DNA of 64,000 bases from Candidatus Moanibacter sp. (GTDB lineage: Bacteria > Verrucomicrobiota > Verrucomicrobiia > Opitutales > UBA2987), in the NCBI GenBank assembly GCA_965226025.1, contig CBDDCD010000001.1:74104-138103 (forward strand), in the 5' to 3' direction. A model generated the notes under the pieces. The model worked only from the letters and a program-made list of their open reading frames with translations. It had not been told where the DNA came from and searched no databases. Shown piece by piece: positions 1-64,000 of the stretch. The position numbers were made by a program, and so were the translations under genes. Within the stretch, counting starts at the first letter, position 1. Each line of letters starts with the position of its first letter.

Positions 1-2
1 GG

Positions 3-734
3 TTGGGCAGAGTGATGGTCCAGGGGAAGGGTCTGCTTTCGACGGAGGGCGTGGTGAGTGTGCCCATCGGGCCGGTTACCCAAGCCCCGGTACTGGCGTT
101 GACCTCTCATTTTTTCGAGTTTCGTGAAAGAGGAAACGGACGCATCCGATTGGCTGGTGAGCTGGGTTCGGGCCTCGATTACGAAGTGATTCTGACGACG
201 GGCGGTGGGCTCTACCGCTACGCAACGGGTGACGTGGTCAGGTCAGCCGGAGATTTTTCACTGCGTTTCCAGGGCAGGAGGGGGAGAAACTCCGATCTTG
301 TCGGAGAAAAGCTCGACGAGGTGCAGGTCATGGACGCGCTTGAAGGAATCAAGGGCGCCCGATTCCTCGCGGCCTATCACGGAGCGAACGGCTGTGGATA
401 CCGGCTTTATCTCGAAGAGAATGCTGATATTGGGCCTGCGCTCGATAGGGTGGAGCACCGTCTCATGCGAAACGGTTACTACCGTCAGGCATTGGCTTTG
501 GGGCAACTTCGGTGTCTCGAGGGAGAGATCCTGTCGGCGGAAGACGAGAGCGGTCTAGTCGAGAAACTGTCGATCCGCGAGAAAAGGAAGCTGGGCGATG
601 TGAAGGTGCCGCCGCTCTTTCGGACCGGTGAGATGGAGGAGCTTACAAGCAATGATGGCACCGCCGTTTGGGGGGATCAGGATTCTCGCCGCCAGGGCGT
701 TAAAACGCGGAAAAATGGACTTCGCAGTAATTAA
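3..734 (+). CDS. GH3 auxin-responsive-promoter family protein, C-terminal part (5' end outside window)
   Basis: The ORF is open from the window edge. Motifs 'GGGLYRYATGDVV' and 'GEKLDEVQV' are typical of the GH3 middle/C-terminal domain. Confidence 0.7.
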   Translation: MGRVMVQGKGLLSTEGVVSVPIGPVTQAPVLALTSHFFEFRERGNGRIRLAGELGSGLDYEVILTTGGGLYRYATGDVVRSAGDFSLRFQGRRGRNSDLVGEKLDEVQVMDALEGIKGARFLAAYHGANGCGYRLYLEENADIGPALDRVEHRLMRNGYYRQALALGQLRCLEGEILSAEDESGLVEKLSIREKRKLGDVKVPPLFRTGEMEELTSNDGTAVWGDQDSRRQGVKTRKNGLRSN

Positions 735-746
735 GCGCCCTGAAAA

Positions 747-1625
747 TCATTTCCGCCTGACATCCCAGATCAAGCCGGCCGCTTCTAACAAACAGATTAT
801 ATAATAAACAACATCTATCTCCCACCAAACACAGGAGGTATTAGCAGATGACGGACGATGATGGTGATTATTATGCCAGTTTTCGCCAAGTGCGATAGGG
901 AAAAGCCACCATACATTTCGACTTTCGTCACCATCTCTAAACCGTTGCGAACCACAATAATGTGAAACTGAATTAATTAGGCACGTCCCATGTAGAATTA
1001 ACAGTGTTGGTACAATGAATCCCCACGCGATGAGCTGTCCCCTCGATGTGTTCAGTTCAGGATAGGATTGGTCTAGCAAATATCCCAACAAAGCCAAAAA
1101 GCATATAAGTGTGACCGGTCCAATTGTATGAAATCGATTTAAAAAAACGATTTCTGGATATTGCTGGAAACGTTGTACGAATTTCCGGTCTGTTGGTAGA
1201 GCATTCTGTCTCCAAAGCCATCCAAGGTGAGCATATCCAATTGATTGCAGTTTAGGGGAATGTGGGTCCCCCGCTTTATCCGAGCTACAGTGGTGTTTCA
1301 TATGGCTTGTCGCCCACGAAAGGGGGCCCTTCTGCCCGGTAGTCGTTCCTAGAAAGGCAAGAATAAACTGAAAAACCCGAGAAATATTATAGCTTCGATG
1401 CGAGAAATAGCGATGGTAACCACCCGCAATGGCGAACATGCGAATAATAAAAGAGAGTAAGCACACAGACAGGCTCGTTAGACTGTAGCCGACATAAAAC
1501 AACAGGATGATGCTGGTGTGAAATAGAACGGTTCGAAAGATCGATACGATACTCCATGAGGAGAAAAATGGTGCTGTGGTAGTCACACTGTCGTTCATCT
1601 TTGGCAGGTTGGTATGCTTGGACAC
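747..1625 (-). CDS. acyl-CoA (delta-9-like) fatty acid desaturase, membrane-bound
   Basis: Three histidine boxes are present: 'HRYFSH', 'HMKHH' and 'HNNHHH'. There are hydrophobic N-terminal and middle segments. Confidence 0.88.
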   Translation of the reverse strand: MSKHTNLPKMNDSVTTTAPFFSSWSIVSIFRTVLFHTSIILLFYVGYSLTSLSVCLLSFIIRMFAIAGGYHRYFSHRSYNISRVFQFILAFLGTTTGQKGPLSWATSHMKHHCSSDKAGDPHSPKLQSIGYAHLGWLWRQNALPTDRKFVQRFQQYPEIVFLNRFHTIGPVTLICFLALLGYLLDQSYPELNTSRGQLIAWGFIVPTLLILHGTCLINSVSHYCGSQRFRDGDESRNVWWLFPIALGENWHNNHHHRPSSANTSCVWWEIDVVYYIICLLEAAGLIWDVRRK

Positions 1626-1689
1626 CGCATTTTAGCTCACTTTCAATGAGACAATCTCCGTGATTGTGGTTTCAGCGAAGGCTCCGGCG

Positions 1690-2331
1690 GAGGGAGTCCG
1701 GAGGACGACCGGAGCCGGAGCCTTGGTTCTTTGTTTTTCTTGTCAAATTGAGCCGGAGTTAGCAAGCCCTAGGAGCGATGAGTGCGAATGTTAATGTATC
1801 CTTCCCGCCAGTCTCCGATTACAACGCGGGATTCAGTGAGGGTCTAACGTAGCTCGCCGTCAAGGCATTCAGCCCGTAAGCGACTGTCGAAGCGTTCGGC
1901 ATATCCGTTCCGCCTGGGACAGCCAGGAACGATATAAATCGTGCCGATCTGGTGTTCGCGCAACAACCGTTGGAGATAGCTTTGGTGATAAACTCGGGGC
2001 CGTTGTCCGATCGAATGAACAGGGGTGCACCATGACGGGAAATCATCTGCTGCGACAGAGCCAGCACAATGGCTGCTTTGATTGCACGATCAGCATGAAG
2101 CACATGGCACTCCCGCCTGTATTCATCGATGATGCTGAGGACCCGCAGTTTGCCGCCTCGCTGAGTGTAGTCCGAAACGAAGTCCCATGCCAATACGTGA
2201 TTCTTGTGTTTGGCCTCTTGAGGCAAACCTGTAGACAGGCCGCGACGGCGCTTGCGTGGCTTCGTATAAACGTCGGGATAAAAACGGTCCGTGGGTCGGA
2301 GTTAAACCGGTACGCTTGGAATGAGGATTAG
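1690..2331 (-). pseudogene. IS3-family transposase OrfB (rve integrase core) remnant, N-truncated with several frameshifts
   Basis: ORF 1819..2226 contains 'FIRSDNGPEFI' and then becomes garbled. The adjacent frames continue with 'WREGYINIRTHRS'-like IS3 C-terminal sequence. Confidence 0.6.
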
Positions 2332-2407
2332 GAGTGTAATTGCCGGTGAGTCAGGGTTTCGGTCTTGCGAGGCTTGCGACCAGCGGGTTCGAATCCCGCC
2401 CTATCCG
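2325..2407 (+). other. pseudo-tRNA (type-II length): intact T-arm and 3' acceptor, degenerate interior, no CCA
   Basis: 2383-2407 'GCGGGTTCGAATCCCGCCCTATCCG' is a T-arm plus acceptor. 2325-2332 'GGATTAGG' would pair perfectly with 'CCTATCC' if one T were removed. No D arm or anticodon arm folds. Confidence 0.35.
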
Positions 2408-2417
2408 TAGTATTTAA

Positions 2418-3602
2418 GCCTGTCCTGCCAAAATAATCAGCCTAAAGGCAGAAGTCATTCGAATCAGGCAACTTGACGGAAGTAATACTTCAGCATGCCA
2501 CCCAACCTTTCTGTGCACGATATCTCCCCGTCCAGGCTCAGAGTTTCCGGTCTGATCAACCGGTTTCCGATTCCTCGATCGTTCCTCTCAGCGTTGTAAT
2601 GCTCGACATTCTCCTTGATCACCAGTTTCAAGTGCCTCTCTCCTAGCGGAATGATCCGATTCAAGCATTCATCCTTAATCGACCTCACAAACCGCTCCGC
2701 AAAAGCGTTACATTTCGGGGCTCGTACGGGACAAAGCACCGGATCGACGCCAAAGTCTCTCAAGAGCTGCTTGAAAGCATTTGTATACTTGGCATCTCGA
2801 TCCATGATCAAGTGGGTCTTACCCAGGCAGATGCCATCGAAGGCATCAGTCAGTCCACGTCCTACCTGTTTCATCCAGGTTCCATCGGGAGCGACCGTTG
2901 TTCCACAGATCAATACGTACCTTGTTGACAGTTCGATAACGAAGAGAGTGTAGAACCGAACCATACCTCTTAGACATAGAACTTCCGAAGTGAAGAAGTC
3001 GGCTGCCAGCAGTCCATCCCAATGTGCTTTCAGGAAAGTCTTCCAGGAACTCTTTCTCAACGGAGCTGGCTCAACTCCGTGTCGCTTCCTGATGTTATCG
3101 GCCGTCGTATCACTGATGTAAATACCGAGATTGGCCAGAGCGCCAACCACCCGATCCGCTCCCCCATAGTGGATTTTCGTGCAGCATCCTCACGACTAGC
3201 TCTTCGACCTCAGGATTCACCCGGGGCCTGCCTCGCTTTCTTTCCCCCTTGAAAGTCCATTTCACTGCCACCAACCTGCGGTACCATCTGAGTAGGGTGT
3301 CTGTCGTAACGATTGGTGTGATCCCACACAACACTCTGCGCCCGAGCTTCTTTGCTCTTCGTGCCAGTCGCATCCTCTGTGAATCGGTAAAGGTTCCAGG
3401 CTTGCCGCCAAGCTGCTCGATAAGGACCCGCCTTTCCTCCATCAGATATTCGATAGTCGTCTGCTGTTTCCGATTCATCCATCCTGCGACCATGCTCACC
3501 ATGAAGTGGAACTGTAGATTCATAGGTTGGGCCAGCTTTCATCCCAACTTCCACGTATTCAATGGCTTAATCTGCTCGGCTGATTATTTTGGCCCTACAG
3601 GC
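2418..3602 (-). mobile_element. 1.19-kb IS with 25-bp terminal inverted repeats (22/25 match) carrying an rve-type transposase
   Basis: 2418-2442 'GCCTGTCCTGCCAAAATAATCAGCC' matches the reverse complement of 3578-3602, 'GCCTGTAGGGCCAAAATAATCAGCC'. Confidence 0.7.
2464..3523 (-). pseudogene. DDE/rve integrase-core transposase split by a frameshift near 3110-3150
   Basis: ORF 3110..3523 (HTH-like N-terminus ending '...ENPLWGS') continues in another frame as ORF 2464..3150 ('VGALANLGIYIS...DRDAKY...NAFAERFVRSIKDE'). Confidence 0.65.
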
Positions 3603-3900
3603 TGTTAAACACCTATTCTGGATGACGGACGGTCAAGACAGGGCACGGCGCCTTCCGCACAACCCTTTCCGCGGTGCTACCTTCAAGGCGAATCTCCCAA
3701 GTTGGAGCGTCTCAGTTCGTAGCGAACACGCCCGTTGTCCATTGCCGCTCCTCCGATTGAGGTAACAATCATCGTGTCCTTAAAGGAACTTCATAGGTTT
3801 CCGCAGAATTCGCTGCGAGTATTGTAGAAGCTAACTGGATAATGGGGATGCTCTGGCGAAAAATCCCAAAAAATTAATTGACTCTAGTCTTTTTCAGAGC

Positions 3901-6073
3901 CTAGCCCAAACTGCGTACTGAAGGGCGGAAAGCACTGAACTTAGAGACGTTATTATTCGTAAGTCGTTGATGAGCAATGAATGTTTGTCCTGTATTGATC
4001 GTGTAGGGACTATAAGTTTCAGTAGTTCTTGACTCTCCCTATCTGCCCGCCCAGACTGGCGGGATATGTTTTTCCGTCTGAAGCATTCCAAGAGCGGCCA
4101 GGTCCTCCAACTGCTTGAATCTTACCGCAACAGCGAAGGTAAACCGCGACAGCGAGTGGTGGTCTCCCTGGGCGATGGGGCCATCAGTCGACCGGACTTT
4201 GGACCCATTGCCAAGGCGGTGCAAAAGCAGCTCTACGGGATCGAGGAACTTCTGGCCCCTGAGTATACGCGTCGACAGCAGAACTGGATTGAACTGATCC
4301 TGCGGCGGATTGATGGGGAGGGGCGGTGGCGAGGACTGCGCCAAAAGGCCGAGGCTTTTGCAGAGCAGCAGAACGCAATTGATGGGGTCTTGGCCGATAA
4401 AGTGGAGCATAGCGCCGCGGGAGTTTTATTGGGACCGATTCTGCTGGGGCTTAAGGGGTGGGAAAAGCTGAGGATGGATGAAGCCTTGCAGGAGGTGGGC
4501 TTGAACCGGGCGCAAAGGGATGCGGCTAAGGTATCGGTGATCAACCGGCTGGTGGATCCAGTGCCTGAGAACGCCTTGCCCCAGTGGGCCAGGCAGAGTG
4601 CCCTGGGAGATCTTCTGGGAGTGGCGGCGGTGAAGTCGGATCGGCATCGCTACTACCGGGTGAGCGATCGGTTGGTGGAGAACCGCGAAAGGATCGAAGA
4701 GCATATGCGCGAGCGCCAGGGGGAACTGTTCAGTTTGGATCGGACGGTACTACTGTATGATCTTACCAATACGCACTTCGAAGGGGTGGGTGCGAGCAAC
4801 GGCAAAGCGAAACGGGGAAAGAACAAACAGAAACGCCACGATTGTGTTCAGATTGTGGTGGGGATGGTGTTCGATACCGAAGGCTTTGAGTTGGGACATC
4901 GGATATTTGCGGGCAACCGCCATGACGCGACGACCCTGTTGGAGATGATCGCTGAATTGGAGAAAGCGGTGGGGGCCCAGGGCGAGCGTGAGAAGACCCT
5001 CATCATCATGGATGGAGGGATCGCGAGCCGGGAGAATGTGCAACTGTTGCGCGAGGAGGGATTCGGCTACCTGGTCAACCAGAGCCGCCGGGGGCGTAAG
5101 GCTTATCTTGCAGAGTTCCAGGAGGCTTCCGGTTTCGAAAAGGTAGAGGGGAGGGATTGGGACCGGGAAGTGAAGGTGAAGTGGATAAAAGAGCAGGTGG
5201 GAGAAGAAAATGAGAGTGAAGGGGACCAGGAGACAACGCAGGAGGAGTCGAGGCAAGCAGGCGAGGAGTATGTGCTGTTGTGTCAGAGCGTGCGCAGGCG
5301 GGCCAAGGAAGAGGCGATTTATTCAGGGGCCGAAGAGCGCTTTATGAAGGCGCTCGAGGGGCTTCAGAAAAGGGTCGATCAAGGCCATTTAAAGGAGCCC
5401 GCAAAAATCCATACCGCGATCGGGCGCTTACAGGGGCAACATTCCCGAGTGCAGCGCTTCTATTCTATTGAACTGGTCGAAGCCGCCAAGGGCTCTAAAG
5501 AGAAAAAGTGCGGCCTTTGCTGGACTCGAAGGGACCAGGCCTGTGATGAGAATGCTCAACTGTTGGGCTGCTCTGTGCTGCGCACCAATCGGCACAACTT
5601 CAGCGGGGCCCAGCTGTGGCGCCTCTACATGACTTTGACCCGGGCCGAAGACGGCTTCAAAGCGCTCAAGAGCGACTTGGGCCTCAGACCCAACCACCAC
5701 CAGATTGAACCGCGCGTTGAGGGCCACGTCTTTATCACCATTTTGGCCTACCAGCTTTTGCGCTTTATCGAATACACCTTGGAGCGGCACGGGGACACCC
5801 GCTGCTGGCAGACCATCAAGCGGGTCCTCCAAACCCATACCTATGCCACTGTCATATTGCCCACTCGACAGGGAGAAGTCTATCGTCTGCGCAAAGCGGG
5901 CATTCCCGAACAGAGCCACAAGCAGATTTACAATCTCTTCCAGATCCAATGGAAGAAATTGCCCGTTAAGAAGAGTATGAGCAAAATAAAAATCGAACCG
6001 ATTTTGTAGTGCCTTTCAAAAACGCGTGTTGATTATCAAGGACTTAACTTATAAAGTGCGAAACTAGGGCTAG
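3901..6073 (+). mobile_element. IS1634-family (IS4-related) insertion sequence
   Basis: The imperfect terminal IRs are 'CTAGCCCAAACTGCGTACT' (3901-) and the reverse complement of 6055-6073, 'CTAGCCCTAGTTTCGCACT'. They enclose a single transposase ORF. Confidence 0.65.
4066..6009 (+). CDS. IS1634-family DDE transposase (647 aa)
   Basis: The N-terminus 'KSGQVLQLLESYRNSEGKPRQRVVVSLG' and the overall length are typical of IS1634 transposases. Confidence 0.8.
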   Translation: MFFRLKHSKSGQVLQLLESYRNSEGKPRQRVVVSLGDGAISRPDFGPIAKAVQKQLYGIEELLAPEYTRRQQNWIELILRRIDGEGRWRGLRQKAEAFAEQQNAIDGVLADKVEHSAAGVLLGPILLGLKGWEKLRMDEALQEVGLNRAQRDAAKVSVINRLVDPVPENALPQWARQSALGDLLGVAAVKSDRHRYYRVSDRLVENRERIEEHMRERQGELFSLDRTVLLYDLTNTHFEGVGASNGKAKRGKNKQKRHDCVQIVVGMVFDTEGFELGHRIFAGNRHDATTLLEMIAELEKAVGAQGEREKTLIIMDGGIASRENVQLLREEGFGYLVNQSRRGRKAYLAEFQEASGFEKVEGRDWDREVKVKWIKEQVGEENESEGDQETTQEESRQAGEEYVLLCQSVRRRAKEEAIYSGAEERFMKALEGLQKRVDQGHLKEPAKIHTAIGRLQGQHSRVQRFYSIELVEAAKGSKEKKCGLCWTRRDQACDENAQLLGCSVLRTNRHNFSGAQLWRLYMTLTRAEDGFKALKSDLGLRPNHHQIEPRVEGHVFITILAYQLLRFIEYTLERHGDTRCWQTIKRVLQTHTYATVILPTRQGEVYRLRKAGIPEQSHKQIYNLFQIQWKKLPVKKSMSKIKIEPIL

Positions 6074-6088
6074 ATCGGTAACAGAAGA

Positions 6089-6098
6089 GGGGGGGGGG
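6089..6098. repeat. G10 homopolymer between the IS1634 end and the PEP-CTERM gene
   Basis: Counted directly: 'agaGGGGGGGGGGaaatc'. Confidence 0.9.
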
Positions 6099-6205
6099 AA
6101 ATCAAAGAGTATCATCGGTTCCTCCCATGTACTCGATTTAGAGAAGGAGGTCTACCAATCAAAAATCAACTGATTCGTAAATTCGCAATCGTTTCCATAG
6201 TCGCT

Positions 6206-6727
6206 TTGGGAACCGTCGCTTTAGGTGTAGGCAATTCTGAAGCTGCGCCCGTAATTTGGAACTTTACGTCTTCGGGCACGAGTCTTTCTGTCAGTGGGGT
6301 CGTCACAATAGAAAGCAGCGATTCCGGCTACGTTCCTGGCGGCACCGTTTCAAACACGTCTGGAATTCTGGATTTCACTTTTAGTGAGGACAATGAAGGG
6401 GACTATTTTGCCACACCCGCCGACAATTTTTTCCAGGACTTTGAGATTATTTTTGGTGGTTCAGTGCATCCGGATGATTTGTCATCAGTCACTTTTGAAG
6501 TGTCGGATGAAACCGCGCCGGTCGCAGCCGGATTGGTCGTCCTCATTTCCGGAACTAGCAATGGATCATTAAGCGTAGATGTTTTCGGAAGTGAGACTCA
6601 CACAAATGGCACCTTCTCGCTAGCCCCCGGTGTGGTCCCCGAACCTTCCACTTGCGTCCTAATTCTCACTGCTCTGGCCGCCGTGGGTTTCTATAGGTGG
6701 CGACAGAGGCAATATCTGCCCTTCTGA
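6206..6727 (+). CDS. PEP-CTERM sorting-domain secreted protein
   Basis: The C-terminus 'VPEPSTCVLILTALAAVGFYRWRQR' is a PEP motif, a TM segment and a basic tail. The signal-peptide-like sequence extends upstream in frame to ATC 6158, 7 nt after 'AAGGAGG', so the true start is probably non-canonical and upstream of 6206. Confidence 0.8.
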   Translation: MGTVALGVGNSEAAPVIWNFTSSGTSLSVSGVVTIESSDSGYVPGGTVSNTSGILDFTFSEDNEGDYFATPADNFFQDFEIIFGGSVHPDDLSSVTFEVSDETAPVAAGLVVLISGTSNGSLSVDVFGSETHTNGTFSLAPGVVPEPSTCVLILTALAAVGFYRWRQRQYLPF

Positions 6728-6846
6728 ACTCCCAAAATCGGATCGATCTAATTAGGTTAATTGATTCGCCGAACTGGTCACCATCTACGCGAACAGCTGT
6801 GATTTAGCAAGAGTTCCGTTCGGGGTAACTCGGTTTTGCCAAATTC

Positions 6847-8478
6847 TCATGTAGAGGATTTTCCTCTGGCATCCTCGAAACACCTGCGGAGAATGGTCGA
6901 GACTTGGCTGACATGAGGATCTCCGAGGAAATCGGCATGCGAGCCCGGGATGTCATAGACTTCAAGGCCGTTGGAAATGAACGGATCCCAGCCGTAAGAA
7001 GGATCGATAAACTCCATCCCGGCTTTGCGCATAGCAATCTGATCTATTGCGCGAAAGAGGACCGTTCGACCCTGGTAAGGCGCAAACTGGTAGCGCCGCT
7101 TTGCCTCCCCTCGGGTGATCGAGAGCGACGGGCACGAAGGCATCGGCGCTGTTGTTCTTAGTCGTTCGTCTTGATCTGTCACCTTTCGTCTCTGGCGTCG
7201 ATCCGCAATCCGGCGTTGGTAGTGCAGTACTCGCCGCCGAATTGCCTGAAAAATGTGCCGAAGGCCCGAATCGGTCATTCTTTTCATCAAGTGTATGCCC
7301 CTCCTGATATGGTGAATCTTCACTGCCGTGGCAAGGTAGGAGTCGAAGAGGACGAGAATAGCGACCTTTTCACCGCGACTCCTAAGCTGCTGCGCTATTT
7401 CGAAGGCGATCACGCCCGAGAATGAAAAACCGGCAAGATAGTACGGGCCATGTGGCTGAATCTCGAGGATCTGCTCTACGTAGCGCGAGGCGAGTACTTC
7501 AATCGGCGGAATCCCGGTGATCTTCACACCGGCGATGCTGTGATGCGGGAATTTCTGTTCCTGGGGCAGAACGATGGCATCGACTGGGATATCGGGCCCC
7601 AGCAATTCGGCCAGTCGCTGGTAATAAAAGACAAAGTAGATACAGATCAAGCTGGGACGTTCGCCGAGAGGCTGAAGGGTAACGATCGGCGATTCGGCTA
7701 CCTCGGTCTCATCGTTACGGAGGATCGCACCGAGCTGCGCGATCGTCGGATAGAGGAAGAGCGTAGTCGGATCGAGTTGCTCTCCGAATTTGCGTTCGAT
7801 TTCCGCAATCAGACGGATGCCCAACAGGGAGTGACCGCCAATTTCGAAGAAATTCTCATCGATACCGATACGCGATCGACCAAGCAGTTTCTCCCAGATA
7901 CCTGCCAGAGTCCTTTCCTCGGTGTTGCTCGGTTTGACGTAGACGCGGTCTTCTTTTTCGCTCTCTTTTTCCGGATCGGGAAGAGCCTTACGATCGATCT
8001 TTCCATTCGGGGTGAGAGGAAGTTCATCAAGGACGACAAAGATTGAGGGAATCATGTAGTCGGGAAGCTGAGTGGCGAGAAACCTGCGTAGATTCCCTCT
8101 TAACTGGGGTTGCCTGTTCGTGGGACAGACATAGGCCACAATGCGTAACTCCAATCCCGTCCGAGAAGAGGCGCTTCCCTTCACCTCAAACGGAAGAACG
8201 GCGCATTGTTGAACGGATCCATGGCTGGACAGCTGAGATTCAACCTCGTCGAGTTCGACCCGCATGCCGCGGACTTTTATCTGCCGATCTACCCGGCCGT
8301 ATATGGCGATGGTTCCATCCAGATCGTATCGTCCATAGTCTCCGGTAAGGTAAATGAGGTCATCGCTGTCCTCTGAACTTGGATTGTGTCTGAACTTTTC
8401 TTGCGTCAACACGGGATCTCGGAAGTAACCCTGACTTCGAAAAGGGGTACGGATGGCAATTTCACCCTTTTCGCCCAA
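6847..8478 (-). CDS. NRPS fragment: C-terminal part of A3 domain, T3 carrier domain, thioesterase
   Basis: Motifs 'YLTGDYGRY', 'GRVDRQIKVRGMRVELDEVE', 'FFEIGGHSLLG' and TE 'GFSFSG' are present. The ORF is the out-of-frame continuation of 8462..16501. Confidence 0.85.
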   Translation of the reverse strand: MGEKGEIAIRTPFRSQGYFRDPVLTQEKFRHNPSSEDSDDLIYLTGDYGRYDLDGTIAIYGRVDRQIKVRGMRVELDEVESQLSSHGSVQQCAVLPFEVKGSASSRTGLELRIVAYVCPTNRQPQLRGNLRRFLATQLPDYMIPSIFVVLDELPLTPNGKIDRKALPDPEKESEKEDRVYVKPSNTEERTLAGIWEKLLGRSRIGIDENFFEIGGHSLLGIRLIAEIERKFGEQLDPTTLFLYPTIAQLGAILRNDETEVAESPIVTLQPLGERPSLICIYFVFYYQRLAELLGPDIPVDAIVLPQEQKFPHHSIAGVKITGIPPIEVLASRYVEQILEIQPHGPYYLAGFSFSGVIAFEIAQQLRSRGEKVAILVLFDSYLATAVKIHHIRRGIHLMKRMTDSGLRHIFQAIRRRVLHYQRRIADRRQRRKVTDQDERLRTTAPMPSCPSLSITRGEAKRRYQFAPYQGRTVLFRAIDQIAMRKAGMEFIDPSYGWDPFISNGLEVYDIPGSHADFLGDPHVSQVSTILRRCFEDARGKSST

Positions 8479-11400
8479 TCCGCATTTGACGCCGTCCCGA
8501 TTGAGAATGAGGATCTGAGTATCGGGAAGCGGCCGGCCGATTGGTTGGACCGTAAAGATTGATCACTCGAGCGCATTCCGGGAAGGCTCGTCGCCACTGG
8601 TAGACGAGCGTGTCGGTGAGCGGTTCGCCCGCGAAGAAGACGGCGCGAAGAGACGAGGAAATTTCCTTTGGCGATGCATCGGCGAACCATGCTTGGGCCA
8701 GACTGGGTACGGAATGCAGAAGGGTAATGCGCTCGGATGCCAACCAGGAAAGGATGCTGCCCGAGGAGAGATCCTCGGCATCGCCCGGAATGCAAAGAGT
8801 TGCGCCGCTGGTCAGAGGAAGAAATATGTCTCGCAGAACAACGTCGAAAGAAAGCCCGGTCAGTTGCGCGATTCGATCACCCCCAACTGTCTGAATCTCT
8901 TCCCTCTGCCATTCAAGGAAATGTGCTAACCCTTTGTGAGTCCCAAGGATGGCTTTGGGCACACCGGTTGAACCGGAACTAAAGAACAGATAGGCCGGAT
9001 CGTCTCCAGAAAGAATCGCAAAGTCCTCTTGGCCGCTCGCGCCGTCAACTATCTGTCCCGAGTCGGCCTCGACCCGGCCGCGGAAAGATGCAGTCAGATC
9101 AAGGTCGTTTTCCGGCCAATCTTCTCTCGCGGCAACTGTGATCAACCCTTTCGCCTGAGAGATATCCAACATCTGCTTTCTCCGAGCCAAAGGAAGTCTG
9201 CGGTCCAGTGTGAGGAGGACTCCACCCGAGAGAAGAACGCCGACGATGGCACAGATCATACCGTAAGAGCGTCTCCCGGTAATGGCTACAAAATCGCCTC
9301 TGCCGACTCCCACTTTCCGGAGATGCGATGCGATCGCCGCTGCCTGGTTGAAGAGATCTGAGTAACTGTGGGTGCGATTCCCGTGCCTCACTGCGGGGTG
9401 CTCGGGATTCCTGGCGGTGCAAGATTCAATGCGGTTCAGGACGGTTTCCACCCTCCGTTCACGGATCGGTGAAGCGAGGTCAGGGAGGATCCGAAGGGCC
9501 ATCGGAGTGACCAACTGGAAACTTAACATCAATCCGTCCGGATTATCCACAACCTGACCCATGAGGCTGTCGAACTGACGGATAAAATCCTCCATTCGCG
9601 CGGCGGCAAAGAGATCGGCGTTGTAGACCAGATCGAAGACCAGCGATTCCCCCGACGCCTTGAAATAGAGAGTGAGATCGAACTTGGACTGAACCTGCGA
9701 AGCCGCCGATTTTTCGGTTTCGAGTCCTTCGAGAGCGAACGGCTCATCGTCGATTTCCGTCTGGTTTATGAGGATCTGAACGAGCGGGGTGTGGCTGAGG
9801 TCGCGTTCCGGCTGCAGCGCCTCGACCAGCTTTTCAAACGGCATATCTTCGTGAGCAAAGGCGTTTAGGACCGTTTCTTTGACATCACCCAGAAGGGTTC
9901 GAAAGGACTGATCCGAGGAGAGTCTGGTTCTCAAAACAAGCGTATTGATGAAGCAGCCGATAATCGATTCGGTTTCAATGTTCTGTCGACCGGACGTGGG
10001 CGTCCCGACAACGATATCGTCCATTCCCGTATGCCGCTGCAGGAGGATCTGAAATACGGCCAGCACTCCCATGAAAATCGAAGCTTCCTCTTTTCTGCAG
10101 AGCTCTCGAAAGCGCCGCGTGACGGCATCGGAGACCTTCAGAGATTCCCGATACCCGCGAAAGGTCTGAATGGCGGGACGCGGGTAATCGGTGGGAAGAT
10201 CCAGAAGCGGTGGAATGTCTTCAAGTTGGGCCTTCCAGTATCGGAGATTCCTTTCGAGGACTTCGTCGCGCATCCAGCTCTGCTGCCAGACGGCGTAATC
10301 TACATAGCGCCGCGCCGGACGGTTCACCACCCATTCTCCGCCGTTCAGATTGGCTCGGTAGCTCTCCTGCAGCTCATTGAGAAGGAGTGTCAACGACCAC
10401 CCGTCAGAGATGGTGTGGTGCATTTCAAGGAGAAGGAAGTAGGAGCGGGGTCCAACTTCCAGAAGCGTGGTTCGGAAGAGTGGTCCCTGATCCAGATCAA
10501 AGGGTGTCAGAGAAAGTCTCCCAAGGAGGCGGTTGGCTTCGGCCAATCGCGTCTCATGACTCGCACCTTGGACTTCAAGAACCCTCAGATCTGTCATCAG
10601 ATCCGGTTGTATTCTCTGATAGGGCTCACCTTCGACGAGCGTAAAGGTGGTGCGGAGGGATTCATGAGTGGCTGTAAGTTCGTTAATGCTTTTTCTCAGC
10701 GCGTCGATGTCGAGGCCGCCTCTTAGACGGAAAGTCTGGCGAATATTGTAAACTGAACTATTCGGTTCCATCCGGTGGAGAAACCAGAGTCTGCGCTGAC
10801 AGAAGGAGAGAGGGAAATGTGTTGAATCCGGTGTGCTTTCGATGGGGGGAAGACGGCGAGTACCGCCCGATCTTTGCTGTTCAACTATCTTTCGGCTCAG
10901 ATCTCGAATCGAGGGAGATTCGAATATGGCTCTGATCGATAGCTCCACATTGAATTCTTTCCGGATCCTGGATATGACGCGAATAGCGAGCAAGGAGTGA
11001 CCGCCAACTTCGAAGAAACTCTCATCAATACCGATACGCGATCGACCAAGCAGTTTCTCCCAGATCCCTGCAAGAGTGCTTTCCTCCCAGGTGCCCGGTT
11101 TGACGTAGACATTTCCTTCTTTCTCGCTCTCTTTTTCCGGGTCCGGAAGAGCCTTGCGATCGATCTTTCCATTCGGAGTGAGAGGGATTTCGTCAAGGAC
11201 GACAAAGATTGAGGGAACCATGTAGTCGGGAAGCTGGGCAGCGAGAAATTTGCGGAGATTCCCTCTTAACTGGGGTTGTCTGTTCGCGGGGTAGACATAG
11301 GCCACGATGCCTAATTCCAATACCGTCTCTGAAGAGGCACTTCCCTTAATCTCAAACGGAAGAACGGCGCATTGTTGAATGGAAGCATGACCGGAAAGCA

Positions 11401-14250
11401 GGGATTCGATCTCGTCGAGTTCCACGCGCATGCCTCGGACTTTTATCTGTCGATCGACCCGGCCGTATATGGCGATGGTTCCATCCAGATCGTATCGTCC
11501 ATAGTCTCCGGTATAGTAGATGAGGTCATCGATATCTTCTGATTCTGGATTGCGTCTGAACTTCTCTTGCGTCAACACGGGATCTCGGAGGTAACCCTGA
11601 GTTCGAAATGGGGTACGGATAGCGATTTGGCCCTTTTCGCCTAAGCCGCACCTGACGCCCTCCCAATTGAGAACGAGGATCTGAGTATCGGGAAGCGGCC
11701 GGCCGATTGGCTGGACTCCCGGCGGTGGCTTTTCCGGGACTTCGTAAAAGCACTTGGCAAGAGTAGTCTCGGTCGGACCGTAAAGATTGATCACTCGAGT
11801 GCATTCCGGGAAGGCTCGACGCCACTGGTAGACGAGCGTGTCGGTGAGCGGTTCGCCCGCGAAGAAGACGGCACGAAGAGAAGAGGAAGCTGTATCAGGC
11901 GAATGATCGGCGAGCCATGCCTGGGCGAGACTGGGAACGGAATGCAGAAGAGTGATCCGTTCCGATGCTAACCAGGAAAGGATGTTGCCTGAGGAAAGAT
12001 CCTCAGCATCGCCAGGAATGCAAAGAGTAGCGCCGCTGGTCAGGGGTAGAAATATGTCTCGCAGAACGACGTCAAAAGAAAGTCCCGTCAGTTGCGCGAT
12101 TCGATCGCCAGGAACTGCCTGGATTTCCTCCCTTTGCCAATCAAGGAAGTGGGCTAACCCTTTGTGAGTCCCAAGGACGGCTTTGGGCACACCGGTTGAA
12201 CCGGAACTAAAGAACAGATAGGCCGGATCGTCTCCAGAAAGAATCGCAAAGTCCTCTTGGCCGCTCGCGCCGTCAATTATATGTCCTGAGTCGGCCTCGA
12301 CCCGGGCACGGAAAGATGCAGTCAGATCAGAGTCGTTTCCCGGCGAATCTTCTCTGGCCGCAACCGTGATCTCCCCTTTCGCCTGAGAGATATCCAACAT
12401 CTGCTTTCTCCGAGCCAAAGGAAGTCTGCGGTCCAGTGTGAGCAGGATACCTCCCGAGAGAAGAACGCCGACTATAGCACAGATCATCCCGTAACAGCGT
12501 CTTCCGGTAACCGCTACGACATCGCCCCTGCCGACTCCCACTTTTCGGAGATTCGATGCGATCGCCGCCGCCTGGTTGAAGAGATCTGAGTAACTGTGGG
12601 TGCGATTCCCGTGCCTCACTGCGGGATGCTCGGGATTCCTGGCGGTGCAAGATTCAATGCGGTCCAGAACGGTCTCTACCTTCCGTTCACGGATAGGTGA
12701 AGCGGGGTCCGGCAGGATGCGAAGCGCCTCTGGAGTAACGAGCGAGAATTCTGAGGTGGATGCATCCGGATTCTTGACAACCTTCCCTATTAGGCTGTCA
12801 AACTGCTGGAGGAACTCTTCTATTCGCGAGGCGGCAAAGAGATCGGCGTTGTAGACCAGATCGAATACCAGCGATTCCCCCGACGCCTTGAAATAGAGAG
12901 TGAGATCGAACTTGGACTGTACCTGCAAAGCCGCCGATTTTTCGGTTTCGAGTCCTTCGAGAGCGAACGGCTCATCGTCGATTTCCGTCTGGTTTATGAG
13001 GATCTGAACGAGCGGGGTGTGGCTGAGGTCGCGTTCCGGCTGCAGCGCCTCGACCAGCTTTTCAAAGGGAAAATTTTCGTGAGCAAAGGCGTCGAGTACC
13101 GTTTCTCTGACATCGCGTATAAGAGTCCGAAAAGACCTATTTGGGGAGAGCCTGGTTCTCAGAACAAGCGTATTGATGAAGCAGCCGATAATCGATTCGG
13201 TTTCAATGTTCTGTCGACCGGACGTGGGCGTCCCGACAACGATATCGTCCATCCCCGTATGCCGTTGCAGAAGGACCTGAAATACGGCCAGCACTCCCAT
13301 GAAAATCGATGCTTCCTCTTTTCTGCAGAGCTCTCGAAAGCGCCGCGTGACGGCATCGGAGACCTTCAGAGATTCCCGATTCCCGCGAAAGGTCTGAATG
13401 GCGGGACGCGGGTAATCGGTGGGAAGATCCAGAAGCGGTGGAATGTCTTCAAGTTGGGCCTTCCAGTATCGGAGATTCCTTTCGAGGACTTCGTCGCGCA
13501 TCCAGCTCTGCTGCCAGACGGCGTAATCTACATAGCGGCGCGCCGGACGGTTCACCACCCGTTCTCCGCCGTTCAGATTGGCTCGGTAGCTCTCCTGCAG
13601 CTCATTGAGAAGGAGTGTCAACGACCACCCGTCAGAGATGGTGTGGTGCATTTCGAGGAGAAGGAAGTAGGAGCGGGGACCGATTTTCACAAGCGTGGTT
13701 CGGAAGAGTGGTCCCTGATCCAGATCAAAGGGTGTCAGAGAAAGTCTCTCCAGGAGGCGGTTGCCTTCGGCCAATCGTGCATCCCGGCTTGCACCTTCAA
13801 CCTCAACAATTTCCATCCCTATCTTCAGATCGGGTCTGATCCTCTGGTAGGGTTCGTCCTCGACGAGCGTGAAAGTGGTGCGCAGGGATTCATGAGTGGC
13901 CGTTAGCTGGTTGATGCTTTTTCTCAGCGCGTCGATGTCGAGAGCGCCATCTAGGCGTACAGTCTGGTGAATATTGTAAACCGAACTATCCGGTTCCATC
14001 CGATGGAGAAACCAGAGTCTGCGCTGACCGAAGGAGAGAGGGAAATGTGTGGTCTCCGAAGCGGTTTCGATGGGGGGGCGTCGTCGAGTGCCTCCTTCTG
14101 TTCTCTGCTCTGCGATCTGTTTGCTCAGATCTCGAATTGTCGGCGATTCAAATACGGACCTAACCGATAGCTCCACATACAGATTCTCCCGGATCCTGGA
14201 TAGGACCCGAGTGGCGAGAAGGGAGTGGCCGCCCAGATCGAAGAAACTGT
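7800..14250 (-). repeat. tandem direct duplication of a complete NRPS C-A-T module (period 3228 bp)
   Basis: Identical shadow-ORF strings lie at 9372/12600 and 10128/13356, an offset of 3228. Below the deletion the offset is 3166 (7831 vs 10997). Confidence 0.85.
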
Positions 14251-16501
14251 CTGTGACGCCGACCTCTTCCACTTCGAGTACAGATTCCCAGATCGCCGCG
14301 AGAGTGCTCTCGATCTGGTTCCGCGGTGGTTCCAGATGATCGGCCATTGCAGATCGCCGCCGGCTCCATTGTGGTTTCGGCAGGGCCTGTCGATCGATCT
14401 TGCCGCCGGGAGTGAGCGGGAGATCTTCCAGAGCGATGAATGCCGATGGTATCATGTAATCGGGTAAATAATCGGCCAGAAACTCTCGCATCTCTCTGCC
14501 GGTCGGCTCGGCCGATTGACCGGCAACCAAATAGGCAATCAGGTGGCGATGCCCTCCGGTATCATAGGTAGCGACCGCACTCTGGTTGATCTTCGAATGC
14601 CGATTGAGAGTGGCTTCGATTTCTCCCAGTTCGATACGAAAGCCCCGTACTTTCACCTGGGAATCTCTGCGCCCGAGGAATTCGATGTTTCCGTTCGTAC
14701 GATACCGCGCAATGTCGCCCGTGTTGTAGATTCTGCCCTCGTGAAACGGATTCTGGACAAAATGCTCCCGGTTGAGCTTGGGCCGATTGAGGTAGCCGCG
14801 GGCAAGGCCGTCGCCACCTATGTACAGATCTCCGGGCAGACCTATAGGGACCGGTTGCAGATTTGAATCCAGAATATAAACCGTCGTGTTGGCAATAGGT
14901 CGGCCGATCGATACCGTCCCGTTATCGGGAGTAACCTTCTCCACGGTCGACCAGATGGTCGTTTCGGTTGGACCATAGAGATTCCAGACCGTGCCACTCG
15001 AGGATAGCAGAGAGTCGGCCAGATCGCGCGGCAGCGTTTCGCCTCCGCATAAGACTCTTAATTTGGGTTTTCCATTCCAGCCTGAATCCAGCATCTTCCT
15101 CCAGGTCGCCGGAGTCGCCTGCATGGTCGTGACCCCATGTTCATCAAGGAGCGCTGAAAGGCGTTGTCCGTCGATCGCTTCTTCGCGGGTTGCTATGACG
15201 ATCTGCGCCTCGGAGACCAGCGGGAGGAAAAGCTCGAGCACGGAGATGTCAAATGAGATTGAGGTGACGGCCAAAAGGATGTCGTCCGCATTGAGTCCAG
15301 GCCGATCCCGCATCGACGTGAGAAAATTCATTACCGAACGATGCGAAATCTCGACACCTTTGGGAGTGCCGGTAGATCCGGATGTGTAAATTATGTAGGC
15401 AAGAGATTGTGAAGTCTGTTCATTCGTCCGAGGGGCCGATTTTGCCTTCTCGATCCCTTCCACGCAAATTGGATTCCAGGAACCCCTTGGTAATGCTTTC
15501 GCCAAACCCGCCTCCGTCACCACAGCGGCCGGCTGCGCGTCATTCAGTATTTGTTCGAGACGATACTGCGGAAATGCCGGGTCGAGGGGAACGTAACATC
15601 CTCCCGCCTTTAGGATACCTAGAGCAGCGACCAGCATATCATTCGACCGGTCGACAAAGAGACCCACCGGTCTATCGATCGTAATCCCTTCACTCTTCAA
15701 GCGCATGGCCACACCATTGGCTCTTTGCTCAAGCTCGATGCGGGTAATGGATTGGCCGCCACACCTCACTGCCGTGGCATCTGGTGCCCGTGATGCGTGT
15801 TCTTCGACGAGTTGATGCAAACAGGTCTCCCCCGGGTATTCCGAGGCCGTTGCATTCCAATCCACGACGAGCTTTCTGCGTTCATCCGCAGGGATTATTC
15901 TGAGATTCGAGACCGCACTATCCATCTGATCGAGGGCACTCTGGCCGATTGTTTCGAAGTGCTCGTAGAAATGTTCAATCGTATCTTCTTCGAATTGGTT
16001 CGCCACGTAGTCCAGCTGGGCCCAATACCCTTCCTCCTTCCTGGTGATCTTCAAATGCAGGTCGACCTCAGCTTGATCGCCGGCTGCAGCTGCCGATTTT
16101 GGAGGGCTTTCACTCGTTTCTGGAAGCGGGTGGTCCGTAAATGTGAAGCCAAGCGGTTGATGTTTTGCTTCCACTTTGCTTGGAAACTCGTTTCCCGAAG
16201 CGAAACTCTGTACTGCACCGTTGACCCGCTTGAGCAGCACCTCGAAAGGGGGATCATCCCCAAAATCGACGGAAAAAGGCTGAAGAGCGTACTTTTGCCC
16301 GGACCTCGATTCCCCTCCCTCGCTATCGCTCTCAATAAATCGTACTGAGAGAACAGTTCGGTTTTCTTGCCAATATCGATAGACCAGCGACTTGAAGATG
16401 GCCAGCAAAGTAACGCCGAACCGCACTCTGTATTTCCGAGAAACACTCTCAATTGCGGTACTGAGATTGTGGCAGAGTGGATATTCCTCTGCGGTCACCA
16501 A
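8462..16501 (-). CDS. non-ribosomal peptide synthetase (partial C)-A1-T1-C2-A2-T2-C3-A3', terminated early by a frameshift
   Basis: 'SGSTGxPKG' occurs three times, 'GGHSLLA' twice and 'HHTISDGWS' twice. The last A domain reads 'NLYGPT' and then out-of-frame residues up to the stop. Confidence 0.9.
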   Translation of the reverse strand: MVTAEEYPLCHNLSTAIESVSRKYRVRFGVTLLAIFKSLVYRYWQENRTVLSVRFIESDSEGGESRSGQKYALQPFSVDFGDDPPFEVLLKRVNGAVQSFASGNEFPSKVEAKHQPLGFTFTDHPLPETSESPPKSAAAAGDQAEVDLHLKITRKEEGYWAQLDYVANQFEEDTIEHFYEHFETIGQSALDQMDSAVSNLRIIPADERRKLVVDWNATASEYPGETCLHQLVEEHASRAPDATAVRCGGQSITRIELEQRANGVAMRLKSEGITIDRPVGLFVDRSNDMLVAALGILKAGGCYVPLDPAFPQYRLEQILNDAQPAAVVTEAGLAKALPRGSWNPICVEGIEKAKSAPRTNEQTSQSLAYIIYTSGSTGTPKGVEISHRSVMNFLTSMRDRPGLNADDILLAVTSISFDISVLELFLPLVSEAQIVIATREEAIDGQRLSALLDEHGVTTMQATPATWRKMLDSGWNGKPKLRVLCGGETLPRDLADSLLSSSGTVWNLYGPTETTIWSTVEKVTPDNGTVSIGRPIANTTVYILDSNLQPVPIGLPGDLYIGGDGLARGYLNRPKLNREHFVQNPFHEGRIYNTGDIARYRTNGNIEFLGRRDSQVKVRGFRIELGEIEATLNRHSKINQSAVATYDTGGHRHLIAYLVAGQSAEPTGREMREFLADYLPDYMIPSAFIALEDLPLTPGGKIDRQALPKPQWSRRRSAMADHLEPPRNQIESTLAAIWESVLEVEEVGVTDSFFDLGGHSLLATRVLSRIRENLYVELSVRSVFESPTIRDLSKQIAEQRTEGGTRRRPPIETASETTHFPLSFGQRRLWFLHRMEPDSSVYNIHQTVRLDGALDIDALRKSINQLTATHESLRTTFTLVEDEPYQRIRPDLKIGMEIVEVEGASRDARLAEGNRLLERLSLTPFDLDQGPLFRTTLVKIGPRSYFLLLEMHHTISDGWSLTLLLNELQESYRANLNGGERVVNRPARRYVDYAVWQQSWMRDEVLERNLRYWKAQLEDIPPLLDLPTDYPRPAIQTFRGNRESLKVSDAVTRRFRELCRKEEASIFMGVLAVFQVLLQRHTGMDDIVVGTPTSGRQNIETESIIGCFINTLVLRTRLSPNRSFRTLIRDVRETVLDAFAHENFPFEKLVEALQPERDLSHTPLVQILINQTEIDDEPFALEGLETEKSAALQVQSKFDLTLYFKASGESLVFDLVYNADLFAASRIEEFLQQFDSLIGKVVKNPDASTSEFSLVTPEALRILPDPASPIRERKVETVLDRIESCTARNPEHPAVRHGNRTHSYSDLFNQAAAIASNLRKVGVGRGDVVAVTGRRCYGMICAIVGVLLSGGILLTLDRRLPLARRKQMLDISQAKGEITVAAREDSPGNDSDLTASFRARVEADSGHIIDGASGQEDFAILSGDDPAYLFFSSGSTGVPKAVLGTHKGLAHFLDWQREEIQAVPGDRIAQLTGLSFDVVLRDIFLPLTSGATLCIPGDAEDLSSGNILSWLASERITLLHSVPSLAQAWLADHSPDTASSSLRAVFFAGEPLTDTLVYQWRRAFPECTRVINLYGPTETTLAKCFYEVPEKPPPGVQPIGRPLPDTQILVLNWEGVRCGLGEKGQIAIRTPFRTQGYLRDPVLTQEKFRRNPESEDIDDLIYYTGDYGRYDLDGTIAIYGRVDRQIKVRGMRVELDEIESLLSGHASIQQCAVLPFEIKGSASSETVLELGIVAYVYPANRQPQLRGNLRKFLAAQLPDYMVPSIFVVLDEIPLTPNGKIDRKALPDPEKESEKEGNVYVKPGTWEESTLAGIWEKLLGRSRIGIDESFFEVGGHSLLAIRVISRIRKEFNVELSIRAIFESPSIRDLSRKIVEQQRSGGTRRLPPIESTPDSTHFPLSFCQRRLWFLHRMEPNSSVYNIRQTFRLRGGLDIDALRKSINELTATHESLRTTFTLVEGEPYQRIQPDLMTDLRVLEVQGASHETRLAEANRLLGRLSLTPFDLDQGPLFRTTLLEVGPRSYFLLLEMHHTISDGWSLTLLLNELQESYRANLNGGEWVVNRPARRYVDYAVWQQSWMRDEVLERNLRYWKAQLEDIPPLLDLPTDYPRPAIQTFRGYRESLKVSDAVTRRFRELCRKEEASIFMGVLAVFQILLQRHTGMDDIVVGTPTSGRQNIETESIIGCFINTLVLRTRLSSDQSFRTLLGDVKETVLNAFAHEDMPFEKLVEALQPERDLSHTPLVQILINQTEIDDEPFALEGLETEKSAASQVQSKFDLTLYFKASGESLVFDLVYNADLFAAARMEDFIRQFDSLMGQVVDNPDGLMLSFQLVTPMALRILPDLASPIRERRVETVLNRIESCTARNPEHPAVRHGNRTHSYSDLFNQAAAIASHLRKVGVGRGDFVAITGRRSYGMICAIVGVLLSGGVLLTLDRRLPLARRKQMLDISQAKGLITVAAREDWPENDLDLTASFRGRVEADSGQIVDGASGQEDFAILSGDDPAYLFFSSGSTGVPKAILGTHKGLAHFLEWQREEIQTVGGDRIAQLTGLSFDVVLRDIFLPLTSGATLCIPGDAEDLSSGSILSWLASERITLLHSVPSLAQAWFADASPKEISSSLRAVFFAGEPLTDTLVYQWRRAFPECARVINLYGPTNRPAASRYSDPHSQSGRRQMRIGRKG

Positions 16502-17131
16502 CTTGAGGGACGGCGAAATACGCGGCCGGTCGGTGGGTAAGCTCGCTCGGGTAGATGCAACCGTACGTTGGGTTCGTGAGACCGAATCCTCCGCGGGATA
16601 AGATTCCCCCCCTGTCCTCGAGAAATTCTGCGTTTTTCATCTGGTCCCTAGAGAGACGATTGCAGTATGGATGTGCCCACGCGCAATCAGCAGGAGCAGA
16701 CGCCGGCGAATCGATATCGAGCTATATTCCTAGAGGATTAACCTTGATCTGTCGACTCGGGATTTTGCAGGAAATTCGGTTAGCTCAATCCCCGCGCGTC
16801 TGGCTACAGTGATCGACTCCGTGCAGCCCTACGCTTGAATGCAGAGCTTAGCGGAAGTTTGCGCTCCCATCCTGAGGATATTTTCGCCGGAAGAATCCCA
16901 GACATGGCGCAATGCGCGAGCACAAGTAGGATAGTAGTGTCCTTTAGTCCGACTGCCGCATCAGCTATTCCTCTCAGATTCCTCCCGAGTTTGCTGCAGG
17001 ACAATGCCCTTCGTTGCCTCTCCTTGCCACACCCCTAAAATCGATCAGACTCGTTTAAGGAGCTGATTTATAGATACTTGATTGAACAACAAAGACTTAC
17101 ATCAATAAACAGCCTAACGCAGGAGGGCGAT

Positions 17132-17154
17132 TTCGAATCCCGCCCTCTCCGCCA
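17132..17154 (+). other. tRNA-Ser-like 3' fragment (T-loop, acceptor and CCA), not a complete tRNA
   Basis: 'TTCGAATCCCGCCCTCTCCGCCA' is identical to the reverse complement of 27109-27131. No 5' acceptor 'GGAGAGG' lies upstream. Confidence 0.6.
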
Positions 17155-17881
17155 ATTCTCGCCGGAGGCGATAATTGAGCCCGCGCGAAGCGCGCGGAGA
17201 GGAAGGTATGAGCAATGTTTTCGAGTGCGCTGGCTTGACAGCGCTTTTCCCCAGCGAGGCTTGACTCGCCGATCTTGTCCACCCCTTTTCAATCCCAAGA
17301 ATCCAAACCTCATGCCGTCGAAAGGGCCGCGAACCTGGCTTCCTTTTGGTGGGTTCTTTCATGCAATAGAACGAGCGTACCGCAGCCGGAGCAATCAGAA
17401 GACGCGAAGCAACGATAATCAGCTGTTTAGCAAAATGCCTTTCTCGTCTGGCCTCCGCCAGTCTGTCCGCCCTCGTACTGGATGGGCCAGTACGAACCGA
17501 TTGCCGCAAGCGCAGCCGATTCAGGTAGCAATCGAAGCACCAAATTGAGAGGATGGTATGCCACTGACAAGACCCTACTTTTCGTTTCTACACTGTCAGA
17601 AACTCCACCTTCAAAAGACAGATCGCTAATCCGCAGCAACCACGCGAGGATGTTCAATTACCCCGAAGATGCCCCCTACTGCCATCTCCACTGGATCGCC
17701 GAAGCGGAAGGGAATCCTCTCCGGTCGCGTTGGGTCGAATGTTTGCGCGATCTCGAATGGATCAGGTAACGAGAGTTGCTCGAATTCCGAAGCGTGTGCG
17801 GTCACGGAAGGAGGTGGGAAAGAGGTCAGGCTTCCTATTTGGGGCTGGCCTGACGATGTTTATTTCCAAAGCCTGACCCGT

Positions 17882-18049
17882 TTACCCGCCTTTGCCTGAT
17901 TGGAGTCTATGAGTTAGGTGAAGTCCAATGTCCCTTGCCCCTCGATCATTCTCGTAATTTACGAATTCGCCAAATTGGCCCGCAAAGTGACGAAACTTCC
18001 CCATGTACTTCCTTTCAAAAGCATCGGTTTTGCCGACGATGATCATCAT
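17882..18049 (-). CDS. hypothetical 55-aa protein (weak call)
   Basis: An internal ATG of ORF 17882..18205 is preceded by 'GAGGAA'. It lies just downstream of the 374-aa cassette gene. No recognisable motif. Confidence 0.2.
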   Translation of the reverse strand: MMIIVGKTDAFERKYMGKFRHFAGQFGEFVNYENDRGARDIGLHLTHRLQSGKGG

Positions 18050-18158
18050 TGCTTCCTCGAGAGGTCCAACGTTGTAGGTGTGCGAGCGCGGAGTCAAACG
18101 CAGCAGAGCGAAGCGAACCAACGGCATTGCTCGCGCTTGGCACCACCGCCTTGTTGGC

Positions 18159-19283
18159 CTATTGTAGTGCTGCTTCAAGGCGAACAAGCGACTGCGACTC
18201 GCCAAACTGACTCTTCACCGATTTCTTCTTACCGGTGGCCCAGTGGATTGTGATCGAGCAGTCCCTCAAGCCCGATCGGTAGAGTGGTTCCAAAAGCCTC
18301 AATCCGTCAATCTGTTTAGACTGCAATTCGTTGTAACGCTTCAAGAACTCGGGTGAGGAAAATGTGCGAAGTTGTGTCGTGGGGAGGACTGAGGCCCGCG
18401 CACGATAAGTAAAGCGGCGACGCTCTCCGTTTTGAACTAGGCCGAACTCCTCGTCGTCTTCCTCTAGGATAAAAAGAACGGAGATGGAGTCGTTAGGTTT
18501 GGGCGAATCTGTCTTAACAGCCAGAGTGCCCACTGGATTAATGCTAGTTGGCTTCCCTCCAACATTTGAAACATCAATTGTCAGCGTAAAGGTAGGAACG
18601 GGCGAGGTAGGATCGACCCGGTCGATTACATCTGAAAGCGTTTGCAAGAACTCTTTTGTCTCAGTGACTACCTTGGTGTGGTGGGTGCCGACGAGCGCAA
18701 CAATATCCTTTGCGTTTGGTGGCGGAGGCCGATTTTGGTTAGCCCCCATCAACGCACCAATTATATTCATCGGATTGATTGGGCGTTGCAAATTCGTGCT
18801 CCGAAATTGTTGCGCCTTACGGCGATCTTGTACTGATACGCCTTTCAATCTGCTAGTATATTCGAGAACTGTATCAATATACTCACGGTTAGAAACGTAA
18901 AAGGCCGTATAATCAGTATTCGGTGCTATTTTCCACGCTGAATGGTTCTGGAGAGTTGGGTAGGCAATGTGGACGTTCTTAAGATCATCTCGTCTTTGGA
19001 GGATGTCTCCATAGGTAAGTTTGTTCGTATTGATCTTCTTCCGCCAATCATTGCCACCAATTTCTTTTGCGAGATTTGCCTGATCGGCGGGGGTGAGCGG
19101 CATGAGCCATTGGGACTTGAATGGTGTGGTCGATCTGATCTCCACCACATCGAACGACAGACGGGGACGATTAATCAGGTTCTTGATTGGCTCACCAACG
19201 AAGGCACCGAGTAAAACTCCAGCGAGCAGTAGTGTAACGTTTCCAAGTGGAGTATTGATGAAGCGTCTTTGATCGGAGGACAT
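18159..19283 (-). CDS. hypothetical single-pass membrane protein (374 aa), cassette cargo
   Basis: A long ORF with an N-terminal TM segment 'VTLLLAGVLLGAFVG'. I recognise no family. Confidence 0.6.
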   Translation of the reverse strand: MSSDQRRFINTPLGNVTLLLAGVLLGAFVGEPIKNLINRPRLSFDVVEIRSTTPFKSQWLMPLTPADQANLAKEIGGNDWRKKINTNKLTYGDILQRRDDLKNVHIAYPTLQNHSAWKIAPNTDYTAFYVSNREYIDTVLEYTSRLKGVSVQDRRKAQQFRSTNLQRPINPMNIIGALMGANQNRPPPPNAKDIVALVGTHHTKVVTETKEFLQTLSDVIDRVDPTSPVPTFTLTIDVSNVGGKPTSINPVGTLAVKTDSPKPNDSISVLFILEEDDEEFGLVQNGERRRFTYRARASVLPTTQLRTFSSPEFLKRYNELQSKQIDGLRLLEPLYRSGLRDCSITIHWATGKKKSVKSQFGESQSLVRLEAALQ

Positions 19284-19567
19284 CGTGTAGGGCTGTTTTC
19301 TAAGGCCAACTCTCTTATAGGCAGCGCTGACGCGTCTGCCGTTATGTCACGATAGCAATTTGGCCGCGTTGGGCAAGATTTCTCTCTAACCTCCTCTCAA
19401 CGAGTGGATTGCCTCACACCGGACGGCATGAACCGCGGATTTTTATTGATGCGTCAGCGCTGCCTATTCCGAAGCGTCGACGCTGCCTATCAAATTAATG
19501 AGATGCGCGGACGCATCATTTTATCACTTTGACCTCGCTGATTCTGATTCGCCTTCGGGCTGGCGAG

Positions 19568-19733
19568 TCAAAAGAGTTTGAGTTGGGGGTCTTGGGGGGA
19601 TGTCTTGCGGCGGCGATAGGGGCGGACTAGGCGGTTGGCTTCGGCGAGGAGGTCGACGGTTCTGTCGGTGGCTTCCGGATTTCGGCGGGAGGCGTCGAGA
19701 GCGAAAATGGCTCGCAATTAGGTTTGCGCTCTT
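19568..19733 (-). repeat. inter-cassette module copy R1 (micro-ORF copy with TTG start only)
   Basis: Hand translation gives 'RAIFALDASRRNPEATDRTVDLLAEANRLVRPYRRRKTSPQDPQLKLF*'. Confidence 0.7.
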
Positions 19734-19768
19734 TTGCAGAAGGTTTGGGAGGAGTTGGTTCAGGACTC

Positions 19769-19975
19769 TTAGAAGAGTTCGAGTTGGGGGACTTTGGGGG
19801 AGGGTTTGCGGCGGCGGCGGGGGCGGACGAGGCGGTTGGCGTCTGCTAGGATGTGGACGGTGAGGTCTTTCGCCTCTGGGGGAAGACGAGAGGGATCGAG
19901 GGCGAGTTCGATGGCGTTGCGGATGTGCTTGTGCGCATTGCAATTTGGTATAGGTTTGAGCTGATTAGGGCGCAA
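19769..19975 (-). CDS. module micro-ORF, most intact copy (R2, 68 aa)
   Basis: It has an ATG start. The sequence '...KHIRNAIELALDPSRLPPEAKDLTVHILADANRLVRPRRRRKPSPKVPQLELF*' is homologous to five other copies. Confidence 0.45.
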   Translation of the reverse strand: MRPNQLKPIPNCNAHKHIRNAIELALDPSRLPPEAKDLTVHILADANRLVRPRRRRKPSPKVPQLELF

Positions 19976-20130
19976 GAGGGCGGAAGTGTGCGAAGATCAA
20001 CGGGTTACGGAGTCAGGAAGAGGAAAAATCGAGTTTGGCCATTTTCAGGCGAAATCAGTCTGATTGCAAAGGGTTTGGCCGTAGGAATAGTCGAGTTTGC
20101 AATTAGGTTTGGCACCGAGAAGATCAGATG
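19976..20130 (-). promoter_or_regulatory. upstream half of module: repeated TTTGCAATTAGGTTTGG boxes and a conserved CAACGGGTTA block
   Basis: Boxes lie at 20062-20080 and 20093-20113, with a weaker one at 19940-19965. Confidence 0.4.
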
Positions 20131-20152
20131 CAGGGCTCCTGAATGTCCGCGC

Positions 20153-20692
20153 TCACGGGCCGGAAGTCCGCCGCTTCGCATCCTGCCGCCGGTCCGTGTG
20201 TGTTAAGGAGTGATCGCGCTGGCGAACTTCCTCAACGAGCCTTAGAGCTCTTAATTCGAAGGTCCTTAAGGATGCTAGAACCATCTCAGTCTGTACGATG
20301 CTAAGCGCTTCAACAACACCCATGTAGGTCTCAAGAAATTCCTTCTCCAGTTCCGAAAGCTCTCGAAAACCAAAGACTCTAAGGGCTGTCGATGCTCGCT
20401 TAGACACCGTCTCACGGTATCTATTGAGCTGTAATACTAATTTCTCCGAATCAAAATCTGTAAAATGCCTTTTCGACGTTTGCAGCCCAATTCGTTTCGC
20501 AAGCCATGGCAAGTATCCGTTTAACAACGCGATCGAAAAAGCTAGGAGAAGAGTCAGTACAAAGTACTCTGTTATTTTGATTCCCAGTATCGATACGTTT
20601 GTCAACGGAGGTAGCGTCCAAGCTATGGAGAGCACCAAAACCAACCAAGAAATGCAGTACATGACGACACGCGCCATGATGTGCCTCTGCAA
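20153..20692 (-). CDS. hypothetical membrane protein (2 TM N-terminus, helical C-terminus), cassette cargo
   Basis: TM segments are 'VVMYCISWLVLVLSIAW' and 'YFVLTLLLAFSIALL'. The ORF overlaps the upstream ORF by 55-70 nt. Confidence 0.5.
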   Translation of the reverse strand: MQRHIMARVVMYCISWLVLVLSIAWTLPPLTNVSILGIKITEYFVLTLLLAFSIALLNGYLPWLAKRIGLQTSKRHFTDFDSEKLVLQLNRYRETVSKRASTALRVFGFRELSELEKEFLETYMGVVEALSIVQTEMVLASLRTFELRALRLVEEVRQRDHSLTHTDRRQDAKRRTSGP

Positions 20693-20979
20693 AGTCTTGA
20701 TCGTGTAGTTGGCATGTGGCGTGATTTGCGTAGCTTATCTAGGATCGCTTTCACGTCATTGCGCGTCTCTCTTTTATCAATCGTAGTGACGTCGAGGAAA
20801 TACTCGTTCTCAACGACCTCCTTAACCTTCTTGTTGCTGCGAGAGAACTGAAACCCTGTTTGTCCAATTGAAAGAAATGCGGACAGACCCGAGAGAGCAG
20901 TGACTATTAACGTAAAGGTGGCGGGATCCACGTCCTGATCTTCTAATTTTCTTATAGGCAGCGCGAAAGCATCTGCCAT
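20623..20979 (-). CDS. hypothetical small membrane protein (118 aa), cassette cargo
   Basis: One TM segment, 'FTLIVTALSGLSAFLSIG'. The C-terminal ~30 aa look like read-through into the next gene. Confidence 0.4.
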   Translation of the reverse strand: MADAFALPIRKLEDQDVDPATFTLIVTALSGLSAFLSIGQTGFQFSRSNKKVKEVVENEYFLDVTTIDKRETRNDVKAILDKLRKSRHMPTTRSRLCRGTSWRVSSCTAFLGWFWCSP

Positions 20980-21054
20980 TTTGTGAGAATAACACTTCCG
21001 CCGCTTTCGGCAAGATCTCTGTATAACGTTCTCTTGACGAGTTGATTACACCAG

Positions 21055-21175
21055 ATTCTGGCTCGCAATCAGATTTGCGAACTTTCGCAGAAGGTTTGGA
21101 GGAAGCTGGTTCAGGATTCTCAGAAGAGATTAAGTTGGGGGTCGTAGGCGAAGGTTCTGTCGCTCGCAACGAGAT
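21055..21175 (-). repeat. truncated module copy (duplicate of the R2/R1 junction plus an internally deleted repeat)
   Basis: 21055-21130 parallels 19711-19790 ('GCTCGCAAT.AG.TTTGCG...GCAGAAGGTTTGG.AGGAG.TGGTTCAGGA.TCT.AGAAGAG'). Confidence 0.6.
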
Positions 21176-21246
21176 TTGGACATTTTCGCAGAGGGTTTGA
21201 GCTTTCCTGCGGATCTCGTAACTCGCGCAGACAGAAATCCGGGATG

Positions 21247-21415
21247 CTAAAAGAGCTCGAGTTGGGGGTCTTTCGGGGATTATTTGCGCCGGCGGTGGGG
21301 GCGGACGAGGCGGTTGGCTTCGGCTAGGATGTAGGCGGTTTGATCGGTGGCTTTGGGGGACAGTTTGGATGGATCGAAGGCGAGGTCGATGGCATTGCGG
21401 ATGGCTGGTCTGCGA
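21247..21415 (-). repeat. inter-cassette module copy R3 (micro-ORF with an in-frame TAA)
   Basis: 'AIRNAIDLAFDPSKLSPKATDQTAYILAEANRLVRPHRRRK*SPKDPQLELF*'. The internal stop is at 21280-21282. Confidence 0.7.
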
Positions 21416-21553
21416 CCAGGCTGGGCCGCTGTAATTGATGCGGGGACGACAGTGAAAGCAACTCAGTAACCGGATAGAATCAGCGTTTCGGGAACTGATG
21501 TTGTCGATAGAAGCAAATCAACGGCAGTATTCCACTTCCGGAGCATCCAACGG

Positions 21554-22075
21554 TTACTCCGCGCCGGCCGACCACCACAAGAGTTTTCTGATGAAATAGT
21601 AATTACCAACGCTAAGAAGACCAAAGCCCAAGAGGAAAGAAAAGGTCGTTAAGTAGCCAATCGGCACCCAAATAAGCCTATCAGTGAAACTTTGTTCACC
21701 ATCCTTAGTACTGAATGTTTTGGGTGGTAGAGCGGTGTTGTAGCTAATCCGGACGTTTCGAAGTCTCAAATATTCGGTATGAAGCAACCACGTTACCGCA
21801 ACACAGAGAGTAAGAGCCACACCTAGTATAAACTCGCCGACATCCTTTAACGGGGCGAAATCGTTAACTTTGAAGTGCGGGGCGACATTCAGCGTGATAA
21901 TCGAAAACCCAAGCCGATACGAACTGCGCCAGTAGTGAGTTTGTCTAAGCTGATATTCGTCAAAAATTAGCCGCGCCAGGTCAGGATCGTAATCTCGGGC
22001 TTCAGGAGACATCAAATTACCTACCACTGCGGCCGTTTGAAGGGAACTCAGCGAAATACAGGCATTCGTCGCCAC
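21554..22075 (-). CDS. hypothetical multi-TM protein (173 aa), cassette cargo
   Basis: The ORF has three or more hydrophobic segments, for example 'FILGVALTLCVAVTWLL' and 'LTTFSFLLGFGLLSVG'. Confidence 0.55.
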   Translation of the reverse strand: MATNACISLSSLQTAAVVGNLMSPEARDYDPDLARLIFDEYQLRQTHYWRSSYRLGFSIITLNVAPHFKVNDFAPLKDVGEFILGVALTLCVAVTWLLHTEYLRLRNVRISYNTALPPKTFSTKDGEQSFTDRLIWVPIGYLTTFSFLLGFGLLSVGNYYFIRKLLWWSAGAE

Positions 22076-22224
22076 CTGATGGAGCTTGGGTAGAATTGAG
22101 CGTCATAACTACAGTGAGATTGCTTATGCGCAATCGATGATCCTAAGAGGTAACACGGTCGGCATTCTGCGTCAAGAAACTGATCTCTGTATTTTATGCG
22201 TAGGCGATTGCCTACACCGGAGGC

Positions 22225-22395
22225 TCAAAAGAGTTCGAGTTGGGGGTCTTTGGGGGAGGTTTTGCGGCGGCCGTGGGGGCGGACGAGGCGGTTGGCTTCG
22301 GCGAGGATGTAGACGGTTTGATCGGTGGCCTCCTTGATTCGGCGGGAGTCGTCGAGGGCGAGATCGATGGCGTAGAATCTCGCACTTAGGTTTGG
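22225..22395 (-). repeat. inter-cassette module copy R4 (micro-ORF without canonical start)
   Basis: '...YAIDLALDDSRRIKEATDQTVYILAEANRLVRPHGRRKTSPKDPQLELF*'. The frame opens after a TAA with no ATG, GTG or TTG. Confidence 0.7.
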
Positions 22396-22560
22396 GCATT
22401 GGCGAATCAGCGCGATTTAGGGCGGAAGTACACGGATATCAACGACTTAGGTATCAGTCAAAAGTGAAATACGAGTTTGCGCACTTCTTGGGTCAGATCG
22501 GGGTGTTTGCAATTGGTTTGAGCACTGAGAAATGCGAGTTTGCAGTTAGGTTTGGGTACT
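22396..22560 (-). promoter_or_regulatory. upstream half of module with box repeats
   Basis: Boxes lie at 22503-22523 and 22536-22556. The block 'GGATATCAACGACTTAGG' is also present. Confidence 0.4.
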
Positions 22561-22685
22561 CAACAAGACAGAGGTGACCGGGTTGGCGGACCAACGGAGT
22601 TGACGCTGACGCACAGATAATCGTAAACGAAGGAAACGACATTGAAAGACGGAAAAGCGAGTCAACCCCTGTTCACCGTTTTGTT

Positions 22686-24146
22686 TCAGGAAAGGTGCGT
22701 TGTCGGAGGTGATTCTCTTGCAGAGTTGTCGGTTGCAAGTGCTTTGACCACCCTTTCGAGCTCGCGATCGAATAGGTCGCCGTTGTCTTTCCAACCATTG
22801 AAATCTGCTGCGAGGCGGGATGTTACTTGCATTGCCTTACCACTCTTCCATTGGCCGGAAAGCAAGAATCCGTCGAGGTCAAGGGGAATGAGTGCTAGCA
22901 CTTTTCTGCCGCGTTCTTTCATGAGTTTCTGTTCCTTCTTAAACGCGGCATCGATCTCATTATCAACCCACCAACTGGTCAGAGAATATTCTGATGCACA
23001 CAGAAGGATCTTGTCCCACAGCCGAATCCCGCGATCCACTTGGTCGTAAATGTCATCACCGGGTAACATTTGTTTTTCGTCTAGCCAGCACCGAATGCCG
23101 CGGCCCTGTAGCGCATCATGTAGCCGCCGTGCGAACGACTTGTCTTCATGGCTGTAACTAATGAAGCACGAATAGAACTCTAGAGCGTGGCCTGTTAACG
23201 AAGGGAGGTATGTGATGAGATTGTCCGTGATCCCGCAGCCGCGAAGAAAGTGATCAGGGATCTTACCTCTAGAACGAGTCAGTGTATCAACATCAATACT
23301 ACTCGGTCCAGAATGCACGATCGTGTCCAACCCTTTGACGGTCGAGAGGTCGATTCCACTTAATCTCACCTTCTCGAATTGAGCCTTGTCGAGTTGCACA
23401 TCGGTCATCACAGTGTTCTCAAGTTGTGCATGGGACAGGTTCGCGTTCGTTAGGTCTGCGCCCGACAGATCAGCGCCGATGCAAATACATGACAAATCCG
23501 CCCAAATGACATGCTGCGAGAGGTTTGCACATTCAAGGTCCGCATCAGTGAGGTTGGCGTTGCGAAGTTTAGCGCCAGATAACATGCTCCACCCCAAATC
23601 GGTATCGGTTAGCTCCGCCTCGGTGAAATCAACGAGCTGTAAGAAAGCACCCCTCAAATTCGCACCGCGTAGATTCGCCTCTCGAAATGACGCCCATTTC
23701 AGAATCGCCCCTGCAATGTTGCAGTAACTCAAGCTCGCCTTGGTGAGGTCCGTTCCGATAATGTTCCTCCTTCCTTCGGAATTCAGGATTTCATCCGCAT
23801 CTAGGTTAACCGTTCTTAGGTCGCATTGACTAAGATCCGCGCCACACATTATTGCCCCGCGCAGATCGAGGCCACGCAGGTCAATGTCGGTGAGGTCGGC
23901 TCCTGTCAAATCAAGACGAACATGTGAATCCTCGACACGCCGGGCTGCATTTTCGGTACGCCATTTCGTAACGGCTCCACAACCTCTCCGTAAGAGCGTG
24001 ACGTGCTCGGGATTTGCCATTGGTGTTGGCAGCTTCGTTCGCTGCGTTCGGCTGAATGTTGTGCGTATTTCAAGACACAACTCAAGATAGATTGCGTTTA
24101 CGCGATGGCTGTCTTGGAAAACAGCACTATCGCGAGCCACGGTCAA
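22686..24146 (-). CDS. pentapeptide-repeat protein fused to a C-terminal TIR domain (486 aa)
   Basis: There is a long run of A(D/N)LxG-type pentapeptides. The TIR-like region is 'FISYSHEDKSFARRLHDALQGRGIRCWLDEKQMLPGD...SWWVDNEI'. Confidence 0.8.
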   Translation of the reverse strand: MTVARDSAVFQDSHRVNAIYLELCLEIRTTFSRTQRTKLPTPMANPEHVTLLRRGCGAVTKWRTENAARRVEDSHVRLDLTGADLTDIDLRGLDLRGAIMCGADLSQCDLRTVNLDADEILNSEGRRNIIGTDLTKASLSYCNIAGAILKWASFREANLRGANLRGAFLQLVDFTEAELTDTDLGWSMLSGAKLRNANLTDADLECANLSQHVIWADLSCICIGADLSGADLTNANLSHAQLENTVMTDVQLDKAQFEKVRLSGIDLSTVKGLDTIVHSGPSSIDVDTLTRSRGKIPDHFLRGCGITDNLITYLPSLTGHALEFYSCFISYSHEDKSFARRLHDALQGRGIRCWLDEKQMLPGDDIYDQVDRGIRLWDKILLCASEYSLTSWWVDNEIDAAFKKEQKLMKERGRKVLALIPLDLDGFLLSGQWKSGKAMQVTSRLAADFNGWKDNGDLFDRELERVVKALATDNSARESPPTTHLS

Positions 24147-24189
24147 GAAGCCTCGCTATCTGATTCAAATACAAGGGATTGTGTAACTA

Positions 24190-24250
24190 GCATTCAGGTT
24201 TGCAAACTTTCGCAGAAGCGGAATTTGCAATTAGGTTTGGGCATTCAGTT
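24190..24250 (-). promoter_or_regulatory. partial module (box repeats only) between the DUF4062 and TIR genes
   Basis: 'AATTTGCAATTAGGTTTGGGC' at 24222-24242 and 'CAGGTTTGCAAAC' at 24196-24212. Confidence 0.4.
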
Positions 24251-24423
24251 GGGGAAAAGGGCCAGGATCGGTATGAATGGATTGTGAGAGTGATTGATCT
24301 CTGCATTTCTGGGATTGACGTTAGGATTGGGATGGTAGTGGATGAAGCTAGATACTTTCGCTTGGAGGAACTACTCCGTTTGCGGTAGAATCGCTTCAGA
24401 AGATATACTCGAAGTCTAACAGC

Positions 24424-25326
24424 TCACCAGGTTGATCCCTGTGGGTTGGAATCTCCCAAGGCCGCGGTCTTAACTTTCTCGGATTCAAGCTTGTTAAAGA
24501 AGATACGGCCCGCATCCGAGATAGTGTATTGAGAAGGACCTGTCCTGCTGAGCAGGCCGAGCCTGTAAAGCTGATCAGTTTCAGATCGGGCAAAACGGCC
24601 AGAACCTCTGTCGAAAAGTTGATCTCGATTTTCTTCCATCCATTCGAGCAGACCTTTATCGATCACGATATCCCTTAGTTCAGCGAAAGTGAGCCCATTA
24701 AGTAGCGTGTCTTGCCTACCACTTTCAACCTGGCTTCGTAGCAGGGAGTTCTCGCGACTCAGCCGGGTGATCTCATCGGTTACTGCAGGCATGTTCACCT
24801 GTGTCGAGGATCGTACCCAGCCTTCGAGATCTTCGCGACGAGAGAATTCACCGAGGGTCTGATGTATCGACAGCTGGATATCCTTCTCATCGTTCCAAAA
24901 TCCCACTGTCTTTTTTTGAACCAGATCTCGAAACTCTGCGAGTTTATCAGCTTCTTCGGTCTCCCTGGCTTCGGGTCCCAGACGGCGAACTTTCTCATCA
25001 AGCGCTGGCTGCTCGATCACACAGGAAAACAGAGCCAATCCTTTTTCCAAAGCGTATTTATACTCCACTTCTATGTAGCTTCTGCCTGTTTTCGGGTCGA
25101 TACTACCGTATCGACCTGCCAGGATCAGGAGGAACACGTCTGATTGGTTGATCCACTGCTTTATGACCTCCATCTGCGACTCATCGCCAGCTGCAAAAAG
25201 CTCCATACCAGCGGGAATGTGTCCAGCCGACAAGATTGCCTCGACTCCCGCCTGCCTTTCCACTTTTAGATCGGTGTACGTTGAGGAGACAAATACCTGC
25301 AGGCGTTTTTTAAGGAAGTCGACCAT
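24424..25326 (-). CDS. DUF4062 (TIR-like) domain protein with a helical/wHTH-like C-terminus (300 aa)
   Basis: The N-terminus 'VFVSSTYTDLKVERQAGVEAILSAGHIPAGMELF' matches the DUF4062 signature. Confidence 0.7.
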   Translation of the reverse strand: MVDFLKKRLQVFVSSTYTDLKVERQAGVEAILSAGHIPAGMELFAAGDESQMEVIKQWINQSDVFLLILAGRYGSIDPKTGRSYIEVEYKYALEKGLALFSCVIEQPALDEKVRRLGPEARETEEADKLAEFRDLVQKKTVGFWNDEKDIQLSIHQTLGEFSRREDLEGWVRSSTQVNMPAVTDEITRLSRENSLLRSQVESGRQDTLLNGLTFAELRDIVIDKGLLEWMEENRDQLFDRGSGRFARSETDQLYRLGLLSRTGPSQYTISDAGRIFFNKLESEKVKTAALGDSNPQGSTW

Positions 25327-25405
25327 AGGACGATTGTCGGAATTTCCCCCTTCCTTTCAAGGGAGTCAATCTACTTAGAGATCGTCGCGAATGAGCTTTG
25401 ATTCT

Positions 25406-25575
25406 TCAGCTGCCGAAAAGTTCCAGCTGCGAGATTTGTGTCATCTTGCGGCGGCGGGGGGGGGGCGGACGAGGCGGTTGGCTTCGGCGAGGATGTAGAC
25501 GGTTTGATCCGTGGCTTCCTTGATTCGGCGAGATGCGTCGAGAGCGAGGTCGATGGCGTTGCGGATGTGCTTCAT
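25406..25575 (-). pseudogene. inter-cassette module copy R5: micro-ORF with ATG, out of frame at a C10/G10 tract
   Basis: 'MKHIRNAIDLALDASRRIKEATDQTVYILAEANRLVRPPP' runs into the homopolymer. The conserved tail 'RRRKMTQISQLELFGS*' is in the +1 frame. Confidence 0.5.
25456..25465. repeat. G10 (C10 on coding strand) homopolymer inside micro-ORF copy R5
   Basis: Counted directly: 'gcggcggcGGGGGGGGGGcggac'. Confidence 0.9.
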
Positions 25576-25745
25576 GAGCCTTGCAAAGAAGCTTGAGCAT
25601 TCGCGAATTAGGACGGAATAGAGCGGAAGTCAGCGAATAGCAACGGGTTAGGGGACTCATGGGGTGAGAGATCGAGTTTGAGCACTTTGGGGCTATATTT
25701 TAGGGGGTTTGCACATGGTTTGAGCACTTTTCGAGTTATTGCAAG
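25576..25745 (-). promoter_or_regulatory. upstream half of module with box repeats
   Basis: 'GGTTTGCACATGGTTTGAGC' at 25706-25725, 'CGAGTTTGAGC' and 'AGCAACGGGTTAGG'. Confidence 0.4.
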
Positions 25746-25774
25746 GAGTCCGATAGACAGTTTCTGGACGATTG

Positions 25775-26200
25775 CTAACCAACCGGTTGGTTATCTTTCG
25801 CTCTAGGAGTTTCAGAACGAGGTGGGGCGGCGGCCGCACTGTCTTCAGCCTCTTGTACGTCAATTCTCTGCCGGATTGCTCTCACCACCTCAGCGATCGG
25901 TGTGCGCGTCCGCCACCAGGAGATTAAGAGATATACGCCCATCAGATTCCCAACCACGGAGACGACTATACACAAATTCTCAGCGATCTGACTCCGAAAG
26001 GTTGCCGTACACAGGGCCAATATACTTGAGAACGCCATTGTCAGCAGAAAGACCGCGAAATTCAGCTGGATTGATGCGGGGGACCCTTTCTCAAGCAGGT
26101 CCAGTTCGTTTTCCTTGACTTCAAAAAGGTCGACGGATGCGACTCGACCTCGTCGCACTTGGAGAGGCTTGCTATCCGTTGGGTGTGAGGGAGAACTCAT
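25775..26200 (-). CDS. hypothetical 2-TM protein (141 aa), cassette cargo
   Basis: TM segments are 'FAVFLLTMAFSSILALC' and 'LCIVVSVVGNLMGVYLLISWW'. Its start lies 1 nt after the stop of the upstream ORF. Confidence 0.55.
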   Translation of the reverse strand: MSSPSHPTDSKPLQVRRGRVASVDLFEVKENELDLLEKGSPASIQLNFAVFLLTMAFSSILALCTATFRSQIAENLCIVVSVVGNLMGVYLLISWWRTRTPIAEVVRAIRQRIDVQEAEDSAAAAPPRSETPRAKDNQPVG

Positions 26201-26201
26201 C

Positions 26202-26471
26202 CTATAGATTCTCCCTCAGCCACTTGTCGTATGCCTCGCCGAAGCTATTGAACCAAGCTGCTTCAGTACCAGATCTGACCACGAAGACGCGTTCTCCTTG
26301 GTCAAGGACATTCTGGATTTTGTCCCTAATCTCGACGGCCCTCTGTTCTGTGTTAATCGCCCAACAGTGGTCGTGTATGGGACAATAGTAACGATAGGAT
26401 TTCAGAAATTCCTGCACCTTATCATTGGATGCCTCAGAGTTCGTCTGAAATGTAACGATGTAGCAGGTCAT
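26202..26471 (-). CDS. hypothetical small soluble protein (89 aa), cassette cargo, translationally coupled to the 2-TM gene
   Basis: A compact ORF with alternating beta/alpha-like sequence. I recognise no family. Confidence 0.5.
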   Translation of the reverse strand: MTCYIVTFQTNSEASNDKVQEFLKSYRYYCPIHDHCWAINTEQRAVEIRDKIQNVLDQGERVFVVRSGTEAAWFNSFGEAYDKWLRENL

Positions 26472-26745
26472 CGCGATTCCTTTCCTATAGCTGTCAACAT
26501 GGAAATCTCGTCATTTGGAGAGGGTTGGTCGAGCAGGTCTTCGATGCTCTTCAGGCATAGAAGTGGCTTTCTTGCAGCATTTCAAGGGTCTTTGAGGAGT
26601 TTCTATGGTAAAGAGCCTGAGAGTCCAAATGAGATCCTCAGCATCGACTTTCCTGCACACTTTCTTGTCCTTTTACGCGTAGCTTTGTCGTCGCACTTCA
26701 AAGATGGGCAGTCGCGAGCGAATCCGTCGGGCGAGGAAAGTGAGC

Positions 26746-26830
26746 TTAGAATAGCTCGAGTTGGAGGTCTTTGGGGATTGTTTGCGGGGGCGGTGGGGTC
26801 GGATGAGGCGGTTGGCTTCGGCTAGGAGTT
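26746..26830 (-). repeat. truncated and frameshifted module copy R6 (3' ~85 bp only)
   Basis: 'LAEANRLIRPHRPRK', then a frame change, then 'QTIPKDLQLELF*'. Confidence 0.6.
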
Positions 26831-27108
26831 ACACGGTCGAGTCTAACGCTCATCGAATGGAAAATTTGGAACTTGGGTATTTGTGGGACCACTGAAGCTC
26901 GGAAAATTTGGGACAGAGGGCGCGTTTCCCATGTTTCTTTTTCTACGCTTTCTCCAATATCAGGAGAATCTAAGAGCTCCTTTCCGTCATCCTCAATACT
27001 CCGCGCCATCGGCGATTCTCGTCACATTTATTCTTACCGCCATTCTGAAACGGTCTACCTGCCGATCATAAAAGTATGTAAACATTTGAATAGAAATGTC
27101 TGACAAAA

Positions 27109-27136
27109 TGGCGGAGAGGGCGGGATTCGAACCCGC
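27109..27136 (-). other. tRNA-Ser-like 3' fragment (complete T-arm, acceptor, CCA), not a complete tRNA
   Basis: The reverse complement is 'GCGGGTTCGAATCCCGCCCTCTCCGCCA'. No matching 5' acceptor or foldable anticodon arm lies in the next 100 nt. Confidence 0.6.
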
Positions 27137-27440
27137 GGAACTCACTCAGCGGAGTCATGAGGATTGCGAGCTCCCAGCAGAGCGCTATAGCCGATTAGCA
27201 GGGATGAAGGTGTGCTCGAGCTAATCTGATCAATGCGTTCCAGGATTTTGGTAACGAATGTTTCCTACCCGGGAAGGCGACTTACTTCCTCTTGAGAGTC
27301 CAGATTCTGTTAGACGGAAATCCTGCCGCCTCCCGATTTCTGGCCGGCCCAAGTGGCCTCGAGCCCAACCTTCTCGCAACGTTCGCGAGCGTTCCCCTTA
27401 ATGGGAGAATCCTGAATAGGAAGAAAAGAGTTTGAGATCG

Positions 27441-28445
27441 ATGTCACCAGGGAAGCGAATAAACGGGAAGCCAGTCTATACAGTCCGTGCGAAATCGATA
27501 ATCAACTTTAACAGCGGATTCAGGCACAAGCTACTGTGTGATGGCCTGACCTTCAGCACCGGGACGGCCTGTGCCTTCAAATGCGCGTATTGCTATGTTG
27601 GGCCGATGATGGCTCGGAATCCTCAGACTAATCTCCTCAGAGATCAGGGACTTGCGCACAGCGAAGTGGTGATCCGAAGAAAAAATCCTTTAACGATTCT
27701 CGGACAGCAGCTCTTGGATTCGAAAGGCCGAGCCAAGTTCCTGGAAGACCCGAATGACCGGAGAGTGATTTACGCCAGTCCTCTTGTTGATGTAGCAGCG
27801 AATATGGAGCTGGTACAGGAAACGATCGTAGCCTGTCGAATTATCCTGGATCTGACCCATTGGCAGATTCGCCTCCTTTCGAAATCCAGTCTGCTTCTGA
27901 AAGTGGCAGAAGGACTACAAGATGCTGACAGAAAAAGGGTCATTTATGGATTCTCTACCGGCAGCACCGACGATGGTTTGGCGCGCTCATTTGAGGAAGG
28001 AACGCCGTTGGTCAGCAAGAGGCTGAAGGCTCTACGCACCTTGCAGGATGAAGGATTCCGAACATACGGGATGATCTGCCCGAGTCTGCCTCAGAAGGAC
28101 TATCGAGCTTTCGCTGCTGATATCGCGAGAGCCATACGGTATGAGAAATGCGAGCACGTCTGGGCTGAAGTCATCAACGTCCGTGGCCAATCCATGGTCC
28201 GAACTTGCAGCGCTTTATCCCGGGGAGGGTATCCAGAGGAGGCGGAGATGTTGAGATCGGTAAGTACGGACCGGAGACTCTGGGAAGAATACGCGCGAAA
28301 CACATTCCTCGCCCATACCGATTTTATCCCTCCAGAGAAATTATGGTTTCTGCAGTACGTGGCTGAACGAAACCTCAGCTGGTGGCGAGACCAAGTATCG
28401 AAAGGCGCTGTGTTGCTTGGGAAAGCAGGACAGCAGACGAAATGA
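27441..28445 (+). CDS. radical SAM protein (SplB/DNA-photolyase-like family)
   Basis: The CX3CX2C motif is 'CAFKCAYCYV'. The size is ~335 aa. A TTG at 27432 is an alternative start. Confidence 0.55.
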   Translation: MSPGKRINGKPVYTVRAKSIINFNSGFRHKLLCDGLTFSTGTACAFKCAYCYVGPMMARNPQTNLLRDQGLAHSEVVIRRKNPLTILGQQLLDSKGRAKFLEDPNDRRVIYASPLVDVAANMELVQETIVACRIILDLTHWQIRLLSKSSLLLKVAEGLQDADRKRVIYGFSTGSTDDGLARSFEEGTPLVSKRLKALRTLQDEGFRTYGMICPSLPQKDYRAFAADIARAIRYEKCEHVWAEVINVRGQSMVRTCSALSRGGYPEEAEMLRSVSTDRRLWEEYARNTFLAHTDFIPPEKLWFLQYVAERNLSWWRDQVSKGAVLLGKAGQQTK

Positions 28446-28855
28446 TGATCGATTCCGTAGCAGAAGAATCCTCTTCCTACTGCGAAGGGAAACCAGAACC
28501 AGAACAGTCGCCCGAAAGGTTCGGAAAAATCTCTGATGGTGAACGACGATCATTGGCCGAAGTTCTCTCGATTCTTTCCGGGCAACTGGCAGTACTGAAT
28601 AGCAGTCTCTCTCGGGTTCTGGAGTATCTGCCGGAGATATCCTCTCCTCCGATCCTGGTTAACGGTAAGATGACGCAGCTCGTCACAAGGGATGAACTCG
28701 CGGTGATCCTGGGAGTTCGACCGAATACCGTCGATCGCTGGGCGAAGAATGGTACTATTCCTGAGCCGCTCAATCCCGAGAAGGGAAGGCGCGGGCGGAA
28801 GTTCCTGCGCTACGATCTTTTCACCGTAATCGATTGGATTCAGAGATACCGGTAG
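28443..28855 (+). CDS. excisionase/MerR-like HTH DNA-binding protein
   Basis: The C-terminus 'VTRDELAVILGVRPNTVDRWAKNGTIPEP' is an HTH_17/Xis-type motif. The ATG overlaps the stop of the radical SAM gene. Confidence 0.55.
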
Positions 28856-29174
28856 AGGAGAGCTTTCTGTCGAAAATTGAGCACTGCTCAAGTTGTGTGA
28901 TATCCCAACTTTTCTTCACGCTCCCCATTTGCCAGGTGTCCAGCGTGAACAGGAAACCGCTCCACTTCGCCTAACCGGAGTCTCAAATCGGTTGCGATTG
29001 ATGCGCTCTGCGGAAGACACCGACCATTCGTGCTCCGAACGGTCCGATTTCAGGGAACAAATAAGGAACAAGAATTGATGAAAACAAGCCAATTTAGGAC
29101 ATTTTAGGCCAAATCGATATTTTGAGGGAACAGTAAGATACTTTTGTAAATATCTTATTAATAGGGATTTAAAT

Positions 29175-29251
29175 TGGTCGGGCTGGAGAGATTCGAACTC
29201 TCGACCCCTTGCACCCCATGCAAGTGCGCTTCCAGGCTGCGCCACAGCCCG
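29175..29251 (-). tRNA. tRNA-Pro (anticodon GGG), 77 nt with encoded CCA
   Basis: The reverse complement folds by hand. Acceptor CGGGCTG/CAGCCCG, D stem GCGC/GCGC, anticodon stem CTTGC/GCAAG with loop ATGGGGT, T stem GAGAG/CTCTC with loop TTCGAAT. Confidence 0.9.
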
Positions 29252-29505
29252 ACAATTGAAAGTGGGAAAAGAACTTAGATCGGGGAGGGAGGGCGGTCAA
29301 GAGGAATGGGAAGAGAACCACCGAGAGGAGGAGAGCGGGAGAGGACACTGGGGCAGGGGAGAAGACCACGAATGACACCGATTTTCAAGGATTGGAATAC
29401 GGAATGTGGAACCACGAATGGACACGAATGGGAGGAGGCGGAAAAGACTGCAGATAGCGTGGAGAACGAATACTACGGATGTCTTAGATGGAGACGGATT
29501 GCAGA

Positions 29506-29547
29506 GAACCCACCCCGGTCCTTCGGACCACCCCTCCGCGGAGGGGA
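29506..29547. repeat. REP-like element, 'CCCACCCC..CCCCTCC-NN-GGAGGGG' family
   Basis: 'GAACCCACCCCGGTCCTTCGGACCACCCCTCCGCGGAGGGGA'. Confidence 0.6.
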
Positions 29548-29630
29548 ACGACCTGTTTCGGTCTGATAGGTAAGTCCAGGTAATGCGGAGCCTGCATTAG
29601 ATTGAGGTTAGCGAGTTGAGGTGGCGAGGG

Positions 29631-29795
29631 CAGATTGCAAATCTGATGCAAGCCCTGAGTCGGGTCGAAAGACCTCACGGCTACGCCCCTCTGAATAACG
29701 GAGTCTTCCGGTGGAGTAGATTAGTAATCTGCTCGGAGCAGGGTAAAGGTAGCGGCAGATTGAAAATCTGCCCCACGGGCTCCGCCCCTCCCATT
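29631..29795. repeat. two copies of a hairpin repeat 'GGCAGATTG(C/A)AAATCTGCC...CGGAGTCTTC'
   Basis: Copies lie at 29631-29710 and 29756-29795. A third copy is at 49295-49346. Confidence 0.55.
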
Positions 29796-29955
29796 AGGAA
29801 TTCTTCTCTTCACATCCGCTGCTTACTGTCCCTCTCCTGCATTCATTGCCTTCTCGAATCCGTTGGTTCCGCTGAGCGGGATTTCCCTCTTTTTCGTGTT
29901 CATTCGTGTGCATTCGTGGTTTCAAAATTCCCTCTACTTGCTACCTTGAAGCACA

Positions 29956-31374
29956 ATGAAACCAACCAACCTTCTCTTCATTCTATCGGACGAACATACG
30001 CGGGACATTCTGGGCTGCTACGGGCATCCGATGGTCAAGACGCCGAACTTGGACGCTCTCGCCGCAAGGGGAACGCTTTTCTCAAACGCCTACACGAACT
30101 GTCCGATCTGTGTTCCCGCTCGGGCCTCGCTGGCGACGGGAAGGTATGTCCACCAGATCGGATTCTGGGACAATGGGATCGCCTACGACGGCAGCGTTCC
30201 GAGCTGGGGTCATCGGCTCAAGGAGAATGGCCATGGCGTGGATTCCATCGGCAAGCTGCATTTTAAGAGTGCGGAAAACGACAACGGATTTGTCGAGGAG
30301 CACGAGCCGCTCCATGTTGTTGATGGGGTAGGGGACATACTCGGTTGTATCCGGGAGAATCCGCCTTTTCGGAAGAAGCGGTTCGGTATCCTCGAAGCGG
30401 GGCTCGGGGACTCAACCTACTTGCAGTACGACGCGTTGAACGCAGACAAGGCCTGCGAATGGCTGCAAGAGCACGTCAATGACGAGAAACCGTGGTGCCT
30501 TTTTCTCTCTTTCGCCTGTCCCCATCCGCCCTACATTTCGCCTAGACGACTCTTTGAGGACTATCCGCTCGAGGCGGTTCCCTTACCGGCCCAGTGGCAT
30601 CCTGATGACTGGCCCATGCACCCTGCCCTCGATCATTTCCGACGCTACTTCGATTTCGCTGAACCATTCACGGAAGAGCAAATACGACAACTGACAGCGT
30701 CCTATCTGGCGACGTGCACCTTTCTGGACGAACAGATCGGGCGAGTGTTGGGGCAGATGGAATCCATTGGCCTCAATGAGCGAACGCGGGTCATATACTC
30801 AACCGACCACGGCGAGAATCTCGGGGCTCGAGGACTGTTTGGAAAGTTTACGATGTACGACGAATCCGCAGCCGTGCCCTTTATCATCGCGGGACCGGAT
30901 GTACCTATCGGGGAGCGGTGCGAAACACCGGTCTCACTGGTCGACTGCTATCCGAGCGTGCTGGAGGCGGTCGGAGTCGAAGCGGGAAACAATGAAGGTT
31001 CGTTACCCGGTCGATCTCTCTGGCAGACCGCGAAGGAAGAGAATCAGGATCGTACCGTTTTCAGCGAGTATCATGCTGTCGGATCCCGCTATGCCTACTA
31101 CATGCTGCGGGATCGGAAGTACAAGTATATCTACTATGTGGAGGAGGAACCGCAGCTCTTCAACCTCCTCGAGGACCCTGAAGAGGTGAACGACCTGGCA
31201 GGGAGAGAGGACTATCGGCCGGTCCTCGATCGTTTCGAGCGGGAGCTCCGATCCATCCTCGATCCGGAAGCGACGGTGGAAGCATATGGCGGCGAAGACG
31301 CAGTGCGAAAACGCGGCGCCTTTGACAACTCACCCGTCCCCGGCGAATCGCCGAAGTTTAAGGATGTGAGGTAG
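29956..31374 (+). CDS. sulfatase-family protein (formylglycine-dependent)
   Basis: 'LFILSDEH' plus the sulfatase signature 'CVPARASLATGRY'. Confidence 0.88.
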   Translation: MKPTNLLFILSDEHTRDILGCYGHPMVKTPNLDALAARGTLFSNAYTNCPICVPARASLATGRYVHQIGFWDNGIAYDGSVPSWGHRLKENGHGVDSIGKLHFKSAENDNGFVEEHEPLHVVDGVGDILGCIRENPPFRKKRFGILEAGLGDSTYLQYDALNADKACEWLQEHVNDEKPWCLFLSFACPHPPYISPRRLFEDYPLEAVPLPAQWHPDDWPMHPALDHFRRYFDFAEPFTEEQIRQLTASYLATCTFLDEQIGRVLGQMESIGLNERTRVIYSTDHGENLGARGLFGKFTMYDESAAVPFIIAGPDVPIGERCETPVSLVDCYPSVLEAVGVEAGNNEGSLPGRSLWQTAKEENQDRTVFSEYHAVGSRYAYYMLRDRKYKYIYYVEEEPQLFNLLEDPEEVNDLAGREDYRPVLDRFERELRSILDPEATVEAYGGEDAVRKRGAFDNSPVPGESPKFKDVR

Positions 31375-31763
31375 TAGGAGAGAAAGAGAGGACAACCACG
31401 AATGGACTTGGAGCAACGTAGCCGCAACCGAAGAGAGAGACGCCCGCGAAACACGCGAAAGGACGCGAAAATGGGATGAAGACACCACGGATTCGAGAAA
31501 ACCGCGGATCAATTGGAAATGTTGGTCCAAACGGATTCGAGAAGGCATCGGATCGGGACTGGCCGTGATAAATAGCAGATGCAAGGTTACTACGTAAATC
31601 GGAGTCACCTTCTCAACTCGATCAAGTAAGTAATCATTGTAAACCCGCTCAGAACTCAGCGGAGCAAACCTCGTCCCGAACCTTGTCCATTTGGTTGCGG
31701 CTCTGCTGATTCAGATTCAACCGTGGTTTACTATCTCTTCTTCGCACCGTCGCCTTCAGCAGC

Positions 31764-33776
31764 TCATCCGAGGTTGTCCGTCTCCAGATTGAGGTATTGG
31801 AGTTCTTCCGGCGTCAGTGAAACATCGACCGCGGGTATCGAAGTCCTGGTTTCGCTGAGGAGGCGGGGGCCGAAGAGGGGGAAGGTGGGAAAGGGTTGGC
31901 AGAGGACGTAGGCGAGGGCGATGTTGATGGGAAGGACACCTTTATCCTTGGCGAGCTGAATGGCCCTATCCCGTCGCTGGAAATTGTCGTCTGAATACCA
32001 GCTTCTGACTAGTGAATTGTCCTCCAGCTTATCAGGTCCGGCGCGCTCCGTGAAGAAACCGCGGGCCTGGCTCGACCATGGAAAGAGTGGCATCTGGTTC
32101 TTTTTTAGCCATTTCCGGGATTTCGGATCTGAAGCCGCGATGCAGCCGGCCCAAACCGGTTTGACCATTCTAGCGAGGCTGAAGTTGTTGCTCAGGACGG
32201 TGAATTTTTGGAGGCCATGCTTGTCCGCATACTTGTTGGCCTCCTCGACCCGTTTTAACGACCAGTTAGAACCACCGAATGCCCTGATGCGTCCGGCGCG
32301 ATAGTGCTCGTTGAGGACTTCAACGAAATCGCCGGCCGGAAGGTCAGGGTTGTCCCGGTGCAGAAAATAGATGTCCGCATAGTCCGTATACATGCGGTCG
32401 AGACTCTCATACAATTGCTTGGTCACGTACTCGGGGAAATTCAAGGGACTGTGTGCCCCTTTGACGATGAGGACGATGTCCTCACGGATGCCGCGATTTC
32501 GGATCCACTTCCCGAGCAGTTTTTCACGCAGGCCATGGCCGTAGTGATAAGCAGTGTCGAAGCAGTTACCCCCTTGTTCGATGAAATCATCGAACATGAC
32601 GGAGGCATGGGCCAGGTTCGGCTGATTATCAGTGCCCATGACAAGCCGAGAGATCGGTTTATCCACGCCCTCGATATGTCCATACGGGATCGGTGCGTTC
32701 TGAGCTTTCTCTAGTGGTCTGCCGTGGATGGTGGGCCGCTTGACTGTCATCCTTTCCTTCGGGTATTCGAGACCAATGGCTTCGCGCCAAAGGTCGAGCG
32801 TCTCCATGTTTCCAAGGGAATCCTCCCAACTCATGGCAGGAGACTCCGTCTTCCCCGCCGCCACACACTCCGCAGCCACATCGGCTTCGAGTCCGTAAAG
32901 ATTGGGAGTTTCGCCCTCTATTTCCTCGGGACCGTCTTTTGAAGGACGAGTGAGAGTAAACGACCAGCGACCACCATCCCGAGCCGCCGTCCATGGATCG
33001 GGAACCAGGATGTTTCCCTCGGTTCCAAAGATCTGTGCCGTATTCTCCTGCCTCACTTGAACCCCGGTCGAGACCTGAGCAATGATACCGCCCGGAAAGG
33101 TAAGAAGAGCGGCAGTGTACTCGTCGACCTTCGATTCCTTGCCGATCTTGCCCGAAGCCTCGATCTTAATTGGGTTGGCGAAGGCCTCGCCTCTTGCGAC
33201 ACCCGCAATCAGGCGCGCCATCGAGACTGCGTAGCAGCCGACATCGAGAATCCCTCCCCCTCCTAAATTCCTGTTCAGCAGTCGACTCTTCAGGTTGTAG
33301 GCAGAGTGGAAGCCAAAAGACGCTCTCACCATGCGAACCTCACCGATCGCCCCTTCGCGAATCAATTCGACGATCCTATCAGTTTGAGGTGAACAGCGGT
33401 ACATGAAGGCCTCCATGAGGAAGACGCCGCTTCTATGAGCCGCTTCCGTCACTGCCATGGATTCGGCGTGATTCAGGGTGAGCGGTTTCTCGCAGAGGAT
33501 GTGTTTTCCGGCCTCGGCCGCGCGAATCGCCCAGAGAGCATGGAGGGGATGTGGCGTTGCGATGTAAACCGCCTTCACCTCGGGCGCCTCCAGGAGCTTC
33601 TCATAGGAACCGTATCGATTTGGGATTGCATACTGGTCGGCGAAGGTATCTGCCCTCTTTTGCGAGCGGCTCCCTACCGCCACCAGTTCGCCGTGCTCCG
33701 ATTCCCTCACTCCGGTCGCAAACTTCCCTGCGATCCTTCCTGGTGCGAGGACGCCCCATTTCAGCTTTTTCTTCAT
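31764..33776 (-). CDS. fusion protein: N-terminal Gfo/Idh/MocA oxidoreductase and C-terminal aldo/keto reductase (670 aa)
   Basis: The N-terminus 'KWGVLAPGRIAGKF' is a Rossmann motif. The C-terminal half has 'GGNCFDTAYHYGHG...IVLIVKGAH' AKR motifs. Confidence 0.8.
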   Translation of the reverse strand: MKKKLKWGVLAPGRIAGKFATGVRESEHGELVAVGSRSQKRADTFADQYAIPNRYGSYEKLLEAPEVKAVYIATPHPLHALWAIRAAEAGKHILCEKPLTLNHAESMAVTEAAHRSGVFLMEAFMYRCSPQTDRIVELIREGAIGEVRMVRASFGFHSAYNLKSRLLNRNLGGGGILDVGCYAVSMARLIAGVARGEAFANPIKIEASGKIGKESKVDEYTAALLTFPGGIIAQVSTGVQVRQENTAQIFGTEGNILVPDPWTAARDGGRWSFTLTRPSKDGPEEIEGETPNLYGLEADVAAECVAAGKTESPAMSWEDSLGNMETLDLWREAIGLEYPKERMTVKRPTIHGRPLEKAQNAPIPYGHIEGVDKPISRLVMGTDNQPNLAHASVMFDDFIEQGGNCFDTAYHYGHGLREKLLGKWIRNRGIREDIVLIVKGAHSPLNFPEYVTKQLYESLDRMYTDYADIYFLHRDNPDLPAGDFVEVLNEHYRAGRIRAFGGSNWSLKRVEEANKYADKHGLQKFTVLSNNFSLARMVKPVWAGCIAASDPKSRKWLKKNQMPLFPWSSQARGFFTERAGPDKLEDNSLVRSWYSDDNFQRRDRAIQLAKDKGVLPINIALAYVLCQPFPTFPLFGPRLLSETRTSIPAVDVSLTPEELQYLNLETDNLG

Positions 33777-34207
33777 AAGGTCTCGTTTCTAATTCGATGC
33801 AATCCATCGGAAATTGGTTTCTTAAGACTTTTTGGAGGGTAAGCTATTCGTATTCAAAGTTGTGGAGTGGTCCCGGTGAGCAGGATCGGGACGAGGTTCG
33901 GGACAAGGTGGCCAGGGTATTCCGCGTTGCCTTCTGAATTCGCCTTCGGTGAACTTGCGTAGGAATCCAATCAGAATTGCCCTTTTAGCTAGCCAGCTCC
34001 GAATTCAGCGTAGCAAACCTCGTCCCGAACCTTGTCTAAATCCTCGTGCATGCAAGGTAGCATCGATATCCGTGCAACCAATGAAGTTCCGACATCAGAA
34101 CTGGGCACCTTCGTAAAGCAGACAAGGTTCGAGAGCAAGGTTCGAGACGAGGTTACCAGAGGAAGTCGAAGTAACCTTCGCCCTCCAGGCAAGGGGCCAA
34201 TCTGAAC

Positions 34208-35287
34208 CTACCCGCTCCATTCCATCGGGCTCGGCGGAGAAAAGCATGATGTGATTTCGATAACTTCGCCGGACTCTATCGATCGGTTGATGCTTTCAAT
34301 CACTTCCACAACATGGGCGGCCTGTTTGGCAGAAGCCCGGTGCGGACGATCGTTGAGAATGGCGTCCGCCAGATCCTCGATTCCCCTGGCAAACTCGATG
34401 CCGTCATAGGGTTCTTTGAGATAGGGCACAGACTGGTAATCCTCCCCGAATCGTGCATACTCGACCGGTGCCGAGAAACCCTGAAAGTCACCCAGGAAGA
34501 GCCGGCCCCCGTCACCGTGAATCTCCATCGATCCCCCCTGTTTCGATCCCTTGGCGTAAAAGTTAGCTGAAAGTCTGACCAACGGCCCCTCCTCCATCTC
34601 GATCGTGGCAAAGACGCAGTCAGGAACCTCGATCCGGAAGCTCCGCCCCTCTTCAGTTTTCCGATCTGGATGAATTACCCGCCCGAAGGCGCGCACCCTC
34701 GAGATCCTCCCGGAAAAGGTCGTAAGCAGAGTAAGAGGGTAGGGACCCACGTCCCAGAGTACGCCAACATCATAGAAAGCCTCAGGATTCGGATGCCACG
34801 TCTCGATTCGACCGTGATTGATCTCCGAGTAGACAAGGCGAATCTTTCCGAGTCCTCCATCTCGAATCACTTTCCACGCCGTCTGCTGGGCTTCACCCAT
34901 ATAGGTAATGGGGGCGCTGCTCAGCCGGAGATGCTTTCCTTCCGCGAGTTGGACGAGTCTGGAGGCATCTCGGTAGGTCATGGCGAAGGGCTTCTCGGTA
35001 TGGACGTGCTTTCCGCCTTCTAAGCAGCGAGTGATCACTTCGGCATGGGCATGATGAATCGTCAAATTGACCACCGCATCAACTCTCGTGTCGGAAAGAA
35101 CATCGTCGAGTCTGGGATACAGTTTTCCTCCGTACTGCTTGACGAATTGACGCGCCTTGTCCTCCAGAATATCGGAAAATCCAAGTAGGTTTACATGAGC
35201 GTAACACTGGATTTGTTCCGCGTACCGGGTGGCGATATTTCCGCATCCCACAATCGCAACATTCAGTGCATTTCCGGATTCTGCCAT
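34208..35287 (-). CDS. Gfo/Idh/MocA family oxidoreductase
   Basis: 'NVAIVGCGNIATRYA' and 'HVHTEKPFA' motifs. Confidence 0.85.
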   Translation of the reverse strand: MAESGNALNVAIVGCGNIATRYAEQIQCYAHVNLLGFSDILEDKARQFVKQYGGKLYPRLDDVLSDTRVDAVVNLTIHHAHAEVITRCLEGGKHVHTEKPFAMTYRDASRLVQLAEGKHLRLSSAPITYMGEAQQTAWKVIRDGGLGKIRLVYSEINHGRIETWHPNPEAFYDVGVLWDVGPYPLTLLTTFSGRISRVRAFGRVIHPDRKTEEGRSFRIEVPDCVFATIEMEEGPLVRLSANFYAKGSKQGGSMEIHGDGGRLFLGDFQGFSAPVEYARFGEDYQSVPYLKEPYDGIEFARGIEDLADAILNDRPHRASAKQAAHVVEVIESINRSIESGEVIEITSCFSPPSPMEWSG

Positions 35288-35445
35288 AGGCGCTCGAAGT
35301 ATCCCCTCGAAGGTTGAACGTCAGAACAACCAGCAGAATTGGCAAGCACTTCCTTTGGTGGTTAGATTCGAGGACCGGGAAATCTACTTCCCGGTGGGTC
35401 GAGGGAGCTACCCCTGAACCCTCCGAGGGCCAATCCTGGTGTGTC

Positions 35446-35647
35446 GGGCAACCCACCCCTGGCCCCTCCGAGGAGGGGAGAGTCCTGTATAGGGGTTCGA
35501 TGGTGAGAGCCCTTCCCGGAAGGAGGTAGTTGCCGGTTGAGGTATTGGGAATCCACGCTTGGATCTCCCGCGAAGAGACAGTCGATCCAAACCTTAATCA
35601 GGACCTTCCCCTCCTCGGAGGGGTGGCGCAGCCGGGGTGGGTTGCCC
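35446..35647. repeat. pair of REP-like 'GGGCAACCCACCCCTG.CCCCTCCGAGGAGGGGA' elements in inverted orientation
   Basis: Copies lie at 35446-35479 (forward) and 35607-35647 (reverse complement). Confidence 0.7.
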
Positions 35648-35666
35648 GGCCCACCACGATCAGTCT

Positions 35667-36542
35667 TTATGCCCTTTCCTTTACCAGCAACTGATCCAAC
35701 TCCTGCCACATTTCCAGAGGGATCGCCTCCGGGCGGGTCTGATGGGGGATATTGGCTTCTTTCAAGAGTTTAAGCCAAGGCTGCAGTCGAGGTTCGCTCT
35801 TGCAGATTCCTCGAATCTGTTTTCGGCGCTGGGTGAAAATCTTGCGCACGATGTCTTTTGCGGGTTCCGAGAAAAGATAGGGAACGGTTCTGAGGGAGAA
35901 ACGACAGAGGGAGGAGTCGACTGCAGGCGGAGGGTAGAAGCAACTTCGAGAGACTCTCTGTCGCTTATCCAGACTGAAGGCGGATTCGATTTGGAGGGTG
36001 ATAAAGCCGAGTTCCTTCCTTCCGGTTCGAGCTATAAAACGGTCGGCCGCTTCCTTTTGCAACATGAGAGTCATCGCATTGGGAAGAGGACCGCCAAGCA
36101 CCGCGTTCATCCAAGGCGACGAAATGGCGTAGGGAAGGTTGGCGACGATTTTGAACGGAGGGACAGATTCCTTGCTTCCGTGCCATCGAAAATCCGCTAG
36201 CGGCTCTTTCACTGCGTCTCCAGAGAGAAGCCTAAGATTTCTGGGAAAATTCGCTGCCAGTGTCTTGTTCAGATAGCCGTGCAGAGCAGGATCCAGCTCA
36301 ACCGCAAAGACCGTAGCCCCGGCGGCAAGCATCGGTCCGGTGATCGCGCCCAAACCCGGTCCGATCTCTACGACTGTGTCCCCTTTCCTTACCTGTGCCA
36401 GCTCAACCACCCGGCGGGCCATGTTTTTGTCGACGAGGAAGTTTTGGCCGAGTTTCTTTTTTGGGCGCAGGCCGATATCGGCGATCAGCTTTCGCGTCTC
36501 AGTAAGGGTCAGAGGGCAGACGGAAATCGGATGCGGCTTCAT
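35667..36542 (-). CDS. rsmA: 16S rRNA (adenine1518/1519-N6)-dimethyltransferase
   Basis: 'KKLGQNFLVDKN' and 'VVEIGPGLGAIT' are KsgA/RsmA signatures. Confidence 0.9.
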   Translation of the reverse strand: MKPHPISVCPLTLTETRKLIADIGLRPKKKLGQNFLVDKNMARRVVELAQVRKGDTVVEIGPGLGAITGPMLAAGATVFAVELDPALHGYLNKTLAANFPRNLRLLSGDAVKEPLADFRWHGSKESVPPFKIVANLPYAISSPWMNAVLGGPLPNAMTLMLQKEAADRFIARTGRKELGFITLQIESAFSLDKRQRVSRSCFYPPPAVDSSLCRFSLRTVPYLFSEPAKDIVRKIFTQRRKQIRGICKSEPRLQPWLKLLKEANIPHQTRPEAIPLEMWQELDQLLVKERA

Positions 36543-36757
36543 TGTTCGGTCGATTTTAGAAGAGATTCGAAATGCTGGCTCCCTTTCATAGTTGGGCAGT
36601 GGACAAGGTTCGAGAGCACCCAGAAATATTAACGATCACGGTCTAAACTACCAACATCGAATACGCAGTGTTCAGTTCTCAAGGGCTTCCGGAGATGCGC
36701 CAGCTGTTTACTTCAGTCTTCGGACTTTGGCCTTCGAAGTTGCATATTTCCCAACCG

Positions 36758-37552
36758 TTACAACACATGTAGCTCTTGTACAAACGGCTCCGGATCTTCG
36801 AGTCGCATAAGAGCCTCCCCAATCAGGACGGCGTCCGCGCCGGCCTGGCGAACTCTCTCCGCGTCGTCGATGGAAAGAATGCCGCTCTCACTGATTGAGA
36901 CGACGTCATCGGGGATCTGGGGAATCAGTTTTTCCGATACCTCCAGATCGATTTCGAACCGAGCGAGGTCCCGATTATTGACGCCGATGATTTTCGCGCC
37001 GGCCTCGATCGCGCGGTCTAATTCCGGTTCGCTGTGGACTTCGAAGAGACAGTCGAGCCCGGCCATGGGTGCGGCGTCGAAGAGCTGACGAACCTCGTCC
37101 CTAGTAAGAGCCCGAACGATTAGGAGGATAGCGCCGGCGTTGGCTTCAACCGACTCGACGACCTGAACAGGATGAAAGAAGAAATCCTTATGCAGGGTAG
37201 GGCGAGCGTCATCCCGGGACTGAAGGAAATCGTTGACCTCCCAGAGATCCTTCAAAGTCCCGGAAAAGAACTTGGAATCGGTGAGGACGGAGATCGCATC
37301 GGCCCTGGAGTTGTAGTACTTCCTCGCCTGTTCAGCGGATTCGATTTCCTCCGCGATGTTACCGGCAGAGGGCGAACGGCGTTTGATTTCGGCCACGACA
37401 CTGAGGCGATTCGGATCGGAAAGGGACTCGCCGAAAGAAGGGCCTCGCAGTTCCACGTCCGCGAGATTGAGCAGCTCACGCTCCGCCACGGGCCGGATCC
37501 GATCCGACAGTTCCCGCCGTTTCCACTGCATAATCTCATCGAGTTTGTCCAT
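36758..37552 (-). CDS. trpC: indole-3-glycerol phosphate synthase
   Basis: 'SVVAEIKRRSPSAG', 'ISVLTD' and 'IGVNNRDL' motifs. Confidence 0.9.
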   Translation of the reverse strand: MDKLDEIMQWKRRELSDRIRPVAERELLNLADVELRGPSFGESLSDPNRLSVVAEIKRRSPSAGNIAEEIESAEQARKYYNSRADAISVLTDSKFFSGTLKDLWEVNDFLQSRDDARPTLHKDFFFHPVQVVESVEANAGAILLIVRALTRDEVRQLFDAAPMAGLDCLFEVHSEPELDRAIEAGAKIIGVNNRDLARFEIDLEVSEKLIPQIPDDVVSISESGILSIDDAERVRQAGADAVLIGEALMRLEDPEPFVQELHVL

Positions 37553-37665
37553 GACATGCTCCGGATATCAAATCAGCTGGGCCCCCTGCAGGTCCGTGAC
37601 CACCGGTTTAGACGAGTGAGGAATTTTGGATTCACATTGGCACTTTGTGAATTGCACTCGTCAAA

Positions 37666-38352
37666 ATGTCTGAAATAGGTTTGCACTCCTATTCTATGAC
37701 AGGTTCGGGAAGTGAGATTCAAGACCTAAGGAAGACGGTAGCAAAACTTCGTGCTCCGGATGGTTGTCCCTGGGACCGGGAACAGACCCACCAGTCCCTG
37801 GCCGACTGCCTGATGGAAGAATGCGCCGAGTTGCTCGACACGATTGACCGGGACGACATTGAGCACATGAAAGAGGAACTCGGTGATGTGCTCTTGCAAG
37901 TCGTGATGCACGCGCAGTTGGCTGAGGAGGAAAGCGCCTTCGATCTGGAAGCGATCACGAAGCAGGTCAATGAAAAGCTGATTCGTCGCCATCCCCACGT
38001 TTTCGGTTCCAGAAAAGCAGCGAATGCCGAGGACGCGCTGCATCGATGGGACGAGATCAAGGCGGGAGAAAAAGGGGGTGGGATCGATTACCAAGGGAAA
38101 CTTGAGAAGCTCCCACCCCAACTCCCTGCGCTTCTCTATGCCAGGGATGTTTACAAGCTGATTCAGAAGGGTGAGTCGAATTGGTACGACATCGTGGACG
38201 TCGAAGTAGTCAACGAAATCAGCGACAAGATCGATGAAGAGGAAGCGGGTAAACGACTCTTCGAGTTCGCCGCAGCTTGTCGAGAGGCGAATATCGACCC
38301 GGAATCAGCCCTTCGACGCTACACAAGCAAACTGGTGAGAAATCTTGCCTGA
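37666..38352 (+). CDS. mazG: nucleoside triphosphate pyrophosphohydrolase MazG
   Basis: 'LRAPDGCPWDREQTHQSL' and 'EELGDVLLQVV'. The start could instead be the ATG at 37696. Confidence 0.88.
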   Translation: MSEIGLHSYSMTGSGSEIQDLRKTVAKLRAPDGCPWDREQTHQSLADCLMEECAELLDTIDRDDIEHMKEELGDVLLQVVMHAQLAEEESAFDLEAITKQVNEKLIRRHPHVFGSRKAANAEDALHRWDEIKAGEKGGGIDYQGKLEKLPPQLPALLYARDVYKLIQKGESNWYDIVDVEVVNEISDKIDEEEAGKRLFEFAAACREANIDPESALRRYTSKLVRNLA

Positions 38353-39077
38353 TGGATATCTGCACAGTGGAGACTTCGGAAGGAGCCATAATGGTTCCGT
38401 ATGAAGTCGTGCGCTCCAAGCGCAGCCGCAACCTTCATTTGAGTCTCGGAGAAGCGAAGCATGCAGTCCTTACGGTGCCTCGTTGGGCAACAATGGGTGA
38501 AGCGATCGAGTTTCTTAAGAAGCATGGAGATTGGTTCTCCAAGAACAGCGCTGCGACGAGAAAGAGCCCCAGTCTCCTTCGCTTCCTTCAAGAGCAGCCC
38601 TCTCTTTCCGCCTTCGGCGAAAATCTCGCGATCGATTTTGGATTCAATGCCAGCAAAGCTGCGATTCGATATTGCAGAACATCAAATAGAGTGGAGCTGA
38701 GGCTCGAATCGAACTCCCCATTTGATCCTCAACTCGCTTACCTCTTGAAGCGGATTGCCAAGGAAGTTGTCGCGGATCGAGCAAGGGAGTTGGCCGGCCG
38801 CCACCAGATTTCGGTTGAGCGGATCACCATTCGCGACCAGCGCCGATGTTGGGGATCCTGTTCCGACCGAAAAACGCTTTCCTTGAACTGGAGACTCGTT
38901 CTCCTGTCACCGGATCTGCATGATTACATCATCTACCACGAACTCGCTCACCTGACCCACCTGAACCATTCTCACAGCTACTGGAAGCTTCTCCGGCAGT
39001 ACGATCCCAAAGCCGTCCGCCACGATATGAAGATTACCCGTATGGCCGGTTCCATTATGGAATTAGGGAGAGGGTAG
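38352..39077 (+). CDS. YgjP-like (DUF45/M48-like) metal-dependent hydrolase
   Basis: 'RCWGSCS' and 'HELAHLTHLNHS'. I used the ATG at 38352 rather than the upstream in-frame extension from 38277, which overlaps mazG. Confidence 0.8.
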   Translation: MDICTVETSEGAIMVPYEVVRSKRSRNLHLSLGEAKHAVLTVPRWATMGEAIEFLKKHGDWFSKNSAATRKSPSLLRFLQEQPSLSAFGENLAIDFGFNASKAAIRYCRTSNRVELRLESNSPFDPQLAYLLKRIAKEVVADRARELAGRHQISVERITIRDQRRCWGSCSDRKTLSLNWRLVLLSPDLHDYIIYHELAHLTHLNHSHSYWKLLRQYDPKAVRHDMKITRMAGSIMELGRG

Positions 39078-39145
39078 GATGCTGTCGGACTTCTTGCGCC
39101 TTTCTTTCCTGCCGACAGCGCCGGATAGTGCAACCGTCAGGATTT

Positions 39146-39206
39146 GACGTTGGACGTTGAGCGTTGGATGTTGAACCCAGCCCTTATTCAACATCCAACA
39201 TCCAAG
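39146..39206. repeat. 'TTGGACGTTGAGCGTTGGATGTTGA' repeat with an 11-bp hairpin (TTGGATGTTGA/TCAACATCCAA)
   Basis: A second copy in reverse orientation is at 50371-50407. Confidence 0.6.
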
Positions 39207-39225
39207 TAACTTTGGCCGTAGCGCC

Positions 39226-39263
39226 CAAATAAATCGACGGCCGTCGATTTATTTGTCACATTG
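39226..39263. promoter_or_regulatory. operator-like perfect palindrome 'CAAATAAATCGACGG|CCGTCGATTTATTTG' plus 'TCACATTG', just upstream of the HDAC-like gene
   Basis: The 38 nt are identical to 46305-46342. The palindrome centre is 33 nt upstream of ATG 39273. Confidence 0.55.
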
Positions 39264-39272
39264 CAGACAACG

Positions 39273-40208
39273 ATGGACGGCGCATTCATCTACCACCCTG
39301 ACTATGAGTTACACGACACCGGTAGCCTTCATCCGGAGACCCCAGGGCGAGCCAAGGTTGTCCAGGAACACATCAAGGGAAGCCGAATTGCGGAGAGTCT
39401 CGAATTCATTGAGCCAGATCCGGCTGGACTTGAGTGGATCACACTCAATCACAGCCAAAAGTATGTAGAATCGGTCGAAGGTGCGGTCGGTTGTGGGCGA
39501 ACCGTCCTCGATTTCGGTGATACGCGAATTTCGACGGACTCCTTCCGGGTGGCGCGGTTGGCAGTGGGTGGAGCCCTTGCTGGTGTAGATGCGGTTCTTG
39601 AGCATGGGTATCACTTCGCCTTCTCCTGCGCCCGGCCGCCCGGGCATCACGCACGTCCAGAGGCGGCGATGGGTTTCTGTCTCTTCAACAACATTGCGAT
39701 TGCGGCCAGGTATGCTTTGCAGCGCCACGGTCTTGAAAGAGTATTGATCGTGGATTGGGATGTGCATCACGGAAACGGGACGCAGGAGAGTTTCTACGAG
39801 GAGAATTCAGTTTACTTTTTCAGCCTTCACCAGTTCCCCTATTACCCCGGCTCCGGTGCGGCTACCGAAATCGGGAGTGGGAAAGGTTCCGGTTTCACCC
39901 GAAACGTCCCAATGCCGGCAGGAACAGGGATGACCGATTATCGTAAGGCATTTGAGGAGATCCTTGTTCCCGTGGCAGCGGAATTCGCTCCCCAGCTCAT
40001 TCTGATCTCGGCGGGTTTCGACGCCCACGAGGCAGATCCCTTGGCCGGGATCAATCTGTCCGAGGAGGACTTTGCAGAACTGACGGGAAGAATCAGGGCA
40101 TTGGCCCAATCCCATTGCCAAGGTCGGATCGTCTCGATCATGGAAGGGGGTTACAACTTGAGAGCCTTGGCCGGGTCGGTGGAGGCTCACCTAGAGGCAC
40201 TACTTTAG
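39273..40208 (+). CDS. histone deacetylase-family (acetoin utilisation/acetylpolyamine amidohydrolase-like) protein
   Basis: 'HPETPGR', 'RPPGHHA', 'DWDVHHGNGTQ' and 'SAGFDAH'. The in-frame TTG at 39261 is an alternative start. Confidence 0.88.
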   Translation: MDGAFIYHPDYELHDTGSLHPETPGRAKVVQEHIKGSRIAESLEFIEPDPAGLEWITLNHSQKYVESVEGAVGCGRTVLDFGDTRISTDSFRVARLAVGGALAGVDAVLEHGYHFAFSCARPPGHHARPEAAMGFCLFNNIAIAARYALQRHGLERVLIVDWDVHHGNGTQESFYEENSVYFFSLHQFPYYPGSGAATEIGSGKGSGFTRNVPMPAGTGMTDYRKAFEEILVPVAAEFAPQLILISAGFDAHEADPLAGINLSEEDFAELTGRIRALAQSHCQGRIVSIMEGGYNLRALAGSVEAHLEALL

Positions 40209-40371
40209 GATCCTTTCCGGAGAGATGCGGATTCCACTGTTGTGCTTTTGGATTTCCTTCCGAATTCTGACCCTTAGGCCGATGTTGGAGCTCCCCGATC
40301 TTTGTCGCGACAAAGGGGCTAACGCCGGAGACAGGGACAGATTCGGATTAGATAACTTCACACTCTTAGAA

Positions 40372-41187
40372 ATGGCTGAAGGTATGGAAGCGCAAAAAGG
40401 AAGTCGAACGGTCAAGGCTTACCGGAATCGGGAGTTTCTGAATTCGGTATCGGCACGGTCGATTAGGGTGCAGTGCGAACTGAGCGAACCGAAGAAGCGC
40501 CTTGAGGAAAAGGGAGTATACAACACGATTGTATTCTTTGGTTCGGCTCGAATTCGAGAGGAGGGGATAACTTCTGAGCAAGGGCAACCCACCCCTGCGC
40601 CCCCCAAGGAGGGGATACCCACCCCTAACCCCTCCGAGGAGGGGAATGTGAATTACTATGATGCGGCACTCAGGCTGGCGAAGGAGCTGACGGAGTGGTC
40701 CCTGAAGATCGAGAATCCGAAGCATCGGTTTTTTATCTGTTCCGGAGGCGGGCCGGGGATCATGGAGGCGGCCAATCGGGGGGCGAGTGAGGCGAGTGGA
40801 GAATCCATTGGATTGGGGATCAGCCTGCCCCATGAACAATCTAACAATGCCTACGTTTCCGATGATCTGAGTTTCGAATTTCACTATTTTTTCATCCGGA
40901 AATATTGGTTCCTTTACCATGCCAAGAGTTTTGTGATCTTCCCCGGCGGCTTCGGAACCTTAGACGAAATGTTTGAAACGCTGACCCTGCTTCAGACCGG
41001 AAAGATAGGAAAGTACATGCCGATTGTTCTCTTTGGTTCCGAGTTTTGGAACTCCGCGGTAAATTTTGAGTTTCTGAGGGAGCGAGGAGTCATCTCGCAA
41101 AAGGATCTGGAACGATTCAGGATCATCGACTCGGTGGAGGAGGCGAGGGATTATATCGTGGGGGAACTGACGCGGATCTACTTATAG
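40372..41187 (+). CDS. LOG-family (TIGR00730) Rossmann-fold nucleotide-binding protein
   Basis: 'GGGPGIMEAANRGA' and 'PGGFGTLDE'. The ATG at 40372 was chosen over the long upstream in-frame extension. Confidence 0.82.
   Translation: MAEGMEAQKGSRTVKAYRNREFLNSVSARSIRVQCELSEPKKRLEEKGVYNTIVFFGSARIREEGITSEQGQPTPAPPKEGIPTPNPSEEGNVNYYDAALRLAKELTEWSLKIENPKHRFFICSGGGPGIMEAANRGASEASGESIGLGISLPHEQSNNAYVSDDLSFEFHYFFIRKYWFLYHAKSFVIFPGGFGTLDEMFETLTLLQTGKIGKYMPIVLFGSEFWNSAVNFEFLRERGVISQKDLERFRIIDSVEEARDYIVGELTRIYL
40582..40645 (+). repeat. two tandem REP-like units inserted in frame inside the LOG gene
   Basis: 'GGGCAACCCACCCCTGCGCCCCCCAAGGAGGGGA' followed by 'TACCCACCCCTAACCCCTCCGAGGAGGGGA' encodes 'GQPTPAPPKEGIPTPNPSEEG'. 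Confidence 0.7.
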
Positions 41188-41221
41188 CCCAAATCCCGGA
41201 GAAATTTAGGCGGTCTCCTGG

Positions 41222-42004
41222 TCAGACGCGTCCCTGGAAGGATTTCCCTCGCACCTGTTTGAATGGCGGCATCTTGGGGGCGTCGGTAACGGTTTCGTCC
41301 TTGAATGAGTTTGCCCGCATGTAATGGGTGGCGTAACCCCGGCGCCGGAGGCCGGATAGGTTGGCGTTGCTCTGGTGGAGCACGAGGCTGTGATGGAAAC
41401 TGATGCTGCCGCGCGGTAGTGGAGCCGGTTCCACCGGCCACCTCCGTGCATCCAGGTCGTCCGTGAAGGGCTCGAGTCGGGGTCCTCTGAGCATTCCCCA
41501 TCGCTGGGTGCCGAGGGCGAAGTTGAGGCAACCGTTTTCCATTGTGGCGTCATCGATCGCGGTCCAGGCCGTGACCAAGTCCATGGGGAGAATGTCACGC
41601 CAAGAAGCGGAGTCCTGGTGCCACGGCTGCGCGCTGCCGGTCTTCGGCGATTTCATGAAGAGCTGATCTCCGTAGAGCTTGATGTCATGCGAGCCCAGGA
41701 GGTCGGCAATGATGTCGACGACCCTTGGGTTCGAAACGTGAGCCCACATCGTGTCGTCGTAAACGGCGAGGTTGTATAGTTTTCGGACGGCAAGGACTCG
41801 ATCCTGAACCGTCTGTTTTCCCACTCGGAACACCGGCTCGAGTTGGATGCTCGTATCGGGAATGTGGTCCAATCGACCCGAAGCGATGAGGTCGCAGTGA
41901 TCTCCGAGGGTGCCGACCTCTGATGCGGACAGCACATTCTCGACGACGAGGTAGCCGTTCAATCGAAACTGTTTGATTTGGTCCTGGGTTAGCGACTTGG
42001 GCAT
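41222..42004 (-). CDS. phytanoyl-CoA dioxygenase (PhyH) family protein
   Basis: The N-terminus 'LTQDQIKQFRLNGYLVVENVLS' and the 'WHQD...H' layout fit the family. Confidence 0.75.
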   Translation of the reverse strand: MPKSLTQDQIKQFRLNGYLVVENVLSASEVGTLGDHCDLIASGRLDHIPDTSIQLEPVFRVGKQTVQDRVLAVRKLYNLAVYDDTMWAHVSNPRVVDIIADLLGSHDIKLYGDQLFMKSPKTGSAQPWHQDSASWRDILPMDLVTAWTAIDDATMENGCLNFALGTQRWGMLRGPRLEPFTDDLDARRWPVEPAPLPRGSISFHHSLVLHQSNANLSGLRRRGYATHYMRANSFKDETVTDAPKMPPFKQVRGKSFQGRV

Positions 42005-42449
42005 CGCGAGGCGAATTTAGATCTCTTCAACTTAAGGTTGAACAACAGAACTAAGGTTTCTGAATCATTTCATGTCAAAGGAGAATCCGGAGGATAAAGG
42101 AGCGGTTTCCCGAATCTTGCCCCGGAGGAAAATAGGAAGGAGGTGATTGTCGACTCAGCAATGTAGCCGCGGCTGCGAGGACGTGGTTGGTAGTAACGAT
42201 TTTCCTTCATCCACTCAACCGCTTTCTTGCGACCGCCGCTACAAGGGTGTGTCATCCCGATTCGTTCCGCGTTCCGAGGCCACGGACCACCAGTTCTTGA
42301 CCGTTCCGATTCTCAAGATATCTAACCGGCCCCCAACCGGCAGAATTCGACTGTCGCTTTGGGCATGTCGATTGGGGAAGCATGGATATCGATCCGGGCA
42401 AATCGATATTCGTAATCTCAAGCGAAATCGAAACTCGAAATCGAGATTC

Positions 42450-43286
42450 CTACGTCTGAGCAAACTTGTCGTATTCAGCGTTGATCCGATCCGGTTCGCC
42501 CGCACCGGAGTGGACGAAGATCCGATACTTGAGGTCGAGTTGGTCCCCGACATTGAGTTCGACCGGCCCGGTGAAATAGTTGTAGTTGGGTGAGAGGGGA
42601 CCATAATCCCTGGAAAACCAGTGAGCCTGGACCGGGTTTGAGGGGTGATCCAGTAGGGAGATCCCGATCAAGCGGCCGTCCGTTTCGGCCGTTTCGTCAA
42701 TCCATCGTGCGGGTTTGCCAAACATCGCTTTTTCGCCTCGACGTCCTTCGCTGTCGGTCAAGACACCGCCGTGGTTAGCCGTCAACCAATCGGCCGGCCG
42801 GACTAACGGCATCCCGGATTCGTTGGTGGGGTGAAAGACCACCTTCTGATCGACGGGTCGCAAACTGATAGCCGTGTCGAGGTAAAGTTCACCGTCCTCC
42901 AGGAGCTCCCATCGGTAGGAGCGGTGGTCGGTGATAAGAGCGTTACGGTCGGGCGCGATCCACTCGCTATCGTGGGCCAAAACAGCAACGTTATCCTCGG
43001 TATCGGTTTGCAGATCGCCCACCAGATTGATCTGGCCCAGGTTGCGCTTGTCCCGGTAGAGGTAGAAGTCGAGGTCGTCGTTGACGACGCCGTGTGAGAA
43101 GCAAACCCCGTGATGGTGCAGGTGATCGGCCGGTTGGTTTTCCAGCACGTTCCGTTTGCCCGGCCCTAAGAGACAGGTGATATGCGGGTGCAATTCCGGA
43201 TACCACGCATATCGCGAAATGGTGCCTATGTCCTCCGCGCGGATGTTCATCACATGAGGGTTTTCCTGCGCAAAGCTAAGTTGCAT
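42450..43286 (-). CDS. PmoA-like/DUF6807 family protein
   Basis: 'DHLHHHGVCFSHGVVND.DFY' resembles the family that often accompanies Gfo/Idh/MocA genes. This is from memory, not a search. Confidence 0.5.
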   Translation of the reverse strand: MQLSFAQENPHVMNIRAEDIGTISRYAWYPELHPHITCLLGPGKRNVLENQPADHLHHHGVCFSHGVVNDDLDFYLYRDKRNLGQINLVGDLQTDTEDNVAVLAHDSEWIAPDRNALITDHRSYRWELLEDGELYLDTAISLRPVDQKVVFHPTNESGMPLVRPADWLTANHGGVLTDSEGRRGEKAMFGKPARWIDETAETDGRLIGISLLDHPSNPVQAHWFSRDYGPLSPNYNYFTGPVELNVGDQLDLKYRIFVHSGAGEPDRINAEYDKFAQT

Positions 43287-43682
43287 GACGTTTCTTTTCT
43301 AAGGATCAGGTCGAGAAAACGGCAAGATGTATCAAATTCGGGGAATGGATGCCAATGGGATTCTTACCAGCCAATCCTGGTGGGGACGTGCAACCCACCC
43401 GGCGTGGTGGGCTTCTGGAGTCGGTTGCAGGCCGACGTCGCGGATCTGACGCTTCAGGCCGCGCTGGAAGGTAGTCTCGATAAGCTGATCCAAGCTCTCA
43501 GCCTCGATCCGGCAAGCGGACTGGCCGACTTTTCGCAACTGCCGCAGTTAGCGGACGACTTGCTTCTGGCGAATCGGGACTGGCTGCCGAGGTTCTTTGA
43601 GCAGTAAGTTCGTGCAAATTTGGAGGTGACTTCAACGAGAAGATTCGTAGTATTCAACTCCGTAGCAAAATTTAAGATCAGC

Positions 43683-44681
43683 ATGAAAAAGACCTTGTTA
43701 TACGTACTTTTCGCCTTCCAAGCCGGTAGCCTCCTCTTTGGTGGGGTCGGTTTCGTGGTATCATCCACAGAGCTAATTACAGGTGAGACCAGCAAAACCG
43801 AAATGCATGCTCAGTGGCCGTGGCTGAAGATCGAAATTCCCCCGGGAGAAGGAGAGAAGTCAGAGGGCTCGATGACTTATAATGCTGAGCGCAAGGAATT
43901 GATCGTGAATCAAGGATCCGAGGCCTACAGAGTGACTGAGAATTCCTTCAAGAGTCACAATGTTCAAAGTTTTCAACCGCAACTGGATGAAATTCGACGA
44001 CGCATGGCTGAAGCATATGAAAAGGTTCCCAAGGACCAGCTGCACATGCTTGATGGCTTGATTCCCGAAGAATACCGACCCTCAGGAACTCCTTATGGTC
44101 AATCCACAAACACTGAAACGGAAATCAGAAAAACGAACCGTAAGGGAAAGGAAAACGGTTTTTCATATACGGTCTATGAGGTTTGGCGCGGTGGAAGGAA
44201 GATTTTCGAACTCCATGTTACAGACTGGGGTGAAATTATAAACGGCAATGAAATAAGAAAGCTTATAGTAGGCTTTGCTGAATTTCTTACGGATTTGCAG
44301 GATTCCATGATGGGTGGAAAGGACAATCCATTCAGCCATAATAATATGTTTACCTACTTCAAGAAAGTAGATGGATATATCTCTGGAGGAAAGGATTTTG
44401 AGGACAACAGTTCCTTCCAGCTCGTATCCGTAGAAAAGAGAAAATTCCCGCCCGGATACTTCGCTGTCAAGGGTCCGGTGAGAGACATGGGGGCGGCCAT
44501 GGGCTCTCTTCAAGGAGATCTATACAGAAGTATGCAACAACGTCCGGCCGACTCTGGAAATAACATCCGCAAAGGTTACCCGCGCTATCCAACGGGTGGA
44601 TCCGGCAATCAGAATAGGGCAATCGAAGGCGACCGAGCGGTAACGGCCCCTGGAACTGCTACCTCTCAGGAGGGCAACTAA
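43683..44681 (+). CDS. hypothetical secreted protein
   Basis: Signal-peptide-like 'MKKTLLYVLFAFQAGSLLFGG'. I recognise no family. Confidence 0.55.
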   Translation: MKKTLLYVLFAFQAGSLLFGGVGFVVSSTELITGETSKTEMHAQWPWLKIEIPPGEGEKSEGSMTYNAERKELIVNQGSEAYRVTENSFKSHNVQSFQPQLDEIRRRMAEAYEKVPKDQLHMLDGLIPEEYRPSGTPYGQSTNTETEIRKTNRKGKENGFSYTVYEVWRGGRKIFELHVTDWGEIINGNEIRKLIVGFAEFLTDLQDSMMGGKDNPFSHNNMFTYFKKVDGYISGGKDFEDNSSFQLVSVEKRKFPPGYFAVKGPVRDMGAAMGSLQGDLYRSMQQRPADSGNNIRKGYPRYPTGGSGNQNRAIEGDRAVTAPGTATSQEGN

Positions 44682-44693
44682 CCCTGGATTGTA

Positions 44694-44788
44694 GGGCGAC
44701 CCACCCTAAACCCCTCCCAGGAGGGGATTTTCCAGAATCGGAGCTAAACTGTTAGATCCCCTCCTGGAAAGGGTAGGGGGTGGGTTGC
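44694..44788. repeat. inverted pair of REP-like 'CCCACCC..CCCCTCC..GGAGGGG' elements
   Basis: Copies lie at 44694-44727 (forward) and 44757-44788 (reverse), between convergent genes. Confidence 0.65.
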
Positions 44789-44793
44789 ACTAA

Positions 44794-45981
44794 TCACCTC
44801 GCTGCTAGACCCATCGCTCCCAGCGTCTCATAGCAAGCGGCCAGCGGGTGATAGTCCGTCTTGGAGGCCGGACTCTTCAGGTCGTCATACTTTTGATTGT
44901 CGGCATTCAAGATTCGGTACCATCCGCCGTACTCATGATCCACGAAATGTCGATCGGAGAATGACCAAGTTTTGTCGTACCAATCCCAATAAACCGGATC
45001 ACCGGTTCTAAGGGCCAGAAGGGCGGCGGCGGCAAAGGTTTCGGACAAGACCCAGTAGTACCGATCGGTGTCGAGGATACGCCCATCGGGCGAAAAGGTG
45101 TAATGCATTCCCCCCTTTTGGTCATCCCAACTCTTTTCCAGGGCGACGTCGAAAAGGCTACGGGCGTGCTCCAACATCCAGTCTTCCGGGCGGTAGCGCT
45201 CCAGAATGAGCAGCAGCTTGGCCCATTCCGTAAAATGACCCAGTAGATAGCCGTAGGGCTTGAACAGATTTTTTGGATCGTCCTTGTTGTAATCCCAATC
45301 GTGGGACCAATCGGTCTGGTAGTGTTCCCAGATCAATCCGTCCGCTTTCTCGGCCAAATCGACGCAAATACGTTTGGCCAAAAGGTGGGCCCGGTCCAGG
45401 AACTTCACTTCATTCGTGGCCTCAAAGGCTAACAGCATCGCCTCGCACATATGCATATTGGAGTTCTGGCCGCGGTAGGGCTCAATCGCATGCCAGCCGC
45501 CGGCCGCGATCTCATCGACATAGAGTTCGGCATCCGGCTCCCAGAAACGCTCCTCCAGTAGATCGTAGACCTGAGAGGCAAGCGCGGCGGCACCCCCAAC
45601 ACCGGCTTTTGTGGCGCCCGCGGCAGCAACCAAGGTAAAGGCGTGCCCGTAGCAATGGCGCGTATCGTCTTCGACCTCGCGACCCTGCAGGACCCAGGCG
45701 AAGGCGCCGTCGGGTTGTCGGTGCACCTCCTGGAGGAAACGCAAGCCGTGGGCCGCAGCCTCCTGGTAGGCCGAATCGTTCAGGACCAGGTAGGCCAGCG
45801 AATAGTTGTAGATGAAGCGGCACGTGCCAACAAGATGCTTCGTCTTCCGATCGAAGATCGAGCCGTCATCGCGGAGCTGGTTGATGTAGCCGCCGAACTC
45901 GTTATCGATACAGACCGGATGGTAGAACGAGATGATGCGCCGGATATGATCGCGCAGAAATTCAGATTCACGGTAAGACAT
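44794..45981 (-). CDS. N-acylglucosamine 2-epimerase (AGE) superfamily protein
   Basis: 'FYHPVCIDNEFGGY' with repeated alpha/alpha-barrel W/H motifs. The start is set at Met49 ('MSYRESEF') of the tracked ORF. Confidence 0.78.
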   Translation of the reverse strand: MSYRESEFLRDHIRRIISFYHPVCIDNEFGGYINQLRDDGSIFDRKTKHLVGTCRFIYNYSLAYLVLNDSAYQEAAAHGLRFLQEVHRQPDGAFAWVLQGREVEDDTRHCYGHAFTLVAAAGATKAGVGGAAALASQVYDLLEERFWEPDAELYVDEIAAGGWHAIEPYRGQNSNMHMCEAMLLAFEATNEVKFLDRAHLLAKRICVDLAEKADGLIWEHYQTDWSHDWDYNKDDPKNLFKPYGYLLGHFTEWAKLLLILERYRPEDWMLEHARSLFDVALEKSWDDQKGGMHYTFSPDGRILDTDRYYWVLSETFAAAALLALRTGDPVYWDWYDKTWSFSDRHFVDHEYGGWYRILNADNQKYDDLKSPASKTDYHPLAACYETLGAMGLAAR

Positions 45982-46299
45982 GCTAACGGCGTCAGGCAAT
46001 TGGTCGAAGACATCGAAATCTACATGGCCGAAAGGAACCTGAACTCCAAGCCCTACAGATGGAAGGCAAAGGGAGAGGAAATCCTGGGCAAAATCCAACG
46101 CGCAAAAAATGCCTTGGAAAAGCAACAGGAAGTAAACACATAATTTGGCTTAATTATCGGACGTCACACTACGGACCCGGTGAAGTCGAGGTGATACCTT
46201 ATCATTTTGGGACTCGCTACCGCCATTCCAGAGTCCAACTTCAGGGCTTTCAGAAAGAGCCACAAGATCCCCTCCATAGCCCCTACGGCATCCTCACCC

Positions 46300-46342
46300 T
46301 GTGACAAATAAATCGACGGCCGTCGATTTATTTGTCACATTG
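46300..46342. promoter_or_regulatory. 40-bp perfect palindrome 'TGTGACAAATAAATCGACGG|CCGTCGATTTATTTGTCACA' upstream of the PaaX-like regulator
   Basis: It lies in a divergent promoter region. The centre is 29 nt upstream of ATG 46348. The core is identical to 39226-39263. Confidence 0.6.
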
Positions 46343-46347
46343 ATGAT

Positions 46348-47154
46348 ATGGATTGGGTTCCGTTTCACCATCCGGATATTTCTCTACCGGTTCTACAGCG
46401 GCGACTCAGTGAGGAATTGCTGGACGTTTTGTCCATCCTTGGAAGCCCTTCGCCTCTAATAATGTTGGGGCGGATGCAATCCAGCTACCCTTCGCGAAGA
46501 GCCTATGATCGGGCCATCGATCGACTGAGGAGGAAGGGATTTATCGCCTACCGACGGGAAAAGGGACTGGATCCTGTTCTCGAACTGACGGCGGAAGGGA
46601 AGGCCCGGAGGCCGGAAGCCCTGCGACCAGGGAGACATTGGGACAAGAGTTGGAATGGGATTTGGTACGTCTTGGTCTATGATGTTTCTGAATCCAACCG
46701 GAGGTATCGGGAGGTCCTGCGGGTGCTTCTTCGTAAATTGCACATGGGTTGTCTCCAGGGAAGTGTCTGGGTCACACCCAATGACATCCGTCCTGATTAC
46801 GATGATTTGGATCGATCGGCCGGACTCGGAGGCTATGCCTTTCTGTTCGAATCACGGACTGTCCTTGGCCAACCTGCGGAAGATATTGTGGATCAAGCTT
46901 GGGACTTCGATCGCATTGAAGAAGCGCAGAAGTTCTATCAGCAAGTATTTGCGGAGAACCTAAGGCGCCTGAAAAACGCCACAGTCTCCAAGGAGGAGAT
47001 TGTAGATCTCGCTCGAAAGGAAATTGATGCTTACCTGTCCGTGATGAAACACGACCCTCTCCTCCCTCGTGACCTGTGGCCGGCGGGATACATGGGAGAA
47101 GAGATTTTCCTAATTCACCAGGAGTTCATAAGATTCGCCCGCGGGCGAATCTAG
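46348..47154 (+). CDS. PaaX-family transcriptional regulator
   Basis: 'WNGIWYVLVYDVSESNRRYREVLRVLLRKLHMGCLQGSVWVTPND' is typical of the PaaX middle domain. Confidence 0.68.
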   Translation: MDWVPFHHPDISLPVLQRRLSEELLDVLSILGSPSPLIMLGRMQSSYPSRRAYDRAIDRLRRKGFIAYRREKGLDPVLELTAEGKARRPEALRPGRHWDKSWNGIWYVLVYDVSESNRRYREVLRVLLRKLHMGCLQGSVWVTPNDIRPDYDDLDRSAGLGGYAFLFESRTVLGQPAEDIVDQAWDFDRIEEAQKFYQQVFAENLRRLKNATVSKEEIVDLARKEIDAYLSVMKHDPLLPRDLWPAGYMGEEIFLIHQEFIRFARGRI

Positions 47155-47418
47155 TCAGCGCGGTCGCTGACCACGCTAGAGCATCAAACCAATGTGACAG
47201 TCAATCGGCAATGTAGCCTTGGTCGTGAGGGACTACGTGGAGAGACTAAGTGTTGCGGACGAAGTGTGGGGACTAAATGTGAGTATTCTGAACACTGAAA
47301 CCTGAAATCCGAAACCTATAAACTCCTTTCGACTTTTGATCCGGACTGGACGCTTCAGAATCTGTTCAAGTGACCGAGTCTTGACGGATTGTAGAACAGA
47401 GCCGGCGACATTAATTCG

Positions 47419-48933
47419 CTAGGACTCTTTGCTTAGCAAGTCCTTGGCGCATATCAGCAGATTGGCGGCCAGACCGATAATACCGGCGTGAAAGCCCCAC
47501 AGGGTCTTGTAGTTTTGTTGGGCAATGCCGAGCGACGCTGCAAAGGTGAGTCCGAGGCTGATCAGGCAGCCAACGAGAATCCCCGCCAAGACCGTGTGCC
47601 CTCGCAATTTTCCCCAGTAGCAGCCTAGAAAGAAAGCGGGGACGCACTGTACCAGCATCTCGAATTTGATTTCGATCAGCCGGATGAGATTTCCCTGGTA
47701 TTCGAGTGCGAACCAAACCAGGGGAAGGATCAATATCCAGACCGCCAACCTGCCCACAAGAGTCAGATGACGCTCGCTTGAATCCGGTTTGAGGTAGGGT
47801 TTGTAGATATCATGGATCACCATGGAGCTGATACTCAGAATGGCCGAATCGGCGGTCGACATGATGGCGGTTAGCACGGCCGCGAAAATAGCGACGACAA
47901 GCCAGTATCCCAGCGTGGAACTCTGCATCACCTGAAGGCACAGCAGGGGAAGGACGGTTTCCGAAATATTGACGTTTCGAGGCGTTTCCCCGGCCTGGTC
48001 TAACCTATCCAACCCGGGATGGTAGGCGGCCATGATGATTCCAAGCGTGACGACAACCAGAGTGGTTACCAGCGGCATGAACGCCATAACGGACAGAGAT
48101 TTCTTCAGGACCTGCACGCTCCCGGCAGCGTAGATGCGTTGAATTGCTTGAGGGTAAATCGCGCCACCGAATCCAACCAGGAGGATGAAGCTGAGCCAGT
48201 AGCGACAGCCTGACGGGTCGGGGCGGGCGATTTTGTGCGCGGTCTCCGGATTCTCAGCGAGGATGGCCACCGCCTCCGGAAAGGTGCCTACTTCGATCAA
48301 GGTGAGCACTAGAATGAGGGCGAACCCAAAGAGAAGAATGACACCCTGAATCGCATCCGTCCAAGCAACGCTGCGCATCCCTCCCAATGTTTCATAAGCC
48401 AGCATCACTACCGCGAGACCGACCACCCCGACCCACATGGGTATGCGACCCTGAGAAATCCCATCAAATGCCGTTCCCAGGGCCTTCATTTGTGCAATCA
48501 CAAAATTGCATAGCACAAACAGCATGATCAGAGTCACGATGAGCTGAAGAGTTCGATGGTTGAAGCGCTGGGCGATGAAATCTGCCGGCGTGACAAACTC
48601 ATGCTCGCGGCTGAGCCTGAAAAGCGCCGGGGCATAGAGCAGGTAGGCAACCACGATGGCGGTCATGAAGTGAAGACAGACCAGAAAGCCCAGGCCGTTT
48701 CGATAAGTGGCGCCGCTGAAACCGAACAGGGTGTTGCCGCTGTATTGAGTCGCGTAAAGGGTGAGGAGCAAGACCAGGAAACCCATGCCTCGGCCCGCCA
48801 GATAGAAATCGCTCGGGCTCTCTTCCTGTCGCTTGAGATAGCCCAGGTACCCGACCCCAAGCAGACTCAATACGTAGATGCCCACTACCCCAAGCGCGCC
48901 CGGGCCAAAGGGGAGACTCTCAATCAGATTCAT
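47419..48933 (-). CDS. sodium:solute symporter (SSS) family transporter
   Basis: About 13 hydrophobic segments, plus 'FYLAGRGMG' and 'GGMRSVAWTDAIQG'. The start is set at 'MNLIESL'. Confidence 0.85.
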   Translation of the reverse strand: MNLIESLPFGPGALGVVGIYVLSLLGVGYLGYLKRQEESPSDFYLAGRGMGFLVLLLTLYATQYSGNTLFGFSGATYRNGLGFLVCLHFMTAIVVAYLLYAPALFRLSREHEFVTPADFIAQRFNHRTLQLIVTLIMLFVLCNFVIAQMKALGTAFDGISQGRIPMWVGVVGLAVVMLAYETLGGMRSVAWTDAIQGVILLFGFALILVLTLIEVGTFPEAVAILAENPETAHKIARPDPSGCRYWLSFILLVGFGGAIYPQAIQRIYAAGSVQVLKKSLSVMAFMPLVTTLVVVTLGIIMAAYHPGLDRLDQAGETPRNVNISETVLPLLCLQVMQSSTLGYWLVVAIFAAVLTAIMSTADSAILSISSMVIHDIYKPYLKPDSSERHLTLVGRLAVWILILPLVWFALEYQGNLIRLIEIKFEMLVQCVPAFFLGCYWGKLRGHTVLAGILVGCLISLGLTFAASLGIAQQNYKTLWGFHAGIIGLAANLLICAKDLLSKES

Positions 48934-49171
48934 GGTTGTCGTTGGACCTCTCCTCTTCGGAATCCGGCCAGGAACAGAAAATAACAAAGGTGGCAAAAAG
49001 GCTCAGGAGGACACTCATGAAAACCGCGAATGCAGCCCAGGTGGGGACTCCAAAAATGAGCCCTTCGATCGGCCACATGGGAATCAGCCCGGCGAGCAGG
49101 AGGAGGAATGCGACCCATACCCATGGTCTCTGGGCAGGATCGCGATTGTTGGGGGCGGAGTTTTGATTCAT
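48920..49171 (-). CDS. DUF3311-like small membrane protein accompanying the SSS transporter
   Basis: 83 aa with 2 TM. It lies immediately upstream of the symporter gene and overlaps its start. Confidence 0.6.
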   Translation of the reverse strand: MNQNSAPNNRDPAQRPWVWVAFLLLLAGLIPMWPIEGLIFGVPTWAAFAVFMSVLLSLFATFVIFCSWPDSEEERSNDNHESD

Positions 49172-49787
49172 TTGCTATTGGTGGATGATAATTGAACCGG
49201 CGGATTGGCGGAAAGGTAAGAATCATCACTATTGGGTATGGTGGCGGAGAGCTTCAAGTGCCGAAATCAGGTTCGGCCTTTTAGGAGAGTAGGGAGATTG
49301 CAAATCTGCCCCACGGGATTCGCCCCATTGATATCGGAGTCTTCTATGTTCGTCCCTCAAGGGTGAGAGAGGTTCTGATGATAATCGACCGATATGGAAC
49401 CGGTCAGTCTGAAATTCCTCCAAACTGAGATTGAAATGACGACGGGTGCTCCTTTCATCAACCCAGCTTGGGAATGAAACCTTACGAACTATGATTCGTA
49501 AGGTTTCTGAATAATTAGTACCTCCGGCAGCGGTAGTGTCGAGAAACCTGAGTCCTCCCCCAGGCTCCTCCTGGGGATGATTAGGTTCCTTTTGAACTGA
49601 ATTGTTTAGCTCGCCGGATCAATCAAGGGCGAAACGGTCGGCGTCCACTAAGACGAAGAGCTGTCCTCCAGCTGAACGGTATTTCGAATCAGCCGAGAAT
49701 TCCCACGTTAGGTAGCGAATACCTTGCTCCCCATCCGTTGCCGTGCTTTCATCCGCTGCCATTAAAACAATCCCAACTTCCAGTCCA

Positions 49788-50414
49788 ATGTTCTCCAGAA
49801 CGATAGACGATAAGACCCACGTAAGTCTCGCTGTTCCGCAATTCGCGGATGAGCTATTCAGGCTTACCGATAAGAATCGCGCCTTCCTGCGGCGTTGGCT
49901 CCCCTGGCTGGATGGCGTAAAGAAGGCTGGGGATACCGAGAGCTTCATAAAAGGTGAGCTGGCCAAGTTCGCCCGTGGCGAAGCTCTGACCGAGACGGTT
50001 TTGCACGAGGGACGTATCGCCGGCGTCCTGGGATTCAACTCGATTGAGCGATCCAACCGAATCGGATACATCGGCTATTGGCTAGGCGAGGAGTTCAATG
50101 GACGTGGCATTATGACGGCGTGCGTGCGGGATCTCATCAGCTTGGGAACGGAGTACTATTCGTTAGAGAGGTTCGATATTCGATGCGCGGTCCAGAATGA
50201 AAAGAGTAGGGCGATACCGGAAAGGCTGAGGTTTTCGGAGGAATGCACGCTCCGGAGAGCTGAGAAAGTAAACGACAGTTGGTACGATCACGTGGTCTAT
50301 GGGCTCCTTGTAAATCAACACAACGAAGAAGGCAGTTCAAGTGGCAAAGGAGACGCACGCAGAAATGAGCATCAACATCCAACGCTCAACGTCCAACATC
50401 CAACGTCGAAGTGA
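49788..50414 (+). CDS. GNAT family N-acetyltransferase (RimJ/RimL-like)
   Basis: 'IGYWLGEEFNGRGIMT' is acetyl-CoA motif A. The last ~15 codons run into the 50371-50407 repeat. Confidence 0.78.
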   Translation: MFSRTIDDKTHVSLAVPQFADELFRLTDKNRAFLRRWLPWLDGVKKAGDTESFIKGELAKFARGEALTETVLHEGRIAGVLGFNSIERSNRIGYIGYWLGEEFNGRGIMTACVRDLISLGTEYYSLERFDIRCAVQNEKSRAIPERLRFSEECTLRRAEKVNDSWYDHVVYGLLVNQHNEEGSSSGKGDARRNEHQHPTLNVQHPTSK

Positions 50415-50541
50415 GGAGAGTCGGCTTTCTATGTTGGATCGCGGAATCCCTACCGTGATGAAGACAGATAGATCGGGGCCGCTCGAGAACGACTGCTGTG
50501 ATTCTTGGTTCTTGTCCATCGACTTCTAGAAATCGTCTAGG

Positions 50542-52311
50542 ATGTTATCTGACCCAGACCCCGGTGCACGCGTACCGCTTCGGCATTACGCTTCGCTTCT
50601 AGCCCGCTATCTGGCTCCCTACAAGGGGCGGGTTGGGCTCCTGGCTGTGAGCATGCTCACAGGGATCGGGCTAAACCTCCTCAACCCACAGATTTTTCGC
50701 TATTTCATCGACACAGCGACAACAGACGGACCCCTCGAGCATCTCGTCTGGGCGGGGTTCGCCTTTCTTGGCCTCGGAATTGGTCGGCAGATCGTCCAAG
50801 TCGTTAGTTCCTATCTCGGCCAGGATGTGGGCTGGCGAGCTACTAACGAGATGCGCAACAATCTTGCCCTCCATTGTCTGAAACTTGACATGGGGTTCCA
50901 CCACCAGCGAACTCCGGGCGAAATGATGGAGAGAGTGGACGGCGACACGACCGCGCTCTCCAGTTTCTTTTCTCAGTTCGTCATTCAAGTGTTGGGAGGT
51001 GCGATTTTGCTCTTCGGTGTGCTGGTCCTGGTATTTTTCGAGGATTGGCGGGTGGGTGCGGCGCTAACCTTATTTTCGGCTATTGCATTCGTGGTCCTCA
51101 ATCTCACCCGGAACATCGCTGTTCCCATCTATACGGCCGAGAGGGAGGGCTATGCTCGGCTCTTCGGATTCCTTGAAGAGCGGCTCGTTGGCCTTGAGGA
51201 CATACGGACGTGCGGCGCCGCTGACTACGCCGTAAACCGATTCCACAGCGTCAACAACGAAGTATTTAAACGCGTCAAGAAATCGGAACTCATGAACGAG
51301 CTGCTGCGTGCCATTACCGGCATAATGTACGTCCTCGGGTTTGCCCTAGCCATGGGAATGGGCATCTGGCTCTACCGAGAAGGAATCTTCACCATTGGCG
51401 GCGTATTTCTGATCGTCCACTACTCTACGATGCTTCACGAACCGCTCTTCCAGATTAGCCGGCAGATCAACGAACTGCAGCGGGCCACCGCCGGTCTTAA
51501 ACGAATCGAAGAGCTTCATCGTATTGAGACCAAAGTTCGACCGGGCCACGAGAGATTGACAACGAGACATCCCTTCGGCGTCCAGTTCAATCACGTCACC
51601 TTCTCCTACAACCCCGGAGAGTTGGTCCTCGACGACGTCGATCTTACGATCAATCCCGGCGAGACATTGGGACTGCTCGGAAGAACGGGCAGCGGCAAGA
51701 CGACCCTGACACGTCTCCTCTTCCGACTTCACGACATCAAGGAGGGTGACATTCGGATCGGCCAACAGTCGATCCGTGATGTCCGAGTCGAGGAGCTGCG
51801 CCGCAACGTCGGATTGGTTACGCAGGACGTACAGCTTTTCAACGCTTCCCTGCGCCAGAACCTGACCCTTTTCCAACCGGGAATATCCGATCTGAAGATT
51901 ATCTCAATATTGAGAGATCTGGGCCTTGGAAACTGGTTTGAATCCCTATCGAACGGGCTCGACAGCGAGCTCATTTCCGGGAGTAGCGGTCTCTCTGCGG
52001 GCGAGGCTCAGCTCCTTGCTTTCACCCGTATCTTCCTCAAAGATCCGGGGCTGGTCATTCTCGACGAACCCTCCTCGAGGCTCGATCCCACAACCGAGCG
52101 AACAATAAATCTGGCTGTCGAGCGGCTCCTCGAGAACAGGACGGGTATCATTATCGCCCACCGCCTTGAAACCGTAGAGAGGGTCGACCGCATCCTCATC
52201 CTGGAGAGTGGACGCATTCAGGAGCATGGACGGCGCTCAGACCTGGCGGCGGATCCGAACTCTCAATTCTCGAGGCTGTTGCAGACAGGATTGGAGGAAC
52301 TGACTGTATGA
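50542..52311 (+). CDS. ABC exporter, fused permease/ATPase subunit 1
   Basis: Six-TM N-terminal half, Walker A 'GRTGSGKTT', signature 'LSAGEAQ' and Walker B 'LVILDE'. Confidence 0.88.
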
Positions 52312-54062
52312 ATCGACCTATGTCCATGCGGCAGACGACCTGGAGGCTCTTGAAGTTCCGGCCTCTTCTCTTCCTGTCGACCATCTTCTTTCGAGGTATC
52401 GACGACGTCGCACCTTTCCTGGCCGGACTCATTCTGAAGGGCTTTTTCGATGCTCTAACCGGTCAAGCAGAAGCGGGATTCACTGCCGTCACCTTCGTCG
52501 CCCTTTTTGTTGCAGTCGAATTGGGGGATCGCGTCGCTCTTTTCGGGTCCGCTTTCACCTGGCCGCGCTGGTGGTACTCGATCGAGACGCTGTTGAGGCG
52601 CAACCTCATGACCGCCATTCTAGAGGTTCGAGACCCCAATCGCGTATCGGCGTCTTCGGGAGAAGTAACCAATCGTTTTCGCGACGACGTCAGTGGAATC
52701 ATCTACTACTTAAACCAATATATCCACTTGTGGGGCAATCTGATCTTCGCAGTCCTCGCCATCCGCTACATGGCCGGTATCGATCCCGGTATCACCCTCG
52801 TAACTATCGTCCCTGCCATATGCGTGGTCATTATCGTGGATGCATGTCGGAAACTGATCCATAGGTACCGCATCGCTCAACGCGTCGCCACGGAGCGGGC
52901 CACCAACTTGATCAATGAGATGTTTCAGTCGGTCCTCGCCATAAAGGTGGCCACCGCGGAGACCGATGTCGTGAAGCATTTTCGCGGACTAAATGACCAG
53001 CGCCGCAAATCTACTTTGATCGACAACATTTTCAATGAGGTGCTCCAGTCCATCAATGCGAACCTGGGACATATCGCAACCGGAGTGATCCTCATTCTGG
53101 TTGCGCAGAAAATGAAATCTGGAAGCTTCACGGTCGGCGACATGGCCCTCTTTGCGACCTACGTCGGTCAGGTTGCGCGAAGCGGTTCCCTTCTTGGCAC
53201 ACTCCTCGCCCAACATAAAAGGGCGGAGGTCTCCTACGAGCGTATGACGAACACAATCGAGGAGATTCCCCGCCATCGTCTCTCGGATGACGCACCTCTC
53301 TACCTGACCGAATCGCCGCCGCCTATGCTAGAAGGATGGGATCGGTTGCGGGAGCTCGTGGTCGAAGGGATCAGATATACCTATCCGGAGTCGAGCGTCG
53401 GCATTGCTGATATCTCGTTTCGACTACCCGTAGGATCCTTCACTGTAATTACCGGTCAGATCGGCGCCGGCAAGACGACCTTGCTTCGTTCCATTCTCGG
53501 AACCCTCCCTCTCGAAACAGGCGCGGTCAAATGGAACGGTCAGACGATTGACGACCCGAAGACCTTTCTCACGCCTCCACGATGCGCCTACACTTCTCAG
53601 ATACCACATCTCTTCAGTGAATCTTTGCGCGATAACATACTTCTGGGTCTGCCTGACGATTCCTTAGCTCTGGACAGGGCGCTTCATCACGGTGTCATGG
53701 AGAAGGAGGTCTCGTCGCTCGAGGAGGGTCTCGACTCGATCGTGGGTCCGCGCGGTGTAAAACTCTCCGGTGGCCAGATTCAACGCGCCGCCGCCGCGCG
53801 GATGTTTATCCGGGATGCAGACCTTCTCGTCTTTGACGACCTGTCATCCGCTCTCGACGTCGAAACCGAACGAATTCTGTGGACCCGCTTATTCGAGCGG
53901 CGCCAGGCCACATGCTTGGTCGTCTCCCACCGAAGGCCGGTCCTCCGCCGGGCCGATCAAATCGTGGTCCTAAAGAACGGGAGAGTGGACTCCGTCGGCA
54001 CTTTGGATGAACTGCTCGAAGCGTCCATAGAAATGAGAGCGCTGTGGAATGTGGACGCCTAG
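52308..54062 (+). CDS. ABC exporter, fused permease/ATPase subunit 2
   Basis: Walker A 'GQIGAGKTT', 'LSGGQIQR' and 'LLVFDD'. A 4-nt ATGA overlap joins it to subunit 1. Confidence 0.88.
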
Positions 54063-54253
54063 GAATCTGTCGGTTCTGAGTTTCGAATCTATTATTGTGA
54101 GCGTAATTTACTTGCTCGTTCAGGCATTTCTTGGTGTCGAGCACCGACATCTTCGCCGCCCCGATGTCCGGTCCGAATGTCGATTTGTCTCGTCTTTAGT
54201 TCGACCATTGAGAGTATCCCGCTTTTTCATCAGAAGACTTATACAATGCGACT

Positions 54254-54673
54254 ATGAATACCCTGGAGATCGTCCACGATTTCCAGGGTATTCAGGAGGG
54301 AATCGAGACAATGGAAAAGGCAACATTAAGTCGTGCCGACCAAGCTAAGACGGTCCCGTTTGACTGGGGAACACTGACGTGGTTTGCAAATGCGGAAATT
54401 GGGAACTCAACCGATATGACGGTGGGGAAGTGCGTTTTGAAGCCTGGCCAGGAGAATCCGCTTCATCGACATCCCAATTGCTCGGAAATGCTGGTCGTCC
54501 TTCAGGGTACGATTGAGCATGTCATAGAAGAGGGACGCGAAGTACGGATGGGTCCCGGCGACTGCATCAACCTGCCTGTCAATCTTCCCCACAGAGCGCG
54601 CAATGTCGGTTCCGATGATGCGCTTCTGATGATCTCGTTCTCGTCAGCTTATCGAGAAACGGTTGAAGTTTAG
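54254..54673 (+). CDS. cupin domain protein
   Basis: 'G..NPLHRHPNCSEMLVVLQG' and 'PHRARN' are cupin motifs 1 and 2. Confidence 0.75.
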   Translation: MNTLEIVHDFQGIQEGIETMEKATLSRADQAKTVPFDWGTLTWFANAEIGNSTDMTVGKCVLKPGQENPLHRHPNCSEMLVVLQGTIEHVIEEGREVRMGPGDCINLPVNLPHRARNVGSDDALLMISFSSAYRETVEV

Positions 54674-54799
54674 GAAATTGGGATACGGGGCAACGTTCCT
54701 TACCTACCCTGTTGGAACCGCTTCCATTCCGGCCCAAGTTGTCGCTGATCTGGAGATCCCACTACTGCCCGGCGAATTCCATACCCAGTAGGCAGTAAT

Positions 54800-56434
54800 T
54801 CAAAATCTCGAAACCTCGACCTCCTTGCTGGTCATGAACTCGAGGAGAGCAGGCGCGCCTTCTTCAGTTTTTTGGATGCCACGTTTGATAGCGGGAATGA
54901 TCTCATTCGGAGATTCGATGCGTTCCCCATAGCCTCCGAAGGCTTCGGCCATTTTCGAGTAGTTTCCTGAGATGTCGGTCGAGCGGTATTTCTCCGTGGA
55001 AACAGGCATGATCTTCAGTTCAATGGCCATGGAGAGGTTGTTGAACAGAACTGAAAGGATCGGGATGCGTTCGCGCACCGCTGTTTCAAAATCCATTCCC
55101 GTAAATCCGATCGCGGCATCTCCCCAGACGTTGATACAGAGTTTGTCCGGACAGGCCAGCTTCGCTCCCATGGCCAAGCCCAAGCCGTAGCCGAGTTGGG
55201 TAGTCTTGCCCCATCCAATATAGGATAGGGGAGTTGTGCTGGTCCAGAAGGGCGAAAGCTGGTCTCGAGGACTTCCTGCGTCATGGGTGATGATGGTGTT
55301 GTCGATGTCGACCGTGTGCATGAGGTCCCAGATCACCCGATAGGGTGAAAAAGGTGTGGATGCGTCCGTCAGTTTCGGCATCCATTTGTCCATGAATGTC
55401 TTCTTCAGCGTCTCGATCTCGCCTGTGACCTCTTCCAGGCGGCCGCGCGGTTTGCCACCCAGGTGATCGGAGATACACTCGATCAGAGCTTTTAAAGTGA
55501 GGTCCGCATCACCTACCAGCGCGTGACTCACTGCAACGTCCTTGTTGATATCGGCCGGATCGAGAGTTGCGTGGACAACTTTTTTGCCTTCGGGGATATC
55601 GATGGCGAACGAAGATCGTGTGAAGCTACAGCCAATGCCAAAAATGACGTCGGCTCTGGCCACGAATTCGTGCATCGCCAGCGGTACCGCAACGCCTCCC
55701 GCGCCGAGAGCTAGAGGATGATTCTCAGGAATGGAGCTCTTCCCACCGAGGCTGGTCGCGACCGGCGCCTCGAGGAGCTCCGCCAGCGCCTTCAGGGAAT
55801 CCCATGCTTCCGCATAGTGAATACCCTGTCCGGCGTAAATGACAGGTCTTTCCGCGTCCAGCAGAACTCGAGAAGTTTCCTCAACGGCGTCCGGATCCGG
55901 AGCGGACCGTGTGACCGGAACAGGAGAGTAATTGAATGGACCCGGCAATTCCTCTCCGAATAGATCAAAAGGAATCTCCACCAAAACAGGACCCGGGCGT
56001 CCGTTTCGCAACCGGGTGAAAGCACGGCGCATGACCTCCTCGACGGCTCCGCTGGTGCTGAGGGCCTCGCAGGACTTGGTGACGTGTTGGAAATTCAGGA
56101 AGGAACTGAAGTTCGGATTGATATGGGCCAGTTCGCGTTTGAATCCGGCCGGCAGTACCAGAACCGGAGAGGATTCTCCGTATGCTTGGGCGACGCCACC
56201 AAATGCGTTCTCCGAGCCCGGCCCGTGCTGCATACAGAAGACACCGATGCGTTTCCCAGAAGAAATTCGGCCGAGGGCATCTGCCATATGAAGCCCAATC
56301 CGCTCCTGGCGCACGATAATCGGACGGATATCCTGTTTCGCTGCCGCCTCGATGAGGTGATTTACAGGATAGGCGAAGAGAAATTCGACTCCTTCGGCCT
56401 TTAGTGTACTGGCGATGGCATCAGCTACTGTCAT
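54800..56434 (-). CDS. thiamine-pyrophosphate-dependent enzyme (acetolactate synthase-like)
   Basis: The N-terminal PYR domain has 'VEFLFAYP'. The C-terminal region has the TPP-binding 'GDAAIGFTGMDFETAV...NN'. The start is set at 'MTVADAI'. Confidence 0.82.
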   Translation of the reverse strand: MTVADAIASTLKAEGVEFLFAYPVNHLIEAAAKQDIRPIIVRQERIGLHMADALGRISSGKRIGVFCMQHGPGSENAFGGVAQAYGESSPVLVLPAGFKRELAHINPNFSSFLNFQHVTKSCEALSTSGAVEEVMRRAFTRLRNGRPGPVLVEIPFDLFGEELPGPFNYSPVPVTRSAPDPDAVEETSRVLLDAERPVIYAGQGIHYAEAWDSLKALAELLEAPVATSLGGKSSIPENHPLALGAGGVAVPLAMHEFVARADVIFGIGCSFTRSSFAIDIPEGKKVVHATLDPADINKDVAVSHALVGDADLTLKALIECISDHLGGKPRGRLEEVTGEIETLKKTFMDKWMPKLTDASTPFSPYRVIWDLMHTVDIDNTIITHDAGSPRDQLSPFWTSTTPLSYIGWGKTTQLGYGLGLAMGAKLACPDKLCINVWGDAAIGFTGMDFETAVRERIPILSVLFNNLSMAIELKIMPVSTEKYRSTDISGNYSKMAEAFGGYGERIESPNEIIPAIKRGIQKTEEGAPALLEFMTSKEVEVSRF

Positions 56435-56614
56435 GATTTTCTCGTTGTCGTATTGAGGAGGTGTTGAAGCTTCTGAGGAAACCGCTGATATGATACTACG
56501 CAACGCGAATCGGTAGCGACGAGAAAATTCCTTCCGTGACCAGAGAGGAATCTCTTGTCACGGGAATGCCAGGAGATCGAAGAATCGAAAAGGGCCGAGT
56601 CGATGAATCGGTCA

Positions 56615-56750
56615 GCGGCGCGTCCGGCGGCCACGCCCTACCTCCTCACGGTTGAACATGAACGGACTCGGTCCAATTCGCTCATCTCGATTAAGAGAAA
56701 AGTGTCCTATGAACCATTGGGTGGTAGGGCGTGGCCGCCGGACGCGCCGC
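56615..56750. repeat. perfect 28-bp inverted repeat separated by 80 bp
   Basis: 56615-56642 'GCGGCGCGTCCGGCGGCCACGCCCTACC' is the exact reverse complement of 56723-56750. Confidence 0.85.
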
Positions 56751-56932
56751 GGAACCCTTGAGCGTGTCAAAGACTCTAATCGATTCGACCTTGAGCCTAC
56801 CTGCCTCAGTCCATTCATATAGAAGGGAGAAAATCATGGAACGAGTCGAATTGATCAAACCGGATTTCCCTAAAGACGCTTTTGCCGGCACAGCGACCTA
56901 CTATGCCCGCTACCGAGTAGCCTATCCTAAAG

Positions 56933-58752
56933 TAGAGGCTGTCCCAAATCCGAGAGGATTTGGGTGGAAGCCTGATACCGATATCAATCTTCGTCACGTT
57001 ATGTAGACCACGACATGCCTTCCGTCCTCGGTAGCTTACCTTTTATCCGTTATGCACCTTTCCAGCACCCTTCCTCTCGCTTTGAGTCGATAGTTCTCCC
57101 AAGGAAGCGCCTCTGACTCGATTCTTGGATCCCTATGCCGCCTGCGTTGCCTCTTTCTCATGTTCTTGCGCAAGTCTCTGCGCGATTTTCCATAGATTGT
57201 GGGACAGAACCGACCAGGCCACGCTAAGGTTACGGTTGTCAAAGCCTTTGCTGCGTATCTTGCCCCCGTGCCATCGGTTCTTGAGCACTCCGATCCGGCC
57301 TTCGGTGCTCCCTCGTCGTCGCTGCAACCGGACAAAGCGCGGCTCCTCCATCCGCTCCTTGAGCTCTTGTGGATTGCGGGGCGTAAGGGCGTCAAAAATC
57401 CCCTCTGCCTGGAGCCGCTTGCTGGCCGCCTTCGAGGCATAGCCCCGATCCCCACTGATCGCTTCGATCTTCTCCTCTAAAGCGAAGCCCTTTTGCCTCT
57501 CCAGACTTTCCCAAAGCTGCTTCAATTCGCTCGGGGCCTGCCCCCCATACAGTTTCCAGTCCAACAGATATCCCTCTGCGCTCTCGCATAAATAAAGGGT
57601 GTTGCCAAACTCCACCTCCCGATCTGCCTTGCCTCGCACGATGACGTCAATCTCAGGTTCGTAGGCGCTCAGGATCTTCTCCTCATTCTTCACCTGCCGC
57701 CCCCCTATGATCCGTTCGTGCGCCTGTTTCATGACCTGCGGTATCTGCTCTAACATACCATCCATTCGCTCGATGATTCGGCTCGCCTTCTTCTCGGTGT
57801 AATCGCTTTGCATCCACATAGCTTCCAATAAGTCACGGTGGCGAAGGGCATGGCCCTCAATCTTCTTGAGCAATAGCTTCATCCGCCGCAGGATCCCTTT
57901 ACGCGCTTTGCCCGCCTCCCGGCGCCGACGCGCATGCGTCATCTCCAGGCACCGTTTGTTCATCTCCCGAGCCAATCCCTTTGCTCCCTGGGGCATGCGC
58001 TGTTTCATTCCCGCCTGCCGGATCAGACTGATCGCCTTGAGCAGTGTTGCTCCCACATCCTTGAGCAAGACCCAGTCCACGGGCCAGTGGATGTTCGCTT
58101 CCAGGCAAGTGGCGTCGATCAGGCATTCCCTCGTATCGATCGGCTTCTCTAATCCTGCCTCACCACAATGTTCAGCATTGCCCACCACCTCGGTCATCCT
58201 TGCATGCAGCTGTCTCAGATACGCTTCGTCGAAGAATTTCGAATCCCGTTCCAGACTGCTCTTCGATATTTTCCGGATCCCGTCTACCTCACGCACCCGG
58301 CAAAAATTAGCCAGAAGCTCACTGCGTCCCAACTCCTGCGACAGACAACGAAAGGATATCCCTCCGAGTAAATGACGCACCACCTCCACCCGCAGCGCTT
58401 TTATCGCTCTTAGAGCGCGTCGCTCCCGATCCTTCCCTCCCGCTTCATCCCATCCTTCCAAGGCTTTTACGATCGCCTCCCTTTCCAGCGAGGAGTCGAT
58501 CAAAACCCGGTCAATCCGCTCCATTGTTTCCAGAAACACGGTGTAGTCTTTGCATCGAATGACTGGAGTTAGGGCTGGACGCAGGAAGCTTTGTACGGCA
58601 ATATTTTTCATGAGAAGGGCGTGCTTTGTATTTGACTAACGCAAGCATAAGCGCCCCTTTTCGCCGGATCGAGCTTTTTGCAGCTCTATCCGGCCTTTTT
58701 TTTGCCCATAACTCATTAAAATCAATTGTTTCCACCACTGGGACGGGCTCTA
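56933..58752 (-). mobile_element. 1.82-kb IS, copy A (terminal IRs TAGAGGCTGTCCCA / TAGAGCCCGTCCCA), 3-bp AAG target duplication
   Basis: The boundaries were defined by alignment to copy B. 'AAG' directly flanks both ends. Confidence 0.8.
57133..58611 (-). CDS. DDE transposase (IS4/IS5-superfamily-like, family uncertain), 492 aa
   Basis: 'SGDRGYASK' and 'STEGRIGVLKN' are DDE-type motifs. A near-identical second copy is present. Confidence 0.75.
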   Translation of the reverse strand: MKNIAVQSFLRPALTPVIRCKDYTVFLETMERIDRVLIDSSLEREAIVKALEGWDEAGGKDRERRALRAIKALRVEVVRHLLGGISFRCLSQELGRSELLANFCRVREVDGIRKISKSSLERDSKFFDEAYLRQLHARMTEVVGNAEHCGEAGLEKPIDTRECLIDATCLEANIHWPVDWVLLKDVGATLLKAISLIRQAGMKQRMPQGAKGLAREMNKRCLEMTHARRRREAGKARKGILRRMKLLLKKIEGHALRHRDLLEAMWMQSDYTEKKASRIIERMDGMLEQIPQVMKQAHERIIGGRQVKNEEKILSAYEPEIDVIVRGKADREVEFGNTLYLCESAEGYLLDWKLYGGQAPSELKQLWESLERQKGFALEEKIEAISGDRGYASKAASKRLQAEGIFDALTPRNPQELKERMEEPRFVRLQRRRGSTEGRIGVLKNRWHGGKIRSKGFDNRNLSVAWSVLSHNLWKIAQRLAQEHEKEATQAA

Positions 58753-59093
58753 AAGTAATGTTGGATGACCTCCTCAAGAGGGCCAGAATTTCTGCTGAAA
58801 GTAGGCTCCTCGATCTCGCCACCGGTCCCGGCCGCATCGCCATTCCTTTGGCCTCCTCGTTTCGTGAAGTATGGACCGTGGACCTTGAACCCGAGATGAT
58901 TGAAGTGGGGCGGAAAGAGGCAGCGAATAGGGGAATAAACAACATCAGGAGTGGTTCAAAGCCGTGGCAGCGCATTGTCGCGGACTGAATTTTCGGAAAC
59001 CGCAATTTAGAGGAGGGAAGAGACCGGATGGAAGTTTACGAGAATTACGAGGTAGCTAATCGAGTGACTTTTGTTCAACACTTAGGTATCTAA

Positions 59094-59840
59094 ATGCCCC
59101 TTCGAGAGGAGTTGGAAAAACAGGGCAATTGGCTTTTCAGGAGGAGAAGCTACATCTTGCCGTTTGCATTTCCATTTCTGCTCATTGCCCTAGTCAGTTC
59201 TCCCAGTTCCGAAGCGGTGCAGGGGGATGTGGGAGGGAGGGTATACATCGGTCTTTGCCTCGCAGTTTCCTTCTTCGGGCTGACGATTCGTTGCATCACT
59301 GTGGGCCATGTTCCCAAGGGCACATCAGGCCGAAACACAACCGGGCAGATTGCGGAATCGCTCAATACTACCGGACTGTACTCGGTCCACCGCCACCCGC
59401 TTTACCTTGGAAATTTCGTCATCTACGTCGGTATAGTTCTCTCTGTTCAAGTTTGGTGGTTCGCTGCCTTAATGATATTGGCGATCTTTTTATATCTCGA
59501 GCGGATCATGTTGGCCGAGGAAGAGTTTCTGCGAGGCAGATTTGGAGCTCCCTACCTCGAGTGGGCTGACAAGACACCGGCTTATTGGCCGAACTTCAAG
59601 CAGTGGCAGCCACCCGGTTTACCATTTTCGTTTAGAAACGTATTGAAAAGAGAATACACGGGATTTTTCGCCATCATCGCCGCCTACACCTTCCTCGAGG
59701 TCCTGCGGAATTATTCTTCTCAAGGGACTCTGAACTTGGAATCGGAATGGCTGGTTCTGTTTTCCGTTGGATTGCTGACCTATTTGGTTCTAAGGACTCT
59801 GAAGAAAAAGACGGGACTGCTGGATGTGGAGGGAAGGTAG
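59094..59840 (+). CDS. isoprenylcysteine carboxyl methyltransferase (ICMT/PEMT-like) family membrane protein
   Basis: 'TTGLYSVHRHPLYLGNFVIYVG' with several TM segments. Confidence 0.72.
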   Translation: MPLREELEKQGNWLFRRRSYILPFAFPFLLIALVSSPSSEAVQGDVGGRVYIGLCLAVSFFGLTIRCITVGHVPKGTSGRNTTGQIAESLNTTGLYSVHRHPLYLGNFVIYVGIVLSVQVWWFAALMILAIFLYLERIMLAEEEFLRGRFGAPYLEWADKTPAYWPNFKQWQPPGLPFSFRNVLKREYTGFFAIIAAYTFLEVLRNYSSQGTLNLESEWLVLFSVGLLTYLVLRTLKKKTGLLDVEGR

Positions 59841-59914
59841 CTCCAGATCCAGCGATTTAGGCGGTTCGAGTATGGCCTTGCGCATACGTTTCGAACAGGA
59901 CATAACGAGATTAA

Positions 59915-61090
59915 GTGACCACGGCGCAAAAAGCAGACATCCGAATCGGCAAACCAGGATCCGCGCCCGTATCGGCGCCCGGTTGGACTAAGAGGCCTAA
60001 GGAGGACGTCGCGATCATCGATTGTGACGTCCACCACGCTTTTCGCAGCCCCGAGCAACTTCTGCCTTACCTATCAACATTCTACCAGAATCACCTTCAC
60101 GACCAAGGTCTCCATTTGCCGGGTCAGGGCTACGCCAACATTCCCTATCGATTGACACGCACGGATCTGAAAGATCCTGAATTGAAAGAACGGGATTTCA
60201 ATTTCTCCCTGGAATTCCTCCAGAAAGAGCATCTCGATCCGTGGAACATCGACTACGCCCTCTTGACCGGCCCGCCGCCCTTCTACGGGTATTCGGGACT
60301 ACCCGACCCGGATTGGGCGGCTGCCCTGTGTCGGGCCTTCAATGATTGGACTATCGAGCACTGGCTTGAACACGACGGTCGTTGCATCAACTCCATCCTT
60401 GTTTCGCCCTCCGATCCCGCCCAAGCGGTGGACGAGATCAAACGGCTCGCTGACCGTAAGGATACTGTTGCTGTGATGATTCCGATTGGTTCCAGTATGC
60501 CATTCGGAAACCGCTTCTATCATCCCATCTGGGAGGCCTGCGATAACCACGGACTACCAGTCATTTCGCATATCGGCGGCGGGGGAGGGGCAGCCAGGAA
60601 TGTTCCGACGCCGGTGGGCTTTCCCACCTACTACATGGAATCGAGAATGGCCCGGCCCCACGCTGCCAGTGCCCACGCCGCCTCGCTGATCTGCGAGGGG
60701 GTTTTTGAGAAATTCCCCAACTTCAAATTCGGCTTCATCGAAGTACAACAGTTCTGGGCCGTCCCGCTGATGTGGCATATGGATGCGGACTGGAAGTCTA
60801 TTCGCGATCAGACGCCTTGGCTTAAACGCAAACCGAGCGAGTATTTCCGTGATCACATCAGGGTCGGAACACAGCCGATGCACGAGCCGGAGCGGCCGGA
60901 ACAACTCTACCAGATGCTGGAGATGTTGCACGCCGATGAGACGCTCATCTACTGCTCGGACTTCCCCCACTTCGACTGGAATGATCCCGTCACCATCTTT
61001 CCCAAACTATCGGATCACCTGCACCACCGCATCTTCGCGGGCAATGCCCTCGATATGCTTCGGATTGATGACGCGCGTGGTCGTCGGTAG
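59915..61090 (+). CDS. amidohydrolase-2 (ACMSD-like) family metal-dependent hydrolase
   Basis: 'IDCDVHH' metal-binding start, with 'SDFPH.D' near the C-terminus. GTG start. Confidence 0.72.
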   Translation: MTTAQKADIRIGKPGSAPVSAPGWTKRPKEDVAIIDCDVHHAFRSPEQLLPYLSTFYQNHLHDQGLHLPGQGYANIPYRLTRTDLKDPELKERDFNFSLEFLQKEHLDPWNIDYALLTGPPPFYGYSGLPDPDWAAALCRAFNDWTIEHWLEHDGRCINSILVSPSDPAQAVDEIKRLADRKDTVAVMIPIGSSMPFGNRFYHPIWEACDNHGLPVISHIGGGGGAARNVPTPVGFPTYYMESRMARPHAASAHAASLICEGVFEKFPNFKFGFIEVQQFWAVPLMWHMDADWKSIRDQTPWLKRKPSEYFRDHIRVGTQPMHEPERPEQLYQMLEMLHADETLIYCSDFPHFDWNDPVTIFPKLSDHLHHRIFAGNALDMLRIDDARGRR

Positions 61091-61162
61091 GGCTTCCGAG
61101 ATTCCGCCGGGTAAGCGTAAAATCGTTGTGCCATTCAAGGGAAGGGCAGGTATCGGCGTATG

Positions 61163-62983
61163 TAGAGCCCGTCCCAGTGGTGGAAACAATTGATTTTTAA
61201 TGAGTTATGGGCAAAAAAAAGGCCGGATAGAGCTGCAAAAAGCTCGATCCGGCGAAAAAGGGCGCTTATGCTTGCGTTAGTCAAATACAAAGCACGCCCT
61301 TCTCATGAAAAATATTGCCGTACAAAGCTTCCTGCGTCCAGCCCTAACTCCAGTCATTCGATGCAAAGACTACACCGTGTTTCTGGAAACAATGGAGCGG
61401 ATTGACCGGGTTTTGATCGACTCCTCGCTGGAAAGGGAGGCGATCGTAAAAGCCTTGGAAGGATGGGATGAAGCGGGAGGGAAGGATCGGGAGCGACGCG
61501 CTCTAAGAGCGATAAAAGCGCTGCGGGTGGAGGTGGTGCGTCATTTACTCGGAGGGATATCCTTTCGTTGTCTGTCGCAGGAGTTGGGACGCAGTGAGCT
61601 TCTGACTAATTTTTGCCGGGTGCGTGAGGTAGACGGGATCCGGAAAATATCGAAGAGCAGTCTGGAACGGGATTCGAAATTCTTCGACGAAGCGTATCTG
61701 AGACAGCTGCATGCAAGGATGACCGAGGTGGTGGGCAATGCTGAACATTGTGGTGAGGCAGGATTAGAGAAGCCGATCGATACGAGGGAATGCCTGATCG
61801 ACGCCACTTGCCTGGAAGCGAACATCCACTGGCCCGTGGACTGGGTCTTGCTCAAGGATGTGGGAGCAACGCTGCTCAAGGCGATCAGTCTGATCCGGCA
61901 GGCGGGAATGAAACAGCGCATGCCCCAGGGAGCAAAGGGATTGGCTCGGGAGATGAACAAACGGTGCCTGGAGATGACGCATGCGCGTCGGCGCCGGGAG
62001 GCGGGCAAAGCGCGTAAAGGGATCCTGCGGCGGATGAAGCTATTGCTCAAGAAGATTGAGGGCCATGCCCTTCGCCACCGTGACTTATTGGAAGCTATGT
62101 GGATGCAAAGCGATTACACCGAGAAGAAGGCGAGCCGAATCATCGAGCGAATGGATGGTATGTTAGAGCAGATACCGCAGGTCATGAAACAGGCGCACGA
62201 ACGGATCATAGGGGGGCGGCAGGTGAAGAATGAGGAGAAGATCCTGAGCGCCTACGAACCTGAGATTGACGTCATCGTGCGAGGCAAGGCAGATCGGGAG
62301 GTGGAGTTTGGCAACACCCTTTATTTATGCGAGAGCGCAGAGGGATATCTGTTGGACTGGAAACTGTATGGGGGGCAGGCCCCGAGCGAATTGAAGCAGC
62401 TTTGGGAAAGTCTGGAGAGGCAAAAGGGCTTCGCTTTAGAGGAGAAGATCGAAGCGATCAGTGGGGATCGGGGCTATGCCTCGAAGGCGGCCAGCAAGCG
62501 GCTCCAGGCAGAGGGGATTTTTGACGCCCTTACGCCCCGCAATCCACAAGAGCTCAAGGAGCGGATGGAGGAGCCGCGCTTTGTCCGGTTGCAGCGACGA
62601 CGAGGGAGCACCGAAGGCCGGATCGGAGTGCTCAAGAACCGATGGCACGGGGGCAAGATACGCAGCAAAGGCTTTGACAACCGTAACCTTAGCGTGGCCT
62701 GGTCGGTTCTGTCCCACAATCTATGGAAAATCGCGCAGAGACTTGCGCAAGAACATGAGAAAGAGGCAACGCAGGCGGCATAGGGATCCAAGAATCGAGT
62801 CAGAGGCGCTTCCTTGGGAGAACTATCGACTCAAAGCGAGAGGAAGGGTGCTGGAAAGGTGCATAACGGATAAAAGGTAAGCTACCGAGGACGGAAGGCA
62901 TGTCGTGGTCTACATAACGTGACGAAGATTGATATCGGTATCAGGCTTCCACCCAAATCCTCTCGGATTTGGGACAGCCTCTA
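61163..62983 (+). mobile_element. 1.82-kb IS, copy B, inverted relative to copy A, no matching target duplication
   Basis: It is the same element as 56933-58752, differing by a few substitutions and a 1-nt T-run difference. The flanks are 'ATG' and 'TTT'. Confidence 0.8.
61305..62783 (+). CDS. DDE transposase, second copy (492 aa)
   Basis: It differs from the 57133..58611 product at one residue that I could find (A to T in 'ELL(A/T)NFCRV'). Confidence 0.75.
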   Translation: MKNIAVQSFLRPALTPVIRCKDYTVFLETMERIDRVLIDSSLEREAIVKALEGWDEAGGKDRERRALRAIKALRVEVVRHLLGGISFRCLSQELGRSELLTNFCRVREVDGIRKISKSSLERDSKFFDEAYLRQLHARMTEVVGNAEHCGEAGLEKPIDTRECLIDATCLEANIHWPVDWVLLKDVGATLLKAISLIRQAGMKQRMPQGAKGLAREMNKRCLEMTHARRRREAGKARKGILRRMKLLLKKIEGHALRHRDLLEAMWMQSDYTEKKASRIIERMDGMLEQIPQVMKQAHERIIGGRQVKNEEKILSAYEPEIDVIVRGKADREVEFGNTLYLCESAEGYLLDWKLYGGQAPSELKQLWESLERQKGFALEEKIEAISGDRGYASKAASKRLQAEGIFDALTPRNPQELKERMEEPRFVRLQRRRGSTEGRIGVLKNRWHGGKIRSKGFDNRNLSVAWSVLSHNLWKIAQRLAQEHEKEATQAA

Positions 62984-63396
62984 TTTAACGTGGGCGGTTC
63001 CTACTACGCGCTACGCAACATATGTCCCCACCGTCTCGGCCCGGTCTGTACTGGAGAGCTAACCGGTCGCGTGGCCACCGATGCTCCCCCGTCATCCAGC
63101 GGCGCCGCCATCTCCGTCCAAGGCGAGGGTGAAATCCTTCGCTGCCCATGGCACCAATGGGCCTTCGAGATCGCAACCGGGCGCTGTCTGCAAGACTCGG
63201 ATGCGAGCCTCACAACTTTCCCCGTAGAGATCGATGGCGACCATCTTATCGTAGAATACGAGGAGTAGGAATCTGCCGTTTCCAGAATCACCAGCACTGA
63301 CAGTGTGAATTCGAATTTCTGGGACTTGACGTTCTCTTTTCTTACATCTATCTTATCGACATTAAAACTGTAAAACAGTCCTCTCGCAAGGGTCGT

Positions 63397-63636
63397 TTGT
63401 CCGCCACTCGGAGAGGGAAATCCGTATCCGTAGTATCCAGCAAGTATCAGGTTGTAATTCCACGGGAGGTTCGAAATGCAGCCGGCATCGAAGTGGGGGA
63501 CCGACTGGCGTTCATACCTTGGGGTGGGTCCTTGCAGGTCGTAAAAGTACCGGGTGTCCGAGAGGCGTTCGGAATGTTCCCAGACCTCAAGGCAAACTTT
63601 GACCGAAACGAAGACGACGGCGACCGAGAATTCTGA
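63397..63636 (+). CDS. vapB: AbrB/SpoVT-type antitoxin (VapB-like)
   Basis: 'SSKYQVVIPREVRNAAGIEVGDRLAF' is a swapped-hairpin AbrB motif. The stop overlaps the next start. Confidence 0.7.
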   Translation: MSATRRGKSVSVVSSKYQVVIPREVRNAAGIEVGDRLAFIPWGGSLQVVKVPGVREAFGMFPDLKANFDRNEDDGDREF

Positions 63637-64000
63637 TGGATGTCCTCGACTCCTCTGGCTGGATCGAATGGTTCAGAGGTTCGGATCTGGGCCGAAACTA
63701 CGAGGGCCTCTTTCAGACACCGGAGGAGGTCATTGTTCCTTCTATCGTGATCGTCGAAGTTGTGAAGGTAATTGCGCGGGACGATGGATGGGAGTGCGCT
63801 GGGGCATGTCTTGGGGTGATGCGTCAGGTTCGAATCATTCCGCTCGACGAAACTCTGTCTTTGGCTGCGGCAGAGATCGGTCTGACCCATCGGTTGCCTC
63901 TAGCCGATTCAGTCATTTACGCTACGGCACGGGCCTTTGACGCTGTCCTTTGGACTCAGGACGACCATTTTAGGGACCTTTGGGGCGTGAAGTATTTTTC
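63636..64000 (+). CDS. vapC: PIN-domain toxin (VapC-like), 3' end outside window
   Basis: Hand translation gives 'MDVLDSSGWIEWFRGS...VPSIVIVEV...LPLADSVIYATA'. The ORF is absent from the track because it has no stop in the window. Confidence 0.7.
   Translation, partial: MDVLDSSGWIEWFRGSDLGRNYEGLFQTPEEVIVPSIVIVEVVKVIARDDGWECAGACLGVMRQVRIIPLDETLSLAAAEIGLTHRLPLADSVIYATARAFDAVLWTQDDHFRDLWGVKYF

What the first reader, a model, noticed from the sequence alone, without database searches (positions are those of the whole stretch)
39226..46342. Identical 38-nt palindromic site in front of the HDAC-like gene and the PaaX-like regulator gene
'CAAATAAATCGACGGCCGTCGATTTATTTGTCACATTG' is identical at 39226-39263 and 46305-46342. 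At 46.3 kb the dyad extends to a perfect 20+20 palindrome (46300-46339). In both places the dyad centre is 29-33 nt upstream of the ATG.

The 46.3-kb copy lies in a divergent promoter region, where a terminator is not expected. The simplest reading is an operator for a dimeric regulator. Under that reading the PaaX-like protein at 46348 would autoregulate and co-regulate the deacetylase (and perhaps the divergent AGE-epimerase gene). The sequence is not the PaaX operator I know from E. coli or Pseudomonas.
Basis: partly seen in the sequence, partly recalled or inferred. Interest (0 to 1): 0.6.

Follow-up and report, generated by a model that had tools for sequence, protein, structure and literature searches.

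The report
PaaX-like gene's palindrome, dispersed genome-wide
The 40-base palindrome is the matched site of the PaaX-like DNA-binding protein encoded right behind it, a gene-plus-palindrome unit conserved across this bacterial phylum, and in this genome the palindrome has also multiplied to about 40 copies between genes, one of them in front of the deacetylase gene.

Summary
The 38 nt are identical at 39226-39263 and 46305-46342, and 46300-46339 is a perfect 20+20 palindrome.

The two sites are not a private pair. The 8.27-Mb genome (earlier scan notes: an uncultured Verrucomicrobiota) holds about 40 copies. All lie between genes, some between convergent genes.

- All three PaaX-like genes in this genome have a long spacerless palindrome at their start codon, each of a different sequence. 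Two of the three also have a copy after the stop.
- The same layout recurs in about 20 homologue loci across the phylum, including cultured Pontiella sulfatireligans.
- Protein and palindrome similarity track each other.
- The closest homologue (64% identical) is bracketed by a family-A variant.

Best reading: the palindrome is the protein's own operator, with E. coli PaaX-like geometry (6-bp inverted repeats 28 bp apart), and it has also spread as a REP-like repeat. The deacetylase copy lacks one outer box, so co-regulation is unproven. Binding and mobility are inferred, not shown.

This scan reported the same layout earlier in Patescibacteria with shorter proteins. I found no paper describing it.

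The parts
46300..46339 (.). Perfect 40-bp spacerless palindrome (family A consensus copy), 8 nt upstream of the PaaX-like ATG. Each arm has a conserved outer box GTGACA and inner box ATCGACGG around a variable A/T-rich triplet.
   Evidence: (I17). It is identical in 6 other assemblies of the species.
46348..47154 (+). PaaX-family gene (268 aa): N-terminal winged-helix-like region, Cas2-like PaaX_M domain with an invariant YDV...PE motif, and a PaaX_C domain. It is the presumed cognate binder of the palindrome.
   Evidence: Pfam PaaX_M E=2.9e-20 and PaaX_C E=8.6e-5. TIGR02277 scores 53 bits, below its cut-off. PDB 8a39 by sequence and as best Foldseek hit. Alignment of 30 homologues.
39226..39263 (.). 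Truncated solo copy of family A: 35 nt of the palindrome plus TTG, with the left outer box missing. It ends 12 nt upstream of the HDAC ATG at 39273.
   Evidence: Three other copies in the genome are truncated the same way and are joined to another repeat family.
47193..47209 (+). Possible decayed relic of a downstream bracket copy (TGTGACAgtcAATCGgC), 39 nt after the stop codon. Low confidence.
   Evidence: By analogy with paralogues P2 and P3 and with homologues that have an intact second copy after the stop.
39273..40208 (+). Histone-deacetylase-family gene downstream of the truncated copy. It is conserved, with its upstream ygjP-like neighbour, in relatives that lack the palindrome.
   Evidence: Pfam Hist_deacetyl E=8e-99.
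44794..46125 (-). GlcNAc 2-epimerase-family gene, divergent from the PaaX-like gene. Its start lies 174 nt from the palindrome.

Best explanation
The 40-bp palindrome at 46300-46339 is the cognate DNA site of the PaaX-family protein encoded 8 nt downstream. Gene and palindrome form a unit, typically palindrome-gene-palindrome, that is conserved across Verrucomicrobiota and Kiritimatiellota. Each paralogue carries its own palindrome sequence. Inferred mechanism: a dimer binds double-stranded DNA through its winged helices at the two outer GTGACA boxes, which lie 28 bp apart as in E. coli PaaX. The symmetric CGACGG|CCGTCG centre gives further contacts. Because the site sits on or just after the promoter and next to the start codon, binding would repress the protein's own gene. 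In this genome the same palindrome has also been copied to about 40 intergenic places, in the manner of a REP family. The site in front of the HDAC gene is one such solo copy, truncated on one side. Solo copies may act as extra operators or as decoys. Their spread, their symmetric variants and the outward growth of the palindrome into the flanks are best explained by copying plus fold-back (intramolecular template-switch) repair. Shown here: the association, the co-variation, the copy census, the contexts and the symmetry statistics. Inferred: binding, repression, and how the copies spread.
For: (1) The genome has exactly 3 PaaX_M genes. Each has a long spacerless palindrome at its start: family A for P1, a private type for P2, family C for P3. 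P2 and P3 also have a copy after the stop. (2) Homologues of 38-47% identity occur in 21 of 401 genomes of the phylum. Twenty-seven palindromes with arms of at least 16 bp lie in the 540 bp flanking these genes (2.5 per kb), against 0 in the other 48.6 kb of the same loci. Twelve of 21 genes are bracketed on both sides. (3) Within genomes holding several paralogues, each gene's upstream and downstream copies match each other and not those of the other paralogues. Protein identity correlates with arm identity (Mantel r=0.49, p=2e-4). The nearest homologue P0002 (64% identical) is bracketed by GGTGACATTAAAATCGACGG|.., a family-A variant. P0003 (63%) is bracketed by a family-B type. (4) Geometry: TGTGAC-N28-GTCACA against E. 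coli PaaX TGATTC-N27-GAATCA (PMC9493321). (5) Across 37 full-length copies the boxes GTGACA and ATCGACGG are nearly invariant, and variation sits at arm positions 8-10. (6) The centre is itself symmetric with no loop, in every family. (7) Census: 40 copies, 13 of them perfect, none inside a gene. The palindrome was not found in 40 relatives, in the GTDB species representatives or in JGI metagenome contigs.
Against: Five to seven copies lie between convergent genes and many lie just after stop codons, where an operator has no obvious role. Thirteen identical 40-mers and the symmetric double changes (22 seen, about 0.6 expected) are not what selection on a transcription-factor site produces, and they equally fit a hairpin in RNA or single-stranded DNA. 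No sigma-70-like promoter was found at the site. The protein-site correlation could reflect co-inheritance of linked DNA alone. Families B (16 copies) and D (14 copies) have no cognate gene in this genome. The AlphaFold model is only moderate (pLDDT 67).
Confidence: 0.65

Rival explanations
1. A REP/RAYT-like partnership. The PaaX/Cas2-like protein is not only a repressor but the factor that copies or mobilises its palindromes, for example by cutting or nicking through the Cas2-like domain. The bracketed gene would then be the 'master' locus of a selfish repeat family. This overlaps with the best explanation on binding and differs on the protein's role.
For: The gene is bracketed by its own repeats while solo copies are dispersed, exactly as in REPtrons. 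Gene distribution is patchy, with several paralogues per genome. The copies are recent and identical. The Cas2 signature YD(V/I)..PE and Q.SVW is invariant in this subfamily (D112, E115) but is not kept in E. coli PaaX or Rv0674. No Y1/HUH gene is flanked by families A-D and no parent IS carries these ends, so another mobiliser is needed.
Against: No nuclease or recombinase activity is known for PaaX_M. In PaaX this domain is described as a dimerisation motif (PMC9493321). No presence/absence polymorphism was seen at the six family-A copies checked (at five loci) in up to 6 assemblies of the species, although IS insertions differ between those assemblies. Orphan families B and D persist without a gene.
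Confidence: 0.2
2. The functional form is a hairpin in RNA or single-stranded DNA. The palindromes would mark or stabilise the ends of the gene's transcript, or be bound as hairpins, and the dispersed copies would act as REP-like mRNA stabilisers or processing sites.
For: The predicted RNA stem is strong (centroid -28.8 kcal/mol, z = -4.5). Arm changes are symmetric and complementarity extends into the flanks. Many copies lie just after stop codons and between convergent genes.
Against: The four central bases, which would form the loop, are themselves self-complementary and conserved (CGGCCG or CGATCG) across families and genomes. A hairpin does not require that; two-fold recognition of duplex DNA does. 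There is no T-run, so it is not an intrinsic terminator. The protein has a winged helix and its best structural match is a duplex-binding repressor.
Confidence: 0.1
3. An ordinary selfish REP- or MITE-type repeat whose position next to the PaaX-like gene is accidental.
For: About 40 near-identical intergenic copies in all context types. The genome is full of other repeats, IS200 copies and TIRYT-like Y1 genes.
Against: All 3 of 3 paralogues, and most homologues across the phylum, have their own palindrome at the same position. My rough estimate of this arising by chance in G000 alone is below 1e-6. There are no GTAG or CGTC tags, no target-site duplication and no associated Y1 gene.
Confidence: 0.03

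Closest known systems
PaaX, the phenylacetyl-CoA-responsive repressor of E. coli and Pseudomonas (PDB 8a39; TIGR02277; Pfam PaaX, PaaX_M, PaaX_C)
   Same: Same domain order: DNA-binding N-terminus, Cas2-like middle domain, helical C-terminal domain. It is the best sequence and fold match. The operator geometry is alike, with 6-bp inverted repeats about 27-28 bp apart (PMC9493321). The site lies at the regulator's own gene.
   Different: Only 22% identity. The score is far below the equivalog cut-off (53 against 264 bits) and the N-terminal Pfam PaaX model does not match. No paa genes are nearby. The site is a full 40-bp perfect palindrome with a conserved centre. The gene is usually bracketed by two copies, the site is multiplied about 40-fold, and the Cas2-type YDV Asp is invariant here but not in PaaX.
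REP/REPIN elements with their RAYT gene (REPtrons) and TIRYT 'TIRtrons' (Di Nocera et al. 2013, PMC3733652; Bertels and Rainey 2011)
   Same: One gene is flanked by its own palindromic repeats, and many solo copies are scattered strictly between genes. Families are species-specific, several families coexist in one genome, orphan families occur, and other IS elements use the repeats as targets.
   Different: The partner protein is a PaaX/Cas2-like winged-helix protein, not a HUH/Y1 transposase. The repeats are spacerless perfect palindromes without GTAG or CGTC tags or loops. Copy numbers are in the tens, not hundreds. None of the genome's roughly 50 Y1 genes is flanked by these palindromes.
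Self-bracketed mini-PaaX/Cas2-like cassettes of Patescibacteria, noted earlier in this scan (for example e1-1003215, e1-1027648, e1-5213195)
   Same: The gene lies between two copies of its own 30-42-bp palindrome. Protein and palindrome co-vary, and solo copies occur elsewhere in the genome.
   Different: Here the protein is full length (about 270 aa, with PaaX_C). The host is a large-genome Verrucomicrobiota. The expansion is much larger (about 40 copies, plus orphan families). A cultured relative, Pontiella, carries the same layout.
Quasipalindrome correction by intramolecular template switching (Ripley 1982; later work from the Lovett laboratory; cited from my own knowledge)
   Same: It explains symmetric double changes within the arms and the contiguous growth of complementarity into unique flanking DNA.
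   Different: It is a mutational process, not an element. It does not explain how copies reach new loci.

Membership tests
PaaX family of transcriptional regulators | Central Cas2-like PaaX_M domain and PaaX_C domain | tested here: met
   PF20803 E=2.9e-20 and PF08223 E=8.6e-5. Best Foldseek hit is 8a39 at E=3e-5.
PaaX family of transcriptional regulators | Equivalog-level similarity to PaaX (TIGR02277 cut-off 264.55 bits) and a match to the N-terminal Pfam PaaX domain | tested here: not met
   53.3 bits. PF07848 finds nothing at this gene. It is therefore a distant subfamily, not PaaX proper.
PaaX family of transcriptional regulators | Linkage to phenylacetate (paa) catabolic genes | tested here: not met
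   The neighbours are a GlcNAc 2-epimerase and a sodium:solute symporter. Contexts of the homologues vary.
PaaX family of transcriptional regulators | Operator made of two 6-bp inverted repeats about 27 bp apart | tested here: met
   TGTGAC-N28-GTCACA against TGATTC-N27-GAATCA. Only the geometry was compared; binding was not tested.
REP/RAYT (REPtron) | HUH/Y1 tyrosine transposase gene flanked by the repeats | tested here: not met
   None of about 31 long Y1-like genes has an A-D half-site within 600 bp. IS200 ends are unrelated hairpins.
REP/RAYT (REPtron) | Imperfect hairpin with a loop and a GTAG or CGTC tag | tested here: not met
   The palindrome is spacerless and perfect and has no unpaired tag (definition from PMC3733652).
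REP/RAYT (REPtron) | Many extragenic copies, with a partner gene bracketed by them | tested here: met
   40 copies, none inside a gene. Bracketing of P2, P3 and the homologues.
MITE derived from a DDE insertion sequence | Direct target-site duplication, and a parent IS with the same terminal inverted repeats | tested here: not met
   The flanks are inverted repeats, not direct ones. The only solo perfect half-site is a copy interrupted by another repeat.
Intrinsic (Rho-independent) terminator | GC-rich stem followed by a T-run | tested here: not met
   No terminator-like site in 46100-46420. The flanks differ between copies.
Self-bracketed PaaX/Cas2-like palindrome cassette (this scan's earlier notes) | Gene between two copies of its own palindrome, with solo copies elsewhere | tested here: met
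   Met for P2, P3 and at least 12 homologues. For the window's own gene only the upstream copy is intact, with a doubtful relic downstream.

The most novel reading that the evidence does not exclude
PaaX/Cas2-like winged-helix proteins and their matched spacerless palindromes form a second kind of gene-plus-repeat partnership in bacteria, analogous to RAYT/REP but built on an unrelated protein. The protein recognises its palindromes and also takes part in multiplying them, and the copies can seed genome-wide binding-site families (about 40 here), some of which outlive their gene as orphans.
Probability: 0.25. Interest if true: 0.85.

Novelty: new variant of a known kind. Interest (0 to 1): 0.68.

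Why it matters
How short palindromic repeats arise and spread in bacterial genomes is still poorly understood outside the REP/RAYT case.

Here a regulator-type protein, not a transposase, is tied by comparative evidence to its own palindrome family. The family has expanded to tens of intergenic copies next to start and stop codons. If the protein binds them, this is a natural case of a transcription-factor site being spread through a bacterial genome by copying. That would rewire or titrate a regulator.

If the protein also helps to copy the palindromes, it is a new class of repeat-gene partnership and a new role for the Cas2 fold.

The layout also occurs in cultured Pontiella sulfatireligans, so the question is directly testable.

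Tried and rejected
1. Y1 transposase link. I misread an IS200 copy at C1:1210501 as lying on C2, next to the copy at C2:1210416. tblastn corrected this, so there is no IS200 link. None of the TIRYT- or RAYT-like genes is flanked by the palindromes.
2. Parent IS with 20-bp terminal repeats. None was found. The only solo perfect half-site is a copy interrupted by another repeat.
3. Rfam: no family matches.
4. Empty sites.
   - The close relatives G001-G006 lack the PaaX-like gene.
   - Their HDAC upstream region is not alignable and holds a different hairpin.
   - GlcNAc 2-epimerase/symporter synteny is not kept in G004.
   - G258 lacks the G273 cassette, but synteny breaks there.
5. Strain polymorphism. 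Six family-A copies at five loci were compared in up to 6 other assemblies of the species, and all are fixed.
6. Regulon coherence. Genes next to the copies are functionally mixed: enolase superfamily, PhyH, sulfatase, fucosidase, TonB receptor, response regulator, GNAT and others. No theme stands out beyond what such a genome holds anyway.
7. Promoter and terminator scan: nothing at the site.
9. Insertion into pre-existing hairpins as the source of the flank complementarity. I judge this unlikely. Pairing starts directly at the element edge with no leftover loop, and it reaches 13 nt.
Full report
**Observation.** The sequence is as described. The 38 nt at 39226-39263 and 46305-46342 are identical, and 46300-46339 is a perfect spacerless palindrome, TGTGACAAATAAATCGACGG|CCGTCGATTTATTTGTCACA. 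The 28-nt core never occurs in shuffled windows. The 39.2-kb copy lacks the left outer arm. Pfam identifies these genes:
- 39273-40208: a histone-deacetylase-family gene.
- 44794-46125 (minus strand): a GlcNAc 2-epimerase gene.
- 46348-47154: a protein with PaaX_M and PaaX_C domains.
- 47419-48996 (minus strand): a sodium:solute symporter gene.

**Genome-wide census.** The window is G000:C1:74104-138103, in an 8.27-Mb, 55% G+C assembly of 3 contigs. Earlier scan notes call it an uncultured Verrucomicrobiota.
- The genome holds about 40 copies of the palindrome. Thirteen are perfect over 40 nt, four are truncated on one side, and one is a solo half.
- With my own crude codon-usage gene calls (79% coding), none lies inside a gene. 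Twelve lie between divergent genes, five between convergent genes and 23 between tandem genes.
- The palindrome was not found in 40 relatives, in the GTDB species representatives or in JGI metagenome contigs.

**Internal anatomy of the family.**
- Across 37 full-length copies, arm positions 2-7 (GTGACA) and 13-20 (ATCGACGG) are almost invariant. Variation is concentrated at positions 8-10.
- There are 22 symmetric double changes (the same change in both arms), where about 0.6 would be expected if changes were independent.
- Complementarity also runs on into locus-specific flanking DNA. Fourteen of 37 copies have at least 4 further paired bases, up to 13, against 0.44% of random positions (binomial p about 6e-24).
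- The pairing starts directly at the element edge. I therefore take it to be outward growth of the palindrome by fold-back (template-switch) repair, not insertion into older hairpins. This is an inference.
- The flanks show no direct target-site duplication. There is no GTAG or CGTC tag, no T-run and no Rfam match.

**Sister families.** A scan for spacerless perfect palindromes found further families with 19-22-nt arms and CGGCCG or CGATCG centres:

| Family | Left arm | Copies |
|---|---|---|
| B | GTCACATCCAGATGTGCGG\| | 16 |
| C | CTGCAACTAAAAGTGATCCGA\| | 13 |
| D | GGCGACATCTGTACTGACGG\| | 14 |

**No transposase link.** The genome has about 22 IS200 TnpA genes and about 25-30 long TIRYT-like Y1 genes. 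None is flanked by half-sites of families A-D, and IS200 ends are unrelated hairpins. An apparent IS200 neighbour was my own misreading of a contig number, corrected.

**The turning point.** The genome has exactly three genes with a PaaX_M domain. Each has a long palindrome at its start codon:
- P1 (this window): family A, 8 nt before the ATG. Only a doubtful relic remains downstream (47193-47209).
- P2 (C1:1148876, 56% identical to P1): a private palindrome with 29-nt arms that includes the ATG. A related copy lies 96 nt after the stop.
- P3 (C3:2032539, minus strand, 27% identical): family C, with 34-nt arms. A second family-C copy lies 51 nt after the stop.

I found this before reading the scan's earlier notes on similar cassettes.

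**Comparative test across the phylum.**
- Homologues of 38-47% identity occur in 21 of 401 sampled genomes, often as 2-3 paralogues. None occurs in the five closest relatives.
- In 20 such loci, 27 palindromes with arms of at least 16 bp lie within the 540 bp flanking the gene (2.5 per kb). None lies in the remaining 48.6 kb of the same loci.
- Twelve of 21 genes are bracketed on both sides by the algorithm, and more by eye.
- In genomes with several paralogues (G273, G418, G099, G000), each gene's two copies match each other and not those of the other paralogues.
- In the 2.2-Mb genome G273, 15 sites share the centre CTCACGATCGTGAG. Six bracket the three genes. Nine are solo copies of the same subtypes, several just after stop codons or between convergent genes.
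- Protein identity and arm identity correlate (Mantel r=0.49, p=2e-4). Linked DNA is co-inherited, so this alone does not prove recognition.
- The nearest homologue P0002 (64% identical) is bracketed by GGTGACATTAAAATCGACGG|.., a family-A variant that also exists as a solo copy in G000 at C1:1235277.
- P0003 (63% identical) is bracketed by a family-B-type palindrome. Families B and D in G000 are therefore orphans whose partner gene is absent here.
- The cultured Pontiella sulfatireligans homologue P0024 is bracketed too.

**The protein.**
- It is a distant PaaX relative: PaaX_M E=2.9e-20, PaaX_C E=8.6e-5, and TIGR02277 at 53 bits against a 264-bit cut-off. The N-terminal Pfam PaaX model does not match.
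- E. coli PaaX (8a39) and Rv0674 (3kfw) are the only PDB sequence hits, and they are also the two best fold matches to a moderate AlphaFold model (pLDDT 67).
- In 30 homologues the N-terminal motif FHHPD.SLPV.RR, the RL..G of the presumed recognition helix, and the Cas2-type motif WY.L.YD(V/I)PE...Q.SVW are invariant or nearly so. The Asp of YDV is not kept in E. coli PaaX or Rv0674.
- The E. coli PaaX site is given as TGATTC(N27)GAATCA (PMC9493321). Family A reads TGTGAC(N28)GTCACA.

**Interpretation.**
- The palindrome at 46300-46339 is, with high confidence, the specific partner of the gene behind it. The most economical mechanism is binding of duplex DNA by a dimer, with autorepression. 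Supporting points are the winged helix, the PaaX-like geometry, the conserved boxes, the symmetric centre, and the position at the start codon.
- The roughly 40 near-identical copies cannot have arisen by selection on separate operators. They were copied, so the site also behaves like a REP-type repeat.
- Whether the protein helps in that copying (the REP/RAYT-like reading), and whether the solo copies regulate their neighbours, remains open.
- The neighbours of the copies are functionally mixed. The HDAC copy lacks one outer box. In relatives the ygjP-HDAC spacer holds a different, single-copy hairpin. Co-regulation of the deacetylase is therefore possible but unsupported.
- Six family-A copies at five loci, compared in up to six other assemblies of the same species, are all fixed, although IS insertions differ between those assemblies. 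There is no sign of ongoing movement at that time scale.

**Limits.**
- Gene contexts rest on my own gene calls.
- A hairpin in RNA or single-stranded DNA as the active form is not excluded. The predicted stem is strong.

**Novelty.** I found no paper that links PaaX-type proteins to dispersed palindromes. This scan has reported the same gene-between-palindromes layout in Patescibacteria with shorter proteins. The present case extends it to a large-genome Verrucomicrobiota with a full-length PaaX architecture, a far larger expansion, orphan families and a cultured relative.

Noticed in passing
G000 genome-wide, e.g. C3:365420, C2:403517 (family B); C3:2032590, C3:2254383 (family C); C1:1002701, C2:101534 (family D): At least three more families of spacerless perfect palindromes with 19-22-nt arms and CGGCCG or CGATCG centres: B 16 copies, C 13, D 14. 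None lies inside a gene. B and D have no PaaX-like partner gene in this genome, but a family-B-type palindrome brackets the homologue P0003 in another organism.
   Followed up: partly
G000 C3:314060-314247, C3:135449-135650, C3:2581367, C3:2507701: Another repeat ends in ...GGGGAGCCTC(N)CAGGTAC and abuts the right half of CGG|CCG-centred palindromes of several families, at or within a few bases of their centre. One case leaves a solo family-A half-site at C3:314228-314247. It looks like a mobile element that targets these palindromes.
   Followed up: partly
window 39143-39225; related copy at 50372-50403: Tandem heptamers (GACGTTG-like) and a 13-bp-stem hairpin (GTTGGATGTTGAA...TTCAACATCCAAC) fill the ygjP-HDAC spacer just left of the truncated palindrome. 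A 94% complementary copy lies 11 kb away.
   Followed up: no
G000 C3:1276958, C3:2111605, C2:2775636 and window 39226: Four family-A copies are truncated at the same point (after ATTTATTTG) and joined to GGG(TTC/CGC)T.... In three of them this leads into another repeat family (TTGGTGTGGGAT...CTTTGGCGCGAG).
   Followed up: partly
L054 and L056 (other assemblies of the species), between the epimerase and PaaX-like genes: A roughly 4.3-kb insertion carrying a DDE_Tnp_1 transposase and three further ORFs sits in the epimerase/PaaX-like spacer in two of six assemblies. The palindrome itself is unchanged. A second DDE insertion downstream of the symporter also varies between assemblies.
   Followed up: no
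window 56930-58721 and 61195-62986: A 1792-bp inverted repeat, 100% complementary, with 2473 nt between the arms, flanked by a further 35-nt inverted pair. It is probably two copies of an insertion sequence in opposite orientation.
   Followed up: no
L001 (G001:C9:119900-119932) and L002: In the two same-genus genomes the ygjP-HDAC spacer is only about 60 nt. It consists of a single-copy hairpin with a 19-bp stem running from the ygjP stop codon to the HDAC ATG. The hairpin shares GACAAAT...ATTTGTC with family A.
   Followed up: partly
G000 genome-wide: About 22 IS200-type TnpA genes in two near-identical sets, and about 25-30 paralogous Y1_Tnp-like genes of about 335 aa (TIRYT-like). None is linked to the palindrome families.
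   Followed up: partly
window 19300-27500: A cluster of 5-7 diverged direct repeats of 80-155 nt (families D1, D2, D5-D7) spaced 0.2-4.5 kb apart. It may be a paralogous gene array or repeated promoter regions.
   Followed up: no
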